Virus record (IMG/VR): IMGVR_UViG_3300050132_000142
Location: 1 to 51,860 of that record
Length of the DNA stretch: 51,860 bases
Strand: one strand, 5' to 3'
DNA from: a virus
Part shown: positions 1 through 51,860 of the stretch, in pieces
Layout of the letters: the number at the start of each line of letters is the position of its first letter
How positions within the stretch are numbered: the first letter of the stretch is position 1
Notes under the pieces: model-generated
Database searches by the model: none
Seen by the model: the letters and a program-made list of their open reading frames with translations, nothing else
Told to the model about the DNA's origin: nothing
Made by a program: the position numbers and the translations under genes

Positions 1-127
1 TTCCGGCAAGCTATTTTGTATGCTTCCGGTCCATCGTCATACTCTCGAACTACGGGTGACCCGGTATACAATCCCGGCTCGAACGAGTACATCAATTTCC
101 CCTCTCAGGCAACCACCAAGAGCGGGA
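1..127. repeat. Terminal direct repeat: nt 1-127 are identical to nt 51734-51860 (circular-assembly overlap or short terminal redundancy). Unique unit about 51,733 bp.
   Basis: Direct comparison of both ends (ttccggcaagctattttgtatgcttcc...caccaagagcggga). Confidence 0.95.
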
Positions 128-552
128 ACTATGATGTTGCATTCAATCCAACGGATACTGGACTGAATATTGTTCGTGCCGGTGCTCCATCTCCTAACCA
201 GTCTGGGTGGACTGCGAGATGGTTCTTTAATAATCTTGGTGCTAGTTCTGGTGTGGCAAGTGTTGCTCAGAATGCAGCCGGTACTGGTATGACTCCGGGA
301 ACGTATCCCATAACGTTCTCTAGCGGTGCTGCGGCAGGTACGGTTACAGTGACGGCAACCACCGTTACGGCTTCCGTAATCACGAATCCAGGGAATTACA
401 CAACTCCTCCGACAGCAACCATTGGGGGAACTCCAGGTGGCACACCGGCAACCTTGACAGTCACTATGTCAACAGTTTCTCAGGAAGTTCCTACAGGAGT
501 AAATCTGAGTGGGGAAACGATTCAGTTTGGAGCGGTTGTTTCCGGGTTGTAG
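1..552 (+). CDS. 3' part of a capsid-proximal virion protein (about 197 aa) whose ATG is at 51692. The gene wraps the contig junction.
   Basis: ORF 16-552 is in frame with ATG 51692 through the end repeat. It has a Gly/Thr-rich module shared with 50828-51682 and 6465-9716, and a strong terminator follows. Confidence 0.75.
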   Translation, partial: FRQAILYASGPSSYSRTTGDPVYNPGSNEYINFPSQATTKSGNYDVAFNPTDTGLNIVRAGAPSPNQSGWTARWFFNNLGASSGVASVAQNAAGTGMTPGTYPITFSSGAAAGTVTVTATTVTASVITNPGNYTTPPTATIGGTPGGTPATLTVTMSTVSQEVPTGVNLSGETIQFGAVVSGL

Positions 553-577
553 GGCCTATCGTCGCGGGTGGCCTTTG

Positions 578-606
578 GGCTGGGGTTAATCGCCCCAGCC
601 TTTTTT
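578..606 (+). terminator. Rho-independent terminator after the capsid/decoration gene cluster
   Basis: Stem GGCTGGGG / CCCCAGCC (8 bp), 7-nt loop, then TTTTTTATT. Confidence 0.8.
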
Positions 607-619
607 ATTAAGGAGCAAT

Positions 620-1648
620 ATGTCTCTAGGAACTGTAGCGATGAACTTAACTCGGTTGGTTCCAGACTCGCCATTACCACGGTGCCAGACGGCTGTGTCC
701 CGCGCATTGGAAGCGATATACAATCAAGTTGACTGGTCATGGTCCAAGGGATTCGGCGGGTGGCTGGCACCAGGGATTCTGTTCGATACTGGCAGTTTCA
801 CCACAACCCCATACTCTAATCAGGTGGTAGCAGATGCGTATGCAACAGCGGCTCTTATTGCACATACTGGTCGTCCCTTCCTGACAGAGCTACAGTATCG
901 TAATCCGGGATACGCTATTTACGATATTGTGGAATATGACTACAATACTATCAACCCCGGTTTCGTTACTCTGACTCTAGACCGGCCATGGATGGAGCCG
1001 ACAACGGGACCGGGGCAACCATTCTCCATCTATCAGGCGTATTTCGTCGCTCCTGTTCAGGACTTCAGGAAGTTCATTTCAATTCAGGACTTCACAAACG
1101 ACCAGTCAATTGACTTCTGGTCCAAGACGCAAGCTGATTTAGCAAACGATGACCCTCAGCGCCAAGACTTCTCTATTCCTCTTTATGCTGTTCCTGCTGG
1201 GATTGACCAGAGGGCTGATAGTTCTACGTATGGGTGGCAGCGTTTTGAGTTGTGGCCTCATCAGGGTAACTACTGTCCATACACGTTGAACTTCAGGCGT
1301 GAAGGACAGTTGCCACAGACTCAGAACGATTGGCAAACAATGGTTCCTCAAGCTCCAATCACTGAGCATATGCTGGAGTTTAAAGCCAAGGAGATTCTTC
1401 TTCTGGACAAGGCAGCAGAAATGGAAGTTAAGGTCCCCGGAAGTGGTAAGGGAATGATGCTTCTCTCTACTATGGCTCAGAAAACGTATTACGAATTATT
1501 TGGTCAGGTTCTTTCGATTGACCTTAATCTTGACGGAGAGAACTTGACTCGTACTCACCAGCCCGGAAAGTGGCAAGCTGGACAACCTTATGCCACTATG
1601 GGCGGATCAATCAACTTGGGTGGATACCCGAGTGGAGGAGGAGTTTAG
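620..1648 (+). CDS. Hypothetical virion protein (342 aa)
   Basis: Long ORF with SD aaggag 6 nt upstream of the ATG. Position is in the virion module directly after the capsid genes. No motif recognised. Confidence 0.7.
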   Translation: MSLGTVAMNLTRLVPDSPLPRCQTAVSRALEAIYNQVDWSWSKGFGGWLAPGILFDTGSFTTTPYSNQVVADAYATAALIAHTGRPFLTELQYRNPGYAIYDIVEYDYNTINPGFVTLTLDRPWMEPTTGPGQPFSIYQAYFVAPVQDFRKFISIQDFTNDQSIDFWSKTQADLANDDPQRQDFSIPLYAVPAGIDQRADSSTYGWQRFELWPHQGNYCPYTLNFRREGQLPQTQNDWQTMVPQAPITEHMLEFKAKEILLLDKAAEMEVKVPGSGKGMMLLSTMAQKTYYELFGQVLSIDLNLDGENLTRTHQPGKWQAGQPYATMGGSINLGGYPSGGGV

Positions 1649-1651
1649 ACC

Positions 1652-1936
1652 ATGCACTTGATTCAACTTGCACCATCGTCAACGGGGACTATTCCGGCAG
1701 TTGCGCGTACTACAACCATTCAGCCTACCGTTCCATTCCAATGGGTCACGTTCCAGAACAACGGAACCAATGCAATTCGCGTAGGGGATTCGTCTACAAC
1801 CTCGACAAAGGGAATTAACCTTACGCCGGGAGGGGCGTTTACCTTTGGACCGGCTCAGCATGAAGGACAGGATTTGAACGAGTGGTTTGTGTACATCGTG
1901 TCGGGCGACAAGTGCGACATTATGTATCAGGAGTGA
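1652..1936 (+). CDS. Hypothetical small virion-module protein (94 aa)
   Basis: ORF packed 3 nt after the previous stop, on the same strand in the operon. Confidence 0.6.
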   Translation: MHLIQLAPSSTGTIPAVARTTTIQPTVPFQWVTFQNNGTNAIRVGDSSTTSTKGINLTPGGAFTFGPAQHEGQDLNEWFVYIVSGDKCDIMYQE

Positions 1937-1938
1937 AG

Positions 1939-3480
1939 ATGAAAAGGATACTGCTTGTAGTGGCATTTTTGACGGCCTCGGCGTGGGGCCAGGTAAGCAA
2001 TCCATCTATCGTGCTTGTCACTTCTGCTCCGTCTGGAAGTTGTTCCAGTGGTCTCCCTGACGAACAGGTGATTTCGACGGGAGTTATTTATACCTGCCAA
2101 AATGATACGTGGGGATCTCTTGCAACGGGTAGTTCTGGTAATGCCGTGACGGTAAATGGAGCATCCGTTCCCGCTAATGCTCAAGTATTGGCAACGAACA
2201 GCAGCAGCCAGTTGGTTTCTCTGTCTCCTGCGACCGATGCGCAGATGCTCACACTCGATCTAAACCGATCAGATAGCTACACCGAAGACGGAACAATCGA
2301 GAGGCCCTACAAGAATCTTTCTACATTGGTTATCCCCAGCACTGGATTAGCGTCGATATTCTCAAGTCCAAACGCAAGCTATTCAATCACGGGCGTTATG
2401 GCTCCTCCTGCAATTCCGTTGACTCTCTATGGAAATAATTCTACATGGACAACGAGCGGAGGACTGACCCTGACGGCCAAGACCATTTCCTATGATCTTA
2501 TCGACGGCGGTCCCGTAACGTACAACTACGCAAGCACGGATCGCAGTGAGAAGCATGGAGGGGCGTACCTTGGAAGCGTAAACCTTGCTCAGGGTTATCT
2601 TCACGCATTCGGCTCAAATCTTAGCGGAAACAGCAACACCTTTACTGTTGGAGGGGCTTCAACAGCCGCATTGCTTTATGGCGAGGCAATCACGGGTAGC
2701 CAGAAGATTGCATCTGGCGGCGCTGGCGCTTTAATCGCTCTCTATAGCCCCAATATGACGAAGAGCAGCGGTTACAACGTCGATATGACCAATGGTGGTC
2801 AGTTGCTCTTTAGCGGTGGGATACTGAACACAGCGGCAGGAACTGCGAACATCTATCTTCCTACTGCCAATTCCCCCTCGACGTTTCACGCGATTAGCGG
2901 CCTGATTGTTGGGACCGGAACAGGCGTGAACTGCGTGAATGGCACGACTACATATGTCGCCTATGGTTTTAACCTAGCACCGGTTTCAAATTGTACATTC
3001 ATTCCCGGCTATCAAGGGCCGACAAACTTTTTAGGTAACATCACAACGCCCACTGTATTATCTGGCGCATCCCAAGGTGGTTCTGTCCCCTCAGTCAATA
3101 AATTTGTAGTGCCGTACACCCTATTTACGGCAGCCGCGACCACACAGACAGTGACAATCAGCACTCTCCCGGCACGGTCAAAAATAACAGGTATCACTGC
3201 CGACCACTCGGTAGCATTTGCTGGCCCGTCCGTAACTGCCCTGGGTTGCACGGTGGGCGGTACGTCTGGCGTGTCAGCATTTTTGGGCAGCATAAATGTG
3301 TTTGCAACGGCAGGCACAGGCTGGCTCGATGGCGGTGGTTGGACCTCTGGCAATACCCAGGCTTCGCAGCCGCTAACAGTGACTTGCACGGCTACGGGAA
3401 ATAATCTAGGCAACGGCTCAGTTACGTCGCTGACATCGGGTAGCATGGAAATCTGGGTATCAGTGGTGGTGCTGCAATGA
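1939..3480 (+). CDS. Tail fibre/spike-like protein with a Sec-type signal-peptide-like N-terminus (513 aa from ATG 1939)
   Basis: ATG 1939 is preceded by ggag. N-terminus is MKRILLVVAFLTASAWGQ. Composition is Ser/Thr/Gly/Asn-rich, repetitive and beta-rich. The track start 1882 is less likely. Confidence 0.6.
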   Translation: MKRILLVVAFLTASAWGQVSNPSIVLVTSAPSGSCSSGLPDEQVISTGVIYTCQNDTWGSLATGSSGNAVTVNGASVPANAQVLATNSSSQLVSLSPATDAQMLTLDLNRSDSYTEDGTIERPYKNLSTLVIPSTGLASIFSSPNASYSITGVMAPPAIPLTLYGNNSTWTTSGGLTLTAKTISYDLIDGGPVTYNYASTDRSEKHGGAYLGSVNLAQGYLHAFGSNLSGNSNTFTVGGASTAALLYGEAITGSQKIASGGAGALIALYSPNMTKSSGYNVDMTNGGQLLFSGGILNTAAGTANIYLPTANSPSTFHAISGLIVGTGTGVNCVNGTTTYVAYGFNLAPVSNCTFIPGYQGPTNFLGNITTPTVLSGASQGGSVPSVNKFVVPYTLFTAAATTQTVTISTLPARSKITGITADHSVAFAGPSVTALGCTVGGTSGVSAFLGSINVFATAGTGWLDGGGWTSGNTQASQPLTVTCTATGNNLGNGSVTSLTSGSMEIWVSVVVLQ

Positions 3481-4457
3481 GAGATAACCCACGTCGATTG
3501 CATCTATCTCCATACAATGCGCACTATTTTGTTGATCCTACAAACGGCTCGGACACCAATGCGGGGACCACGCCGGATGCTCCGATCAAAACGGTGCAGC
3601 CACTTATCGGTGTTGACCTATCGAGCGACTACAGGTGGATAGCCCTAAAATTGTCCGACGGCTGGCACTGGATGGACACATTTAAATGCCCAACCACGGC
3701 GGGGCCTGTGGCCGGTAATTTTACCTGCACCCTGACAGGCGCTACAGTGCAATGGCTGTACGGTGACGGGACGTATGGGGTCACAAACGCACCAAACAAA
3801 TCCTACAGCGACAACAGCACAAAAACCGTCATTGGATTTTGTGTCAGTGCTGGCGGTACATCATTGACACTAAACAACTGTAACTACGTTTCGTTCAGTT
3901 TGGCAGACCTACCAGCAGGATTGACGGCTTTGTCCTGCTTTGGCGACCCGCTTATTACGGGGAGTTTTGCATATTTACCTGATGGATTGACGAGTTTGTC
4001 CTGCTACACCTCCACACTCATTACGGGCAATATCGCTGACCTACCACATGGATTAACTCTTTTGAACTGCTCGAACGACCTACTCATTACAGGAAACCTT
4101 GCAGATCTGCCAACAGGATTGACGTATTTGTACTGCTACAGCGACCCACTCATTACAGGTCCGGTTGTTAGTCGCCCATACATCAATTTTGACACCCACA
4201 ATTGCTCGGCATTGACCACCTACACTGCCGGGGCGTTCTCCACACAAAAGAGCCTAACTCCTGTGAATCTGACTAACTGCAACCTACCGCAGGCGGCGAT
4301 TGATAACATACTGGCTGATTTGGTAACTAGCCTGAGCATTTCTGGGCGCGTGACCTGCGTTGTGTCACTAGGCGGGACAAACGCCGCGCCATCGTCAGCA
4401 GGGTACGCCAGCAAATCAACGCTCGTTTCGGCGGGTTGGACAGTCACCACCAATTAG
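3477..4457 (+). CDS. Leucine-rich-repeat-like protein in the tail module (326 aa)
   Basis: ATGA overlap with the upstream gene. Four tandem 23-aa repeats of the form LADLPxGLTxLxCxxxxLITGxx. Confidence 0.7.
   Translation: MRDNPRRLHLSPYNAHYFVDPTNGSDTNAGTTPDAPIKTVQPLIGVDLSSDYRWIALKLSDGWHWMDTFKCPTTAGPVAGNFTCTLTGATVQWLYGDGTYGVTNAPNKSYSDNSTKTVIGFCVSAGGTSLTLNNCNYVSFSLADLPAGLTALSCFGDPLITGSFAYLPDGLTSLSCYTSTLITGNIADLPHGLTLLNCSNDLLITGNLADLPTGLTYLYCYSDPLITGPVVSRPYINFDTHNCSALTTYTAGAFSTQKSLTPVNLTNCNLPQAAIDNILADLVTSLSISGRVTCVVSLGGTNAAPSSAGYASKSTLVSAGWTVTTN
3899..4165 (+). repeat. Four tandem ~69-bp coding repeats (LRR-like units)
   Basis: Repeated gacctaccaNNaggattgacNNNtttgtNctgct...attacgg units read in sequence. 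Confidence 0.7.
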
Positions 4458-4465
4458 GAGGACAC

Positions 4466-4711
4466 ATGCTAGCAATCGCAACAAACACCGTGAACGGGAT
4501 GCAAACCAACAGCGGCCCAGTACCACCGCAGGAGTGCTGGCGGATGGTCTGGACTGATGCGCAGCAAACAACTGGGGATGAGGTGACATGTCTGCTCGAT
4601 TCAACCGGCACAACCACAACGCAGGATCATTTGTATTGCGCGACAACGCGGCAAGAGTGCGCTGATTACGCGGCCACGCTGGGAATGTACGTACCGGATG
4701 ATGCAGAATAG
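4466..4711 (+). CDS. Hypothetical protein (81 aa)
   Basis: ATG 4466 with SD aggagg 5 nt upstream. In frame with track ORF 4436-4711. Confidence 0.5.
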   Translation: MLAIATNTVNGMQTNSGPVPPQECWRMVWTDAQQTTGDEVTCLLDSTGTTTTQDHLYCATTRQECADYAATLGMYVPDDAE

Positions 4712-4792
4712 TAGTTGTTCCAACATTCACGTTAGGAACGGTAACGGCTTAAGGAAATATCACTGCGTGAAGAGTTGACTGAGGAAAAAGTT

Positions 4793-6295
4793 ATGCCAAC
4801 ATTTTCATGGCTCACACAAAACTCCGCAATTGCAGCATTGCAGTCGCGGCTTAACAACTCTTCACTTTGGACGACTGCGGAGTTGTGGCAGTACATCACG
4901 GAATCTCTTCGTCACTTTAACGGCCTGTGCGAGCAGTGGAATTCCACATTCAATATCCAGAACGCAAATGGACAATGGATTAACACTGGAACGATGGCAG
5001 GTTCTCCACGGTTAAGGACGGTCACTGACCAGTATCTCTATGGGCAGATGGCCTCTATGCTGTTGGAGCCACCGCTTGTTTCTGGCGCATGGGCAGGTTC
5101 CAGCCAGTTCAATCTTGGGAATCTTCAGAATGCTCTTCAAAAGAGAACGCAGGAAGTAATCCAGCAGACCTCGTGCAATATTGCACAACTCTCTCCTATC
5201 AACGCAACTACCGGTGTACGAAATGGTTACGTTCTGGATGACACGGTCCTAGAGCCTCGTAGAAACCGTTTCTTGGCGCTAATGGCTCAAACTACCGCAA
5301 CAGCATCCTCTGGTTCGTCCACGGCCTCCTTAGGCTCGGCAGTTGGGGTTGTAGTGGGACAGGCAATCAGCGCAATAGGAATCCAGACAGGCACCTTCGC
5401 CACTTCGGTATCGGGGAACGTAGTTGGTTTAAGTTTGCCTACTACCGCTTCACTAATAGGAACGGCAATACAGTTCTACCAGCCATATTTATTGACGCGA
5501 GAAGATGTGCTGTCTTTCCAGTCCTTCGAGCCGCAATATCTCCAGACGGTCGGATACCCTCAGTCGTGGGCAGTTGCCAGTGAGCCTCCTCTATCATTCG
5601 ATGTGGACATTGCACCGACAGCACCGGGATACTTCGACATGCTGGCGCTTCAGTCTGGCCCCACATTTTCACCTCCTACAGCTTCCCTGTTAGGAGTTCC
5701 CGACGATTGGTCGATGGTCCCGATGTACGGGGCGCTTGCAGACGTTCTAGGGCAGGAAGCAGAGTCGACAGACAACGCTAGGGCGTCATACTGCTTGGAA
5801 CGCTATACCGAACTTATGGAGATGATGAAGAAGTCGAATTGGCTGCTTCAGACGCTCATCAACCAGACGGTATCGCGCCCAGTCGCGCTGGCTGATATGG
5901 ATGCACTGGCAGTGAACTGGCAGGAATCCCAAGACAATCTCCCGGCAGTAATTGAGGCCGGTCCAGACTTCATCGCTCCCTTGCCGGGGAATGGAAATCT
6001 TCTCAGTGTGACTCTGGTCGGCAACGCTCCATTGCTGGACCAGACAGGGACATACGTCCAATGCGGTAGGGATGATTGGGACGCAGTTTTGAATTACGCT
6101 CACCACGTCGCCTCGTTTAAAATGGGGAATGATGGGTTTCAGGCTACAACGCCGATGCTAAAAGCGTTCTATCAGTTCTGCGCAGATCGAAACAAACGCT
6201 GGTCAACCCAGGGAGTTTTTGTGAAATACCTTCGCTCAGAAGGAAGAAAACAGGAGGTTGCGAGTCCAAGATGGGAAGCCAAAGAGACGCAGTAA
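4793..6295 (+). CDS. Hypothetical virion protein (500 aa)
   Basis: Long ORF. ATG 4793 with gagga 7 nt upstream. The track start 4775 is a TTG. Confidence 0.7.
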   Translation: MPTFSWLTQNSAIAALQSRLNNSSLWTTAELWQYITESLRHFNGLCEQWNSTFNIQNANGQWINTGTMAGSPRLRTVTDQYLYGQMASMLLEPPLVSGAWAGSSQFNLGNLQNALQKRTQEVIQQTSCNIAQLSPINATTGVRNGYVLDDTVLEPRRNRFLALMAQTTATASSGSSTASLGSAVGVVVGQAISAIGIQTGTFATSVSGNVVGLSLPTTASLIGTAIQFYQPYLLTREDVLSFQSFEPQYLQTVGYPQSWAVASEPPLSFDVDIAPTAPGYFDMLALQSGPTFSPPTASLLGVPDDWSMVPMYGALADVLGQEAESTDNARASYCLERYTELMEMMKKSNWLLQTLINQTVSRPVALADMDALAVNWQESQDNLPAVIEAGPDFIAPLPGNGNLLSVTLVGNAPLLDQTGTYVQCGRDDWDAVLNYAHHVASFKMGNDGFQATTPMLKAFYQFCADRNKRWSTQGVFVKYLRSEGRKQEVASPRWEAKETQ

Positions 6296-6465
6296 GCAGA
6301 GAAGAAGCCTTCAAGGAAATAGGAGAAGGCAAGACATTCAAGAAGAAAAAGAAGAAGCATGGAACTAAGGTAGCCAATAAGCAGAGGGTTGCAATTTATT
6401 TCAGTAAGGCTCGTCGTGGCGAGTACGGTAAGAAGGCAAAGAGTAAAGCAGATCGAGGCAAGTAG
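6271..6465 (+). CDS. Small, extremely basic Lys-rich protein (64 aa)
   Basis: SD aggagg 13 nt upstream. The stop overlaps the GTG of the next gene (TAGTG). Contains KKKKKKH and KKAKSKADRGK. Confidence 0.5.
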   Translation: MGSQRDAVSREEAFKEIGEGKTFKKKKKKHGTKVANKQRVAIYFSKARRGEYGKKAKSKADRGK

Positions 6466-9400
6466 TGGAAAAAGGAATTAGGTTAGACATTGCGGGTGGT
6501 ATCAATACGGTATCGTCGCCCGATCAGATCGAGGCGAACGGTGAAGGAATACCCTACGCTCAGAACGTGCGCCGAAATCGCAAGTCTATGACTGTTGCTC
6601 GGTATCCTCTTGGGTCTAACCTTCTATCCTCTCCATTGTCTAATGGGATTACATCAGTTGCTCGGTTAAATGATCCCTATCAGTCTCCCACTCCATACTC
6701 GTACCTTAGTGGATCAAATGGAAGTCTGTATGTTGGCACGTCTCAAGTAGCATCTGGACTGAGTGGTAAACCTCTATCATTTCTACCTTATCGCCCTCCA
6801 TCCAGCCCTAGACCGTTTGATTACATTGCCGACCCATCTCTTGCGGTTACGATTCCTGCTTACATGGCTTCTGGATATGGACCTGTGTCTGGAATGCTCA
6901 AGGTTAGAGCAGATGGAGAAACATACAAGACTGGTATCAAGGAGCCACAAGTAGCTCCTAATATTACGACTGCAACTGGGACAGGGCCTAATTGGGTCAC
7001 ATATCGCTATGTCTACCGTGACAAGAACACAGGTGCCGTATCCAATTCATCACCAGAATCTGTTCCTCAGATTGTTCCTCAGTCTAGCAGCTCTGCTTCT
7101 ATTGGGGCTGGTCAATATGCAACAAATCTTATATTTGATTCTTCTCAATATGAGTACAATAACTTTGATAGCAGGGGAGACAATATAAGGACAAAGGGAA
7201 TTGCTGCCGGAACACTAACAAATTACATCCAAGCCTATGGATTTGGTCTTAGCGTACCGGATGGAGTGACAATTGATGGAATAGGAATATCTCTAAGTTG
7301 GTGTGGTCAGAATAGCGGAACAGGAGTTTTGTCGAATGTGGCTCTATTCTATCAAGGGACAATTCTTGGAGAGGCAAAGTCTCCTGGGACACTAAACCAG
7401 CAGACTACGACCACTGCTAATCAAGGTGGTGGTGATGATCCTTGGGGAGCGACACTTACTCCAGCAATAGTTAATGACACTACGTTCGGTTTTGGAGTGC
7501 AAATTCTTACAGAAGAGTCTGGTGGCACTGACCGTTCGTTCATGTTTACGTGGACAATCACCGTATACTATACGACGCAATCATCCACTGGGACATGCAC
7601 CTCGTCAATAGACCCTCAGGTAAATACAATTGACGTGTATCGTCAGACTCCTGGGCTAGACAATTTTACCTATGTTCTATCGGTAGACAATTCGTCCCCT
7701 TCTTTTACTGACACATTGAGCGATCTTACAATCGCGGAAAATCAGACTCTAAATTACAACAACTATGAGCCATTTCCTTCGATTGACTTACCGCGATCTG
7801 GAACGTGCAATGTGGTTGCAATGAATCAGAAGGTAACTGGGATAGGGATTAGTTCTCCGGGAAGTGGCCAGACCGATGGAACATATACTATTCCTTCTTC
7901 TGGAGGTGGAGGAAACGGGGCTACTGTACAGATCGTAATTTCCGGTGGTGTTATTAGCTCATCTACCCCCCCTATTGTTCTTACTCCAGGATCGGGATAC
8001 ACATCTGTACCAACATTCCCAGTTGCTCACGGCGGAACTCCTGGGACATTGTTGGCAACAATTGGACCCGTTTCTCCTGGAGCTGTAAATGTCACGTGGG
8101 TAAGTGGAGATAAATTCAATATCCGCTGGTTGCCAGGAACGGACATACTCATAAATGGTATAGCCTACCTCCTGTACAATAGGCCAACTTCAGATACGCA
8201 GATGGAAGTCTATACCACAACAACTTCAGCCACGGGGTTCATTAGCTTTGGATACCCTCCTTCTGCGACAGGAGCAACTTGGCAGATTAACGAGCCAGAT
8301 TTAGCTGCTGAACCTTCTCCTGTACTTTGGGGTCCAACACCTGATAGTGGTGGTGGCTCGTTCATGATGGGCCTTGATCCTCTCAACCCTGGTGACTTGC
8401 TCACTTCGATGGGGAATAACTTCGACTCAGCGCCAAGCTCTCAAAGGCTTTATATTTGTAGCCCATCGGAGGGTTTGGTAAATGGAATTGTTACATCTGA
8501 GCTTCATGTTGTTTTTTCACCAGAACGGTTCTGGCTACTGTACGCAAACTCTTCCGATGCTGTAGCGACGGTAACAGGCACAACAGGTCCGCTGTGGACG
8601 CCTGTGCAAGCGGCATCGACTCGCGGACTATATATGCGCTATGCGTTGGCTGGGATGGGAAGCATGATAGCGTGGCGAGCAAAGGATGGAGTCTTCGTAT
8701 CACAGGGAGGAGGACCGGAGCAGGACATTTCAGCAAACATCTACAACCTATTCCCTCATGGTGAACCTGAAGGACCGTCAACGGTGGTTATTGGCGGCCA
8801 GACGATCTATCCTCCCGATGATACTAAGCCTAATGCACAGACCATGGCTTGTGTCCCCGGATACATCTTCTATGACTATCAGGACACTACGGGTACTCCG
8901 CGAACGCTTGTTTACGATATGGAAGCAAAGGGATGGGTGGTTGATTCCTACATGCCTACAGTGAACTGCCATGCACTTGCGACCGGAGTGAACCAGATTC
9001 TTTGCGGATGCACAGACGGAACAATTAGAGCATTTGATGCGTTAGGCACTGAAACTGGAACCGCAATGATGATTACGCGATGCGAAGGTAAGGGGAGCAC
9101 ACGCATCGTAAAGCGTATCGGAGGTGTATTCCTTCGCGCCGTGGCAGCAAGCGCCGTGACGATGGCTTTCTGGGCCAACAGACTGCAAACGGCTATCACT
9201 GGATTCTCTCCATCTACGGCGGGTACGGGAGCGATGGAAAACGATTATCTAGTTGACTTCACATCGGCGACAAATGCTGATGTGAAAGACTTGGCCTGCC
9301 AGTTCTCTTGGGCGCTCGGAAGTGGTAACATTCTGAGCGAGTGGCAACCGGACTGGACCTTCCTTCCTGCTGCGGTTATCGGATGGAAGACTGGTCTTCT

Positions 9401-9716
9401 GAGCTATGGTAATCGAGGATGGGGACACGTTGAGTGGATCAACCTTGCCTATCAATCAACGGCGGCGGTAACGCTGGTAATGACGATGGACAACGGAAGC
9501 GCGATCACTCTTACGTTTCCAAGTACGAGTGCATTGCAGGTCAAGCAGTTTATGACATTTCCACAAAACAAATTCAAGATTATCGGGTGGACGGCTAATT
9601 CGACACAACCTTTTTCGATCTCGGCTGAAGATTGCGAACTATTCTATTCTGGCTGGGGAACAAAATCAGGAGTAATACGACCATTTGAATCTGGATGGGG
9701 GTCGGTAACAACTTGA
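6465..9716 (+). CDS. Large virion structural protein (1083 aa), possibly a tail/nozzle or fibre component
   Basis: Longest ORF of the virion module, with a GTG start coupled to the upstream stop. Contains the GSGQTDGTYTI...GSGYTSVPTFP module. Confidence 0.6.
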   Translation: MEKGIRLDIAGGINTVSSPDQIEANGEGIPYAQNVRRNRKSMTVARYPLGSNLLSSPLSNGITSVARLNDPYQSPTPYSYLSGSNGSLYVGTSQVASGLSGKPLSFLPYRPPSSPRPFDYIADPSLAVTIPAYMASGYGPVSGMLKVRADGETYKTGIKEPQVAPNITTATGTGPNWVTYRYVYRDKNTGAVSNSSPESVPQIVPQSSSSASIGAGQYATNLIFDSSQYEYNNFDSRGDNIRTKGIAAGTLTNYIQAYGFGLSVPDGVTIDGIGISLSWCGQNSGTGVLSNVALFYQGTILGEAKSPGTLNQQTTTTANQGGGDDPWGATLTPAIVNDTTFGFGVQILTEESGGTDRSFMFTWTITVYYTTQSSTGTCTSSIDPQVNTIDVYRQTPGLDNFTYVLSVDNSSPSFTDTLSDLTIAENQTLNYNNYEPFPSIDLPRSGTCNVVAMNQKVTGIGISSPGSGQTDGTYTIPSSGGGGNGATVQIVISGGVISSSTPPIVLTPGSGYTSVPTFPVAHGGTPGTLLATIGPVSPGAVNVTWVSGDKFNIRWLPGTDILINGIAYLLYNRPTSDTQMEVYTTTTSATGFISFGYPPSATGATWQINEPDLAAEPSPVLWGPTPDSGGGSFMMGLDPLNPGDLLTSMGNNFDSAPSSQRLYICSPSEGLVNGIVTSELHVVFSPERFWLLYANSSDAVATVTGTTGPLWTPVQAASTRGLYMRYALAGMGSMIAWRAKDGVFVSQGGGPEQDISANIYNLFPHGEPEGPSTVVIGGQTIYPPDDTKPNAQTMACVPGYIFYDYQDTTGTPRTLVYDMEAKGWVVDSYMPTVNCHALATGVNQILCGCTDGTIRAFDALGTETGTAMMITRCEGKGSTRIVKRIGGVFLRAVAASAVTMAFWANRLQTAITGFSPSTAGTGAMENDYLVDFTSATNADVKDLACQFSWALGSGNILSEWQPDWTFLPAAVIGWKTGLLSYGNRGWGHVEWINLAYQSTAAVTLVMTMDNGSAITLTFPSTSALQVKQFMTFPQNKFKIIGWTANSTQPFSISAEDCELFYSGWGTKSGVIRPFESGWGSVTT

Positions 9717-10696
9717 GTCAACCAGCAATCACATACGCAGCCCCAACGGTAGAGACAAGCGTCCCTTTTGAGATAAGGAGGCATCTCCAGCTTATCTACC
9801 AAAAGCTGGGGAATCATACTCAGGCGTTTTCTCTTCAACAGGAAAAAATTGAATCCCTAAAATCAGGTACTTCATCAACCACTGAAGTAGAAACTGTCAA
9901 TGCGGTTAGTGGAGGAACGGGATCAGTAATCGGCTCCGTAAACAACCAGAGCGGGGTGGTTTCTTACTCCATAGTCTCTGGAGATTATGGAGCAGTAATA
10001 GTCCTATCTGATTCTTCCCCAGTATCCGTAACGCTGAATCCTCAGACTCCTCCATGGTTCTGCTGGATTTCAAATCTTGGTGCTGGGTCGATAGCCCTTA
10101 CTCCGTCTTCAGGGTCCATCAATGGAGTTTCTTCATTGGTGGTATTGCCTACATATTGCACTCTAGTAGCTTTCGATGGAACTAACTGGTGGGCGATGAC
10201 GCTTCCTATTGTTCCAGTAAACACTCCGTCAGTGTCCCATGAATGGTTGGTATCGTATAACGCAACAACTGGAGCGTTTTTGGCATCGCAGCCAGCGTTC
10301 ACAGATATATCTGGAACAGCTTCTCCATCTCAAATCGGTACTGGAACACCTTCATCTGGAAAGTATGTTGATGGAGGAACTGATGCGTGGACGACACTTC
10401 CTATAGTAACGTCGTATCACTCTGTTGTAGGGACGTCTTATTTATCTACGTTATCCGACCGGATTATTGGGGTAAATTATTCTGCTCCAGTGGCGATTAC
10501 ACTCGTTAACGCGGCAAGTGTGCCAATAGGCACTGTAGTGATAGTGAAGGATGAGAGCGGAAATGCTGGGACGAACAATATCACCATAACCCCTCAATCA
10601 GGACAAAATATTGAAGGGGTTAGCAATCAGGTTATCGATAGTGATTACGATCTAAGGAGGATGTACTCTAACGGATCAAATTGGTTACTTGTGTAG
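9695..10696 (+). CDS. Tail-fibre-like protein (333 aa) with two related C-terminal beta domains
   Basis: Internal duplication ...ISNLGAGSIALTPSSGSING...FDGTNWW and ...NAGTNNITITPQSGQNIEG...YSNGSNWLL, a pattern typical of fibre tips. Confidence 0.55.
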   Translation: MGVGNNLSQPAITYAAPTVETSVPFEIRRHLQLIYQKLGNHTQAFSLQQEKIESLKSGTSSTTEVETVNAVSGGTGSVIGSVNNQSGVVSYSIVSGDYGAVIVLSDSSPVSVTLNPQTPPWFCWISNLGAGSIALTPSSGSINGVSSLVVLPTYCTLVAFDGTNWWAMTLPIVPVNTPSVSHEWLVSYNATTGAFLASQPAFTDISGTASPSQIGTGTPSSGKYVDGGTDAWTTLPIVTSYHSVVGTSYLSTLSDRIIGVNYSAPVAITLVNAASVPIGTVVIVKDESGNAGTNNITITPQSGQNIEGVSNQVIDSDYDLRRMYSNGSNWLLV

Positions 10697-10730
10697 AGCG
10701 ATTTGCTGTAGAATGTAATGGAGGTGTGCG

Positions 10731-11303
10731 ATGTTTGGTTTAGGCATGGGACCGAGTTCTGGTGAAATTGGAGCAACAAATGCTCTTACGGGAGAGTCTG
10801 GATTTTCTGGAGCGGTTGGAGAGGGGCTATTGTCAAACTCTTCTTCGATTCTCAATGCCTTGTTGAGCGGGAACCAGTCCGAGATTTCCAAGCTGCTTGC
10901 ACCACAGATTTCCGCTGTTTCAAAACAGGCCAATGAGAAGACGCAGACCAATGCTCAGTTTGGGAATCGTTCTGGTGGAACCAATGCTTCTAATCAGAAC
11001 ACGATGGACACCGCTCGTTCAAGCGTGAACGACATGATTTCTCAGTTGACTAGCGGAGCAATTGGACAGGCTTCGAATCTTGGGAGCAACCTGCTTAGTC
11101 AGAGCATGAATGGATACAATAGCGTATTCAGCCAAAACCAAAGCGAACAGCAGGAGAGACTAGCACAATTGAATGACATCATCAACAGCAGTGCGGCGGT
11201 TGCAAGTATGGGCGTTGGAGCGGCTGGTGGAGTAGCGGCTACTCCTGCCGGTACTAGCACAGGTGGCCAATGGCTCGCTGGATTGCAGGGGGCTGGATTC
11301 TAG
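10731..11303 (+). CDS. Hypothetical Gly/Ser/Asn/Gln-rich virion (internal?) protein (190 aa)
   Basis: SD ggagg upstream. Low-complexity composition, virion-module position. Confidence 0.6.
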   Translation: MFGLGMGPSSGEIGATNALTGESGFSGAVGEGLLSNSSSILNALLSGNQSEISKLLAPQISAVSKQANEKTQTNAQFGNRSGGTNASNQNTMDTARSSVNDMISQLTSGAIGQASNLGSNLLSQSMNGYNSVFSQNQSEQQERLAQLNDIINSSAAVASMGVGAAGGVAATPAGTSTGGQWLAGLQGAGF

Positions 11304-11450
11304 TCAAGTACCGCTAGCTAAAGCAGGCGGCTTGCAACTAAATCATGCGAAACCTTGCACAACTCGTCGCGTTTGGCTGCTTGACATGCAGCCCTGCCGC
11401 GTTCCCTAAGGTTGACGGCAGCGTTAATGTCCGCGTTGGCTCTATACCCG
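11304..11450 (-). ncRNA. Predicted omega (right-end) RNA scaffold overlapping the tnpB 3' end. Boundaries not determined.
   Basis: Family rule: the omega RNA derives from the tnpB 3' end plus the right end. Only 14 nt separate the tnpB stop from the neighbouring gene. Local hairpin GGCTGC-ATGTCAA-GCAGCC at about 11378-11396. The non-conserved C-terminal tail suggests ORF/RNA overlap. Confidence 0.3.
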
Positions 11451-12451
11451 CAAGAGCGGCACACGAAAACCGATTGAGAGAGGCGATTGGCTTTTTCAGT
11501 ATGACCACATTGAGAGCATTCACGGCTGGAGTTCCTTGGGTCCACAAGAATCAATTGGACTCCAGCAGTGATGCACTTGTATGTGATGAACTGTTTCAGT
11601 TGGTCAAACGCCCAGGAATGCAGGACGGTACGCTGCGGGAGCCTAGCCTTGATTCGTTCCCTGATGCCCTTGAGTTCTTCAAGCACCACGGCACGATTCG
11701 TGCATTTAGCTTTCGTAACGACCTGCTTGGAAATGCAGTGATTCACGTCTTTTGCGAAGCGGGCTTCGCGCCCAGATTGCTTTTTGAGAAGACGCTTGCA
11801 GCTATGCGTTCCCTTCTTTTGCAACTTTGCTCTCAGGTGACGATGACGGTAGCGAATTCCTTTCACTTGAGAGCCGCTGAAACTTTGTCCGTCAGAGTCG
11901 GAAAGAATCTCTGTTATACCAAGATCGCAGCCGAGGGAGTCATCAGGTGGATTAGGTTCTGGAACGTCATTGCGAAGAACGAGGTTAACGTAAAGCTCTT
12001 TGGATTGACGGTCAAGGCAAAGAGCACCGGCAGTAGGCTTCTGTCCTTTCAAAAGGCTGCGTTGATAGTTCCCGATTGCCAACTTGACTTTGATGCGTCC
12101 ATTAACGGTAGACAGGCTGACAGACTCGGACTTCTCAAGAAAGCGAAGCAAGTCCTTGTCAAGGTCCGCGCTGGTTGGTCCAAAGTAGGTTGGAGTCTGT
12201 TTCCCTTTACCGAAACTGGCAGCGACGCGGGCAATTGCACGAACGGCATAGTTGCTGGTCAGCCCGTATTGTTCTTTAATTTGGTAGTAGCAGATCTTGT
12301 GCAGAGCAAACTGAGCACGAATATTTTCTTTGTTGGAAACCGCAAGAACGTCATTGCATGCAGCGGCAAACCTTTCCAACGTCAAGAGCAAAGAACTCCT
12401 CTGTTCTTCCGTTGGTTGGAGCTTGCATCGCACTGTCTTTACGGATTCCAT
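11318..12451 (-). CDS. tnpB: TnpB (OrfB) RNA-guided RuvC nuclease, 377 aa, apparently intact
   Basis: RuvC-I is LGCDLGITEI. RuvC-II is AVVLEELKGI. Zinc finger is CSQCGHTEKANRLSQSVFVCRSCGYRANADINAAVNL, carrying RuvC-III ADINAA. The N-terminus RCKLQPTEEQ is typical of the family. Confidence 0.85.
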   Translation of the reverse strand: MESVKTVRCKLQPTEEQRSSLLLTLERFAAACNDVLAVSNKENIRAQFALHKICYYQIKEQYGLTSNYAVRAIARVAASFGKGKQTPTYFGPTSADLDKDLLRFLEKSESVSLSTVNGRIKVKLAIGNYQRSLLKGQKPTAGALCLDRQSKELYVNLVLRNDVPEPNPPDDSLGCDLGITEILSDSDGQSFSGSQVKGIRYRHRHLRAKLQKKGTHSCKRLLKKQSGREARFAKDVNHCISKQVVTKAKCTNRAVVLEELKGIRERIKARLPQRTVLHSWAFDQLKQFITYKCITAGVQLILVDPRNSSRECSQCGHTEKANRLSQSVFVCRSCGYRANADINAAVNLRERGRAACQAAKRDELCKVSHDLVASRLL

Positions 12452-12544
12452 GAATTCATCCTACCACTAAACAGTTCAAACTTCAAGAAAGGACGATGCG
12501 ACTCCTCTGCCGCCTAAAGTCAGCGGTCCCCTCGCACAAAATCC

Positions 12545-14302
12545 ATGGCAGATATAGAAAATCCTCTTGTTAATCTTGCAAATAGAGCACATGCTCGTGA
12601 AGATACGAACATGCAGGCTATCCGAAAGAACGAACAAGACTCCCTCAATTTTCAGATGGCCCCCATTCTTCAGGCTATATCTTCCGACCAGAAACGCATT
12701 TCTCTTTTACCTGAAGATGACCCCAAACGAGAACAACTCCTGCAAAGCCTAGCTATGAATATCGGTAAGGTCCGGAATATGTATGGTGACAAGACTCCTG
12801 ACGATGAACCTGGGCGTATCTCGCAGACTGTCAATGCTCTTCGCCAGCATTTTAAACTTGGAGGGAAGTCCAAGGATCAACTGGAAGCGGCGCAGAAAGA
12901 AAAATCTGCCAAGTGGGGAGAAAAGAACAAGAAAATGGCGGGTGAGTATGCTGGAGCTATTCCCCCTAGCGATTACCAAGTAGAAATGGCCCAAGGAGCG
13001 GAACGAGGTGTTCCAGAAGACTTGCGCAAGAAGGCGGGTCAGACAAAGTGGCTTGAGTCGATGGGTGAAATTGCAAAGCCTGTTGCAGAGAAAGACCTGA
13101 ATAAGCCAGATGTGGTTTCTCTCACTCTAAAAGATGGAAGTGTTTTATCTGCTCAGTGGGCACCTGACGCAAGTCTTCCAACAAAGGGAAAGTGGAAGTA
13201 CCTGAATGGAACCGACATACCGGACACACTCCTTGGAGGAGCGGTTGTTACTCCAAAGTCTACTGGACCAAAGGTCGGGACATTTGGAGATTTCATGCTT
13301 GCAGCGTATGGCCAACATCCGACTGCTCAGCAGTATGTACAAGGTCGTCAGAAGTGGGCAGAGGCAGTAGCTGGTACTACTAGCGGTACACACATGGCAT
13401 TTGTTCCTCAAGCGGATTTTTCTATCAAGGCCATTTCTGTACAGACCACAAGTTCAAAGCATATCGGCGGTGGTGGCAGTAGTGGATTACCTACCAATAG
13501 AGCAGATGTAAATGTTCCTTCGCAAGTCCCTGATCCAGTAGAAGAAACCACTGCAACAGATGAACCCTATCCATCTGAACCAGCGCCATCTATTCCAGTG
13601 GACAAGTCAAATCTTATTCCCGCGTCGGAAGCAGCTAAAAGTATCCGTTTTGCTCCTAAGCCTGGATATCATCTCGTAACCCCAAGACACGACAAGACAT
13701 ATTTCTTGTGGCAGTCAGACACGGACCCTAATGATGTAGTTGAGGCTAGGGCTGGTGTGCCAAAATCTTCTGGGTCTATCAAAAAGGGGAGAGAACCTAA
13801 AGGACCAGTAAGAACAAGCATGGAAAATACCGCTAGAAAAGCACGGGGGGGTGATGGTGGTGGAGTGGCGAGTCCAGGTGCAACTGTTGGTGGGAAAAAG
13901 ACTCCTGCGCAGAGCAAAGCTGAAACAGAATACGCAGAAGCGATCAAGTTACAGAGTCTAGCAAACAGCGCAGTTGCATCTCCGAGTTCACAAAGAGATT
14001 TCCTCTTGGCCGATAATCTGTTGCATGGTGCTTTGGGCAGGGTAAACGAAGTAGAGATTAGAAAGATTTTCTCTGCCGGTGGATGGGGAGAAGCGCCGAG
14101 TAGATGGATGTCAAGAGCATCAAAGGGAGAGCTTAGCCCGAATCTCCGTAGGCAGTTGCAGGAGTATTCTAACGACCAAGTTAATGCAACCAAAGATGCG
14201 ATGAACGCTCTCGATGGGCTTACTTCGAAGCCTTCTGTCGGCGGTAGCAAGAAATCAAAGGGCGGTGGATTCAACTGGAACGAACACCCGGTGGCGCAAT
14301 AA
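12545..14302 (+). CDS. Large Lys/Glu/Pro-rich virion-module protein (585 aa), possibly an internal/ejection protein
   Basis: Long ORF, low-complexity charged composition, position after the fibre genes. Confidence 0.55.
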   Translation: MADIENPLVNLANRAHAREDTNMQAIRKNEQDSLNFQMAPILQAISSDQKRISLLPEDDPKREQLLQSLAMNIGKVRNMYGDKTPDDEPGRISQTVNALRQHFKLGGKSKDQLEAAQKEKSAKWGEKNKKMAGEYAGAIPPSDYQVEMAQGAERGVPEDLRKKAGQTKWLESMGEIAKPVAEKDLNKPDVVSLTLKDGSVLSAQWAPDASLPTKGKWKYLNGTDIPDTLLGGAVVTPKSTGPKVGTFGDFMLAAYGQHPTAQQYVQGRQKWAEAVAGTTSGTHMAFVPQADFSIKAISVQTTSSKHIGGGGSSGLPTNRADVNVPSQVPDPVEETTATDEPYPSEPAPSIPVDKSNLIPASEAAKSIRFAPKPGYHLVTPRHDKTYFLWQSDTDPNDVVEARAGVPKSSGSIKKGREPKGPVRTSMENTARKARGGDGGGVASPGATVGGKKTPAQSKAETEYAEAIKLQSLANSAVASPSSQRDFLLADNLLHGALGRVNEVEIRKIFSAGGWGEAPSRWMSRASKGELSPNLRRQLQEYSNDQVNATKDAMNALDGLTSKPSVGGSKKSKGGGFNWNEHPVAQ

Positions 14303-16425
14303 TGCCAACCTCTACTCTAATTCCGATGTTTGACCCTCAAGGCCAAGTCCGAATGATTCCAATGGATAAGGTGGACGAAGCTAAAAAATCTGGTGGGAAA
14401 GTAGCGCGTAAATTCCGTGATCCTAAAGGGACGGAAAGATGGATACCTGCTAAGCTTACTAATGAAGCTATAAAAGCAGGTGGAAGACCAGTACCAATAC
14501 ATATTGAAGAACAACCAAAGCTAGATGGCAGTCCAATAGGAAGATTCCTTTCTAGTGCTGGAAGTGCTATCGGAGGAGTAGTCAAGGGGTTCGATCCTCG
14601 TCCAACAGAAGAGGAAAAACAGCAAGGGCTAACCAGCGCCTATGATTATGCTTTGCGCCCAGCAGAAAGATTAGTTCAATCCCACATAGAGCAGGGAAAG
14701 CAAGCTGACAGAGAATTTAGACAAGCAGCTCCTACTTCACTTCATCCTACGCAACAGCAACGTGAACATCGTCAAAAAGCTCTGGCGCATGGGCTGGCAA
14801 CTGTTATTCCCGGTGTTGGACCATGGGCCGCTAATGTAGGAGAACAAGTTGGTACGCAAATTGGGACTGGGGATTATGCCGGGGCTGCTGGTACTCTTGC
14901 TGGTAATGCTACGGTTGCAGTCGCACCTAAAATCATTGGTAAAGCAACTCGTGGATTGATGAAAACGGCAGAGAGGGCAAGGGAAGCAGCAACTAAAACT
15001 AGACCACGAGAGACTGCGGAACTTGTCAAGAAGACTGAAACTGAGAATAAATCACTTTCTGAAAAAGCATCTAAAGCGAATGAAGAGCAAGAAGCACAGA
15101 GAAAAATAGACCTTCGCAAGCACTTTGAAAAAGTGAAAGAAATTGAACGAGCCAACGAAAAAGCTAAGTCACCGGCAGAGAGAAAGGCTGCACTAACTCG
15201 TGGAGTTGAAAAACTTGATACTGACTTTCAATCTGATCTGAAGAAGACCGCAGACAATGTTCGCAAGGAGGCGAGCGGGAAATACGATGCTGTACGTTCG
15301 GCGACACAAGGACAAACGGTCCCATCTGACCAGTTGGCATCAGCAGTGCGTGAAGCCGAGTCAAAGATTCAAGGGTCTAGCGAGAACCTGAAAATATTCA
15401 GGGATATTCTATCGAAGCACCCTGAAGAAGAGGGGGAGATTGAATATCAGGGGGCTAAAATACCCAAGGGTCATCCTCTCTACGATGTTCTCAAGGAGGG
15501 AATAGAGAGTCCAGATTCTACATTCTCTAATCTGCAAGGATACTACACAGAACTCGGAGACAAGTTCTCTACAGGTACTCTTCCTGGAGATGTGTATCAA
15601 GCCATGAAATCGTTGCATAAAAATATCGGAAACCTAATGCAACAGATGGCAGATAGAAGCGGAGTCGGACCTCAATTTTCTGAAGCAAGAAACTTTTATC
15701 GCCAATATATGCAGACGTTCCGTGACCACAATTCTCCGCTCTACAAGGCTATCAAGGCCACAGAGAGGGGTAAGTCTATCGCTTCTCTTAGCGGAAAGGA
15801 CCAAACTGGTATTCAGGCTCTTGCCCGGTATAATCCAGACCTTGCTCAGAGGGCAAACACAATTCGAGGGTATCAGTCAGAGGCGCGTTCAATCCCATCA
15901 AAGCCAAAGGATCTAAAATCTCTTCCGAAGTTAGAACCTAAACCTTCTCCGATCTCCCCTGGAGTGAAGAAGATAGGTACAGAGGATATTCAACAAGCAA
16001 AGCAAGAAGGAATGCAACAAAGAGCAGACTTCATCAAGAAGCGCGGTGGACAAATAGCTGTTACGTTTGGTGCGTATAGGATGCTCGAAAACGTGATTCA
16101 TGGAAACCTATCAGCACTGCCGGAAGACTTCGCTGGTGCGGTAGCTGGATATGGAATCACGCAGGCAATAGGTATGCTTCTTGAAAACAAGAAGATAATG
16201 GAAGCCTTTACGAAGCCAACTTTACGTGATCTTGATGAAATTCCTCCAGATATGCGTGGAGACATTAAGGAAATAGTTGAAGAGGCTCAGAGACAAGGAA
16301 TTAAAGTAGACCCCACGCTTAAAGCATTAGTTGGTGCAACAGCAGCAGGAGCAGCGCAAATTAAGGGACCAAAGCAAAAGGAACTGGAAGGAACCGCTGA
16401 ATACTACAGAAACAATCCGCGCTGA
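14302..16425 (+). CDS. Large charged virion-module protein (707 aa), possibly an internal/ejection protein
   Basis: TAATG coupling to the upstream gene. Contains a coiled-coil-like KE-rich centre. Confidence 0.55.
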   Translation: MPTSTLIPMFDPQGQVRMIPMDKVDEAKKSGGKVARKFRDPKGTERWIPAKLTNEAIKAGGRPVPIHIEEQPKLDGSPIGRFLSSAGSAIGGVVKGFDPRPTEEEKQQGLTSAYDYALRPAERLVQSHIEQGKQADREFRQAAPTSLHPTQQQREHRQKALAHGLATVIPGVGPWAANVGEQVGTQIGTGDYAGAAGTLAGNATVAVAPKIIGKATRGLMKTAERAREAATKTRPRETAELVKKTETENKSLSEKASKANEEQEAQRKIDLRKHFEKVKEIERANEKAKSPAERKAALTRGVEKLDTDFQSDLKKTADNVRKEASGKYDAVRSATQGQTVPSDQLASAVREAESKIQGSSENLKIFRDILSKHPEEEGEIEYQGAKIPKGHPLYDVLKEGIESPDSTFSNLQGYYTELGDKFSTGTLPGDVYQAMKSLHKNIGNLMQQMADRSGVGPQFSEARNFYRQYMQTFRDHNSPLYKAIKATERGKSIASLSGKDQTGIQALARYNPDLAQRANTIRGYQSEARSIPSKPKDLKSLPKLEPKPSPISPGVKKIGTEDIQQAKQEGMQQRADFIKKRGGQIAVTFGAYRMLENVIHGNLSALPEDFAGAVAGYGITQAIGMLLENKKIMEAFTKPTLRDLDEIPPDMRGDIKEIVEEAQRQGIKVDPTLKALVGATAAGAAQIKGPKQKELEGTAEYYRNNPR

Positions 16426-17311
16426 TGATTTTTGCCGTCGTAGAGCATGGCTATCCTTGCGCTGGAGTGTTCCATTCCTGAACCCAAAAGAAGTCTTGTA
16501 TCGCGCTGTCGAGTACGGACTCATGTCAGACTCAGAAGACCCCGGAGAAGCGGCTGAGGCTCATGCGATGGACTTGGCAGTGGACCCCGGAATAGACACA
16601 TCAGAAACCGATATGCTTGGCTTGGCGGCGCACGTATCTAGCCTTGCCAACTTCATTACATGGATACTTAGGGGCGATAGCGGCACGTGGAAGCGTCCAG
16701 AACCTATCAGACTACCCAACGGTACACTATGGAATTCCGGTGCGTTCCTTGGGGCGCAGGAGCGTTCCTTGAGGCGTGTGGCACTGGTAGACCGATGGGA
16801 TGCATGGACTCAGACGGCCATGGATCACGCTTGGAACACTATGGGTGAGTGCTCTGTATACCAGACGGCCATGGACGTGATGGTGGTTGAGATTGGGTCA
16901 TTGCGAAAAGGAAGATGGTCAAACCCGTTCACTATCGGCTACCGTCACCCCGTCGCCAAGGTGCTTAGGTTCCGCAAGCGGGATGGTGACGACTTCGGTT
17001 CTACTTGGGACCGTGTAGAACGGGAGCACGACTCGGCAACTCGTGAGCAATGGTTAGACGCACTGACCGATGATGGAGTGCTGGCTGAATCAATCCACGT
17101 CCATCATGTTGATGTGCCGGAGAACTCAGATGCGATTCTTGCACTAACAGAGAAAAAAATACTGAGGATTGAAGAGACTGTTACGCCTCCAGACCCTCAG
17201 TATTCTCAATGCTTCCAGAAGATCAATCCTTGCCCATTTCGTTCGTGCTGCCCTAGAGGAATTGATCCTTCACCGGAGATTGGATTCATCCCTACATCAT
17301 CGAACCAGTGA
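16331..17311 (+). CDS. Possible PD-(D/E)xK (Cas4/RecB-like) nuclease with a C-terminal Cys cluster. Start codon unresolved.
   Basis: N-terminal ...ADDFCRRRAWLSLRW and C-terminal QCFQKINPCPFRSCCPRG resemble Fe-S nuclease cysteines. The first in-frame ATG is only at 16523, and earlier candidates are TTG/GTG/CTG overlapping the upstream gene. Confidence 0.35.
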   Translation: MVQQQQEQRKLRDQSKRNWKEPLNTTETIRADDFCRRRAWLSLRWSVPFLNPKEVLYRAVEYGLMSDSEDPGEAAEAHAMDLAVDPGIDTSETDMLGLAAHVSSLANFITWILRGDSGTWKRPEPIRLPNGTLWNSGAFLGAQERSLRRVALVDRWDAWTQTAMDHAWNTMGECSVYQTAMDVMVVEIGSLRKGRWSNPFTIGYRHPVAKVLRFRKRDGDDFGSTWDRVEREHDSATREQWLDALTDDGVLAESIHVHHVDVPENSDAILALTEKKILRIEETVTPPDPQYSQCFQKINPCPFRSCCPRGIDPSPEIGFIPTSSNQ

Positions 17312-17849
17312 GAGAGTTTGGATCATGGGAGGCAGTTGCTCTGCTTACCATGTCGTCCTGACCACCCTGATACTGCGGACGTTGAACGGGTGCCGGGTCT
17401 ACTGAAATCTGATCCATTGGAGGCAACTGTTGTGTCTGGCTGTATCCCGGCAAAGGAACAGAAGAAGGGAACTGCAAAGATACAGGACGGTTCTCAAGTT
17501 GAGCAATAAGGTTAATGCGATATTGCACTTCGGTTTCGATTCCTTTTAGGGATTCCTGTTCTGCCTGAAACTTGCTCTGTGCCATCAGGTATTCGGCATG
17601 AGAAGCAGTGAGTCTCTGACGAGCTGCGCTGCGTTGCCCAACAAGCTCAACAACCTGGGATTGCAGGGCGGTGACAGCGGGAGACGGAGCAACAGGTGCG
17701 GGTGGCTGGGCGGGAACCACGATAGGCTGTTCCGTCTCCTTTTTCTTTGCCCACCTCTCTTTCTGAGCATCGGCGATACGTTGTTTGACTTCTGGACTCA
17801 TAGTATGCTTCTTCTTAGTGGTAGTACTTGCCAAGTTTTCCATGTACAA
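17292..17849 (-). CDS. Hypothetical protein (185 aa), coiled-coil centre, Pro/Gln-rich
   Basis: Isolated minus-strand ORF containing MSPEVKQRIADAQKERWAKKK. Its 3' end overlaps the convergent gene by 20 nt. Confidence 0.55.
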   Translation of the reverse strand: MYMENLASTTTKKKHTMSPEVKQRIADAQKERWAKKKETEQPIVVPAQPPAPVAPSPAVTALQSQVVELVGQRSAARQRLTASHAEYLMAQSKFQAEQESLKGIETEVQYRINLIAQLENRPVSLQFPSSVPLPGYSQTQQLPPMDQISVDPAPVQRPQYQGGQDDMVSRATASHDPNSLTGSMM

Positions 17850-17952
17850 AATTCTATACTCTATTTCAAGAAATCGGTAGAGATTTTTTATCTATAGATG
17901 TACAATACCCTTGAGTGAGATTCGGTAGCACCCCACGAAGGGGAACGCAAAC

Positions 17953-17987
17953 GGCTCGGCTTCTCAAATAGAGGCCGGGCCATTTTT
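17953..17987 (+). terminator. Rho-independent terminator-like hairpin immediately upstream of the 18001 gene RBS
   Basis: Stem GGCTCGGCTTC / GAGGCCGGGCC (11 bp including 2 G-T pairs), loop TCAAATA, then ATTTTT. Confidence 0.6.
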
Positions 17988-18000
17988 GGGAGATAGGTAA

Positions 18001-20046
18001 ATGATGAAGAAAATTCTTGGACTGCTGTTGTTTTTGTCATCGTATCCGGTGTTTTGCCAAACAGCAGCATTGCCAATATATTCTTGCGTGCAACAAGGAG
18101 TGAAAGCTAAAGTCTCCGGACTTAATTCGACAAATTACATGCAAGGAATTGTTCCAAGCTGCACAGTTAAAGTGTATCTAACCGGTACGCAGACAATCGC
18201 CACAACCACTCCTCAGAGTCCATTTACAGCCAATACCGATGGATCAATTCCTCCAATATATGCTGCTGTTAATCAAGTCTACGATGTTGTTCTGAGCGGT
18301 GGAATCTCACCCAACACCTATCCGTCTCCAGTTACGATATCTACGGGGAGCATCGGTGCCACGACTACCTATGCGCTGACCGCATCGGCTACTGGTGGCG
18401 CAGCCCCAGGGTCTACCTTTAACGGCAGCGCGGCAGTGACGTTCGATTACCATTCATTCGGAGCCGCGCCGCTTGCATCTCCCACCTTTACTGGAACCGT
18501 GACTATTCCTCAATCTTTAGTCGCTGGGTCGGTTAGTGGAAAGATAAGCGCCCCTGCAGGAACACATTTCATTTTTAAGGGCGATTCGCTGACATATGGG
18601 TATCTGCTGTCCAATCCTGATACTCAATCGTTTCCAGCACTTTTCGGTGGCTGCACACTCAGCGGTACCCCAGGAACCTGCACAACTTCGAACACCGCCG
18701 GAGGTCACTCATTTGTTGGGCCATCGGCAACAATCGTGAATCTGGGCATTACCGGAGAAACATTAGTGTCCATGCTCAGCAATTACGCGACAGAGGTTAG
18801 GCCGTATTGTCTGGCGGCGACCGCATCCGTGCCAGTATATCTCCATTTCGAGGCGGGGATCAATGACATTATGAATTCTGGACCATCAGCAGCAACAGTT
18901 TACTCAGGTCTGCAAACGTACTGGTCTGAGGCCAAGGCAGATGGTTGCACTGTGACGGCAACGACGCTGACCCCCGCAGGAAATTTATCTGCTTTGCAGG
19001 ATTCCACTCGGATCGCAGTAAATGAAGATATTCGTTCCAGTGTCGGGCTGTATTCATATCTCGACGACCTTGCATCGCTGCTGCCTGATCCGTCCGATGT
19101 GGTCTGGTATACATCCGACATGTTGCATTACCAACTGCCTGCCACGTCGAAAACCGCTGACTTTATCAACGCATTATGGACTGCACAGAACGGATTTCAG
19201 CCTGCGGAAATAATTCAGGGAGGGATCTTCTCTTCGCGCCTGGTCGTGAGCGACTATACAGTACAGCCATCGGACAGAATTCTCTATTCCGAATGCTCCA
19301 GTTGCACCGTCACCCTTGCTAACCCCACAACAACAGGTCAGGTTGTGGTGATTGAAAACTGGTCTGGTGGGGTGCTTACGGTAACATCCGTTGCCAACAA
19401 CCTTCCATTCACTAGGAGTCTTGCCCCACAAGAGTCACTCACTTTGTTGAGCTATGCTCCAGATACCTGGAACATAATCAAACAAACTCCGTATATCAAT
19501 CCTCCTGCAGTAACCAGTGTGGATCAGAATTTTTCCGCGACTTCGACCATTCCCAACTCTGGGAGTTTATCTCCGGGGTTCAATCTACTCAATGGGGCAG
19601 GTTATTCGTACGGATCAGCGTTAGCCAATTGGGCTGGAAGTTTCTATGTTGATAACTACATACCAAGCAATGGAGCGGGATGGCACTGGTGCGAGTACGC
19701 ATCAGGTACTCCGCTCGCTGCTACGTCGCAGGAAACCTACTGTCACACACTCAGTAACCCAACTGCAAATGACAGTTTTGTGATGTCTACCCAAATGCCT
19801 CTGACAGGGACCTCAAGCAGCATCGGCGGATCATCACTGGCAGCAGGAGCTTGTGCGAGTACAACTGTCAGCATAACCGGGGCAACGACTAGTAATGCGG
19901 TTGAGGCTACTCCAGCCACTTATCCCGGGGATGCCTATTACTGGAAGGGATACGTGAGTGCTACCGGGACGGTAACGGTAAAAGTTTGCGCGGCGGCGGC
20001 GGGAACTCCAACTGCCAGCACATACAGTGTGCGCGTGATCCAGTAG
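18001..20046 (+). CDS. SGNH/GDSL-family esterase domain protein with a signal-peptide-like N-terminus (681 aa); candidate polysaccharide-deacetylating spike or secreted enzyme
   Basis: N-terminus MMKKILGLLLFLSSYPVFCQT. Block I FKGDSLTYGY, block III GINDI, block V DMLHY. Flanking regions are beta-rich. Confidence 0.7.
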   Translation: MMKKILGLLLFLSSYPVFCQTAALPIYSCVQQGVKAKVSGLNSTNYMQGIVPSCTVKVYLTGTQTIATTTPQSPFTANTDGSIPPIYAAVNQVYDVVLSGGISPNTYPSPVTISTGSIGATTTYALTASATGGAAPGSTFNGSAAVTFDYHSFGAAPLASPTFTGTVTIPQSLVAGSVSGKISAPAGTHFIFKGDSLTYGYLLSNPDTQSFPALFGGCTLSGTPGTCTTSNTAGGHSFVGPSATIVNLGITGETLVSMLSNYATEVRPYCLAATASVPVYLHFEAGINDIMNSGPSAATVYSGLQTYWSEAKADGCTVTATTLTPAGNLSALQDSTRIAVNEDIRSSVGLYSYLDDLASLLPDPSDVVWYTSDMLHYQLPATSKTADFINALWTAQNGFQPAEIIQGGIFSSRLVVSDYTVQPSDRILYSECSSCTVTLANPTTTGQVVVIENWSGGVLTVTSVANNLPFTRSLAPQESLTLLSYAPDTWNIIKQTPYINPPAVTSVDQNFSATSTIPNSGSLSPGFNLLNGAGYSYGSALANWAGSFYVDNYIPSNGAGWHWCEYASGTPLAATSQETYCHTLSNPTANDSFVMSTQMPLTGTSSSIGGSSLAAGACASTTVSITGATTSNAVEATPATYPGDAYYWKGYVSATGTVTVKVCAAAAGTPTASTYSVRVIQ

Positions 20047-20142
20047 GCAATCAAGTTGATCGCACTACGGTACGCGCTTTACGAGAACGAACGGAGATGT
20101 TGCCAGAATTGCAGCAGCAATTTAAAACGAGGAAAGGGCGAT

Positions 20143-20463
20143 GTGACGATCTCAGTAGAAGAATTGCTGCTTGCTTCCATGGCTGAAATCCGAGAGACGC
20201 TGAAGGAAATTTCTTCCAGCGTGGAAGGAAGCAGGGAGGATGCATCCAAATGGAGGCAAATGGCGGAAAGCCGGATGTCTACCCTCGAGGCAGAAATGAA
20301 AACCGTGCTTGGCAACGGTCAACCAGGCCGCCTGACCATTGCTGAACTAGCGGTAGACGAGTTGAAACTGTTCAAAGCTCAAGCAGTGGCAATCGGAGCG
20401 GCCATCGGCGGATTGATCGGTATGATTTCCGCAACGCTTGGCTGGCTGTTTCCCAGGAAGTAG
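20143..20463 (+). CDS. Tail-anchored membrane protein (about 106 aa), possibly lysis-associated
   Basis: GTG 20143 with gaggaaaggg upstream. Coiled-coil followed by C-terminal TM AVAIGAAIGGLIGMISATLGWLF. Start uncertain (alternative ATG 20179). Confidence 0.45.
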   Translation: MTISVEELLLASMAEIRETLKEISSSVEGSREDASKWRQMAESRMSTLEAEMKTVLGNGQPGRLTIAELAVDELKLFKAQAVAIGAAIGGLIGMISATLGWLFPRK

Positions 20464-20471
20464 GATTGAGA

Positions 20472-20606
20472 GTGGACGTTGTTTACCCTACACAAGAACA
20501 GTTCAAACGGGCAGAGAATCAGCAAGAGCGCCCCATGGATGTAGCCGTGCGAGACCTGCGAGACTATCTTGCGTGGGAAGCACAACAGAAGGAGAAGAAT
20601 GAGTAA
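20472..20606 (+). CDS. Small hypothetical ORF (44 aa), not in the supplied track
   Basis: GTG start. Hand translation VDVVYPTQEQFKRAENQQERPMDVAVRDLRDYLAWEAQQKEKNE. Overlaps the next ATG by 8 nt. Confidence 0.3.
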   Translation: MDVVYPTQEQFKRAENQQERPMDVAVRDLRDYLAWEAQQKEKNE

Positions 20607-20946
20607 ACTATGGGCGTGGTTCGTGGCGCACAACATCTCGACGCACACGATGGCCGTCATAGCTGTTGCGCTGGCTGCAGCCTACACTGGATTCCCTCCG
20701 TTTCATTTGATGGTAATGAAGTATTTCGGTATGCTTCCCTCTGACGTGCAGACACTGGTTCTTACTGCCTTCTTCATTGGAGCACTATACAAGAGCGGGG
20801 CGCTGAAATTCACCACAACCACTGTGCAGCAGGCCACTCTGGAAACTACTTCATCCCCTTCGCTAAAAACATCAACTCTGGAGACGACTACCACTATCAC
20901 CCCTGCACCCACCGACAGTGTCAACACTACAGGGCTTAACAAATAG
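20599..20946 (+). CDS. Two-TM membrane protein, holin-like (115 aa)
   Basis: ATG 20599 with aaggagaag upstream. TM segments MAVIAVALAAAYTGF and LVLTAFFIGALY. Thr/Ser-rich tail. Sits upstream of a peptidase. Confidence 0.45.
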   Translation: MSKLWAWFVAHNISTHTMAVIAVALAAAYTGFPPFHLMVMKYFGMLPSDVQTLVLTAFFIGALYKSGALKFTTTTVQQATLETTSSPSLKTSTLETTTTITPAPTDSVNTTGLNK

Positions 20947-20953
20947 GAGCGTC

Positions 20954-21814
20954 ATGGAAAACCAAAGCAGTTTCCTTCCGCTATCGCCAGCAGGCAGGCG
21001 GTATGGACTTTTCAAAGATAACCCACAGCACCCAGCAAAGAAACTGTTTCGGCTGGTGGCTCCAAAAGGGATTGTACTTCCGGCCGCCGCTACTACATCG
21101 CAGTGGATGGGTCCAATCCGGGACCAAGGGGACGAGGGTTCGTGTACGGGACAGATGGGCGCGGAAATCCGTGACCTGCTCTATCGCAAACTTTACCTGT
21201 TTGAAAAGGACCGGATAATTCCCGCGAACGCTTTCGAGTCCTCGGCATCTTTCGTGTACAAATGCAACCTGATTGCCGATGGAGATCTTGGAAATGACGT
21301 GGGGTCTACTATTCACCAGACGTTCATCACACTGAACCAGAAGGGTGCCTGTCTCAATTCTCAGGAGCCTTACAGCGACAAAGATTACTCTATTGCGCCA
21401 ACTGGAGATGCGTATGCGGAAGCGATGGTGTACAAGGGCGGCTCGTACCACTCGATTGCCGATCTAACCACCATCAAGGCGTGTATCGCGTCTGGCTACT
21501 CTGTTGGACTAGGAATCAATGTCTACGAGTCGTTCGAGAGTGAGTGGGAAAAACCCGGATTCATGCCCATGCCGAAAGAAGGAGAACAACTGCTTGGCGG
21601 ACATGCCCAGCACGTTATGGACTATGATGACAATATCGAATTCCCTGACGGTTCCAAGGGTGGTTTGCTGGTGCAGAATTCATGGGGAAGCGGGTGGGGA
21701 ATCAATGCTCCTGGTAGAACAGACGGAGGATGCTATTGGATGCCGTACGCATTTGCGGAATCATCTGATGTTTCAGATATTTGGATGATTCACCTCGGCC
21801 CCACGTGGAAGTAA
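20954..21814 (+). CDS. Papain-like cysteine peptidase (C1 family), 286 aa
   Basis: Catalytic-site motifs RDQGDEGSCTGQ (Cys), GGHAQHVMDYDDN (His) and LVQNSWGSGWG (Asn-Ser-Trp). SD aggag upstream of ATG 20954. Confidence 0.8.
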   Translation: MENQSSFLPLSPAGRRYGLFKDNPQHPAKKLFRLVAPKGIVLPAAATTSQWMGPIRDQGDEGSCTGQMGAEIRDLLYRKLYLFEKDRIIPANAFESSASFVYKCNLIADGDLGNDVGSTIHQTFITLNQKGACLNSQEPYSDKDYSIAPTGDAYAEAMVYKGGSYHSIADLTTIKACIASGYSVGLGINVYESFESEWEKPGFMPMPKEGEQLLGGHAQHVMDYDDNIEFPDGSKGGLLVQNSWGSGWGINAPGRTDGGCYWMPYAFAESSDVSDIWMIHLGPTWK

Positions 21815-21870
21815 GATAACGCAGTCGTCAACTGTTGGTTGACAACTCAACCGATCAAAGGAGTAGAAAC

Positions 21871-22368
21871 ATGTGCAAAGCAATCGACAAGCAAATTGCA
21901 GCAGATGGCAAGGCAATATCCTCAGCCATTCTTAGCATCTCAACCGCCCTATCAACGACCAGTCCTGAGATTGCTGCAACGCTGGCAGAGGCCGCAAGCA
22001 CCCTTGTAGCAGCCACCAGCAATTTCAAGACTGGAGACCTGACAGACGACATCAACACCGCCGCTACGGCTATTGAGTCCATTCTGTCCGTTATCCCCGT
22101 GACAGCCCCTTACGCTTCATTTGTAGCCATTGCTGTTGCCGCTCTTGATGTGCTGATTGCCAATCTAGGAACACAGACCGACCAATCCGGGGATGAACTG
22201 CCTGACGCGGTTAAAGTCATGCGGCATATCGACACACTGCCTGAAAATCATTGGCGTGGTTTGATTCGCATAAAACGCTGGCCGGGAGAAGGACCGCGCA
22301 CGGCACTTGTACGAAAGTGGAATGACCAGGTAGACAAACAACCTCAGTTGAACTTTTCGAGGCTCTAA
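21871..22368 (+). CDS. Hypothetical protein (165 aa)
   Basis: ATG 21871 with aaaggag upstream. Ala/Thr-rich helical N-terminal half. Confidence 0.55.
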   Translation: MCKAIDKQIAADGKAISSAILSISTALSTTSPEIAATLAEAASTLVAATSNFKTGDLTDDINTAATAIESILSVIPVTAPYASFVAIAVAALDVLIANLGTQTDQSGDELPDAVKVMRHIDTLPENHWRGLIRIKRWPGEGPRTALVRKWNDQVDKQPQLNFSRL

Positions 22369-22631
22369 TGTCCCTACCAGCACAGACGTTCACAGGCGTA
22401 ACGCAAGCCGCGTTCGACAGGATGGCAGCCGAGGTCCAAAAGGACTTCGGCATAGCCATTACAGGGCCAAATGGGCAGGCTTCAGCAAGCGGTTTTATGC
22501 TCTCATGGAACTATGACGCAGTAGGGAAAGTGTTGGTCCTCCAATGCTTGAAGAAGCCGTGGATTGTACCTGTAGGAACGGTGCAATCGCGTATCGCCAA
22601 GATGGTGCAACAGGAAGAATCTGCGGTATAA
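22368..22631 (+). CDS. Hypothetical protein (87 aa)
   Basis: TAATG coupling to the upstream gene. Confidence 0.55.
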   Translation: MSLPAQTFTGVTQAAFDRMAAEVQKDFGIAITGPNGQASASGFMLSWNYDAVGKVLVLQCLKKPWIVPVGTVQSRIAKMVQQEESAV

Positions 22632-22864
22632 TTGGGGTGTTGCAACAGTCAATCCCTATTGCTGCCCAGCATGTGGGAGGGCAAGCGGACCGCCGGTTCC
22701 GCTCAGACACCGGCACAGTTTGAGTTTGCGCGGGTGCAGCGTGAAGGATGAAACGCAAGGGATGACTCCGGTTCAGTAAACCGGATAATGGATTCCCCAA
22801 AAATCCACAACGGCGCACCTCGACACCCGCGCAATTAGTTTCCGGTGCGTGCGCATCGGCTCAC

Positions 22865-22902
22865 AAGGCCACTCGCCGGTATACGAGTGGCCTTGTCTTT
22901 TT
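22865..22902 (+). terminator. Rho-independent terminator ending 12 nt before the ATG of the next gene
   Basis: Stem AAGGCCACTCG / CGAGTGGCCTT (11 bp perfect), loop CCGGTATA, then GTCTTTTT. Confidence 0.8.
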
Positions 22903-22914
22903 GGAGAATGATTC

Positions 22915-23367
22915 ATGAACGATTATCAAAAAAGGTTGCTGGCAGAAGTCGCGTGGAAAGAGAATAGAGCCGGAAAAATACCAGGGATGACGAGCATCAT
23001 CAATGTCGTGATGAACCGGTCGAAGATGCACCATGTCCCAGTTGATTCGATCATCATGCAGCCGAAGCAGTTTACGTCCATGAGTGTGCGCTCTGACCCA
23101 GAGTATGGTGTTGACCCATCCAAGTCCACCGGCATAGATGCGGTAGCTTGGGCATCTGCTCAGCAGTTGGCATCACAGGCCGATTCTGGGACTCTTAAGG
23201 ACATAACTAACGGAAGTACCTTGTATTATTCCCCAAAGAGTATCAAGACGAACAAATATTTCAAACTACCCAGTGGTGAAATGGTTCTATTTCCGCAGAC
23301 GTGGAACCCGAAAGCTGTAAAATTTCAGGCGGAAATCGCAGGTCAACTATTCTTCACTGCCGCTTGA
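22915..23367 (+). CDS. SleB-like cell-wall hydrolase (Hydrolase_2 family), 150 aa; candidate endolysin
   Basis: LLAEVAWKENRAGKIPGMTSIINVVMNR...IIMQPKQFTSM matches the family signature (EA.gE...G..aV..Vi.NR ... QFS). Confidence 0.7.
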   Translation: MNDYQKRLLAEVAWKENRAGKIPGMTSIINVVMNRSKMHHVPVDSIIMQPKQFTSMSVRSDPEYGVDPSKSTGIDAVAWASAQQLASQADSGTLKDITNGSTLYYSPKSIKTNKYFKLPSGEMVLFPQTWNPKAVKFQAEIAGQLFFTAA

Positions 23368-23621
23368 CCATGACATGAGCATTGGCAATCCTTCTTGAAG
23401 CAATTCCCGTGCTTCCCTGTCAAACACGCCTTGGAAAATTTCGCTGGTTCAGTTCTCACGCCGCGCCCAAGTTTGTGCCCTACATGCTGGTGGACGCGGC
23501 GCTCTAGGATGGATTGACTCAAATTTCCACCCCACCCTTCGTTACGAATTCCACCAGTTTGTAGTGGATTTGGCAACCAGCATCTGTTGATACGTACCAG
23601 TCTCCGTTGCTGTCCTGCCAT
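23343..23621 (-). CDS. Doubtful ORF. Only the Cys-rich C-terminal part (..ACLTGKHGNCFKKDCQCSCHGQ) lies outside the upstream gene.
   Basis: Track ORF. Overlaps 23519-23755 in another frame. No clear start after 23519. Confidence 0.2.
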   Translation of the reverse strand: MAGQQRRLVRINRCWLPNPLQTGGIRNEGWGGNLSQSILERRVHQHVGHKLGRGVRTEPAKFSKACLTGKHGNCFKKDCQCSCHGQAAVKNS

Positions 23622-23755
23622 GGCTTATGGTTATTCCGGCAGCAGCACACTGGACCTGCTTTAACCGCCGCCTCATGCTCACTCGCGCGTTCCTGCTTGG
23701 TTACCTGAGCACCGTAGAAGCGATCTGTTGACTCTCTGAAATGTTCTCCTGGCAT
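23519..23755 (-). CDS. Hypothetical protein (78 aa)
   Basis: ATG 23755 overlaps the HNH gene stop (TAATG). Internal start of track ORF 23519-23926. Confidence 0.5.
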   Translation of the reverse strand: MPGEHFRESTDRFYGAQVTKQERASEHEAAVKAGPVCCCRNNHKPWQDSNGDWYVSTDAGCQIHYKLVEFVTKGGVEI

Positions 23756-24216
23756 TACTTTTTCCTCCCATAGTAGCGCAAGCGCATTCCCATCGCTCCC
23801 GTGCCTAAGCGTAACAGGATATCGTCGTGGGCCGCTTGGGAAAGATTGATGCGGATAAACAACAGAAGCTCGGAAAATTCGTTTCCTGTGAGCTGTCCTT
23901 TCGCGCGGTTGCACTTCTGGCAGCACACAACAAAGTTGTCTAAGCCGATAGAGCCTCCCAGGGACGTTGGTACATCGTGGTCAAGGGAAAGGTTCAGTGC
24001 GTCGATGGAAACATCGCAGAAGGGGCAAGGAACAGCTTTCTCGCCCACTTTACGCATCACGAACGAGTGAAGGTCTGCCGCTGTGAATGGCAACGTGCGA
24101 CCAGGATCACGTAACACCCCTTGCCGCCTTCCAGACTTCCAATACTTCGGACCGAACCGACGCACCATCAATCCGTACATCTTCTTGTTCCGGGCTAGGA
24201 TTTGCTTCTCGCTCAT
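23755..24216 (-). CDS. HNH endonuclease (153 aa)
   Basis: CPFCDVSI...LSLDHDVPTSLGGSIGLDNFVVCCQKCNRAKG, matching the HNH pattern Cx2C...DH...N...Cx2CN. Confidence 0.8.
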   Translation of the reverse strand: MSEKQILARNKKMYGLMVRRFGPKYWKSGRRQGVLRDPGRTLPFTAADLHSFVMRKVGEKAVPCPFCDVSIDALNLSLDHDVPTSLGGSIGLDNFVVCCQKCNRAKGQLTGNEFSELLLFIRINLSQAAHDDILLRLGTGAMGMRLRYYGRKK

Positions 24217-24470
24217 TGTTCACTCTCCGCGTCGATCTGGTCAAGGATGGTATAGGCAGCATCCAAAAGTGAACCGTCTACTAATGAACTTAATTCACCT
24301 TGAATATCTGCTAGAACACAAGCAGCAGCTAATTTTCGCAGAGCCTCCACCAGAACCTTCTCACGGGTATGTGCTGCAGAGTAAAGAACATAGTCACCTG
24401 ATGGCCATTCTGACATTCCAGTGCTTGTGCTATCTGAATCTTTCGGATCAAATCGTTTCAGCTTCTCCAC
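24213..24470 (-). CDS. Hypothetical acidic protein (85 aa)
   Basis: ATGA overlap with the downstream HNH gene. Confidence 0.55.
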   Translation of the reverse strand: MEKLKRFDPKDSDSTSTGMSEWPSGDYVLYSAAHTREKVLVEALRKLAAACVLADIQGELSSLVDGSLLDAAYTILDQIDAESEQ

Positions 24471-24547
24471 GTTGCTTCTCCCTTCGTTGATACTCCCAAA
24501 TTGAGGCCAACTGGAGCAGTATCAGGTTCCAGTCTGTCACTGGTGGG

Positions 24548-24757
24548 TTAGTGGGCATTTTTGTAGGTCCTCATTTTAGCTAGCGCCCGTGTCAAGTCCA
24601 TGGATGAGCGGCGCAATGCTCCCGACTCCTTTATTCCAACACCAACTAACGCATGGTTGCCAATAACGTACGTATAACGTGATTTCTCGAAATCTTTGAC
24701 TTTGCGCAGGAACCGTTCGGCTTCCTGTTTCGCTTCATTGATTGTGTTAGCGTCCAT
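24548..24757 (-). CDS. Hypothetical protein (69 aa)
   Basis: ORF in the minus-strand operon, overlapping the upstream gene end by 11 nt. Confidence 0.5.
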   Translation of the reverse strand: MDANTINEAKQEAERFLRKVKDFEKSRYTYVIGNHALVGVGIKESGALRRSSMDLTRALAKMRTYKNAH

Positions 24758-25247
24758 CCTTCATCCCCTTTCGCAATTCTGCTAGAATGTCCTCTCTGCT
24801 ATCTGAAATGCGACGAGCGACAGTGTAGTCAGGAGAATCCTCATCAAGAAAAGTAACCAACCACTTCAGTTCCTCAATGCGATTGAGAGCGGATGTTAAT
24901 TGTTCTCGCAGGGAAATGCGCTTGGCGTTGGCCTCGTCGCGCTCTCTCTCAGCCTTCTCGGCACGTGAGTTGCGCCATGTCTTTGCTCTGAGTACCTTCC
25001 ATTCAACATGCGTAGGATCAATGCACTCCAGTCCTAAATTTCCCATAAGCTCGTGTGTGAATTCAAGTTCATCGCGATCAAGAGACCTATTACGCAGGCT
25101 ATCGCGCTCGTACTCCACGCGGCCTACGCGCTCGATCAATCGAGCCATCTCAGCACCAGTAACTATCGCCGTTTTGTTATACGGGATAAGACTCACATAA
25201 AAGTCATGAGATTCTTGCAGGTCTTCGGGAATGATTGGCTTGCTCAC
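24747..25247 (-). CDS. Hypothetical protein (166 aa), coiled-coil C-terminal half
   Basis: ORF with ATGA-type overlap to its neighbour. Confidence 0.6.
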   Translation of the reverse strand: MSKPIIPEDLQESHDFYVSLIPYNKTAIVTGAEMARLIERVGRVEYERDSLRNRSLDRDELEFTHELMGNLGLECIDPTHVEWKVLRAKTWRNSRAEKAERERDEANAKRISLREQLTSALNRIEELKWLVTFLDEDSPDYTVARRISDSREDILAELRKGMKDGR

Positions 25248-25711
25248 TTAGCACCTCCTTTTGCTTTGCTATCTGGTGGCATTCCTCCCACGCCAATATT
25301 GTTAATTCCAGTGGTGGCGTTGTAGAGAGTCTGGTTTCTTGGTACAGGCACATTGTTACTACCGTTAGTCAGGGAGTAAGGCGCATGGTTTCCTTTGGCG
25401 AGATTATTGTACCCCATGACTGTCCCTCCACTATAAATATGCTCGACTACAGCACTCCCCCCAGAATTGCCGGCCTTTTTGGACCAAAAGTGGAACCCGT
25501 GTTCGTTAAAGCTGGTTTCAAGGGCGGCAACAAAAGCCCCAATTGGTCCTCCTAGTGCAACAGCAACAGCCCCGCCTAAATTTTTTCGGCTAGTACAGAT
25601 AGGACCAAATGGATCATGAGCGTCTTGATAATCCATTTCGGCCATAAATGTCCCGAATCCATACGCCCCAGATACGATCCAAAGCAATACTATTGCAAGT
25701 ATCTTCTTCAC
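25244..25711 (-). CDS. Secreted/membrane protein (155 aa)
   Basis: N-terminus MKKILAIVLLWIVSGAYG. Gly-rich mature part. Confidence 0.6.
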   Translation of the reverse strand: MKKILAIVLLWIVSGAYGFGTFMAEMDYQDAHDPFGPICTSRKNLGGAVAVALGGPIGAFVAALETSFNEHGFHFWSKKAGNSGGSAVVEHIYSGGTVMGYNNLAKGNHAPYSLTNGSNNVPVPRNQTLYNATTGINNIGVGGMPPDSKAKGGAK

Positions 25712-26328
25712 TTGACACCTCCATGCTTCTCTACCAGTGCCACAATTTCGTCTACGGCTGCATTGATTCCTGATTCTGTCATTCCTGAGTCGTATAGAAC
25801 CATCCTGGCTTCCTCCTTAAATGACTTCTCCTTGGGCTTCAGGATAAGGCCTACTCGGTATCGCAGGAATTCAAGCGCCAAATGAGGTATAAATCCAGTC
25901 ACCTCGCGAAAATGCTCTAGTTCCTCGGATGTAATTGGCCTACACAGCGCAACCAGAAGGACATTGGCGACGGCAGCCATGCGTTCTTTAAACTTTCTTT
26001 CAGTTTCGGCTGCAGGGTTATAATGACCATAAAACCATTTATCTAGCATCTGCACGAGTACGTTCCCGTTCACTTCTGCCGGTGCAGGACGCGCTACGTT
26101 GCGTTTGGCAAGAACAGCGTCGATCTTAGCTCTGCAAGATTCTACCCAATTTCCTCCCGTTAATTCATACCACTCTTCATCGCTCAGCGGCACTCCTGGC
26201 TCCGTGGTTTCATACTGAAACAACTCCTCCAAATCATCAATTACAGACGGGTGGCATCCGGTGGTAAAATTCCTCCCTGATAGATACTCAACAATCCCTG
26301 ACCTCTGTTTCTCTGCCAGTTTTCCCAT
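25708..26328 (-). CDS. Hypothetical protein (206 aa)
   Basis: ORF with 4-nt overlap to the downstream gene. Confidence 0.6.
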   Translation of the reverse strand: MGKLAEKQRSGIVEYLSGRNFTTGCHPSVIDDLEELFQYETTEPGVPLSDEEWYELTGGNWVESCRAKIDAVLAKRNVARPAPAEVNGNVLVQMLDKWFYGHYNPAAETERKFKERMAAVANVLLVALCRPITSEELEHFREVTGFIPHLALEFLRYRVGLILKPKEKSFKEEARMVLYDSGMTESGINAAVDEIVALVEKHGGVK

Positions 26329-26332
26329 AAGG

Positions 26333-26551
26333 CTATCCCCTCCCCTTCTTGGTGTAGGTTATTTTAACTGTTTTGGTCCGCTCTACTCCGAGCAGGGTAA
26401 GAATTGCTTTCCCTGGTTCTCGGTTCCCCCGGATCACGTCAGACAGATAAGCAGAGGACAAATCAAGCTCTTCGCCGAATTTTCGCAACGACTTATCGCC
26501 CTTCTTCTTTAGCAGAAAATCAACCACTTCGGTACGAGTCAATGTTCTCAT
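26333..26551 (-). CDS. XRE/Cro-CI-type HTH regulator (72 aa)
   Basis: SLRKFGEELDLSSAYLSDVIRGNREPGKAIL helix-turn-helix pattern. First gene of the leftward operon at the divergent region. Confidence 0.7.
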   Translation of the reverse strand: MRTLTRTEVVDFLLKKKGDKSLRKFGEELDLSSAYLSDVIRGNREPGKAILTLLGVERTKTVKITYTKKGRG

Positions 26552-26666
26552 ATACAGACAATATCACCATTATTATGGATGCGCAACAAAAAAAGCGTTG
26601 TCAGCAGAAAAAAGTGTTGCAATGTGGTTCCTTGTGTGTTTTAATCCTTAATGAGAGGGGAAAGAC
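26552..26666. promoter_or_regulatory. Divergent early promoter/operator region
   Basis: Rightward TTGCAA (26617-26622), 17-nt spacer, TTTAAT (26640-26645). Leftward TTGTTG-17-TGATAT close to ATG 26551, giving a nearly leaderless transcript. GCAAC/GTTGC-type repeats present. Host sigma specificity unknown. Confidence 0.4.
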
Positions 26667-26888
26667 ATGGAAAACAAACTGATTGAAGCACGTCAGAACG
26701 TAGATGATTGGCTGGGTAACGTGATTCGAGCGTGTGAGCGTGAACAGCAGTACATCCGCGAAAAAGGCGACATTGCAGACGCTGAGATTCAAGCTCCCTG
26801 GGATTTATTGCAAGAGGCTATTGCCAATCTCCGGGAAGAGCAAGATGCCGACCGTAAGGCGCAGGAAGATGCGATGGAGGTATTCTGA
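26667..26888 (+). CDS. Hypothetical acidic protein (73 aa)
   Basis: SD gagggg upstream. First rightward gene. Confidence 0.6.
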   Translation: MENKLIEARQNVDDWLGNVIRACEREQQYIREKGDIADAEIQAPWDLLQEAIANLREEQDADRKAQEDAMEVF

Positions 26889-27070
26889 TGCAATACACAG
26901 AGCCAACTCACACAGTAGACCCGGAAGTAGCGCGGCTACATCTCGACTTGATCTCTTCTGGCGATCTGAGCATGGAAGAGTCAATGTCGAGGCTCTTCCC
27001 GGAAGAAGGACCGCAATATCTACGACCTAGGACGGTGGACGTGGGGACCACCATAAGGAGCGAACAATGA
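26888..27070 (+). CDS. Hypothetical protein (60 aa)
   Basis: TGATG coupling upstream and ATGA coupling downstream. Confidence 0.5.
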   Translation: MQYTEPTHTVDPEVARLHLDLISSGDLSMEESMSRLFPEEGPQYLRPRTVDVGTTIRSEQ

Positions 27071-27957
27071 AGCATAGCGACTCAATCGCAGAACTCGCAT
27101 CAGCACTAGCAGCAGCTCAGGCTGAATATGTTGCTGTTCCAAAGAACAAAACTGCACGGGTAAAGATGAAGTCGGGCGGAGAGTATTCGTACAAGTACGC
27201 AGACCTTGCAGACATTCTTTCGATGGCGCTACCTGTTCTGTCAAGGCAGGGTATAGCCTTCAGCCAACCTCACGTATTAGTGGACGGTAAGCTACGTGTA
27301 GTGAGCTATCTACTTCACAAATCTGGAGAATGGATACACTCGGACGGCATCGAAATATCAGAATTGGGAGAACCGCAGCAGATGGGGGCAGAGTCCACCT
27401 ACTTCCGCCGCTATGATGGCGCATCCCTTCTTGGAATCGCACCAGATGAAGACACAGATGCTCAAGATGCTGGTAAAAGAACACCGCGTCATACAAATCA
27501 GGTGCAAGAATCGCACTACGAAGCTCCGCAGGGAGAGATTTACACGAATCCTCCTGCCCAACCGGCCACGCAGCAGACAGCGCAAGCACCAGCACCATCC
27601 CAGGGGCAGGCAGGACAGCTTAAATTCTTGCCTCCCAATGGGATGATTGCAACCGTGAAGAGCGTCAAGGAAATCGAGGGAAGAGAAGCTTCTGAAGGTC
27701 ATCGGGCAATCAAACCATTCCTTGCAGTGGAGTGGCTTGGAACGCATAACGGGGTAAGTGGAGCATCGTGCTTTGACTCGAAGTATTGGCCCCTAATCAA
27801 GGCAAGTGTCGGGCTGGAATGCCATTTCCAAATCAAGGAAAAGGACTCTAACGGAAAGCACTACATCAACATCGAAGACGTGATTTATCGTGACGGACAG
27901 GAAGTAACTTATGTCGAGGGAGTGTTGAATCTCGACGGTCAACCAACACAGCTTTAA
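27067..27957 (+). CDS. erf: ERF-family single-strand annealing protein (296 aa)
   Basis: IAELASALAAAQAEYVAVPKNKTA...YSYKYADLADILSMALPVLSRQGIAFSQ matches the ERF N-terminal signature. Confidence 0.75.
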   Translation: MKHSDSIAELASALAAAQAEYVAVPKNKTARVKMKSGGEYSYKYADLADILSMALPVLSRQGIAFSQPHVLVDGKLRVVSYLLHKSGEWIHSDGIEISELGEPQQMGAESTYFRRYDGASLLGIAPDEDTDAQDAGKRTPRHTNQVQESHYEAPQGEIYTNPPAQPATQQTAQAPAPSQGQAGQLKFLPPNGMIATVKSVKEIEGREASEGHRAIKPFLAVEWLGTHNGVSGASCFDSKYWPLIKASVGLECHFQIKEKDSNGKHYINIEDVIYRDGQEVTYVEGVLNLDGQPTQL

Positions 27958-27979
27958 CCAGCAACTACGGAGGAGAGAC

Positions 27980-29191
27980 ATGGAATTTATCAAGGTTGAA
28001 TCAAGCCAGATTGACAGCGTGGGTTTCGGGGAGGGAACGTATGGAACTGAAACCCTTGGCATCCGCTTCAAGAGCAAGTGTGGCATAACGGAATACGAAT
28101 ACGGGAACGTGACTTCACGGCAATATCAGGGTCTCATTGGAGCAGAGTCTATTGGAGCGTACTTCGGAAAGAACATCAAACCGTTTCCAGAAAAGTATCC
28201 ATTCACGAAGGTCGAATCGGTAAGTGATCCGGTAGAGGATACTGACACTCCTTCTGCCGTCACAGCACTTGCGCTTATTGACACAATGGCTGATGATCTA
28301 TTGTTCACTCCGGGATCGGTAACTGACGAACAACTGGAAGCAGGTCGGCAGTGGTATCTCTCCGAGGCGAAGAAGTACAACATCACCACGGAAAAGAGCC
28401 GCAAAGAACTGAAACGGTTTGCGCGTTCACTTCAGAAGCTCCGTACAGGCATTGAAGCAAGGGCAAAGGAAATCACTGGAGCAACAAAGCGAAAGATTGC
28501 GACCATTGACGCGGAGAAGCGTAGGCTGGTTGGCAAGGTGGGAGGAATAGAAGAAGAAGTTCTCGCGCCATTGACTGAGTGGGAGCAAGAAAAAGAGGCT
28601 ACTACAATAAGGCTTTCTAACCAGGTAAAGTCGATTGAGTCCAAAGCAGACTTGTACAGCTATCCCGACATTCCGTCTATCGAGTCAGCCATCAAGGAAT
28701 TGGAATCCTATGACGTGTCCGATATGCAGGAATTCAAGGTTTCGGCAGAGAGCGCAGTGACAGCCGTACTCAAGGTTCTGAAGCCGGAGCTAGAACGCCG
28801 CAAGGTGGCCGAGAAAGAGAAGGAGGAACTGGAACGGTTGCGGTATGAGTCTGCGGAACGTGCTGAGGCCGACAGGATTGAAGCAGCAGCCAAGAAGCTG
28901 GCAGATGAAAAGATTCAGGAAGCAGTGGAAGCGGCCAAGGTGGAGACACGGCAGGAAGTAGTTGCAGAGTTGGCTGCTCCTATCGTAGAAGAGCCAGTCG
29001 AACCTATTGACGATGACCCGAGGATTACGGAGATCGTAACGACCATGCCATCTAATCTCCTGGAGACAGGGAAGCGCACTGAAGTGGCCTACGCTCTTGT
29101 CTATGAGTGCCAGATCGATGAACCTGCTGCCTATGTGGTATTCGATGCTATTGCCAAAGGACTCATCCCACACTTGATCTATGAGGCGTAA
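27980..29191 (+). CDS. KTSC-domain protein with a long coiled-coil C-terminal region (403 aa)
   Basis: N-terminus VESSQIDSVGFGEG...LGIRFKSKCGITEYEYGNVTSRQYQGLIGAESIGAYFGKNIK matches the KTSC pattern. Confidence 0.6.
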   Translation: MEFIKVESSQIDSVGFGEGTYGTETLGIRFKSKCGITEYEYGNVTSRQYQGLIGAESIGAYFGKNIKPFPEKYPFTKVESVSDPVEDTDTPSAVTALALIDTMADDLLFTPGSVTDEQLEAGRQWYLSEAKKYNITTEKSRKELKRFARSLQKLRTGIEARAKEITGATKRKIATIDAEKRRLVGKVGGIEEEVLAPLTEWEQEKEATTIRLSNQVKSIESKADLYSYPDIPSIESAIKELESYDVSDMQEFKVSAESAVTAVLKVLKPELERRKVAEKEKEELERLRYESAERAEADRIEAAAKKLADEKIQEAVEAAKVETRQEVVAELAAPIVEEPVEPIDDDPRITEIVTTMPSNLLETGKRTEVAYALVYECQIDEPAAYVVFDAIAKGLIPHLIYEA

Positions 29192-29193
29192 AG

Positions 29194-29394
29194 ATGCCAT
29201 TTCCTGCGGATTTAGAAGCCTTCGAAGCATCCGGGTACGTCTTCAGCCGTTCCGAGAAGTGCCTTGTTTGTGGAGAGGATGTGGAGATATTCATCACTCC
29301 GGGAGGACGTGAAATAGCCATGAACCCGATGCACTTGTTGACTGATCCCGCAATCCAACATTACAAGACATGCAATCCAACCAAAATGAGTTAA
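29194..29394 (+). CDS. Hypothetical protein (66 aa)
   Basis: ORF 2 nt after the previous stop. Contains a CLVCGED...HYKTC Cys/His pattern. Confidence 0.5.
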   Translation: MPFPADLEAFEASGYVFSRSEKCLVCGEDVEIFITPGGREIAMNPMHLLTDPAIQHYKTCNPTKMS

Positions 29395-29411
29395 CCAAAA
29401 GGAGAACCACC

Positions 29412-29672
29412 ATGGCAACAAAGAAGCAAGCAGAAACGCAGAAGGCCAAGGAACAGTGCGCAGAATCCATGAATAAGCTATCTGATGCACTCAGGCAGGT
29501 AGTTGACATACAACAGCTCCAGCACAAGTACTATGACCTGCAGCAAGACTACCTTGAGCTTGCTGCATCTGTACAGGTGTCAGCAGCAAACACCACACGA
29601 GTAATACTCCGCCACAACATCAGCCGCACAACATACTTGTCTCAAGGTGAGGTACAAAAGACCAATGCCTGA
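29412..29672 (+). CDS. Hypothetical protein (86 aa)
   Basis: ATG 29412 with aaaggag upstream. Confidence 0.5.
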   Translation: MATKKQAETQKAKEQCAESMNKLSDALRQVVDIQQLQHKYYDLQQDYLELAASVQVSAANTTRVILRHNISRTTYLSQGEVQKTNA

Positions 29673-29844
29673 AGCAAAGCCGGAAGTACACCGCAAACGC
29701 ACCAAGGATGGATTCGTGAATCGGTACGTAAGCATCCCGCAAGCAGCATGGGATAAGATCACTGAGCACATAGACGATAACGATCTGGACGAGAAGAGAT
29801 TTCTTACTCGTCTGCTGACGAACGCGGCTGAAGCCCTGAAGTAA
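29665..29844 (+). CDS. Hypothetical small protein (59 aa)
   Basis: ATG 29665 overlaps the previous stop. A GGGGCAG/CTGCCCC hairpin follows at about 29853-29875. Confidence 0.45.
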   Translation: MPEAKPEVHRKRTKDGFVNRYVSIPQAAWDKITEHIDDNDLDEKRFLTRLLTNAAEALK

Positions 29845-29895
29845 CCCAACCCAGGGGCAGTGCAAAGCTGCCCCACAACCTAGAAAGAAAGCCCG

Positions 29896-31530
29896 ATGAC
29901 TGGTACCCTATTTGAAACTAAATCACGAGCACTGTACCCTCTTCGTTGGTATCAAGAGCCATCAATACCAACCTTACGAGCCGCGCTCAAGGAAGGTAAT
30001 CTAAAGTCCGTTATACAGGCACCTTGCGGCTATGGGAAAACCTTGATAATGGCATACCTAGCATCTATGTCAATGAAAAAGGGTAATCGGGTGTTGGTTG
30101 CTACACCCAGAATTTCCCTTACCGACCAAACATATGAATCATTTGAGGAACAGGGTATTCGAGACATGGGAGTTCTGCAAGCCGATAATAGGCGTACTAA
30201 CCCTATGGCGCAATTGCAGATCGCCTGTTTTGATACTCTTTACAAGAGAGAGAAAGAACTACCAGATTTTGGTTTGGTACTCATTGATGAGGTCCACTTA
30301 GCAGATGCTCGAATGTGGGAACTCTTAAAACGCTGGAGGGTAGCTCTTTCTTTTACGGCTACTCCGTGGAGTAAGGGACTCGGTTTGCACTTCAGCAAGC
30401 TCATTGTGCTATCCACGATCAACGATATGCTTGAGTACCACAAGAAAGACCCGTCAGTCGGACTTGTGCCAATCAAAGGCATTGGCCCCAAGCCTGAATT
30501 CCTGCAACAGATTGAGCATCTAAAGACTGGACAGGACGGAGATATTCAGGAAGATGCAGCTCAACACTTCATGGATAAAACAGAAGTCGTTGCTGACATC
30601 GTTGATACTTGGATGCGCACCCGTCAAGAGGGAAATCATCCAGGCGATAGGACGTTTGTATTTGCGCGGAGAAGAATTACAGCAGTCCACTTCCAAGAGG
30701 CTTTTGCAGCGCGGGGAATCAAGTTCGACTATATCGACGCCTTCACTTCAGATCGAAGTCCCATATTTAAACGATTCCGCGCAAAGCAGACACAGGGGAT
30801 TGTCAGCGTTGGATGTCTATCGACGGGAGTAGATGAGGATGTTCGCTGCATCGTTGATGCCGCACCGCGCAAGAATCAGGCAGACATTGTACAGGCTCTT
30901 GGGCGTGGTATGCGACCGGCTGAAGGAAAAGAATTTTGCTACCTGTGCGATCACGTTGGCAATGCGAACCGTTTTGGATGGTTTGCAGACATCTATCATG
31001 ACAAGCTGGACACCACACCTCCGCACATCAAGGGAAGCGCCTACGAGCAAGAAGAGGCCACTCCTACCGAGGTCAAGCGCAAACAATGCGCTGTCTGCCG
31101 TGGATACTTGCCGCGCGGCGCGTTCAAGTGCCCCACCTGCGGCAACGTGATGGTGATAGACGACACTGTAACCATCGACGCGGAATTGGTAGACCTTCGC
31201 AAGATGAAGGCCGAGAAGAAGGTCAAGAGAGAATTAGCTGAAAAAGAGAAAGCAGCTAGAGCAGAGAAGAAAAAGCAGGGTGAGCCACAAGCGTTCTATT
31301 CTGGATTGATCGACTTTGCAGAGCGCCGAGGATTCAAGGACGGATGGGCATGGCACAAATACATTGAAAAATATGGGCAACCACCGACAGGATTGAACAA
31401 GGTTCCTATGACCCCGCGCAAGATGGTAAAGGATTTCATCAAGGAATCAGCAAGAAAGTGGCGACAGCAGCAGAAAGCCAACGCACCCAAACCAGCAGCA
31501 GAACCGAAAGTATATCGAGGAGAATTCTGA
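29896..31530 (+). CDS. SF2 DEAD/DEAH-box (DEVH) helicase with a C-terminal zinc ribbon (544 aa)
   Basis: Motif I APCGYGKT, motif II LIDEVH, motif VI QALGRGMR, zinc ribbon CAVCRGYLPRGAFKCPTCG. Confidence 0.8.
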   Translation: MTGTLFETKSRALYPLRWYQEPSIPTLRAALKEGNLKSVIQAPCGYGKTLIMAYLASMSMKKGNRVLVATPRISLTDQTYESFEEQGIRDMGVLQADNRRTNPMAQLQIACFDTLYKREKELPDFGLVLIDEVHLADARMWELLKRWRVALSFTATPWSKGLGLHFSKLIVLSTINDMLEYHKKDPSVGLVPIKGIGPKPEFLQQIEHLKTGQDGDIQEDAAQHFMDKTEVVADIVDTWMRTRQEGNHPGDRTFVFARRRITAVHFQEAFAARGIKFDYIDAFTSDRSPIFKRFRAKQTQGIVSVGCLSTGVDEDVRCIVDAAPRKNQADIVQALGRGMRPAEGKEFCYLCDHVGNANRFGWFADIYHDKLDTTPPHIKGSAYEQEEATPTEVKRKQCAVCRGYLPRGAFKCPTCGNVMVIDDTVTIDAELVDLRKMKAEKKVKRELAEKEKAARAEKKKQGEPQAFYSGLIDFAERRGFKDGWAWHKYIEKYGQPPTGLNKVPMTPRKMVKDFIKESARKWRQQQKANAPKPAAEPKVYRGEF

Positions 31531-34500
31531 TGAACGTTATAAACGGAGAGGAAGTAGAGATGTCGCCATTCGCTGTTATGGGAGCGGAGATGATCGACCC
31601 AATGGAATTTAGCTACGAGAGGTTTCTTGAAAGCAAACGGTTCACGCCGATTATATCCGGTTTGACTACCGTTCCTCCGCTGAATCCATCCATGTTTCCG
31701 CATCAGCGCGATGTGTGCTCCTGGGCGCTACGCCTTGGCCGAGCCGCGGCGTTTCTTGGAACCGGCATGGGGAAGACGCTCATTGAGGAAGAGTGGGCGC
31801 GCGTCGTGTCAGAGCATACAGGTATGCCGGTCCTGATTCTCGCGCCTCTGGCCGTGGCTTATCAGATGGTCACAGAGGGCACGAAGTTCGGCATCGAAGT
31901 GAAGTATTGCAAAGACTCGTCAACCATGGAAGATTCTCGCATCATCGTGACGAACTATGAGCGCATGGGAAACTTCGAGCCGTCTGACTTCGCGGGAGTG
32001 GTGCTTGATGAGTGTTTCGCAAAAGGCACTAAAATTGATACTCCTGGCGGTAAGAAGAATATTGAAGACATACGCGTAGGAGATGATATTCTTAACTGTG
32101 TAGGGATTGACACTGTTCAAGACATACACAGGAGAGAGGTTCCTTATGCCGCGTTGGTCAAAATCGGTGGTACCAGTTTTATTGCCTCCCCAAATCATCC
32201 CACCTTCACACAGCGTGGATGGGTTGGGGCACAGCATCTGCGCCCAGGTGATTACGCACTGGGAACAGGAGCGGCAGTGTCTTTGGTGCGGGATTCGGTT
32301 TGCTCCAAAGTATCCCGCTCAGTTCGGCCAGAGGTTTTGCGGGACATCCTGCTCAGCGAAATGGCGGATGAGCCAACCGGAGCAACTTGCGAAGGTTCAC
32401 AATCCAACGGTGGCGGCGAAGCGAGGAGCGAAAAGGTCTGCATGGTTGGCGTCGGGAACTCCGCAAGCGATAGCGGAACTCAAGCGCATAACCGAGTTGA
32501 ATCCTACCAAATCAGCGGCTACGCGGCTCAAGATTTCCATCCGATTGAGAGCCATGAAGCACAAACCTTCCGTACCTGGCGGGAATGGTCGGGGGATGAC
32601 TATCGCGCAGTCGATGATGATGGATGCTCTTGGCTCAGAATGGATAGCGGAATATGCCGTGTCTCTGGGTCCACGAAAAGTAGGCTATCCATCGCACTAC
32701 AAACTCGATTGCGGGAATCCGAGGCTGAAATTAGGAATAGAGGTGGATGGAGTCTCGCACAACATGGAATCCCGCAAACTGGAGGACAGAAAGAAGGAGT
32801 CCATGCTGAGTTCGTTAGGGTGGACAGTGTTGAGATTCTGGAACAAGGAGATAGTCGATTGGAGCAACTCAGGGATGCGGACGGGAAGCTCTATTTCTAC
32901 GATCTTGGCGCAACACGGCATCCAAGTTACTCCGTCGCGGGCTGCTTAGTTCACAATTCCAGCATCCTGAAGTCTTTCGATGGAGCGACTCGATCCGCAC
33001 TCATTGAAGCGTTCAAGGATACGCCGTACCGGCTCGCTGCGACTGCCACACCCGCTCCGAACGATCACATGGAGCTAGGCAACCATGCGGAGTTTCTGGG
33101 AGTCATGACGGCTACTGAGATGCTTTCCATGTTCTTTACGCACGACGGCGGAGAGACACAGAAGTGGAGGCTTAAGGGCCACGCACGGGCAGAGTTCTGG
33201 AAGTGGGTTTGCTCGTGGGCTGTCAACATCCGCAAGCCTTCAGATGTAGGGTATGACGACGGTCCATTTATCCTTCCCGGACTGGTCTACCATGAACACA
33301 TCGTGGACGTAGACACGCCGAGCGAAGGGATGTTGTTCGCTATGCCTGCCGAGACGCTGGGAGAACGACTGGCGGCGAGACGGTCAACTGTCGATGATCG
33401 GGTGGCTGAGGTCAAGGCCATCGTGGAAGACGAACCAGCCGCGACTTGGCTTATCTGGACGAATCTCAACCGGGAGAGCGAAGCGGTAACTAAGGCGATT
33501 GGGAGCGTGGAGTTAACTGGCTCAGACACGCCAGAAGTGAAGGCTACTCGGTCACTGGAGTTTGCACAAGGAAAGATCAAGCGCATGGTTTCCAAGGCTT
33601 CCATCTTGGGTTTCGGTGTGAACTATCAGGTTTGTTCACACATGATCTTCGCTGGAGTGAACGATTCATGGGAGGGATTTTTTCAGGCAGTTCGACGTTG
33701 CTGGAGATTTGGTCAGGATGAACCCGTCCACGTTCACATCATTGCAGCATCCACAGAAGGAAACGTCCTCGAAAATCTGAAGCGTAAAGAAAGGGAGTCA
33801 GAGCAAATGGCAGAAGAGATGCAGGAAAACATGCAGGACTTGACGCGCATGAATCTGGTAGGCACCGTGCGCAGCGAATCGACATACGAGCGCGAAGTGA
33901 AGACTTCCGAAAACTGGACAATGCACCTTGCTGACTGTGTTGATCTTGCGCGGGAACTTCCCGATGATTCGATCCACTATTCGGTCTACTCTCCTCCGTT
34001 CGCTTCGCTCTACACATACAGCAATTCGGAGCGGGACTTGGGAAACAGCAAAGACCATGACGAGTTCTGGAAGCACTACCGTTTCCTCATCAAAGAGCAG
34101 TACCGCGCACTGATGCCAGGGCGTCTCGTGTCCATCCACTGTATGAACCTTCCCACGTCAAAGGTCCGGGATGGTCACATCGGCCTACGGGACTTCCGTG
34201 GCGAGATCATCCGCGCATTTGAAGAAGTTGGATTCATATATCATTCCGAGGTCTGCATCTGGAAAGATCCAGTGACTGCCATGCAGCGCACCAAGGCACT
34301 CGGGTTGCTCCACAAGCAGATTCGCAAGGACTCGACCATGAGCCGACAGGGCGTTCCTGACTATCTTGTTACCATGCGCAAACCGGGGGAGAATCCCGAA
34401 CGATGCGCACACACTTCCGAGCAGTTTCCTGTTCAGTTGTGGCAGCAGTATGCCAGCCCGATTTGGATGGACATAAACCCATCGGACACACTGCAATATC

Positions 34501-34784
34501 GTTCAGCTCGGGAACACAACGACGAGCGCCACATTTGCCCACTTCAGCTCGAAGTGATCCGCCGCGCCATTAAACTGTGGACGAATCCCGGAGATGTGGT
34601 TTGGAGTCCGTTTGCTGGTATCGGTTCTGAAGGGTTTGTTGCTCTGGAGATGGGGCGCAAATTCCTTGGATCGGAACTGAAACCTTCCTACTATCGGCAG
34701 GCGTGCAAGAATCTCGACCGCGCTCTGGCAAGTGACACTGGACTGTTTGCAAACACAGAAGACCAATTAGACGATGAAGGATGA
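31530..34784 (+). CDS. SNF2-type helicase fused to a beta-class N6A/N4C DNA methyltransferase, interrupted by a 315-codon intein
   Basis: TGATG-coupled ATG 31530. Helicase motifs GTGMGKT, VVLDE|...|SSILKS, ATATPAPND and QAVRRCWRFGQDEPVHVH. Methyltransferase motifs YSPPFASLY (motif IV) followed by VWSPFAGIGSEG (motif I). Confidence 0.85.
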   Translation: MNVINGEEVEMSPFAVMGAEMIDPMEFSYERFLESKRFTPIISGLTTVPPLNPSMFPHQRDVCSWALRLGRAAAFLGTGMGKTLIEEEWARVVSEHTGMPVLILAPLAVAYQMVTEGTKFGIEVKYCKDSSTMEDSRIIVTNYERMGNFEPSDFAGVVLDECFAKGTKIDTPGGKKNIEDIRVGDDILNCVGIDTVQDIHRREVPYAALVKIGGTSFIASPNHPTFTQRGWVGAQHLRPGDYALGTGAAVSLVRDSVCSKVSRSVRPEVLRDILLSEMADEPTGATCEGSQSNGGGEARSEKVCMVGVGNSASDSGTQAHNRVESYQISGYAAQDFHPIESHEAQTFRTWREWSGDDYRAVDDDGCSWLRMDSGICRVSGSTKSRLSIALQTRLRESEAEIRNRGGWSLAQHGIPQTGGQKEGVHAEFVRVDSVEILEQGDSRLEQLRDADGKLYFYDLGATRHPSYSVAGCLVHNSSILKSFDGATRSALIEAFKDTPYRLAATATPAPNDHMELGNHAEFLGVMTATEMLSMFFTHDGGETQKWRLKGHARAEFWKWVCSWAVNIRKPSDVGYDDGPFILPGLVYHEHIVDVDTPSEGMLFAMPAETLGERLAARRSTVDDRVAEVKAIVEDEPAATWLIWTNLNRESEAVTKAIGSVELTGSDTPEVKATRSLEFAQGKIKRMVSKASILGFGVNYQVCSHMIFAGVNDSWEGFFQAVRRCWRFGQDEPVHVHIIAASTEGNVLENLKRKERESEQMAEEMQENMQDLTRMNLVGTVRSESTYEREVKTSENWTMHLADCVDLARELPDDSIHYSVYSPPFASLYTYSNSERDLGNSKDHDEFWKHYRFLIKEQYRALMPGRLVSIHCMNLPTSKVRDGHIGLRDFRGEIIRAFEEVGFIYHSEVCIWKDPVTAMQRTKALGLLHKQIRKDSTMSRQGVPDYLVTMRKPGENPERCAHTSEQFPVQLWQQYASPIWMDINPSDTLQYRSAREHNDERHICPLQLEVIRRAIKLWTNPGDVVWSPFAGIGSEGFVALEMGRKFLGSELKPSYYRQACKNLDRALASDTGLFANTEDQLDDEG
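32013..32957 (+). mobile_element. Intein (Hint domain) inserted in helicase motif II
   Basis: Starts with Cys (CFAKGTKIDT). Block B is SPNHPTFT. Ends ...YFYDLGATRHPSYSVAGCLVHN followed by Ser. Excision restores DESSILKS. Confidence 0.85.
32146..32949 (+). CDS. Vsr/DUF559-like PD-(D/E)xK endonuclease with an N-terminal zinc ribbon, encoded in the +1 frame inside the intein (267 aa)
   Basis: SD GGAGAGAGG 6 nt before ATG 32146. Zinc ribbon CLWCGIRF...FCGTSCSAKW. C-terminus YKLDCGNPRLKLGIEVDGVSHNMESRKLEDRKKESMLSSLGWTVLRFWNKEIV. Frame is open for 280 codons. Confidence 0.65.
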   Translation: MPRWSKSVVPVLLPPQIIPPSHSVDGLGHSICAQVITHWEQERQCLWCGIRFAPKYPAQFGQRFCGTSCSAKWRMSQPEQLAKVHNPTVAAKRGAKRSAWLASGTPQAIAELKRITELNPTKSAATRLKISIRLRAMKHKPSVPGGNGRGMTIAQSMMMDALGSEWIAEYAVSLGPRKVGYPSHYKLDCGNPRLKLGIEVDGVSHNMESRKLEDRKKESMLSSLGWTVLRFWNKEIVDWSNSGMRTGSSISTILAQHGIQVTPSRAA

Positions 34785-35004
34785 ACGCCTTCTAGTGGTT
34801 TGGCAGTGCGAGAAATGCGGCGTCACCCGTACCGCATTTCTCGCCGTAGGAGAATCGACGGAGAGAGGAATTTGCGGATCAAATTACATAAAAGGAAATA
34901 AGCAGTATCCTTTGAGAATAAGGCGAAATGGGGATGTTGTTCCCTATGCCTGTAAGGGTAAAATGGTTGTTATAGTAGATGAACGACCCGAGGCAATCAA
35001 ATGA
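34774..35004 (+). CDS. Small Cys-rich (zinc-binding?) protein (76 aa)
   Basis: WQCEKCG...ICGS...YACKG. Overlaps the upstream stop. Confidence 0.55.
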   Translation: MKDERLLVVWQCEKCGVTRTAFLAVGESTERGICGSNYIKGNKQYPLRIRRNGDVVPYACKGKMVVIVDERPEAIK

Positions 35005-35693
35005 CAGAATCAGGTGCGAGAATCGCACTAACCGCCCTTGAAACTCCAGACTGGAATGGTCTGATGCTGGCTCCGGCCCCCGAAGCCGCGGATGCCCTAA
35101 AGTCTATCCTCACTCACGGAGAGAACCTACTCGAAGAGGCAGAGACACGCCTTACCACCATCCGCGAGAGCATTTTTAACCTGAGAATGTGCGCGTTCAG
35201 AATCGTTTCAGAGCGTGAGCTGTGGAAGCTCGACACCGATCCTGAATATGGCGTACCCTACAAGTCCATGCACCGATGGATGCAAGTACTATACCCTGGC
35301 GATGAAGGGCTACGCTATGCCATTGAGGCAAACAGCACACAGAAGGCGCTACCCGCCGCAACACTGGAAGACTTGGCACAGATACCCCGATGCAACGCCG
35401 TCACGCTGGCAAGTAAGTTTGTCTCAGACGGGTGCCGAACTGACCGGAGCGTAATCGAAGCGGCAAAGACGGCAAGCGAGAAACAGTTCCGCGAGACCCT
35501 CAACACTGAGCATAACCAACATCTTGAATCCTCGTGGACGCTCAAGCTGACAGGACCTCAATCGGCCGGCAAGCGGATTGAAGAAGCTCTAGACGAGATC
35601 GGCGAACGCGAGAACATCGAAGATCGGTTCGGTCAGCTTGAATATCTGGTCGAGGATTATCGACAGGGTGGTCACAGCGAGGACGTGGAGTGA
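35001..35693 (+). CDS. Hypothetical protein (230 aa)
   Basis: ATGA coupling. No motif recognised with confidence. Confidence 0.6.
   Translation: MTESGARIALTALETPDWNGLMLAPAPEAADALKSILTHGENLLEEAETRLTTIRESIFNLRMCAFRIVSERELWKLDTDPEYGVPYKSMHRWMQVLYPGDEGLRYAIEANSTQKALPAATLEDLAQIPRCNAVTLASKFVSDGCRTDRSVIEAAKTASEKQFRETLNTEHNQHLESSWTLKLTGPQSAGKRIEEALDEIGERENIEDRFGQLEYLVEDYRQGGHSEDVE
35012..35030. promoter_or_regulatory. Palindrome AGGTGCGA-GAA-TCGCACTA (motif family TAGTGCGA-N3-TCGCACTA)
   Basis: Read in sequence. Begins 12 nt after ATG 35001. Confidence 0.4.
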
Positions 35694-36028
35694 AGCGTAG
35701 TCCTGTTCGCAAGGTACGTCCTGGTTTGCGCCGTGGTGAACTGACCAAAGCGGAGAAGGAAGCCGAGCGCAACCGCGTGTACGAACGATGCGGGGGCAGG
35801 TGTGAACTGCGCGGGGAAGATGGACAGCCGCTAGATCCAGGCCATATCGAAGGTGTGCTTCCCCCCACAGGCAATTCTCCATGGGACCACTGGCATCTTG
35901 TCCATCTTCATCACAAGAGGCCAGCATTCTGGTCAGAAGCTCAAGGAAACGTGCTTCTAGGAGGCTGTCCGGCTTGCCATTTGATCGGGATGCACCAGCA
36001 CGGACTCAAGCCTGTTCTTCCCCGGTAG
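35690..36028 (+). CDS. Putative HNH-type nuclease (112 aa)
   Basis: GTG start overlapping the previous stop. RCGGRCE...HWHLVHLHHKR...NVLLGGCPACH. Confidence 0.45.
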   Translation: MKRSPVRKVRPGLRRGELTKAEKEAERNRVYERCGGRCELRGEDGQPLDPGHIEGVLPPTGNSPWDHWHLVHLHHKRPAFWSEAQGNVLLGGCPACHLIGMHQHGLKPVLPR

Positions 36029-36329
36029 GCTCTAATTCCCAGTTCCTCCATATTTCGTGAACCTGTCCTGATGTTCCGTCCTTCCTGATTATTGCTCCGT
36101 AAGGCTTGAATCCTTGTTTGCTCCAATCCTCGTTTTTAATGTCGGTTATTAGGTATAAATGTTCCATTGTTCGGACGATTGATCCGATTCGCACACCCAC
36201 CAATTCTGCCTTGGCCTTAGCGTAGGCATTTTCTGCCACTTCTTGCGCCTTACGAGCTTCAAACGTAACAATTCTCGCGTTGTCCATCGCTTCTTTCAAT
36301 GATTCAAGAGATTCTGACATTTGTTTCAT
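36006..36329 (-). CDS. Hypothetical protein (107 aa)
   Basis: SD gaaagg upstream. The 3' end overlaps the convergent gene by 23 nt. Confidence 0.6.
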   Translation of the reverse strand: MKQMSESLESLKEAMDNARIVTFEARKAQEVAENAYAKAKAELVGVRIGSIVRTMEHLYLITDIKNEDWSKQGFKPYGAIIRKDGTSGQVHEIWRNWELEPTGEEQA

Positions 36330-36349
36330 CCTTTCTTCGGTTGTTGTTC

Positions 36350-36368
36350 TACTGCGAGAATCGCACCT
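36350..36368. promoter_or_regulatory. Palindrome TACTGCGA-GAA-TCGCACCT (same motif family)
   Basis: Intergenic, about 20 nt upstream of minus-strand ATG 36329. Confidence 0.4.
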
Positions 36369-36379
36369 AATAAACGCCC

Positions 36380-36553
36380 CTAGGCGCTCTCCCTGAGATT
36401 GCGACGGTAAATCATACCAGTTCCATCCCGCCGTGCTCCCTGTGCGAACTTGACGGGCACCAGCATAGACTCTGAGAGCCAGTCATTCTCGGTTACGGCC
36501 AGACGCTCTCTGTAGCGGTCTGACTGAGGATTCGTTACGGTTACGTAAATCAT
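36380..36553 (-). CDS. Small hypothetical ORF (57 aa), not in the supplied track
   Basis: Hand translation MIYVTVTNPQSDRYRERLAVTENDWLSESMLVPVKFAQGARRDGTGMIYRRNLRESA. ATGA overlap with the upstream gene. Confidence 0.4.
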   Translation of the reverse strand: MIYVTVTNPQSDRYRERLAVTENDWLSESMLVPVKFAQGARRDGTGMIYRRNLRESA

Positions 36554-36996
36554 ATCCAGGCCCCGTCTTTCATGATGATCTTAACCTTTCCGTGAAGATG
36601 CGCGGATTCTTTGCGTTCTTTTGATTGGACGCTAAGTTTCATCGTTGCCTTTGCTGTCTTGTTCGCGCCCCTCTTTGAGAAACCTTTCTTCTTCAAAGCG
36701 TCTGCAATCTTGTTTTTCCATTGTAAATTTTCTTTCATCATCACTCCATCCTCGTAGCGTTTTTGTTCGGTAATCATCCCGGCGCGTGAGCTTATCGGGA
36801 GTAACGCTCCATTAGACAAACTTCTGGCTTGAGAAAAAATAGGCCAGATTCGCTCAATCCAGATGGAGTCTCTTGGTCCCGTTCGGCTGAGTTCGTCACA
36901 CCTCAGTAGGTAGAGATCGCTCTTTGGCGAGCGTTGCTCAGTCCCTCTGCTACCGAAAACGGTTCCATGCAGGAAGAGAGCGTCGCCGCCCTCCAC
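36550..36996 (-). CDS. Hypothetical protein. Start uncertain (GTG 36996 or ATG 36777).
   Basis: Track ORF. The C-terminal Lys-rich part is well packed in the operon. The N-terminal part overlaps ORF 36950-37327. Confidence 0.4.
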   Translation of the reverse strand: MEGGDALFLHGTVFGSRGTEQRSPKSDLYLLRCDELSRTGPRDSIWIERIWPIFSQARSLSNGALLPISSRAGMITEQKRYEDGVMMKENLQWKNKIADALKKKGFSKRGANKTAKATMKLSVQSKERKESAHLHGKVKIIMKDGAWI

Positions 36997-37327
36997 ACAC
37001 AGGGCAAGCCACGGCGAATAGATCGATGCTTACAGCATGGAAAACTCTACTCGTACCCTCTACATCAGGATCACTCAGTGAGATTTCACAATTGGCATCG
37101 GCCCCTACGCTAGATTTCTCTTGGAACCCTCTTGATCCACGCATCTGATATACAGCGGTCCAGGCGCAAGAATTTGGAAGCCTTGACGTGGTGCAACGAA
37201 TTGTCGAGGAATTCACCATAATCTTGAATCTAGACAGTTGCATCGTAGCATAAACTTGTGAGACAATCAAATTGCGGGGGACGCCGATACCTCGTTTCCA
37301 TTGCTTGGGTCTAGACAACTTCCGCAA
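36950..37327 (-). CDS. Hypothetical ORF (125 aa from TTG; ATG at about 37243)
   Basis: Track ORF. Fills the gap between the pentapeptide gene and 36996. Could form one frameshifted gene with 36550-36996. Confidence 0.3.
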   Translation of the reverse strand: MRKLSRPKQWKRGIGVPRNLIVSQVYATMQLSRFKIMVNSSTIRCTTSRLPNSCAWTAVYQMRGSRGFQEKSSVGADANCEISLSDPDVEGTSRVFHAVSIDLFAVACPVCGGRRRSLPAWNRFR

Positions 37328-37461
37328 TGGCTACCCCGCAAAGTGTTCCATGTCGTTCCTCCTCCGGTAGCGCAGAACGCCGTCAGTCATTCGATTGGCG
37401 GCGTTCCTGTTTGTGGTGGGAGTGGTGATGCGGACGTGGAGCGAGGAGTTGTGTTGCAGAG

Positions 37462-38061
37462 TTAAAGTTCGTAGTTCTCGGCCTCTATTTTTGTCAGGGA
37501 AAAGTGGATTCCATGGGAGCAAACATTCCAACGATCCTCATCAAACGAGTCTGCCTTTACGGTTTCTCCCTTCCTATAGATTACCGTTTCGTCGTTTGAT
37601 GAGATTCCCTCGTCTTCTCCAAGAACATCCAATACAACCACATGATCTGCGCGGCATTTGCGCGTTGCTCCATGGCTACGTTTTGCATCGGAGGGAATTA
37701 GCAAATGCACAACTACCTTATTTCTACAAATTTTCCACCCTTCAAATGATCCTGTTTCCGGGATAAATTGAATTTGGGCCAATGCCTTTTCAGAATTTTT
37801 GGCATCGCTCAGGTCGGCACCGCGCAGGTCGGCACCGCGCAGGTCGGCATCGCTCAGGTCGGCACCGCTCAGGTCGGCATCGCGCAGGTCGGCATCGCTC
37901 AGGTCGGCACCGCTCAGGTCGGCACCGCGCAGGTCGGCACCGCGCAGGTCGGCACCGCGCAGGGATTTTTTAGCTGCAATAGCAGCTACTACCAAATTCG
38001 ATAGTGTCTTTGCACTTTCTAGTGCAAAAATTACATTTCCAAAAATGTTCTTGATTTCCAT
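37462..38061 (-). CDS. Pentapeptide-repeat protein with a DUF5758-like C-terminal domain (199 aa)
   Basis: ATG 38061 with ggagg upstream. Repeat tract [55 protein letters not shown]-terminus ...[27 protein letters not shown]...[17 protein letters not shown]. Confidence 0.85.
37801..37965. repeat. Eleven tandem 15-bp units GGCAYCGCKCAGGTC (coding repeat of the pentapeptide gene)
   Basis: Counted in sequence. Variation occurs at only two positions per unit. Confidence 0.95.
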
Positions 38062-38092
38062 TACTTCCTCCGATTCATGGTTATTTTCCTTC

Positions 38093-38263
38093 CTATTTGT
38101 TCTGCATATTGTCAATTTCGGTACAGGGAATAGAGTATTTCCCCCCACGGACGGCTCGAAACGCTTTCAGTTGTCCGCATTTGATCCAGTGGAGTACGGT
38201 CCATGTCCCACAATGGAGCATATCGGCCACATCTTTGACTGAGTAGTATTTTTGTTCTGCCAT
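38093..38263 (-). CDS. Excisionase/MerR-type HTH DNA-binding protein (56 aa)
   Basis: [45 protein letters not shown] coupling with the upstream gene. Confidence 0.65.
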
Positions 38264-38583
38264 TAGAAGATCCTCCAAGCGTCGATCATCGGCGCAAAAT
38301 ATTTGACAATGCCTACGCAAGCGATGAGAGCAAATAAAACCATCCCCCAGAATAAGAGTTTCGGCCCATTGCGCTGCTCGTTGTAGGTAAGCGGTTCCAT
38401 GTCCTGCCACGGATTTGGTTTGGAGGGCATGTCCTCGCGGATGATACCCATACAAAGCATCTCATTGCGCCCCTTGAGCATTTCCGCTCGTGCGATTGCC
38501 TGTTGCGCCTCATACACTAGCCGGTCCATGGGTACTCCTGCGTTGTCAGTTTGCTGCGTCATTTTTGCTCTGGTGCGGTGCAT
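38263..38583 (-). CDS. Membrane protein with a C-terminal TM segment (106 aa)
   Basis: TM segment LLFWGMVLFALIACVGIV. Confidence 0.5.
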   Translation of the reverse strand: MHRTRAKMTQQTDNAGVPMDRLVYEAQQAIARAEMLKGRNEMLCMGIIREDMPSKPNPWQDMEPLTYNEQRNGPKLLFWGMVLFALIACVGIVKYFAPMIDAWRIF

Positions 38584-38756
38584 AGTCCTCCTCCGTTGCT
38601 AGCTTGTACTTCCCTGAATACGCTGAGTGTTTTGTTGAGTTCTGCCAGTTGAGCTGCGATCTCTCGTAAAAAATACGTTTCTGTTACCCATTCAGTTTGC
38701 CCATTGAGACGATTCTCTACTGATATTGGCCTTTTCCTGATTTCTTCAGCCTTCAT
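38559..38756 (-). CDS. Hypothetical protein (65 aa)
   Basis: Track ORF in the minus-strand operon. Confidence 0.45.
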   Translation of the reverse strand: MKAEEIRKRPISVENRLNGQTEWVTETYFLREIAAQLAELNKTLSVFREVQASNGGGLCTAPEQK

Positions 38757-38839
38757 TTGTGTCCTCGTTTTGTCTTTGGTGGTTGCGGTTTACGGATGCG
38801 CTGTGCGGGTATCCATTTCACGGTTTTCGCCTCCTAGCG

Positions 38840-39031
38840 CTAGTCCTGCCACTTTTCGTGGTTGAGCTCGTCCTGCTTGGCCTGAGACATTTCCGGACCA
38901 TATTTAGCCCGCAACTCTTTCGCGTCCCGACGCTCACGCTCGGCCTCATCCATCCTGCGCCAGTGTTGCGTGAGCAACACGATTGCGATAATGCCGCCGA
39001 CGATTGCGCCGATTGCCATGATTTCGTCCAT
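38840..39031 (-). CDS. Small membrane protein (63 aa)
   Basis: N-terminal TM IMAIGAIVGGIIAIVLL followed by a charged tail. Confidence 0.5.
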   Translation of the reverse strand: MDEIMAIGAIVGGIIAIVLLTQHWRRMDEAERERRDAKELRAKYGPEMSQAKQDELNHEKWQD

Positions 39032-39079
39032 CGTGTCTCCTGTCAGTGCCCGCGCTCTGCGGGATGGTTAGGCGTTCAA

Positions 39080-39283
39080 TTAACCAAAAAGATGCTCAAT
39101 GTCCAGTTTGCTGCATGTTTTTCTCGCTGACCGCTTGCGGATGGTGTAGCCAGCGCGGTGCAAATCGGATTTAAGCGAGTTGAGCTGAGTGGAGAACACC
39201 TTGGCAGTCCCTTCTGTCATCTCCATTATTTGCCCCATTGCTTTTTCTCCAGCGGGGCTCTCAGGAAGGATCAGCGCGAACAT
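39080..39283 (-). CDS. Hypothetical protein (67 aa from ATG 39283)
   Basis: Internal ATG of track ORF 39080-39502, downstream of the 39336 gene. Confidence 0.4.
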   Translation of the reverse strand: MFALILPESPAGEKAMGQIMEMTEGTAKVFSTQLNSLKSDLHRAGYTIRKRSARKTCSKLDIEHLFG

Positions 39284-39335
39284 CCCGTCAATCCGACTGG
39301 TTAAATCGCTTACGGCAAGGACCGCGCGGTTGAGG

Positions 39336-39551
39336 TTAAACAGACGCCAGTTCGAGCAGCGCCATCCATTCCTGATCGGGGATCGGGCACCTAATCGAGT
39401 CGCCGTTATCGTCGTAACCCTGCACGTCGCCATAGTTGGAGGTGAATTCAACGTCATATCCGCGCTCTGTAGCGAGTTTGACCATTTTGCGCACTTGGTC
39501 ATTGGTATCGAGTCCGCTGTTTTCGTAGTTGATTTTGTAGGTCATGTCCAT
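39336..39551 (-). CDS. Hypothetical acidic protein (71 aa)
   Basis: SD gaggagg upstream of ATG 39551. Confidence 0.55.
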   Translation of the reverse strand: MDMTYKINYENSGLDTNDQVRKMVKLATERGYDVEFTSNYGDVQGYDDNGDSIRCPIPDQEWMALLELASV

Positions 39552-39580
39552 TTCCTCCTCAACAACAAATACAGAATATC

Positions 39581-39608
39581 ACAAAACAACACAAAACAAC
39601 ACAAAACC
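39581..39608. repeat. Tandem 10-bp repeat ACAAAACAAC, about 2.8 copies
   Basis: Read in sequence, in the 111-nt gap between two minus-strand genes. Confidence 0.8.
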
Positions 39609-39662
39609 ATGCAGATGTGTGTTCTATAGCACAATTAATTCGCCTATTATTCTCCTTCCTCG

Positions 39663-39860
39663 TCAAATAGAGCGCAAATGAGTGCTAAGCAATCTCTCGA
39701 TGCTCGCCGCGCTCACACGATACCTGCTATTACGCCCTAATCCAAGCTGCTGCCCCTCCAAACGACCACCCTTAAGCATTGACAACACCGTCTTGGGATG
39801 TACCTTAAGATACTTAGCCGTCTCCGCTACTGTCATATAGTCACTGTCAAGCTGCTGCAT
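39663..39860 (-). CDS. Excisionase/MerR-type HTH DNA-binding protein (65 aa), first gene of the leftward block
   Basis: YMTVAETAKYLKVHPKTVLSMLKGGRLEGQQLG..RYRV. Confidence 0.65.
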   Translation of the reverse strand: MQQLDSDYMTVAETAKYLKVHPKTVLSMLKGGRLEGQQLGLGRNSRYRVSAASIERLLSTHLRSI

Positions 39861-40140
39861 TGTGTCACCTCAGCATTAGTATATTCCACTCACGCCTACC
39901 CACTCACGTCTATATATTGATACAATTTTGCATTTATGCTCAATTTGATGCGCCTCACATAGTCCCCACGTCACACGAACAATGTGATCTGTGTCACATA
40001 ACGCCAGACTCGGCTATATATAAGGATAGGGGTAATCTCCGATGGAGATGGTTCTAGTCACCAATGGAGACGGGTTTAGTTTACGTTTGCTACAGTATTT
40101 GTAGCAGTTGTAAACGGTTTCATATACAATGTAAACGGGG
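39861..40140. promoter_or_regulatory. Repeat-rich non-coding region (divergent promoters and/or origin-like iterons)
   Basis: CCACTCACG twice (39886, 39900). TGTGTCAC twice (39861, 39990). ATGGAGAYGG twice (40042, 40064). GTAAACGG twice (40110, 40131). Imperfect palindrome GTTTACGTTTGCTAC...GTAGCAGTTGTAAAC (40079-40115). Confidence 0.5.
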
Positions 40141-40146
40141 GTGAAT

Positions 40147-40332
40147 ATGGCAGTTGTATGGGTTGAGTGTTGGAAGTGCGAGCTATGCGGTTGCCTGGGC
40201 CTGTTCCGACCCGGCTTGTCCATGCTGCGGAAAGGAGGGGAAATAGGTTGTCCTAGGAGGGTGGGGTGGGACGACATCGACGCTTCAGAGACACAAATTG
40301 GCGTCATAAAAATTAAGATAAAGATAAAATAA
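40147..40332 (+). CDS. Degenerate zinc-ribbon mini-protein (61 aa), paralogue of 40386
   Basis: WKCELCG...GCPRRVGW compared with CNQCG...QCPRCKRIDW in the next ORF. Ends in IKIKIKIK, encoded by an A-rich tract. Confidence 0.35.
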   Translation: MAVVWVECWKCELCGCLGLFRPGLSMLRKGGEIGCPRRVGWDDIDASETQIGVIKIKIKIK

Positions 40333-40385
40333 TAATAAACAAAAAATGAAAAAAGTGGTACTATTGAGTAGTGAGGTAATAATAA

Positions 40386-40604
40386 ATGCCACATTGCAAC
40401 CAATGCGGGTCTGATTGGAAGAGTAGGACTGCAAGTCCAGTACAATGCCCGAGATGTAAGAGGATAGACTGGTCGGAGCCGAACAAGAAAAAGGCGGGGG
40501 TAGCTCAAGTAACAGAGCATCAAACTTGTAGTGCGCAGGTTTCCGGTTCGATTCCGAACTCCCGCTCCACCAAATATTTGACTACAGGTTTAGTAAAGAA
40601 TTGA
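40386..40604 (+). CDS. Zinc-ribbon mini-protein. The ORF runs on through the tRNA-like element.
   Basis: SD gagg upstream. MPHCNQCGSDWKSRTASPVQCPRCKRIDW. There is no stop until 40604, so the last 37 codons are tRNA-like DNA and downstream sequence. Confidence 0.5.
   Translation: MPHCNQCGSDWKSRTASPVQCPRCKRIDWSEPNKKKAGVAQVTEHQTCSAQVSGSIPNSRSTKYLTTGLVKN
40494..40569 (+). tRNA. tRNA-like element of 76 nt with encoded CCA, probably a pseudo- or atypical tRNA (loop CTTGTAG would give a UGU Thr-type anticodon)
   Basis: Acceptor stem GCGGGGG/CTCCCGC (7 bp, 1 G-T). D stem GCTC/GAGC. T arm TCCGG-TTCGATT-CCGAA. However, the anticodon stem TCAAA/TGCGC pairs at only 2 of 5 positions, and the D loop lacks GG. 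Confidence 0.5.
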
Positions 40605-40611
40605 GGAAAAA

Positions 40612-40737
40612 ATGACAAAGTTGGAGAGTAGGCAAGATTTCATTGATGGATTCATGTTGAAGTATAGGAAGACGTTGATGTCGATGAAGTTTGTACGGTG
40701 GGAGTGTGAGAAGGTGATGAATGGGAACAGGATTTGA
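40612..40737 (+). CDS. Small hypothetical ORF (41 aa), not in the track
   Basis: Hand translation MTKLESRQDFIDGFMLKYRKTLMSMKFVRWECEKVMNGNRI. Confidence 0.3.
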   Translation: MTKLESRQDFIDGFMLKYRKTLMSMKFVRWECEKVMNGNRI

Positions 40738-40927
40738 ACGACGGTACGCTGGACTCCATCGGAACGAAGCTCAGTCAGAGGCAATTAGGTTGATGCAGAG
40801 GTCGTTGTCTACGGGGAAGTGGGACGATCTTCCTGAGAGGTTGATTGCGCTGAGGCGAGTGATGAGCTACGCACCAGCTCCAGAAGTTAATCCGAAGGAG
40901 AAGGATGAAGAAGAAACAGGTCGGTGA
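40721..40927 (+). CDS. Hypothetical protein (68 aa)
   Basis: Track ORF in the plus-strand block. Confidence 0.45.
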   Translation: MGTGFERRYAGLHRNEAQSEAIRLMQRSLSTGKWDDLPERLIALRRVMSYAPAPEVNPKEKDEEETGR

Positions 40928-41129
40928 TCCAAAGCGAAACTATGCCAGTGAGTGGAAGGAATGGCGCGGACAGAGGGGATGGACTCAGAAGCAGATGGCA
41001 TTGACACTGGATATGTGTAGGAGAGCCATCGTTTACATCGAAAAAGGTAAACACCGTCCATGTGTTTCTTCACGTATTAAATTCAACGAGTTGCAGAAAA
41101 AGTATCAGGAGGAAAATCGTGGAAAATGA
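40905..41129 (+). CDS. XRE-type HTH protein (74 aa)
   Basis: WRGQRGWTQKQMALTLDMCRRAIVYIEKGKHRP. Confidence 0.6.
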   Translation: MKKKQVGDPKRNYASEWKEWRGQRGWTQKQMALTLDMCRRAIVYIEKGKHRPCVSSRIKFNELQKKYQEENRGK

Positions 41130-41133
41130 AACA

Positions 41134-41586
41134 ATGACCACACCGCAGCCATTAACGGGCGAAGAGATTCGCAAGGGAATTGCAGCTAGGATTGCGGCTA
41201 GTGTTCCTCCAGAACACTTTGAGAATATCAAGGAAATCATCTACGATGGACTTGGTAAGACGTGCTCTCTTGAGTCGAGTACCTGCTACTCGAAGTTCAA
41301 GGCTGACTGGAAAACAGGATTGAATGATGACGAATCCGAATTCCTATGGTGGGTGAATTACGAACTAGACGACTTTGGACGAATCTCAAGGGGTGGTATC
41401 GGATATTGGAATGGTACTTCGATCACAGAGTTAATATCAGGGAAAATTGACGAGTGTCCACCCGACAAGTTCAGACGTGAAACCGATCAGCCCATTCCAA
41501 AATCAGTGGAGTTGAAGAAGCAGGAAGACCAGCAGGGTACGTTTATGAGGGTTGCTCGGAATTCCATGCCGAGGAGAAACGTATGA
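41134..41586 (+). CDS. Hypothetical protein (150 aa)
   Basis: ATG 41134, in frame with track ORF 41062-41586. Confidence 0.55.
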   Translation: MTTPQPLTGEEIRKGIAARIAASVPPEHFENIKEIIYDGLGKTCSLESSTCYSKFKADWKTGLNDDESEFLWWVNYELDDFGRISRGGIGYWNGTSITELISGKIDECPPDKFRRETDQPIPKSVELKKQEDQQGTFMRVARNSMPRRNV

Positions 41587-41807
41587 CCGCTATTCAGATT
41601 AACCGTCTTCTCGACATCATAGATCGTGCCGTAACCGTAGCAGAACGCTGGGCAGACAGGGAGTATCCTAAACCAGATGAAAACGCCGAAATCACCATCT
41701 CAAGGGTTGGAGATCGAGAACTTCCCCAAAGCCCAGAAGAGTACGAAAAGTTCGATCCACCACAACCAAGCGCATTTGAAAAAAGGCTCCGTGGCATTAA
41801 GCCGTAG
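41583..41807 (+). CDS. Hypothetical protein (74 aa)
   Basis: ATGA coupling. Confidence 0.5.
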   Translation: MTAIQINRLLDIIDRAVTVAERWADREYPKPDENAEITISRVGDRELPQSPEEYEKFDPPQPSAFEKRLRGIKP

Positions 41808-41826
41808 CAAGACAATATCATCAGTG

Positions 41827-42420
41827 ATGCTTCGCCTTGACATTGATCCTGAAACTGTTGATCTCATGCCCACTGAACCGGCTGAAATACTCACTCGCTG
41901 TCTTGGAACTGGGAATTCGTTCCCTCGAAAGAAGGTTCTGTCTTATGCCGCAGCATCTCCCATGCCTATATGCATTAAATTCATGGATGCTATAAGAACA
42001 GTAGGGAAGGCTGACTTGGAGAAGCTGCCATTCGAGGCAATGTGCGTCAAGGCAGAGGTAAGCCCCATTGAGATGCTGGGGGCTATCCTCATGTCAGCCA
42101 AGTCTCTGAAGGCAACAGAGAGTGCGCTTAAGGCAATTATAGAGCATCCAGATGTTGTCCAGGCTACAGTGGATAGCGCCAAGATCATAGGACCAGCAGG
42201 TACAGCCGACAGAAGGATTCTCCATGAGTCTTTAGGATTCTTGCCTACCAAAAAAGGAGGGGTGGAAATTAACTTTGGATTTGGTCGTCCACCGGAGGAT
42301 AGGGACGAAGAGAGTGATGCTGATGAAGCATGGGATGATGCCTTCCCTGAAATGGGAGACCAGATCAGTGAGTGGAGCTCCAATAAACATCTTTTATTGG
42401 ATGGCAAAATTGGCAAATAG
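41827..42420 (+). CDS. Hypothetical protein (197 aa), candidate small terminase subunit by position only
   Basis: ATG 41827 within track ORF 41677-42420. Located upstream of the large terminase. Acidic C-terminus. Confidence 0.3.
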   Translation: MLRLDIDPETVDLMPTEPAEILTRCLGTGNSFPRKKVLSYAAASPMPICIKFMDAIRTVGKADLEKLPFEAMCVKAEVSPIEMLGAILMSAKSLKATESALKAIIEHPDVVQATVDSAKIIGPAGTADRRILHESLGFLPTKKGGVEINFGFGRPPEDRDEESDADEAWDDAFPEMGDQISEWSSNKHLLLDGKIGK

Positions 42421-42486
42421 AATGTATTATATAGGGGTCAGGTGCTTTCAACACCGGATAAATCCTCATCGCTTAGGAGAGCGACT

Positions 42487-42669
42487 ATGCCCCCCTCAAA
42501 TCAGAATATACCATACGGATACTGCCAATGTGGATATGGAAAAGACATTAAGCTAGGAAGGTTCGTATCCAAAGATGATGCTGTCGCTGCTAGGATTTCC
42601 GCAGAACAAAAATATCATGGAGAGTACTCATCATCTAATAGGAATAAATTGCTTGAGGGAGGAAATTGA
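42487..42669 (+). CDS. AP2-like DNA-binding domain mini-protein (60 aa), probably a homing-endonuclease remnant
   Basis: ...LGRFVSKDDAVAARISAEQKYHGEYSSSN matches the AP2 pattern (GrF.t.eeAa.ay..aa...hGefa..N). No nuclease domain is attached. Confidence 0.5.
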   Translation: MPPSNQNIPYGYCQCGYGKDIKLGRFVSKDDAVAARISAEQKYHGEYSSSNRNKLLEGGN

Positions 42670-42875
42670 GCTATCCTACTTGGTGGCCTCAAGCGCATGA
42701 GTCGTGGAATTGCCAAGAGCCTTATTCTTTCCCTATTCCTAATCACCCAGGAGAAAGAATATGGTACGCACGAGCATGGCCGTGGCCAGATCAAAATCCT
42801 TACGTGGGAGAAGGAAAAACTCGGCAAGAGAGTTTGTATTCACTAAGACTTGTGCTTCTTAAGGATTGCGAATAG

Positions 42876-45038
42876 ATGTACTCAGAAAAGGTAATACAGA
42901 AAACCATAGACGACTTCTCGCGCAGAAATGGATGGACTCCTACTTTCCATACCGTGTCTGAGTGCGACGAGATGGCCGAATATATCAACAAAATGGCTGG
43001 TGCAGAGAAGTCGAAGAATGGTTCTCGTACATATTGGTTCTGGAAAGATGGAAAGTCTCCAAGAGAATCGACTGTAAAACATATCAAGAGGTGGGTACAA
43101 AATGAGCGTTTTCTTTCTTTTGCGTCGGCAGAGTATTTCGTTACTCGCTATGCATACATACGCTCCGCCAACACTCAACTAATTCATTTCAACTTCAGAC
43201 TTGCACAAAGAATATTTCTTGCGGCTCTGGCAGAGTGCGATGATAAACAGGTTGCAATTCAGCTTTTCATCCTAAAGGCAAGGCAGCTTGGAGTCTCTAC
43301 AGTTGTAGCCTTGTTCTTCCTTCACCGGATTCTATATGTTGCGAATACCTACGCGATCATGGCTTCTGTGCAGATTCCTCAGTCTGAAAAACTGAAGAAT
43401 ATGCTGGATACATGCCAAGACAAATTGCCATTCTTTCTTCGTGTGTTCCAGGTATCAACCAAATCAAAAGAACCTAAATGGACAAATGGTTCTCTGCTGT
43501 CGGTTCAGGCTGGTGGCCAGGAAGTTGGCATCGGGCAGGGTACGTCTCCATCCTGCGTCCATGTAAGTGAAATTGGCGATTACGCGAACCCTAAACGAAC
43601 CTTGGAGGAAGGACTATTCCCTGCTTGCCATCAACTCGCCAGTATGTTCATGGTTCTTGAAGGCACTGGTTCTATGGCGACTACTTGGCAGAAGGAAAAG
43701 TGGGACTTCTATTCCAATAAGTCAAATCGTGGTAGATTTACGGCATTCTTTATCCCTCCGTCATGTGCCCGTGATTTGTATCCTCCTCAAGATTGGCTAC
43801 GAGCCAACCCTATTCCGGTAGACTGGTTCCCATCCGACCGTACCAGAAAGATGCGTCGGCGCGGTGAACTGTTCGTTCGCTCAACAGATTATCTCTGGAA
43901 GTTCCTAGGACAGCATTGGGAGATGGACAAAGAGTTTCAGTGGTATTGGGAATGTGGGTATAAGGAAGCTGTCGCAAGTCATTCCGAAAGAGAATACTTG
44001 TCCCAGACTGCTCCTACTCCTGAAGACGCTTTCCAATCTAAAGACGATCCGGTGTTCACCCAAGAGTCCATTGACATGGTGATGGAGACACGTGAGAAGA
44101 ATTACGTCTCATACGCGATTACGGGAAAAACAATTCTCATGGGAAACGAGAATATTCCCTACCAGCCCAACCATGAAGACGTGAACATCAATGAGGCGAA
44201 CATTGATGTTGAATGGGAAGGCATTGATGAAAACGAGTATAGATGGACCCTTGTTCCTCTGAAGACATTTGACGACTCATCAGACTCTGCTTGCTTCGAC
44301 AGGCTTCTAGTCTATGAACCCCCTGAGCATGGAGCATCATACGCAATCTCTATTGATACGGCGCATGGTCTGAACACTCCTAACGAGGACCGTTCTGCGC
44401 TCAGAGTGACACGAGACGGTCACGGAATAGAACCAGATAGGCAAGTAGCCAGCTTCAACTCCCTGCGCGTGAATAGTCCTCAAATGTCCCGAATCGCCGC
44501 TGCTATCGCAGTGCTCTATGGGACAGATGGGAAGGGAAATGTCACATCCTCAAACCAGTTGATTGCCAAGTTCTGCATTGAGCAGGTTCGGAAGCCGGGT
44601 GATGAGTGCCAGCACCAATTAAAGATTATGGGGTTCCTAGACCACCACATCATGCACCGTTACGACTCCAAGGGGAACATTGATCCTAATAAGGGTTCTC
44701 AGGAAGGATGGTTCACGCGTACATATACTCGTTCTATTCTTCTTGACAGGTACGTTGACGCAGTGAATACAGGTTGGCTGATTGTCAATGACCCAATCTC
44801 GATTCGACAGCTTGCCACCTTCATGCGAAAGTATCAGGATCACGGTCAGAGTCGTATGGAGCACAGCACTGGACAGCACGATGATGGGCTTTTTGCTGAT
44901 GCGATGGGCTGGACGACTCTACACGATTTTGAGAACAGCGCCAAGAGGATACAGAGCCGCTGGCCCCTCACGAAGAAGATGAAGGAAGTTTGCGATGGAT
45001 GGGCAACCCGCGAAATGATTATCGACGCAAATTTGTGA
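42876..45038 (+). CDS. terL: Terminase large subunit (720 aa)
   Basis: T4 gp17-like Walker A context ILKARQLGVSTVVALFFLH. Size and position directly upstream of the portal gene. Confidence 0.8.
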   Translation: MYSEKVIQKTIDDFSRRNGWTPTFHTVSECDEMAEYINKMAGAEKSKNGSRTYWFWKDGKSPRESTVKHIKRWVQNERFLSFASAEYFVTRYAYIRSANTQLIHFNFRLAQRIFLAALAECDDKQVAIQLFILKARQLGVSTVVALFFLHRILYVANTYAIMASVQIPQSEKLKNMLDTCQDKLPFFLRVFQVSTKSKEPKWTNGSLLSVQAGGQEVGIGQGTSPSCVHVSEIGDYANPKRTLEEGLFPACHQLASMFMVLEGTGSMATTWQKEKWDFYSNKSNRGRFTAFFIPPSCARDLYPPQDWLRANPIPVDWFPSDRTRKMRRRGELFVRSTDYLWKFLGQHWEMDKEFQWYWECGYKEAVASHSEREYLSQTAPTPEDAFQSKDDPVFTQESIDMVMETREKNYVSYAITGKTILMGNENIPYQPNHEDVNINEANIDVEWEGIDENEYRWTLVPLKTFDDSSDSACFDRLLVYEPPEHGASYAISIDTAHGLNTPNEDRSALRVTRDGHGIEPDRQVASFNSLRVNSPQMSRIAAAIAVLYGTDGKGNVTSSNQLIAKFCIEQVRKPGDECQHQLKIMGFLDHHIMHRYDSKGNIDPNKGSQEGWFTRTYTRSILLDRYVDAVNTGWLIVNDPISIRQLATFMRKYQDHGQSRMEHSTGQHDDGLFADAMGWTTLHDFENSAKRIQSRWPLTKKMKEVCDGWATREMIIDANL

Positions 45039-45054
45039 TAAAGTGGAGTGTAAT

Positions 45055-45528
45055 ATGGGAACTCAGAATGTACAGCTTACGGGACGTGAGAAGACGGTGG
45101 TCTACAAAGACCTCGACAATGGACGAATTTTAGGATTCGGAATTGACGGAGCACCGCCGATCAACTGTCCAAATGGAATACGGTACGAGACAATAGTGTG
45201 TCTCCATGCCCGTGATCTTGACCGATTCATGGACCAGTACCGTGAGCAGTATACCAGAGACGAGGAAGATGCTGCGGTCAGGAAGCTGGAACGGGAACGT
45301 CCATTCCGCCAGGCGAACAGAGATGCGATACTTGCTCGTAACCCACATCTTGACAAGTGGAACAGAGATGTTAATCTGAGACTGATTGACGCTCAAGACA
45401 AGATTTATGAAAGAGTTCTGTCTCAAAGAATGAGAGCCGTACCGAAACTGGTTGCCGAGATGTATGAAGCTGGCGGAGACGATACAAGAATTCTAAAGGA
45501 CGCGAAATCTGGAAAGAATGTGGGATAA
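45055..45528 (+). CDS. Hypothetical protein (157 aa)
   Basis: ATG 45055 with ggag upstream. Lies between the terminase and portal genes. Confidence 0.55.
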   Translation: MGTQNVQLTGREKTVVYKDLDNGRILGFGIDGAPPINCPNGIRYETIVCLHARDLDRFMDQYREQYTRDEEDAAVRKLERERPFRQANRDAILARNPHLDKWNRDVNLRLIDAQDKIYERVLSQRMRAVPKLVAEMYEAGGDDTRILKDAKSGKNVG

Positions 45529-47557
45529 CCCGGAAGAAAAGACTATCTCTTGGCAAGCACCTCCTCGGGAAGCTGGAGGAAATCAAGTCGCTGGGTTTAT
45601 GAATGAACTTGTCCAGCAAGGAGACAGTTGGGTACAAGCGCAACCGGGTATCTCCAACCTTGAGAATGATATACAGCTTTTGATGGGAACAGGTCAGGAC
45701 AGGGATATGGCATCCAACCTGCTCCAGCCGGATATTCGATCATTCGTTGAAACCATCACAGACCTTCGTCAAATTGCAACGATGGGGTCCAAGGCCAAGC
45801 AGAACAAGAAAATAGTTTCACTCTACAACGACATCTTCAAGTTCGTATTTTGGGATTCTCTATACGTACCTAATACTCGTAAGTCACTCCAGTGGGCCAT
45901 TATGGGGCGTGGATACAAGTGGCAGAAGTTCAGCCGACCGTGGCATGGTGGAGGTCCAGCTAAGATTGTATTTGAGTCTCTAGGGCCAAGAGAGTTCCTC
46001 CCCGATCAGATTCCCCACAACAACGACATAACAGACTCCTATGCTGGAGCGATTGTGGTTCCGATGGGACTCGCTGAGGCTCATTCTAGATTTCCACAAT
46101 TTCAGAGATGGCTAACTCCGCTTTCCAGTTATAGCAAAATAGGAGTTGGAATCAATAACAACATGATTCGCCGGTGGGAATTCTATGATCGCTTCAGGTT
46201 CGGCCAGCAGACGGGTGACTGGATCAATAAGTTTTGCGAAATTCGTTATCACTTCATTCATGATCTACGTATTAACGATACGGGATTCACTCAGACAATG
46301 GGAGTCAAGGGATCAACGTGGGGATACGAAGTTCCCACTCTTGGAGACCTGATTGTGACCACAGACCCGAATAGCGGTCTTCCAAGGTCACGCAAAGCTG
46401 AGATAGAAGATTGCCGTATGTATCCTCGGATGCGTCTTGTGATTACATCCCCTAGTTGCCCTGTTCCGCTCTACGACGATACCGCATTTGATATGCACGG
46501 AATAATTCCAGTCACGCAACATGACGTGAATGACTGGCCTTGGGCCTCGGTTGGGTACTCGCTCGTTAGTGGCATTAGAGGTTTGGAAGTTGCTCGACGC
46601 GATAGAATGTCTGACATCAATACTGTTCTTGCAGTCAAGAATGATCCTCCCCTGGGGACAGATGTTTCTACAGGAGTGTCAAGAACACAGATGGATAAGC
46701 TCGATCTACTCCATGCCCAGGGTGTGAGGGTAGGAGGGAAGGGAGATCCGTCAAAGTGGACGCGCTCACTATTACCCGAAGGCGTGAAGATTGACAATAC
46801 AGACTATGAGGGTGTGAAGCTATTAGATGGCGCTGTGAAGGCGGCTCTAGGACTTTCAGACATTGCCTCCTTGCGCGAGGTAAAGGGCAATATGTCGGAT
46901 CAGTCGTTCGACAAGTTTGTTGAGAATCTTGGACCAGTAGCAAAGGGAATTGCTCTCAACCAGTGGATAGCCAACTCCAAAGATGCGGAGATGCTTAAAT
47001 ACAACATTGCTCAATACTTTACTGTCCAGATGATTACAGACATGATCGGCCCGGAAGGGGTTGGCGTAGAAACGTATGACAATGATCCAAACTCTCTTGT
47101 CCCTTCACACCTTCCAGGGGAAGACCAGTCAACACTAAGCGCCCACAGCAGACTGGAAAGGGCGCGTTGGTTCTGCGAACGGCTCAAGGTAATCAATACT
47201 CCGGCTCAGTTGCTCAATGTGACTCACATGCAAGAGAGAATGCTGAATATGTTCCTGATTCAGCAGAAGTTACCTGTAGACATGGAAGGGACGATGGAGA
47301 AAGTAGGAGTTCCTGACTATCAGGTTCGTCACGAGGCGTGGAAAGAAGAGCAAATCGAAGATGCTATTTGGAAGCTTGAAGTTGAGAAGACACTCCAGCA
47401 GAAGGCAAAGTCTCTCGGCATGGAGCAAGCACCTCCACCACAATCACCCGGTCAAGGAAAGGGCGGAGGTAGAAAACAAACTGGGCAAAAGGGACAGCAA
47501 CCATCAATGAAGGGTGCTAAATCTGGAAACGTAAGGGTAGTCAACAAAAGTTCGTAA
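45518..47557 (+). CDS. Portal protein (679 aa), assigned by position and size
   Basis: Large ORF after terL, overlapping the upstream stop. Basic Gly/Lys/Gln C-terminal tail. Confidence 0.6.
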   Translation: MWDNPEEKTISWQAPPREAGGNQVAGFMNELVQQGDSWVQAQPGISNLENDIQLLMGTGQDRDMASNLLQPDIRSFVETITDLRQIATMGSKAKQNKKIVSLYNDIFKFVFWDSLYVPNTRKSLQWAIMGRGYKWQKFSRPWHGGGPAKIVFESLGPREFLPDQIPHNNDITDSYAGAIVVPMGLAEAHSRFPQFQRWLTPLSSYSKIGVGINNNMIRRWEFYDRFRFGQQTGDWINKFCEIRYHFIHDLRINDTGFTQTMGVKGSTWGYEVPTLGDLIVTTDPNSGLPRSRKAEIEDCRMYPRMRLVITSPSCPVPLYDDTAFDMHGIIPVTQHDVNDWPWASVGYSLVSGIRGLEVARRDRMSDINTVLAVKNDPPLGTDVSTGVSRTQMDKLDLLHAQGVRVGGKGDPSKWTRSLLPEGVKIDNTDYEGVKLLDGAVKAALGLSDIASLREVKGNMSDQSFDKFVENLGPVAKGIALNQWIANSKDAEMLKYNIAQYFTVQMITDMIGPEGVGVETYDNDPNSLVPSHLPGEDQSTLSAHSRLERARWFCERLKVINTPAQLLNVTHMQERMLNMFLIQQKLPVDMEGTMEKVGVPDYQVRHEAWKEEQIEDAIWKLEVEKTLQQKAKSLGMEQAPPPQSPGQGKGGGRKQTGQKGQQPSMKGAKSGNVRVVNKSS

Positions 47558-47562
47558 AATGC

Positions 47563-47581
47563 TAGTGCGAGTATCGCATCT
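47563..47581. promoter_or_regulatory. Palindrome TAGTGCGA-GTA-TCGCATCT (same motif family)
   Basis: Intergenic. Ends 2 nt before SD ggagg of ATG 47593. Confidence 0.4.
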
Positions 47582-47592
47582 TTGGAGGAAAT

Positions 47593-47898
47593 ATGGGGAA
47601 AAATGAGTGGGATATACTGTTTAGTTGGATGGATTTGGAAAAGAGGGCTGAATCCGACGTCCAAGCTATAAATTCCCGCATTAACGATCTACAACGATCC
47701 TCTATGTCTATTGATAGAAAACGCCGTAAGGGACGTATTCTTAAAGAGATTAGAAGAAATATCAATTGGGCTATGGAAAAATTCTATGATCGAAGGACAA
47801 TACGAGAAGCAATCAAAACGATTGGCCCTGATCGTAGCAAGATAAATGTATCTTCTGCAAACGAAATGAGAAAAATCATTATGGAGGAAATGCGATGA
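47593..47898 (+). CDS. Hypothetical basic protein (101 aa)
   Basis: SD ggagg upstream. Confidence 0.6.
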   Translation: MGKNEWDILFSWMDLEKRAESDVQAINSRINDLQRSSMSIDRKRRKGRILKEIRRNINWAMEKFYDRRTIREAIKTIGPDRSKINVSSANEMRKIIMEEMR

Positions 47899-48221
47899 TA
47901 AACGTAATTGATTCTGTACCTGATATTGAAAGAGAACTCGGCATTGAAGTGGTCAAGTCTGAACAGTATGTGACGTACAAACAGACTGTCTCTCTTCGCA
48001 AGAAAGAATGCGTTGGTGCAGCTCTGGCGTACTTGCAGCAGAGGCTTCACGAGGGCAAAGTAACGGGTCGTGTACTATGCCTCAACATGAACCAGGGTGG
48101 CATCACACAGGTGCAGACGGAGCAGACTGGGAAAATTAGAATTGGTTCAGAACTTGAGGAATTGACGGATGAAGTTTTTGAATCAAAAGAAATTTTGAAG
48201 AAAGACTTGACAAGTCTGTAA
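47895..48221 (+). CDS. Hypothetical protein (108 aa)
   Basis: ATGA coupling. Confidence 0.6.
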   Translation: MINVIDSVPDIERELGIEVVKSEQYVTYKQTVSLRKKECVGAALAYLQQRLHEGKVTGRVLCLNMNQGGITQVQTEQTGKIRIGSELEELTDEVFESKEILKKDLTSL

Positions 48222-48277
48222 GAGAGTGTAGTCTGTTTCTTAGAGAGTTCCCCGATCACTTCCTTTGGAAGATCGTG

Positions 48278-48317
48278 ACGGCCTCAGAGCTTAACGGCTT
48301 TGGGGCCGTTTTCTATT
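48278..48317 (+). terminator. Rho-independent terminator, preceded by a second hairpin at about 48252-48276
   Basis: Stem ACGGCCTCAGAGC / GCTTTGGGGCCGT (13 bp, 2 G-T), then TTTCTATT. Confidence 0.65.
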
Positions 48318-48337
48318 GCAACCAAAGGAGAATCATC

Positions 48338-48451
48338 ATGGCAAAGACGAAGCATGGTTTTATGGTCAAGGGTGTAAGTGGCGAAGGCAAGAAAGCTCGC
48401 AAGGGCAAGGGTCGGAAGGCTCGTGGTCGCAAGCGTAGCGCGAAGAAGTAG
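48338..48451 (+). CDS. Tiny, extremely basic protein (37 aa), not in the track
   Basis: SD aaaggag upstream. Hand translation MAKTKHGFMVKGVSGEGKKARKGKGRKARGRKRSAKK. Confidence 0.45.
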   Translation: MAKTKHGFMVKGVSGEGKKARKGKGRKARGRKRSAKK

Positions 48452-48462
48452 CTGATAAAGAC

Positions 48463-48714
48463 ATGGCTACTTCAATGCCAAACCCGCAAGCATCCGCTCC
48501 TCAACCAGGTGCGGATGCTACGTCTCCAGATGCTAATCAACTCCAGACTACATTGGGGAAGATCGCTATGTTGCTCAAGCAAATCGCGTCTCAGAATACA
48601 TCCGTTCAGGAACCTCTCAATTCCGCAGTAAATTCGATTGTGCAGGCAATTCAGATGGGTCGGCAAGCGCAGACAGCGCCTCCGGCACAACCGGCTGCCC
48701 CACCGCAACAGTGA
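48463..48714 (+). CDS. Hypothetical Pro/Gln/Ala-rich protein (83 aa)
   Basis: Track ORF upstream of the scaffold-like gene. Confidence 0.5.
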   Translation: MATSMPNPQASAPQPGADATSPDANQLQTTLGKIAMLLKQIASQNTSVQEPLNSAVNSIVQAIQMGRQAQTAPPAQPAAPPQQ

Positions 48715-48730
48715 AGAGGGAGAGAACTAA

Positions 48731-49543
48731 ATGAAGGTCGAAGAAATTTTAGCAGCACTTGGCGTTGAAGTTGATCCCGCGAAGGCATCCGTTGTTCAGG
48801 AATGGAACGGAAAACTATCAGCTTCTGAAAATGAAGCGCAAACCCGTTTATCTGAAGCACAGTCCAAGGTTCAGGAAGCAGAAGCACTCCAGCGAGTGAT
48901 TGACGACAATATCCGAACTGCTGGTCTTACTGAAACAAATATAGCTCAGTTGAGAGCGAATAATGCATCGCTGAGTGCCGCCAATGCACAGTTGATAACT
49001 GCCGTTGAGTCGATCAAGTCTCAGGGCTTCGATGGTATTACGATTCCCGATCTACCCAAGACAAACGTCCAGCCAAGCTCCGACCCTATGAAGGAACTGA
49101 AGGAAACTCTGATGAATGGGTTCGGTCAGATAGGCCAGACAATCAACGAGATGAACCGTTATCAGCGCGTGTTTGGTACGGCTATTCCTGAAGATCCGGC
49201 GACCATTGCCGACCGCGCTGCGAAGAACCGGCAATCTGTTCATGACTACGTTGAGCAGACATACAAGGTTAGCGCGAAGGAATACGAAATCGCGCAAGCA
49301 AAAGTTCAGAAGGAAAAGGATGACTACGCCTCTCAAAAGATCGAAGCATACAAGGCGGAGCATCCGGTTACGGCTGGACATCCTGAACTTGGTCCTGGCG
49401 TTCCTTCCAACTATCCGAACATCCCCAAACCACGGGATGTGAAAGATGTTCGTGCATTTTCTCAGTTGTCTCCGATGCAAAAGATTCAAGACGCAAAAGC
49501 TCGCGTCACCAAAGAAGTCCAATCGCGGATGTCAGCCGCATAA
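48731..49543 (+). CDS. Scaffolding-like protein (270 aa), assigned by position and composition
   Basis: Helical, coiled-coil-like, A/E/Q/K-rich ORF immediately upstream of the capsid-like gene. Confidence 0.5.
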   Translation: MKVEEILAALGVEVDPAKASVVQEWNGKLSASENEAQTRLSEAQSKVQEAEALQRVIDDNIRTAGLTETNIAQLRANNASLSAANAQLITAVESIKSQGFDGITIPDLPKTNVQPSSDPMKELKETLMNGFGQIGQTINEMNRYQRVFGTAIPEDPATIADRAAKNRQSVHDYVEQTYKVSAKEYEIAQAKVQKEKDDYASQKIEAYKAEHPVTAGHPELGPGVPSNYPNIPKPRDVKDVRAFSQLSPMQKIQDAKARVTKEVQSRMSAA

Positions 49544-49559
49544 TAAGGGGTGAAGAAGT

Positions 49560-50828
49560 ATGCAGGATCCACTTTATAATCAACGTGATGCAGTCAGCCG
49601 TGAGCTAATTCGCAAGGGTACGGTCATTGACTGGTTCGGAACCAACTATCCGTTGATGACGCTCTTGCGCGAAGCTGGCGTTATCGACTTGGATTTCCAA
49701 GGAACCGCTGTTCGGACTCCGGGCATTTATGACTATGCCCATGGTTCGGCGACGGAACCGGGTTCTACTATTAACCCGACGCGGAAGCCGATGGTGACCA
49801 ACACCAAGTACGACATCCGTTTCATGGAATCCGACATCGAAGTAGAGCGGACTGAATACGATCTCTACAACGCCAAGGGCGATACGCAGATTGCCGATCA
49901 GGAGATGATTGACAATTACTGTATGACCCAACGGCTTGAGTCAATGGTGGAGATGCAGGCTTACCAGCATGGTCAGTGGAATTCTGGCACTTCGTTCGGC
50001 GCTGCATCTGGTGTTGCCAATGACCGTCACAAAGCCATGAACGGCTTTGACGAGCAGTTCAATAACGGTGTTGATCCTGGTCCGTTTGGCAACTACTATC
50101 TGACTACTGGCGGTGTCACGCGCAATGGTGTAGTTGGGCAATCGTTCAACTCGACTCCATACTTCTGTGGAACTCCTTCCGGCGCGGCTGGATCAATCAA
50201 CTATTCTCACTTCCTGCTTGCCAATGCCCGTCTTGGTACTTTGGGAGCCAAGGCGCGTGTCGGTTTCACTAGCTTCTACGGTTGGGGTGCTATTGCTCTT
50301 GCCTTCCGTCAGCAGGCTGTTGTTCTTCAGCTTGACGTGAAGGAAGGGACGGACTTTGGTTGGCCTTCCGTTGACTTCAATGGAATCAAGATTCACGCCG
50401 ATCCACTGGCTCCTTCTTCCGCCGCATGGCAGACTTTACCGGGTGGTAATCCGGGCGCGTTTGGTTCCACCAGCACGTCCAAGTTCTATGACGGAGCTGG
50501 CGGCACGACTCAACTTACCCCGTTCCTAACGCCTACGTACAAACTGAATGGCGTGGCGGTGGCGGCTGGGACACTGTCTCCGACCGGATCGAATATTCCT
50601 TCGGGAACGACCATTAATCCGGGTGAGGCTCTTTACCTGATTGATCCTCATGCTTTGGTGGCATTGAAGCCTAAGCCGGGTTCCGGTTGGACGATGACGT
50701 TTGATGAAAACCGTATTCCGAACAACATTTCTTCGAGCATCCGCTACCTGAGGTATGCTACGAACATCTTCCCGGATCAGCCGACGCATGGCATGATTCT
50801 CTACGGGTTCAAGGGGGTTGGACAGTAA
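49560..50828 (+). CDS. Major capsid protein candidate (422 aa)
   Basis: Gene order portal-scaffold-capsid. Strong SD. Size is typical. Confidence 0.6.
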   Translation: MQDPLYNQRDAVSRELIRKGTVIDWFGTNYPLMTLLREAGVIDLDFQGTAVRTPGIYDYAHGSATEPGSTINPTRKPMVTNTKYDIRFMESDIEVERTEYDLYNAKGDTQIADQEMIDNYCMTQRLESMVEMQAYQHGQWNSGTSFGAASGVANDRHKAMNGFDEQFNNGVDPGPFGNYYLTTGGVTRNGVVGQSFNSTPYFCGTPSGAAGSINYSHFLLANARLGTLGAKARVGFTSFYGWGAIALAFRQQAVVLQLDVKEGTDFGWPSVDFNGIKIHADPLAPSSAAWQTLPGGNPGAFGSTSTSKFYDGAGGTTQLTPFLTPTYKLNGVAVAAGTLSPTGSNIPSGTTINPGEALYLIDPHALVALKPKPGSGWTMTFDENRIPNNISSSIRYLRYATNIFPDQPTHGMILYGFKGVGQ

Positions 50829-51682
50829 TGGCACAGGTTCCGGCACAATCATTCTACAATGGACCGTTCGCGGTATACACTTCTCCGACCGGAATGTCCG
50901 ATGTCAATACAGGCATTCCGTATCTCGGAGGTACGCTTCACGAGGGAGATTACTGCGATCTGACGGCAGACGAGGCCGCGCAGTGGAATATCCTCTACGG
51001 ATCGAAGCTCAACGCTGGCCGCTATCGCATGGTGCGCGTTGCTCCAGGTTCGACCTATAGCAGCATCAAGTATGGCTATCCTATTGGATGGGGATTCCCA
51101 ACTTCGGTTGGTCAGGTCTCTATCGTTGGCGCTGGTACTGTTGCTAGCGGTACAGCGGGAACCTATACTGTCACATCGTCTGCTGCTGGGGGTACTGCGG
51201 CAACGGCTACTGTAACGGTATCGGGCGGTGCAATTACTGGTGCGCAGCTTATCTACCCCGGTGCAAACATGACCTCAGTCCCGACATGGGGTTTAACTGA
51301 AATTACAGGATACGTTGGAGGTGCTGGTCCGCTAGTCGCTCAGATGGCCTACAGTTCCAATGTGGTAGGTTCCTTCGATACGACAGGTAGCAGTCAGATT
51401 TCGACTGTACGCGGTATCGCTTTGGTTCCTTCCATCACGGCTGCTCAGATTACTGCTGGGGCATGGATTGTGATTCAGGAACTTGGTATCGCTCCGGTAT
51501 TTGTTACCACGGCGACGGCTACAGTTCCCGGATCAATCGCATGGTCGGCCACGGCGGGCGCGGTGACTACCGCCGTTATAGGTACTCCGCTCATGCTTGG
51601 TGTCATCGGTGAAACGCTAGACACTGCGGCAGCATCCACGCTGGTTCGCGTAGTTCTCAGCCTGCCAACAGTGCAAGGTTAA
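50828..51682 (+). CDS. Capsid-associated (decoration/fibre-like) protein (284 aa)
   Basis: TAATG coupling to the capsid gene. Contains the module GTAGTYTVTSSAAGGTAATATVTVSGGAITGAQLIYPGANMTSVPTW. Confidence 0.55.
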   Translation: MAQVPAQSFYNGPFAVYTSPTGMSDVNTGIPYLGGTLHEGDYCDLTADEAAQWNILYGSKLNAGRYRMVRVAPGSTYSSIKYGYPIGWGFPTSVGQVSIVGAGTVASGTAGTYTVTSSAAGGTAATATVTVSGGAITGAQLIYPGANMTSVPTWGLTEITGYVGGAGPLVAQMAYSSNVVGSFDTTGSSQISTVRGIALVPSITAAQITAGAWIVIQELGIAPVFVTTATATVPGSIAWSATAGAVTTAVIGTPLMLGVIGETLDTAAASTLVRVVLSLPTVQG

Positions 51683-51691
51683 GGGGTAAGG

Positions 51692-51860
51692 ATGAACACA
51701 GCATACGTCTATCAAAGTGCGCAGGTTGGCGAGTTCCGGCAAGCTATTTTGTATGCTTCCGGTCCATCGTCATACTCTCGAACTACGGGTGACCCGGTAT
51801 ACAATCCCGGCTCGAACGAGTACATCAATTTCCCCTCTCAGGCAACCACCAAGAGCGGGA
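51692..51860 (+). CDS. 5' part of the wrapped virion gene (continues at nt 128 of the window on the circular map)
   Basis: ATG 51692 with aagggg upstream. The reading frame continues through the end repeat into ORF 16-552. Confidence 0.75.
   Translation, partial: MNTAYVYQSAQVGEFRQAILYASGPSSYSRTTGDPVYNPGSNEYINFPSQATTKSG

Follow-up and report, generated by a model that had tools for sequence, protein, structure and literature searches.

How does a tnpB gene that points against its neighbours come to sit between two co-directional phage genes, and what would allow it to stay there? We addressed this question in a 51,860-bp phage genome, the whole of which is here called the window. The phage, an uncultured one from peat, very probably carries at this locus an intact, transposase-less IS200/IS605 element of IS1341 type, and in itself this element is an ordinary though well-preserved TnpB/omega-RNA unit. 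Unusual is its clade, which across phages and bacteria sheds stop codons from the strand opposite tnpB without conserving an antisense protein. The coordinates are collected in Table 1.

Table 1. Features of the tnpB locus in the window (LE, left end; RE, right end).
Feature	Position	Strand	Description and basis
Whole IS200/IS605-type tnpB-only element	11303-12544	minus	1,242 bp; each end +/- one base
tnpB	11318-12451	minus	377 aa; profiles, invariant motifs, substitution pattern by codon position
Left end	12452-12544	minus	93 nt; alignment of close relatives
CCAT adjoining LE, predicted TAM and TnpA target	12545-12548	minus	LE flanks of relatives
RE subterminal hairpin GCCGCC..TTTAG..AGCGGT	11310-11331	minus	Helix 9 of the omega RNA; resembles the LE hairpin
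Omega-RNA scaffold	11303-11442	minus	140 nt; four helices and a closing stem; RNAalifold, covariance model
Predicted omega-RNA guide, TAGAATCCAGCCCCCT	11287-11302	minus	RE-flanking 16 nt, immediately 3' of the conserved RE end
Antisense ORF	11345-12517	plus	390 aa, codon-aligned to tnpB; same strand as the phage operon
Upstream phage gene	10731-11303	plus	190 aa; without known family
Downstream phage gene	12545-14302	plus	585 aa, viral hypothetical; ATG abuts LE

The minus-strand ORF is an intact TnpB. A preliminary description of this DNA had recognised it by its hallmarks, and GCDLGI, VLEELK, CSQC..CRSC and NADINAAVN are all present; the profile search proposed there assigns the ORF to TnpB and not to another family. 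NCBIfam NF040570 (guided_TnpB) matches residues 8-350 of 377 at 173.6 bits (cut-off 100) and Pfam PF07282 (Cas12f1-like_TNB) at 79.6 bits (cut-off 26.3), PF01385 stays under its cut-off of 30.5 with 24.7 bits, and phrog_506 is matched as well. In the PDB, structures of TnpB and Cas12f match best. Throughout an alignment of 25 relatives (A1) the RuvC residues D176, E258 and D341 are invariant, as are the zinc-finger cysteines C312, C315, C331 and C334. Substitutions relative to related genes fall on third codon positions far more than on first and on first more than on second (51, 21 and 172 at positions 1, 2 and 3 against relative L007), and third positions are nearly saturated. Two other assignments were rejected: TldR, a nuclease-dead TnpB-like repressor, because no catalytic residue is lost and the gene lies between two transposon ends, and Cas12f, the type V-F CRISPR effector, because NF049972 reaches 124 bits where its cut-off is 450. 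A repeat scan of the whole genome found no CRISPR array. We lean, with some reserve, towards the nuclease and guide of the phage element being active.

The element's top strand is the minus strand of the window, and its ends emerge from comparison with related phages. DNA homology with L095, whose flanks are unrelated, spans 12550 to 11301, and alignments of the flanks in the window, L095, L002, L005/6 and L007 diverge past ..TTGAC and ahead of GGATTTTG. The comparison fixes both ends (11303/11304 and 12544), within one base of the span 11304-12544 read earlier from the sequence, and brings out a motif adjoining LE. An IS1341-like insertion without gene disruption is borne out by these relatives in unrelated contexts, and 14 nt do separate the stop codons of tnpB and its neighbour, as claimed; the insertion may be recent, although the closest relative is just 86% identical in DNA. 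There are no terminal inverted repeats, and both ends carry subterminal hairpins that are alike (CCGC..TTTAG..GCGG) and lie 18 nt (LE) and 8 nt (RE, counting from the GCGG arm) from the tips, distances that are IS608-like. The LE hairpin, CCGC-N9-GCGG at 12510-12526, shows compensatory changes among close relatives, and the RE tip ..GTTGAC is kept throughout the clade. Flank comparison reveals no duplication at the insertion site. LE also contains a promoter-like TTGAAG-N17-TAGGAT (12458-12486), with the tnpB ATG 6 nt past the -10 element, and TTGAAG/TGGTA is invariant in the LE alignment of close relatives; a simple promoter scan listed nothing inside the element. We take this motif as a candidate promoter of tnpB.

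LE is preceded by CCAT in the window, L095 and L002, by CCAC in L007 and L006, and by TCAC in L005; TCAT precedes six Latescibacterota copies at differing sites, and YCAY/TCAT stands ahead of LE at many independent sites. The complement of CCAT, a predicted TAM that for the close group has few independent sites behind it, reads ATGG and contains the start codon of gene 12545-14302, and the final base of the TAG stop of gene 10731-11303 is the RE tip. Excision would leave a TAATG stop/start overlap between these two genes (predicted empty site ..TTC TAATG GCA.., predicted element-free junction ..GGATTCTAATGGCAGA..). The element would have inserted 3' of CCAT, inside a TAATG overlap of two co-directional genes, and would face against both. 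Gene 12545-14302 has no SD, whereas many genes of the same phage have one.

What this operon encodes is less clear. Searches of Pfam, PHROG and Atlas gave neither flanking gene a function, an IMG/VR search for relatives of the 585-aa neighbour returned none, and a blastn search with 9500-14500 had no counterpart among 50,697 phage records; both neighbour proteins were found solely in the same phage, in one peat run. The term virion operon used in the preliminary description is plausible; a weak terminase match lies at 42876-45038, but the direct neighbours belong to no Pfam or PHROG family. That tnpB is the sole minus-strand gene of the block is probably wrong: an ORF at 17292-17849 on the minus strand fills the gap between two plus-strand genes, and gene calling on an independent assembly lists it too. 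The phage also encodes an Erf-like SSAP (27067-27957).

A 140-nt omega-RNA scaffold at the 3' end of tnpB is strongly supported by sequence covariation. As had been predicted, it overlaps the coding region, covering the final ~125 nt of tnpB plus RE. RNAalifold on seven close relatives yields a consensus fold, and the covariance model built for it (R1) scores 160 bits at 11303-11442, its sole match in the window, and also picks up the 3' end of tnpB in the majority of the relatives searched. Over the 42 pairs, 91.7% of cells are paired (33-42% in slid controls), double changes occur in 40, and the covariation score is 0.486 against at most 0.066 in controls; fitting the alignment to the model biases it towards the structure, and the slid controls nonetheless lie far lower. 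Rfam, searched at E<=10 over 10500-13200, gave chance-level matches alone. The TnpB tail described earlier as non-conserved is indeed part of the omega RNA, but its nucleotides are conserved as RNA, with covariation, and the hairpin GGCTGC-N7-GCAGCC singled out there is real: it is helix 5 and covaries in relatives. The guide sequence adjoins RE and is, as foreseen, antisense to the final codons of gene 10731-11303; its predicted length of 16 nt is assumed from ISDra2, and TAGAATCCAGCCCCCT has no further exact copy elsewhere in the genome.

Can the element move? The absence of TnpA stands: across all 51,860 bp of the genome, PF01797 gave no match at E<=1, and a serine recombinase (PF00239) is lacking too. 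Because no Y1 transposase TnpA is encoded, the element is filed as the tnpB-only, IS1341-type form that depends on TnpA in trans. Based on the published ISDra2/IS605 mechanism alone, we infer that TnpB and its omega RNA would cut any allele reading CCAT followed by the 16-nt guide sequence. The matching allele is the element-free junction, and cutting would lead to the element being copied back there or into the genome of a co-infecting relative; the Erf-type annealing protein of the phage could assist the repair, and movement to new sites would require TnpA supplied in trans. We keep this cutting conditional because TnpA is absent from the genome and our searches yielded no empty-site allele: the exact 20-mer of the predicted empty site is absent from IMG/VR, and contigs of the single DNA run found, possibly the source sample, contain no joint across the element. 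The Logan assembly of the peat run breaks inside tnpB, and no RNA sequencing run is listed as containing the phage.

These findings could also be read as an immobile element, a fixed and domesticated TnpB that serves as a weapon against co-infecting relatives without the element or in another phage function. The genome without TnpA or a second copy, and the missing empty site, would suit such a role, and degenerate copies do exist: a myovirus lineage (L002-L004) carries the same copy in three samples with a ~45-nt deletion that removes the LE hairpin, and L096 has no LE at all. The copy in the window, however, has lost neither hairpin, and the conserved RE tip and the LE-adjoining motif are likewise in place; relatives at 78-90% identity lie between different genes, in no fewer than four unrelated phage contexts. 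In the peat run LE occurs a second time, in another context; no near-identical second copy of the element was found. The clade is known otherwise from metagenomes alone. Weapon and selfish-retention roles can coexist. We give domestication only a small chance.

A 390-codon ORF on the plus strand, on the back of tnpB, had been missed by the preliminary description. It spans from inside RE to the LE hairpin loop. The three codons that would create stops in it are nearly missing from tnpB, with no CTA, no TCA and one TTA among ~72 Leu/Ser codons (P ~3e-7 given the codon usage of the phage). Of 123 related TnpB genes from phages and bacteria, 85 (~70%) likewise keep this frame almost clear of stops; 57 of them belong to the 74 non-redundant viral relatives and 28 to the 49 bacterial ones. 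Open frames contain 0-3 stops where 4-30 are expected from the flanks, and stops per gene amount to 0.9 in the codon-aligned antisense frame versus 11-19 in the four other frames. Lineages in which the frame is closed are scattered on the tree, and at least 9-12 changes are needed. The protein sequence shows no such conservation: the antisense product is 17-27% identical where TnpB is 40-49% identical, its codon conservation over permutation is +0.034 in open and +0.030 in closed lineages, it has no Pfam family, and AlphaFold2 with a 40-row alignment gives a pLDDT of 39 and a pTM of 0.21. The ORF has no SD, and its first ATG is unconserved across the clade, coming as late as codon 238, with one locus lacking any. 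Selection seems to act on the openness of the frame alone, without amino-acid constraint.

Why would an open frame be kept? We tentatively propose that it lets ribosomes on the host operon mRNA translate across the element. After the upstream stop they would restart 41 nt on, at the antisense ATG, and would finish 27 nt ahead of the downstream ATG, and translation across the element would spare the downstream genes from transcription/translation cut-off. Slightly more doubtful is the extension to a large TnpB clade, in which the RE-to-LE open reverse frame and the TCAT/CCAT motif would together lead to antisense seating in stop/start overlaps with ribosomes crossing. The complement of the motif, ATGA/ATGG of gene starts, would fit operon stop/start overlaps, and crossing ribosomes would preserve coupling and avoid polarity. 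In L002 the antisense stop overlaps the ATG of the next tail gene as TGATG, and at eight further loci a host ORF of 111-930 aa begins at an ATGA or TGATG. Among open elements, 25 face against both of their neighbours and 8 run in the same direction as both, and the contrast in orientation between open and closed elements is marginal (Fisher p 0.05-0.08). The antisense frame ends on a TAM-derived TGA in 23 of 57 cases (~40%), near the one-third of random phase, and because this share is compatible with random phase we do not count it in favour of a relay. Such an ending was also considered for the Latescibacterota copies and rejected, as their frames end in the LE hairpin loop. The frame is open, too, in the sense-oriented L007-L012 and in mixed-orientation bacterial chromosomes, which tells against a relay, as do the lack of an SD and of a conserved first ATG.

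Other explanations of the frame have to be weighed against translation across the element. The ORF could encode a working protein, TnpB_rev, which might for instance regulate TnpB or act as its partner; such a role has been suggested for cyanophage A-1(L)/Anabaena PCC 7120. There, both tnpB strands are reported to be transcribed and an N-terminal peptide of the 347-aa reverse product to occur in two public proteomes; the authors call TnpB_rev lineage-specific and propose a protein function (bioRxiv 10.64898/2026.02.14.705889). The reverse ORF is codon-aligned with tnpB in KU234533 too, and stop depletion in the window's clade is under selection. Yet the divergence of the antisense product, set beside a tnpB with nearly saturated third positions, a codon conservation no higher in open than in closed lineages, the poor fold prediction and the lack of a family or a conserved start codon speak against a protein in the clade, and we judge this explanation rather unlikely. 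Somewhat less probable still is a functionless by-product, for instance of the codon choice of former hosts or of a tendency to avoid three codons that are rarely decoded. No other frame is as easy to keep open as the codon-aligned antisense one, and TTA, CTA and TCA are rare anyway in the many open relatives that are GC-rich (GC3 0.6-0.85), closed lineages being mostly AT-rich. However, the frame is also open at a GC of 0.39-0.50, where flanking genes predict 10-30 stops (the window, L007, L019, L025, L049 and L108/L114), other A- and T-ending codons are used freely by the window's tnpB (CTT 16, TCT 9), and stop counts are bimodal, being either 0-3 or roughly the expected number. Inherited codon bias would moreover have decayed, because synonymous sites of tnpB are saturated. 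That the plus-strand ORF is the real phage gene and TnpB a shadow or fossil is barely credible: it shares the operon's strand and lies 41 nt after one gene and 27 nt before the next, but the strong profile matches belong to the minus frame, whose codons the substitutions track, and the plus frame has neither family nor fold and diverges fast.

If translation across the element is true, it would explain how a solo tnpB survives inside tightly packed phage operons and would constitute a new transposon route to limiting host harm, a translation-based counterpart to self-splicing for a harmless mobile element; synonymous recoding of tnpB for genome editing could then destroy a natural function. 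In any case, an unexplored clade yields a compact nuclease whose scaffold is defined, along with CCAT/TCAT as a candidate motif.

How does the element compare with known systems? Like the ISDra2/IS608-type elements (Karvelis 2021, PMC8612924; Meers 2023; 8exa, 8h1j), it combines a RuvC D-E-D nuclease and a zinc finger with a guide RNA that runs across the tnpB 3' end and RE and takes its guide from the flank, and it has subterminal hairpins in place of inverted repeats and a short 5' motif doubling as TAM; their activity against the element-free joint would by analogy be expected for the phage element as well. It differs in that element and genome lack tnpA, in its motif (YCAY/TCAT in place of TTGAT or TTAC) and in its setting in a virulent-looking phage operon with a stop-free opposite strand, and the ISDra2 TnpB is distant by sequence (E 4e-5). 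tnpB-only and phage-borne likewise are IS1341-group elements such as ISH12 in the Halobacterium phages phiH/ChaoS9; the nearest relatives in cultured phages are "transposase" genes of Rhodothermus phage RM378 (43% identity) and Thermus phage MN1 (36%), and none of these is close to the window's TnpB. For the antisense frame, our searches of the TnpB literature turned up an ORF opposite tnpB in the one single-case preprint alone. TnpB_rev of A-1(L) is likewise a full-length, codon-aligned reverse ORF, opposite a TnpB ~28% identical to that of the window in the C-terminal half alone, but in the window's clade the open frame extends to 85 of 123 relatives and carries no amino-acid constraint. Free-standing phage homing endonucleases (T4 Seg/Mob), self-splicing introns and inteins are, too, selfish nuclease genes, placed between or within conserved phage genes, that spread in co-infection by cutting the element-free allele and that avoid harm to host genes. 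In those systems a protein reads the target, whereas in the phage element an RNA is predicted to do so; and where introns and inteins avoid harm by splicing, the phage element would, as proposed, do so by insertion into a stop/start overlap and translation across its length.

The tnpB-only element of this peat phage is a further example of a known TnpB kind, and the part worth following up is the stop-free frame on its reverse strand. The observation in the preliminary description, an intact TnpB without TnpA placed antisense between phage genes, is confirmed, and its interpretation is largely supported. The ORF at 11318-12451(-) encodes 377 aa with all of the motifs named there, and matches NCBIfam guided_TnpB over almost its full length at 173.6 bits (cut-off 100), Pfam Cas12f1-like_TNB at 79.6 bits and phrog_506 at E 3e-45. 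An alignment with 24 relatives shows no change at D176, E258, D341 or any of the four zinc cysteines, and the closest solved structures are TnpB and Cas12f proteins. Among relatives with 78-86% protein identity, substitutions between the window copy and the viral locus L007 number 51/21/172 at codon positions 1/2/3, the mark of purifying selection of the ordinary kind acting on tnpB. As had been stated for TnpA, no Y1 transposase is encoded anywhere in the window genome, nor is a serine recombinase, and no second element copy was found in it.

Flank alignments reveal a conserved right end (RE) terminating in GCGGTACTTGAC and a conserved left end (LE) beginning with GGATTTTGTGCGAGG, and DNA homology to L095, a relative with unrelated flanks, runs from 12550 down to 11301. 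The element therefore spans 11303-12544, give or take one base per end, and indeed fills the gap between stop 11303 and ATG 12545, as proposed. Two alike subterminal hairpins (CCGC..TTTAG..GCGG), the left starting 18 nt from the left tip and the right ending 8 nt before the right tip, form the IS200/IS605 geometry, as in IS608; in L002-L004 the LE hairpin is deleted (~45 nt). The four bases before LE are CCAT (window copy, L095, L002), CCAC (L007, L006) or TCAC (L005), and in a related element, located at different sites on Latescibacterota chromosomes, TCAT precedes LE in 6 of 6 copies. We predict YCAY as the TAM or target, with moderate confidence in the exact motif of the window copy. LE also holds, at 12458-12486(-), a TTGAAG-N17-TA(n3)T pair, its -10 element preceded by TGG, that is kept in all close relatives. 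In these the tnpB start codon follows the -10 element by 6-7 nt, suggesting that the tnpB mRNA may be leaderless.

The proposed overlap of the omega-RNA scaffold with the tnpB 3' end is well supported. From ~11430 to the RE tip all codon positions are conserved in the seven close relatives, unlike further upstream, and RNAalifold yields a 140-nt fold made up of four helices plus a closing stem; the hairpin GGCTGC-N7-GCAGCC that had been singled out earlier is part of it. The window RNA alone folds only modestly better than its shuffled versions (z -2.07). The seven close relatives served to build a covariance model, which has a single match in the window (11303-11442(-), 160 bits) and a full-length match at the tnpB 3' end in most relatives searched (40-49% protein identity). 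In the covariance-model alignment, paired cells amount to 91.7% versus 33-42% with slid partners, both sides change in 40 of 42 pairs, and the covariation score is 0.486 versus at most 0.066; this alignment is model-fitted and flatters the structure, but the margin over controls is large.

The predicted guide would be the 16 nt beyond RE, TAGAATCCAGCCCCCT (11302-11287(-)). It has exactly one copy in the genome, adjoining TTGAC rather than CCAT, a context in which the resident copy should be immune to its own nuclease. ISDra2/IS605 TnpB cuts the element-free junction, which is repaired from the occupied copy (PMC8612924; review PMC13565253), and by analogy the window TnpB and its omega RNA would do the same. 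With its Erf-like protein the phage possesses a recombination function of its own, which could serve such repair and bears on any break-and-copy spread of the element.

The start codon of gene 12545-14302 lies within ATGG, the complement of CCAT, and the last RE base is the G of the TAG stop ending gene 10731-11303; in L002 the RE tip is the last base of the TGA of the SLT gene. Removing 11303-12544 in silico gives ..GGA TTC TAATG GCA GAT.., a predicted empty junction in which the TAA stop overlaps the next ATG by one base, as is typical of coupled genes. Many other genes of the phage have a GGAG-type SD and gene 12545 has none, which fits original translation by coupling. The exact empty-site 20-mer is absent from IMG/VR, and no contig joins across the element in the only sequencing run containing the phage.

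The complete virus genome (51,860 bp in IMG/VR, terminal repeat 127 nt, GC 49.7%) is distant from every catalogued phage; 9500-14500 has no blastn match among 50,697 phage records. The virion operon proposed around tnpB is plausible from position and strand, but the flanking genes 10731-11303 and 12545-14302 belong to no Pfam or PHROG family, and the 585-aa product of the latter resembles viral hypothetical clusters only. The further claim, that tnpB is the sole minus-strand gene of this block, is probably incorrect, since an independent Logan assembly has a gene call for ORF 17292-17849(-) (185 codons, no Pfam family), which fills the gap between + genes 16331-17311 and 18001-20046. Elsewhere, Hint_2 and Vint matches (residues 186-257) in the helicase/DNA-methylase ORF 31458-34784 indicate a putative intein, which together with tnpB would give the phage at least two selfish elements. 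A minus-strand ORF with 11 tandem copies of a 15-nt unit at 37771-37993 looks like a pentapeptide-repeat protein.

In the protein database, seven clusters are 78-90% identical to TnpB and the next only 54%; on the contigs of the 78-90% relatives, tnpB sits in mutually unrelated phage settings (see table). L096 has no recognisable LE. In L002 (9927-11133) a tnpB 81% identical lies antisense to the Dit-like and SLT-domain genes, a layout seen in three samples (L002, L003, L004). Peat run X1, which contains the phage, holds another tnpB relative (1,746-nt contig, depth 6) with a 31-mer in common with the window tnpB that breaks the assembly at 11504-11533 (region 11504-11554), as well as a second, diverged copy of LE (compare 12487-12541) in a different flank that resembles TCAT. 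Within this community the element family therefore exists in more than one copy.

Features of the window phage and settings of close tnpB relatives
Locus	Position	Feature	Remark
Window	18001-20046	GDSL-lipase-domain protein	
Window	27067-27957	Erf-like single-strand annealing protein	phrog_2324, E 5e-32
Window	29896-31530	helicase	
Window	31458-34784	helicase-methylase	Hint/intein signals
Window	42876-45038	terminase large subunit	weak match
L002-L004		tnpB between Dit-like gene and SLT-domain tail gene	E217/PhiTE-like myovirus
L005/L006		tnpB between unrelated genes	two related 40-53-kb phages
L007-L012		tnpB in early-gene region	same strand as neighbours
L095		tnpB beside gene of no known family	
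L096	452-1657	tnpB 80% identical, sense orientation	28 nt after upstream gene

Codon-for-codon opposite tnpB, the + strand carries an ORF of 390 codons with an ATG start (11345-12517). Stops in this antisense frame correspond to the tnpB sense codons TTA, CTA and TCA, which number one (in the tail), zero and zero among ~72 Leu/Ser codons and occur at 5, 10 and 15 per thousand in the phage's other genes; with the protein sequence fixed and codons drawn at phage usage, such avoidance has a probability of ~3e-7. Aligned antisense stretches in all other phage genes reach at most 144 codons. The frame is open, that is, nearly stop-free, over 353-391 codons in every close relative but L096 (one CTA, three TCA), and between close relatives 46-53% of codons have different third positions. 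More widely, 57 of 74 non-redundant viral loci have 0-3 antisense-stop codons versus 2-24 predicted from flanking ORFs, with 11 having about the expected number, and 28 of 49 bacterial and archaeal loci are open, GC-poor ones included (L108/L114, GC 0.39: 2 stops observed versus 13-30 expected). The stop-free reverse frame is common to most of the element's clade. Open genes have 0.9 stops in the antisense frame versus 11-19 in each of four other alternative frames, so the depletion is specific to the codon-aligned antisense frame. A 123-protein tree shows closed lineages interspersed with open ones (at least 9-12 changes needed) and a closed Thermoplasmatota outgroup. In eight viral loci (L026, L056, L028, L057, L039, L077, L081, L084) the open frame extends 400-1,800 nt past the element, to 500-990 codons, which could be in-frame continuity with a host gene.

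What keeps the frame open? Where TnpB identity is 75-86%, that of the antisense product is 44-53%, and where TnpB identity falls to 40-49% it is 17-27%; site-wise codon conservation lies above permutation by a small margin that is the same whether lineages are open or closed; AlphaFold2 (40 rows) gives pLDDT 39 and pTM 0.21, and no Pfam family matches. With the product not conserved and without a predicted fold or a family, selection therefore seems to act on the lack of stops rather than on the product. A sequence-tolerant protein function of the frame appears unlikely, and a non-adaptive bias slightly less likely still.

We tentatively favour a reading in which ribosomes on the host-operon transcript would initiate again in the antisense frame and keep translating to the far side of the element, shielding the transcript from polarity and reaching the downstream start, while TCAT/CCAT (complement ATGA/ATGG) would steer surviving insertions to gene starts. 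In the window, the first ATG of the frame follows two in-frame RE stops, 41 nt past the upstream gene's stop, and the frame closes at a TAA in the LE hairpin loop, which leaves 27 nt to the downstream ATG; an SD is lacking at both starts. In the clade as a whole, the frame usually opens no further than 70 nt from the RE tip, with a stop inside RE in 39 of 48 loci, and reaches into or through LE, 60-130 nt beyond the tnpB start. It ends in TGATG in L002-L004, where its TGA overlaps the start codon of the adjacent tail gene (Dit-like), and in ATGA or TGATG in eight further viral loci, where a host ORF of 111-930 codons begins at that ATG. Among open elements, 25 run antisense to both neighbours and 8 run in the sense direction of both. 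Against translation across the element, however, there is no conserved antisense start codon across the clade, the fraction ending on the motif-derived TGA equals the random-phase expectation, the contrast between open and closed elements is only marginal, and sense-oriented copies and chromosomal ones have open frames too.

Apart from one preprint on an Anabaena cyanophage, we found nothing in the literature on an antisense ORF opposite tnpB. In that phage, A-1(L), tnpB is reported to contain a reverse-strand ORF of 347 aa, treated as lineage-specific, with transcripts from both strands and an N-terminal reverse-ORF peptide in public proteomes (10.64898/2026.02.14.705889). Inspection of KU234533 confirmed that the A-1(L) reverse ORF is codon-aligned to tnpB as in the window, whereas the two TnpB proteins are only ~28% identical.

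Follow-up and report, generated by a model that had tools for sequence, protein, structure and literature searches.

A predicted class-1 intein in a viral helicase-methyltransferase gene, with a Vsr-like nuclease gene overprinted in the +1 frame

The window, a stretch of 51,860 nucleotides (positions 1 to 51,860 of the IMG/VR virus record IMGVR_UViG_3300050132_000142), contains a gene whose product joins an SF2 helicase to an N6/N4 DNA methyltransferase. Its helicase motif II is interrupted by an intein, and an open reading frame for a predicted nuclease lies over the intein in the +1 frame. The reading frame of the host gene opens at 31458; the source's own product of 1084 amino acids starts at 31530. 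Pfam domains ResIII, DEAD and Helicase_C plus N6_N4_Mtase (E 9e-18) were found in it, and PHROG matches were obtained to families 16/62 (helicase) and 67 (methyltransferase). The source labels the gene "DNA modification methylase", and its relatives in GenBank phages are labelled "helicase"; a megablast search of the host gene against GenBank phages gave no match. The features of the locus are the following:

31530..34784, + strand: host gene, SF2 helicase and N6/N4 DNA methyltransferase fusion (ORF, Pfam, PHROG, source annotation)
32013..32957, + strand: intein, 315 host-frame codons separating DE from SSILKS in helicase motif II
32013..32290, + strand: Hint N-terminal lobe, intein residues 1 to about 93, blocks A/B (pLDDT 77-92, Foldseek, wobble positions)
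32130..32139, + strand: Shine-Dalgarno-like stretch AGGAGAGAGG, 6 nt 5' of the nuclease ATG
32146..32949, + strand: nuclease ORF in the +1 frame, 267 amino acids plus stop (open frame 32107..32949, ATG at 32146)
32278..32352, + strand: zinc ribbon CxxC...CxxxC, nuclease residues C45, C48, C65 and C69 (conservation)
32291..32807, + strand: host-frame linker, intein residues about 94-265, a stop-free spacer (pLDDT 25-64)
32314..32553, + strand: helical region, nuclease residues 57-136 (AF2 helices, pLDDT 84-97)
32638..32868, + strand: DUF559/Vsr-like catalytic domain, nuclease residues about 165-241 (Pfam, PDB, Foldseek, invariant residues)
32808..32957, + strand: Hint C-terminal lobe, intein residues 266-315, blocks F/G, ending in VHN (pLDDT 81-90)
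32815..32844, + strand: doubly constrained junction of about 10 codons (both motifs conserved in 52 loci)

The intein reads CFAKGT...CLVHN between the flanks VVLDE on the left and SSILKSF on the right. Cys1 was invariant in nine aligned inteins and at all DE/C junctions; block B is S59-P-N-H62, with S59, N61, H62 and P63 invariant. The intein ends with H314-N315 followed by Ser, and relatives have HN followed by Cys or Ser or, in a few cases, SN followed by Cys. In the frame-0 AlphaFold model the Hint lobes are confident at residues 1-90 and 266-315, and the model matched solved inteins (6bs8, 6qaz of gp41-1, 6rix, 2in8) with a Foldseek probability of 1.0 and E of 1.5e-5. The Hint models of Pfam scored slightly below their cutoffs (Hint_2 27.8 vs. 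the curated 28.4), and PHROG matches for both intein and nuclease were weak and uninformative. Of the 120 best host homologs, 101 are without the insert, their DES[SA]I[LM]K motif being contiguous; the site is also intact, with GTGCTTGATGAA followed directly by TCCAGCATCCTGAAG, in the intein-less allele L127, whose nucleotide identity is 86%. Since most of these homologs are empty and the frame-0 model matches solved inteins, the insert is regarded as an intein. The first-pass annotation had read the locus in this way, including Cys1, the SPNH block, the terminal HN before Ser and the restoration of DESSILKS upon excision, and both the sequence and the homologs agree with it. Judged by its nucleophile, block B, HN plus Ser and Hint fold, the element is a class-1 intein and is predicted to splice. 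It is not a canonical bifunctional intein with an in-frame endonuclease: host-frame residues 94-265 gave no family match and had a pLDDT of 25-64, and the nuclease can be read in the +1 frame only.

A DUF559/Vsr-type nuclease had been recognised in the +1 product from its sequence, and profile searches bore this out. Pfam DUF559 (PF04480) matched residues 184-238 with E of 5e-10 (39.6 bits vs. a cutoff of 20.6), and the DUF559 protein 3hrl in the PDB gave E of 6e-10. The nuclease model had a pLDDT of 85.6; its top Foldseek matches in the PDB were 3r3p, the catalytic domain of I-Bth0305I (0.99), 3hrl (0.98) and Vsr itself, 1vsr (0.87), with modest E-values of 0.02-0.6. Sequence similarity to I-Bth0305I was weak (E about 0.4-1). 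Residues D188, E199, D201, H205 and D214 were invariant in 36 homologs. Sequence and model thus support the prediction of a Vsr-like nuclease of the EDxHD type. The zinc ribbon, which is weakly similar to FCS/MYM-type zinc fingers, was also preserved in these 36 homologs, with C45, C48 and C65 invariant and C69 nearly so (at least 90%). For the helical region between residues 57 and 136, taken as NUMOD3-like in the first-pass annotation, there was no family match, and no NUMOD profile match in the Pfam search; its function is therefore taken from the analogy with the N-terminal region of I-Bth0305I, and it is presumed to bind DNA.

The start of the nuclease may be ATG 32146 or possibly GTG 32248, directly 5' of the zinc ribbon. 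The former has the Shine-Dalgarno-like stretch which the first-pass annotation had pointed out, and the same context of ATG and Shine-Dalgarno-like stretch occurs in two relatives (L007 and L008); the stretch is encoded by the conserved Hint codons H-R-R-E. The first 44 residues from this ATG overlap Hint block B and are interrupted in another relative (L006), and residues 1-40 have a pLDDT of 48-61. In relatives the nuclease starts 2-54 codons before the first CxxC, and a Shine-Dalgarno-like motif is present in only about 60% of them. A scan of 31400-33200 for promoters and terminators yielded two promoter-like sites vs. 1.0 expected and no terminator, leaving an internal promoter unsupported.

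The same +1 phase was found in 36 of 40 IMG/VR viral contigs, 18 of 19 genome contigs and 77 of 80 metagenome contigs, about 130 loci in total, some being counted twice across collections; the loci in metagenomes number at least 411. A tblastn search with the +1 product retrieved it also from GenBank in Vibrio phage CP-T1, Pseudomonas phage MR14, Corynebacterium phage phi673 and Vibrio phage 1.088.O. The layout ranges over phages of Vibrio, Pseudomonas and Corynebacterium and many MAGs. A fusion of the nuclease in frame with the intein was found neither among the loci compared nor among the 120 homologs listed, which were all 155-330 amino acids long. Besides the overprinted form, the family includes free-standing nucleases (L029, L061, L163), a fractured form with split host gene and split intein (L033/L034), a relic (L009) and a mini-intein of 194 amino acids with most of the linker deleted and the catalytic core of the nuclease lost (P0125/L046).

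Very probably, the insert in helicase motif II is a class-1 intein that is mobile and whose homing endonuclease has its own gene, overprinted on the intein in the +1 frame, instead of being an in-frame domain. Translation in the host frame would yield a precursor of 1084 amino acids, in which the two Hint lobes are joined by a stop-free, low-confidence linker of about 170 amino acids, the -1 reading of the nuclease gene. The lobes should fold together, splice and restore DESSILKS. Initiation at the internal Shine-Dalgarno-like stretch and ATG 32146, or possibly at GTG 32248, would produce the nuclease separately, with its zinc ribbon, helical region and Vsr-like (EDxHD-type) domain. By analogy with I-Bth0305I, this enzyme would cut intein-less helicase alleles in the sequence coding for motif II, and repair would copy the whole unit of 945 nt into the cut allele.

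Comparisons between hosts suggest that the element has moved recently. The intein of L045, from an independent ENA assembly, is identical in 945 of 945 nt, although its exteins are only 52-63% identical in amino acids; in L128, an NCBI assembly, 944 of 945 nt are identical and the flanks diverge by 9-14%. With 0-1 nucleotide differences in host genes diverging by 9-45%, the intein looks recently mobile. The block of nucleotide identity shared with L045 comprises 32013-32959 and stops at the intein borders; such an absence of co-converted flanks is unusual for homing, though the flanks are very diverged. Alternatively, the main role of the nuclease could be competition or exclusion between phages, or DNA repair, and not classical homing. 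T-even phages possess nucleases of intronless homing or marker exclusion, which are resembled by the free-standing copies immediately upstream of helicase genes that lack the intein (L029, L061), and DUF559/Vsr relatives are repair proteins or proteins of unknown function. The spreading unit, however, is exactly the intein, and this alternative appears improbable; moreover, cutting of rival alleles followed by copying into them is homing, so that the competition version differs in emphasis and not in mechanism.

The codon-position variation showed that, along the intein, constraint lies first on frame 0, then on +1 and finally on frame 0 again. In the Hint N-terminal lobe most variation falls on the host wobble position, and in the nuclease core on that of the nuclease (0.50 vs. 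0.26-0.32). Amino acid identity in the core is 61% in the nuclease frame vs. 40% in the host frame and 37% in the untranslated third frame; in the Hint C-terminal lobe it is 70% in the host frame vs. 49% in the nuclease frame. By these measures, purifying selection acts on the nuclease frame within the overlap, the host frame over the core is selected only for lack of stops, and the Hint F/G blocks dominate constraint over the nuclease tail. It is quite improbable that the +1 ORF is decaying or unexpressed and the element merely a mini-intein with a long linker, no longer mobile. Degenerate forms do occur, namely the mini-intein mentioned above and a locus with a single stop in the linker (L132), but the wobble pattern and the excess of identity in the nuclease frame, the catalytic and zinc-binding residues which are invariant or nearly so, and the near-identity of the intein in hosts diverging by 9-45% speak against a relic.

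The first-pass annotation had argued for selection on both readings. The claim has to be restricted, since over the core the host frame is only kept stop-free. Both ends of the nuclease overlap Hint blocks, as had been noticed, its first 44 residues lying over block B and its 3' end over F/G. At the junction, the same nucleotides encode L-G-W-T-V-L-R-F-W-N of the nuclease and R-V-D-S-V-E-I-L-E of a Hint strand (consensus LGWxVxRFxN over RV[DE]S[VI]E), and all three codon positions carry high information content. Simultaneous amino acid constraint on both frames is limited to these approximately 10 codons, 32815-32844. A functional host-frame linker was considered and dropped: the identity of the linker is about that of the third frame (40% vs. 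37%), so that it would carry no amino acid constraint of its own. Its conserved-looking motifs LRDILLSEMAD, FRAWGQW and NRNRGGW are shadows of FCGxSCSAKWRM, PSVRGGNG and IEVDG of the nuclease. The locus is a clean natural case of overlap: constraint changes over from one frame to another, and all that is required of the second reading is freedom from stops.

The openness of both frames, which had been judged improbable by chance, was evaluated by holding the nuclease protein fixed, permuting synonymous codons and counting host-frame stops. Over the nuclease the host frame has 0 stops, with 8.5-9.7 expected, and none of 5000 shuffles was open; it is therefore open beyond chance. The third frame has 19 stops. 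Each of 48 intein loci had 0 host-frame stops vs. 2-13 expected, and relatives of other form showed what was expected (31 vs. 29 in the free-standing L029, 35 vs. 35 in the fractured L033). This bears on programmed recoding, in which ribosomes would shift to +1 after the Hint N-terminal lobe and back before the C-terminal lobe, with no free nuclease formed. In all loci the nuclease ORF opens immediately behind block B and terminates 8-44 nt short of the intein end, which makes a fused reading geometrically possible. Recoding is nevertheless highly improbable and was rejected: an open host frame would be needless for it, yet that frame is stop-free in 48 or more loci; nearly all loci have an ATG, often with a Shine-Dalgarno-like motif, 5' of the zinc ribbon; the free-standing and fractured relatives encode the same protein as a separate gene; and no slippery site was noticed, short of a systematic search. 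The probability of an artefact, i.e., a canonical intein with in-frame nuclease disguised by two compensating indel errors in the assembly, is negligible, since the succession of constrained frames (0, +1, 0), which such indels would produce in a single sequence, is accompanied by the same 945 nt, with 0-1 differences, in JGI, ENA and NCBI assemblies made independently, by the +1 phase in about 130 loci (some double-counted) plus four GenBank phages, and by an absence of host-frame stops which errors would not yield.

The overprinted arrangement of the preferred reading belongs to a class already described, of which the first-pass annotation was not aware. An out-of-frame LAGLIDADG endonuclease is reported for the cyanobacterial dnaX intein (Gorbalenya, 1998, as cited; Phillips et al., bioRxiv 10.64898/2026.09.14.751524); for inteins of actinobacteriophages, antisense LAGLIDADG, antisense VSR-like and frame-3 endonuclease VII-like nucleases are reported (Gosselin et al., bioRxiv 10.1101/2025.01.02.630785, 2025). 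With these inteins the present one shares the overlap of the nuclease ORF with the region between the splicing blocks, the open host frame with a low-confidence or disordered linker, purifying selection on the nuclease frame, and a sporadic distribution with signs of ongoing transfer. It differs by a Vsr-like/DUF559 nuclease read in the +1 frame of the same strand, by a 3' end of the nuclease co-encoded with Hint F/G in a doubly constrained junction, and by the size of the family (about 130 loci, some double-counted). The host site is helicase motif II; as hosts of non-canonical inteins Gosselin et al. name DNA polymerase, minor capsid, terminase and thymidylate synthase only. A literature search, with most subscription journals outside its coverage, turned up no earlier description of helicase inteins with a Vsr-like nuclease in the +1 frame of the same strand. 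What appears to be new is this combination; the class of out-of-frame or antisense intein nucleases was known already.

Fractured genes, which carry a free-standing nuclease gene of Vsr-like or GIY-YIG type between the halves of a split intein (Dassa, London, Stoddard, Schueler-Furman and Pietrokovski, 2009, PMC2677866), have the same strand and the same order: N-extein and Int-N, nuclease, Int-C and C-extein. They also share the Vsr-like nuclease with its 3' end over the start of Int-C, and phage hosts in DNA metabolism. The relatives L033/L034 of the same nuclease family have exactly this form. The present locus is not a fractured gene or split intein, being a single continuous ORF: a non-coding spacer is lacking, the intein is not divided into halves by stop or start codons, and the contiguous intein is predicted to splice in cis. 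I-Bth0305I is encoded by a group I intron in recA (2011, PMC3239194; PDB 3R3P), the top structural match, and combines an N-terminal DNA-binding region, here presumed, with a C-terminal Vsr-like catalytic domain. Residues D188/E199/H205/D214 correspond to its D196/E206/H213/D222, with an offset of one residue at His. Its N-terminus has NUMOD2/HTH motifs instead of the Cys4 zinc ribbon, and its gene is intron-encoded instead of overprinted on an intein. The ShiLan-type insertion in DNA methylases of actinophages hides an HNH endonuclease that is out of frame (Arsenault et al., 2025, PMC11855218). There, too, a stop-free, in-frame insertion in a phage gene for DNA metabolism has a nuclease gene overprinted on it, and the ShiLan element is actively homing, as the present one probably is. 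It has no splicing domains, however, and stays as a loop in the host protein, whereas the present insertion, with its complete Hint lobes, should splice out.

Out-of-frame homing nucleases of inteins have been treated as rare curiosities; here a single lineage has about 130 loci (some double-counted). Its free-standing, fractured, overprinted, relic and mini-intein states constitute a dataset bearing on the entry of endonucleases into inteins and on the origin of split inteins (model of Dassa et al., 2009). It is possible, though doubtful, that the family is a living link between free-standing nucleases, fractured genes and full inteins, with a single fusion of nuclease and mini-intein followed by spread. 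A free-standing Vsr-like nuclease targeting helicase motif II could have fused with a mini-intein; the shared nucleotides of GWxVxRF and the Hint beta-strand could then have locked nuclease and splicing element into one unit, which could have spread across unrelated helicases (DEAH "DECHH" and SNF2-like "DESSILK"). If this is true, phylogeny should provide a direct test of the order of events in intein-endonuclease evolution. The linker, long and free of stops, might perhaps tune splicing or couple translation of the nuclease to that of the host gene. Two properties could be of practical use: the predicted tolerance of the intein for a low-confidence linker of about 170 amino acids, and a compact Vsr-type nuclease whose putative target is a highly conserved helicase motif. 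The +1 ORF is absent from the annotation and protein collection of the source; gene callers skip such an overlapping ORF, and consequently this class of mobile elements is under-counted.

The insert in helicase motif II of the helicase-methyltransferase gene is an intein, which presumably splices. The features concerned are:

31458/31530..34784, plus strand: host ORF, SF2 helicase (ResIII/DEAD/Helicase_C) fused to an N6/N4 DNA methyltransferase
32013-32957, plus strand: intein, host-frame codons CFAKGT...SPNHPTFT...CLVHN, preceded by VVLDE and followed by SSILKSF
32107..32949, plus strand, ATG at 32146: nuclease ORF in the +1 frame, 267-aa product

Among the aligned inteins, Cys1, S59-P-N-H62 and H314-N315 followed by Ser were invariant. 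The insert was absent from 101 of the 120 best host-protein homologs (about 740–780 aa), which contained a contiguous DES[SA]I[LM]K, and about 15 of the 120 carried an insert of 313–318 aa at exactly the same point. An intein-less allele (L127), with 86% nucleotide identity, had an intact site (GTGCTTGATGAA/TCCAGCATCCTGAAG). For the host-frame product, AlphaFold predicted confident beta-rich lobes at residues 1–90 (pLDDT 77–92) and 266–315 (pLDDT 81–90) and a low-confidence middle part (residues 95–265, pLDDT 25–64); in Foldseek comparisons with solved inteins the model matched M. smegmatis DnaB class-3, gp41-1, MchDnaB-1 and the RecA mini-intein, all with a probability of 1.0. The coordinates and motifs of the first-pass annotation were all correct.

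The window is an entire JGI/IMG contig (51,860 nt) with almost all long ORFs on the plus strand; most of its other large ORFs had no Pfam match. Directly upstream of the intein-bearing gene is a second SF2 helicase gene (29896-31530; ResIII/DEAD/Helicase_C) with the motif LIDEVH and without an intein; by ORF coordinates, its stop shares one base with the ATG at 31530. Two long ORFs on opposite strands overlap nearly completely at 11318-12517 (11345..12517, plus, 390 aa; 11318..12451, minus, 377 aa).

The +1 frame encodes a Vsr-like nuclease, which presumably cleaves DNA. Pfam assigned DUF559 above threshold (E 5e-10, 39.6 bits versus 20.6); the proposed NUMOD region had no profile match. The model, obtained with 36 homologs, had a pLDDT of 85.6 and was poor only at residues 1–40. 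Its best PDB matches were the catalytic domain of I-Bth0305I (3r3p, probability 0.99), a characterised Vsr-like nuclease (PMC3239194), the DUF559 protein 3hrl (0.98) and Vsr (1vsr, 0.87); a profile search also led to 3hrl (E 6e-10). In the zinc ribbon C45, C48 and C65 were invariant in 36 sequences and C69 nearly so (at least 90%); the GGNG motif, D188, E199, D201, H205, D214, G225-W226, R230-F231 and N233 were also invariant. The acidic and histidine residues align with D196/E206/H213/D222 of I-Bth0305I, whose roles have been described (PMC3239194); direct sequence similarity to that enzyme was marginal (E about 1).

The arrangement in two frames is genuine and conserved. A tblastn search with the nuclease matched 40 GenBank phage records, and each match fell within a CDS that is labelled helicase or hypothetical. 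Vibrio phages CP-T1 and 1.088.O, Pseudomonas phage MR14 and Corynebacterium phage phi673 have a helicase ORF with DE/CF[PAV][AK]GT...VHN/CHH and, in the +1 frame, a nuclease ORF of 212–261 aa, which starts at about intein codon 86–89 and stops 8–44 nt before the intein end. The same phase was found in 36/40 IMG/VR loci, 18/19 full-length genome or MAG loci and 77/80 metagenome loci; these counts include some contigs obtained from two or more collections (e.g., L151 is the L009 contig). No in-frame nuclease fusion was seen in these loci, and the 120 nuclease homologs listed were all of 155–330 aa. The first-pass reading of a nuclease gene overprinted on an intein in the +1 frame was right, and its DUF559/Vsr-type assignment is borne out by Pfam, structure matches and catalytic residues. 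In phi673 (L003, 2023-2970, minus strand) the antisense of the intein also contains a stop-free ORF of 315 aa, probably a side effect of the composition that the two sense frames dictate.

Selection on the host frame was assessed by permuting synonymous codons, with the nuclease protein kept fixed, and counting host-frame stops. None was observed in 48 intein loci, versus 2–13 expected; the probability of an open frame was ≤0.002 in most loci and ≤0.09 in the most GC-rich ones, and third-frame stops numbered 2–27. Free-standing nuclease copies contained 31 stops versus 29.4 expected (L029) and 9 versus 13.6 (L061), a split form (L033) 35 versus 35.0 across the nuclease in the old host frame, and generic bacterial DUF559 genes also the expected number; therefore, the open host frame is not inherent in the nuclease sequence.

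Constraint on the two frames in the window and four relatives (L005–L008; 52–57% nuclease identity)
Hint N-lobe: most variable position, host wobble (0.64); host-frame identity 46%; nuclease-frame identity 24%
Nuclease core: most variable position, nuclease wobble (0.50); host-frame identity 40%; nuclease-frame identity 61%
Last ~35 codons: most variable position, host wobble; host-frame identity 70%; nuclease-frame identity 49%

Since third-frame identity in the core (37%) was about that of the host frame, the latter is selected there only for avoidance of stops. At 32815-32844 both frames are constrained: the same nucleotides encode nuclease L-G-W-x-V-x-R-F-x-N and Hint R-V-[DE]-S-[VI]-E, both kept in 52 loci with high information content at all three codon positions. 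In L132, a closely related locus on a soil contig of 1.7 kb, the otherwise open host-frame linker has one stop (FRAWG*WDG) in place of the usual Gln of the family; possible reasons are an error of sequencing, inactivation in the recent past or an intein that is beginning to split.

The motif AGGAGAGAGG (32130-32139) is located 6 nt upstream of ATG 32146, and this Shine-Dalgarno sequence and start codon (32130-32148) coincide with the codons for conserved Hint residues, H-R-R-E-V-P-Y-A. The DEAH-helicase branch has its Shine-Dalgarno GAGG within conserved D-E-V codons. In the window there are two candidate starts: ATG 32146 would add a low-confidence leader of 44 residues, and GTG 32248 is positioned like the nuclease starts of distant relatives. 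Annotation routinely overlooks this overlapping gene: no separate CDS covers it in the four GenBank phage records that were examined, and the exact nuclease protein was absent from a collection of 15 billion proteins, in which the host protein of the same contig was present.

The first-pass claim that such an architecture was undescribed is out of date. In 1998 Gorbalenya reportedly noted a dnaX intein whose nuclease does not share its reading frame or strand. An out-of-frame LAGLIDADG in a "+2ORF" of a dnaX intein was described by Phillips et al. (2026, bioRxiv 10.64898/2026.09.14.751524), and antisense LAGLIDADG, antisense VSR-like and frame-3 endonuclease VII-like nucleases by Gosselin et al. 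(2025, bioRxiv 10.1101/2025.01.02.630785) in actinobacteriophage inteins of DNA polymerase, minor capsid, terminase and thymidylate synthase genes. Dassa et al. (2009, PMC2677866) linked Vsr-like nucleases with split inteins. In the literature searched, no account was found of a helicase motif II intein whose Vsr-like nuclease is read from the same strand in the +1 frame, of its abundance or of the co-encoded junction; from this comparison, the class is known and the present form is probably new.

Mobility is suggested by the distribution of the element. An ENA contig (L045) contains the intein with 945/945 identical nucleotides, the identical run (32013-32959) being exactly the intein, next to exteins with 52% (N) and 63% (C) amino acid identity (about 55–65% at the nucleotide level); in an NCBI contig (L128) 1/945 nt differs, and the flanks differ by 8.6% and 14%. 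A 194-aa mini-intein at the same site (P0125/L046, 1909-2490) retains both Hint lobes and a zinc-ribbon remnant, an in-frame deletion from about AAKRG to KLxSLGW having taken out the catalytic core including the E/D/H residues. These findings, and the large number of alleles lacking an intein, are what would be expected of a homing element that is active and has been caught at several points in its life cycle. We infer expression, splicing and cleavage as follows: host-frame translation would yield a precursor with two Hint lobes joined by a spacer, which would splice; internal initiation would yield free nuclease, which would cut empty motif II sites; and repair would then copy the 945-nt unit.

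Other relatives (L033, L034) have a fractured gene of the form described by Dassa et al. (2009), in which both halves of the intein have kept a common frame, with the nuclease in +1. The three ORFs of L033 (2235-4643) are:

2235..3014: N-extein and Int-N
2911..3672: nuclease
3552..4643: Int-C and C-extein

Free-standing nuclease copies occur in L029, L061 and L163, in L029 (2956-5087) and L061 (2818-4747) immediately upstream of an intein-less helicase. Another, in L009 (2857-3660), is 52% identical to that of the window, and no helicase lies near it. What was once the host frame has only 5 stops versus 11 expected and retains a degraded Hint C-lobe (LYFFNFEIKRHTNYTI), as if the copy had left an intein not long ago. 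In L029 a frameshift divides the helicase right at motif II (…IIIDE / GHHAAAP; ORFs 3563..3934 and 3897..5087), which could be a scar of cleavage and repair, a resistance mutation or an assembly error.
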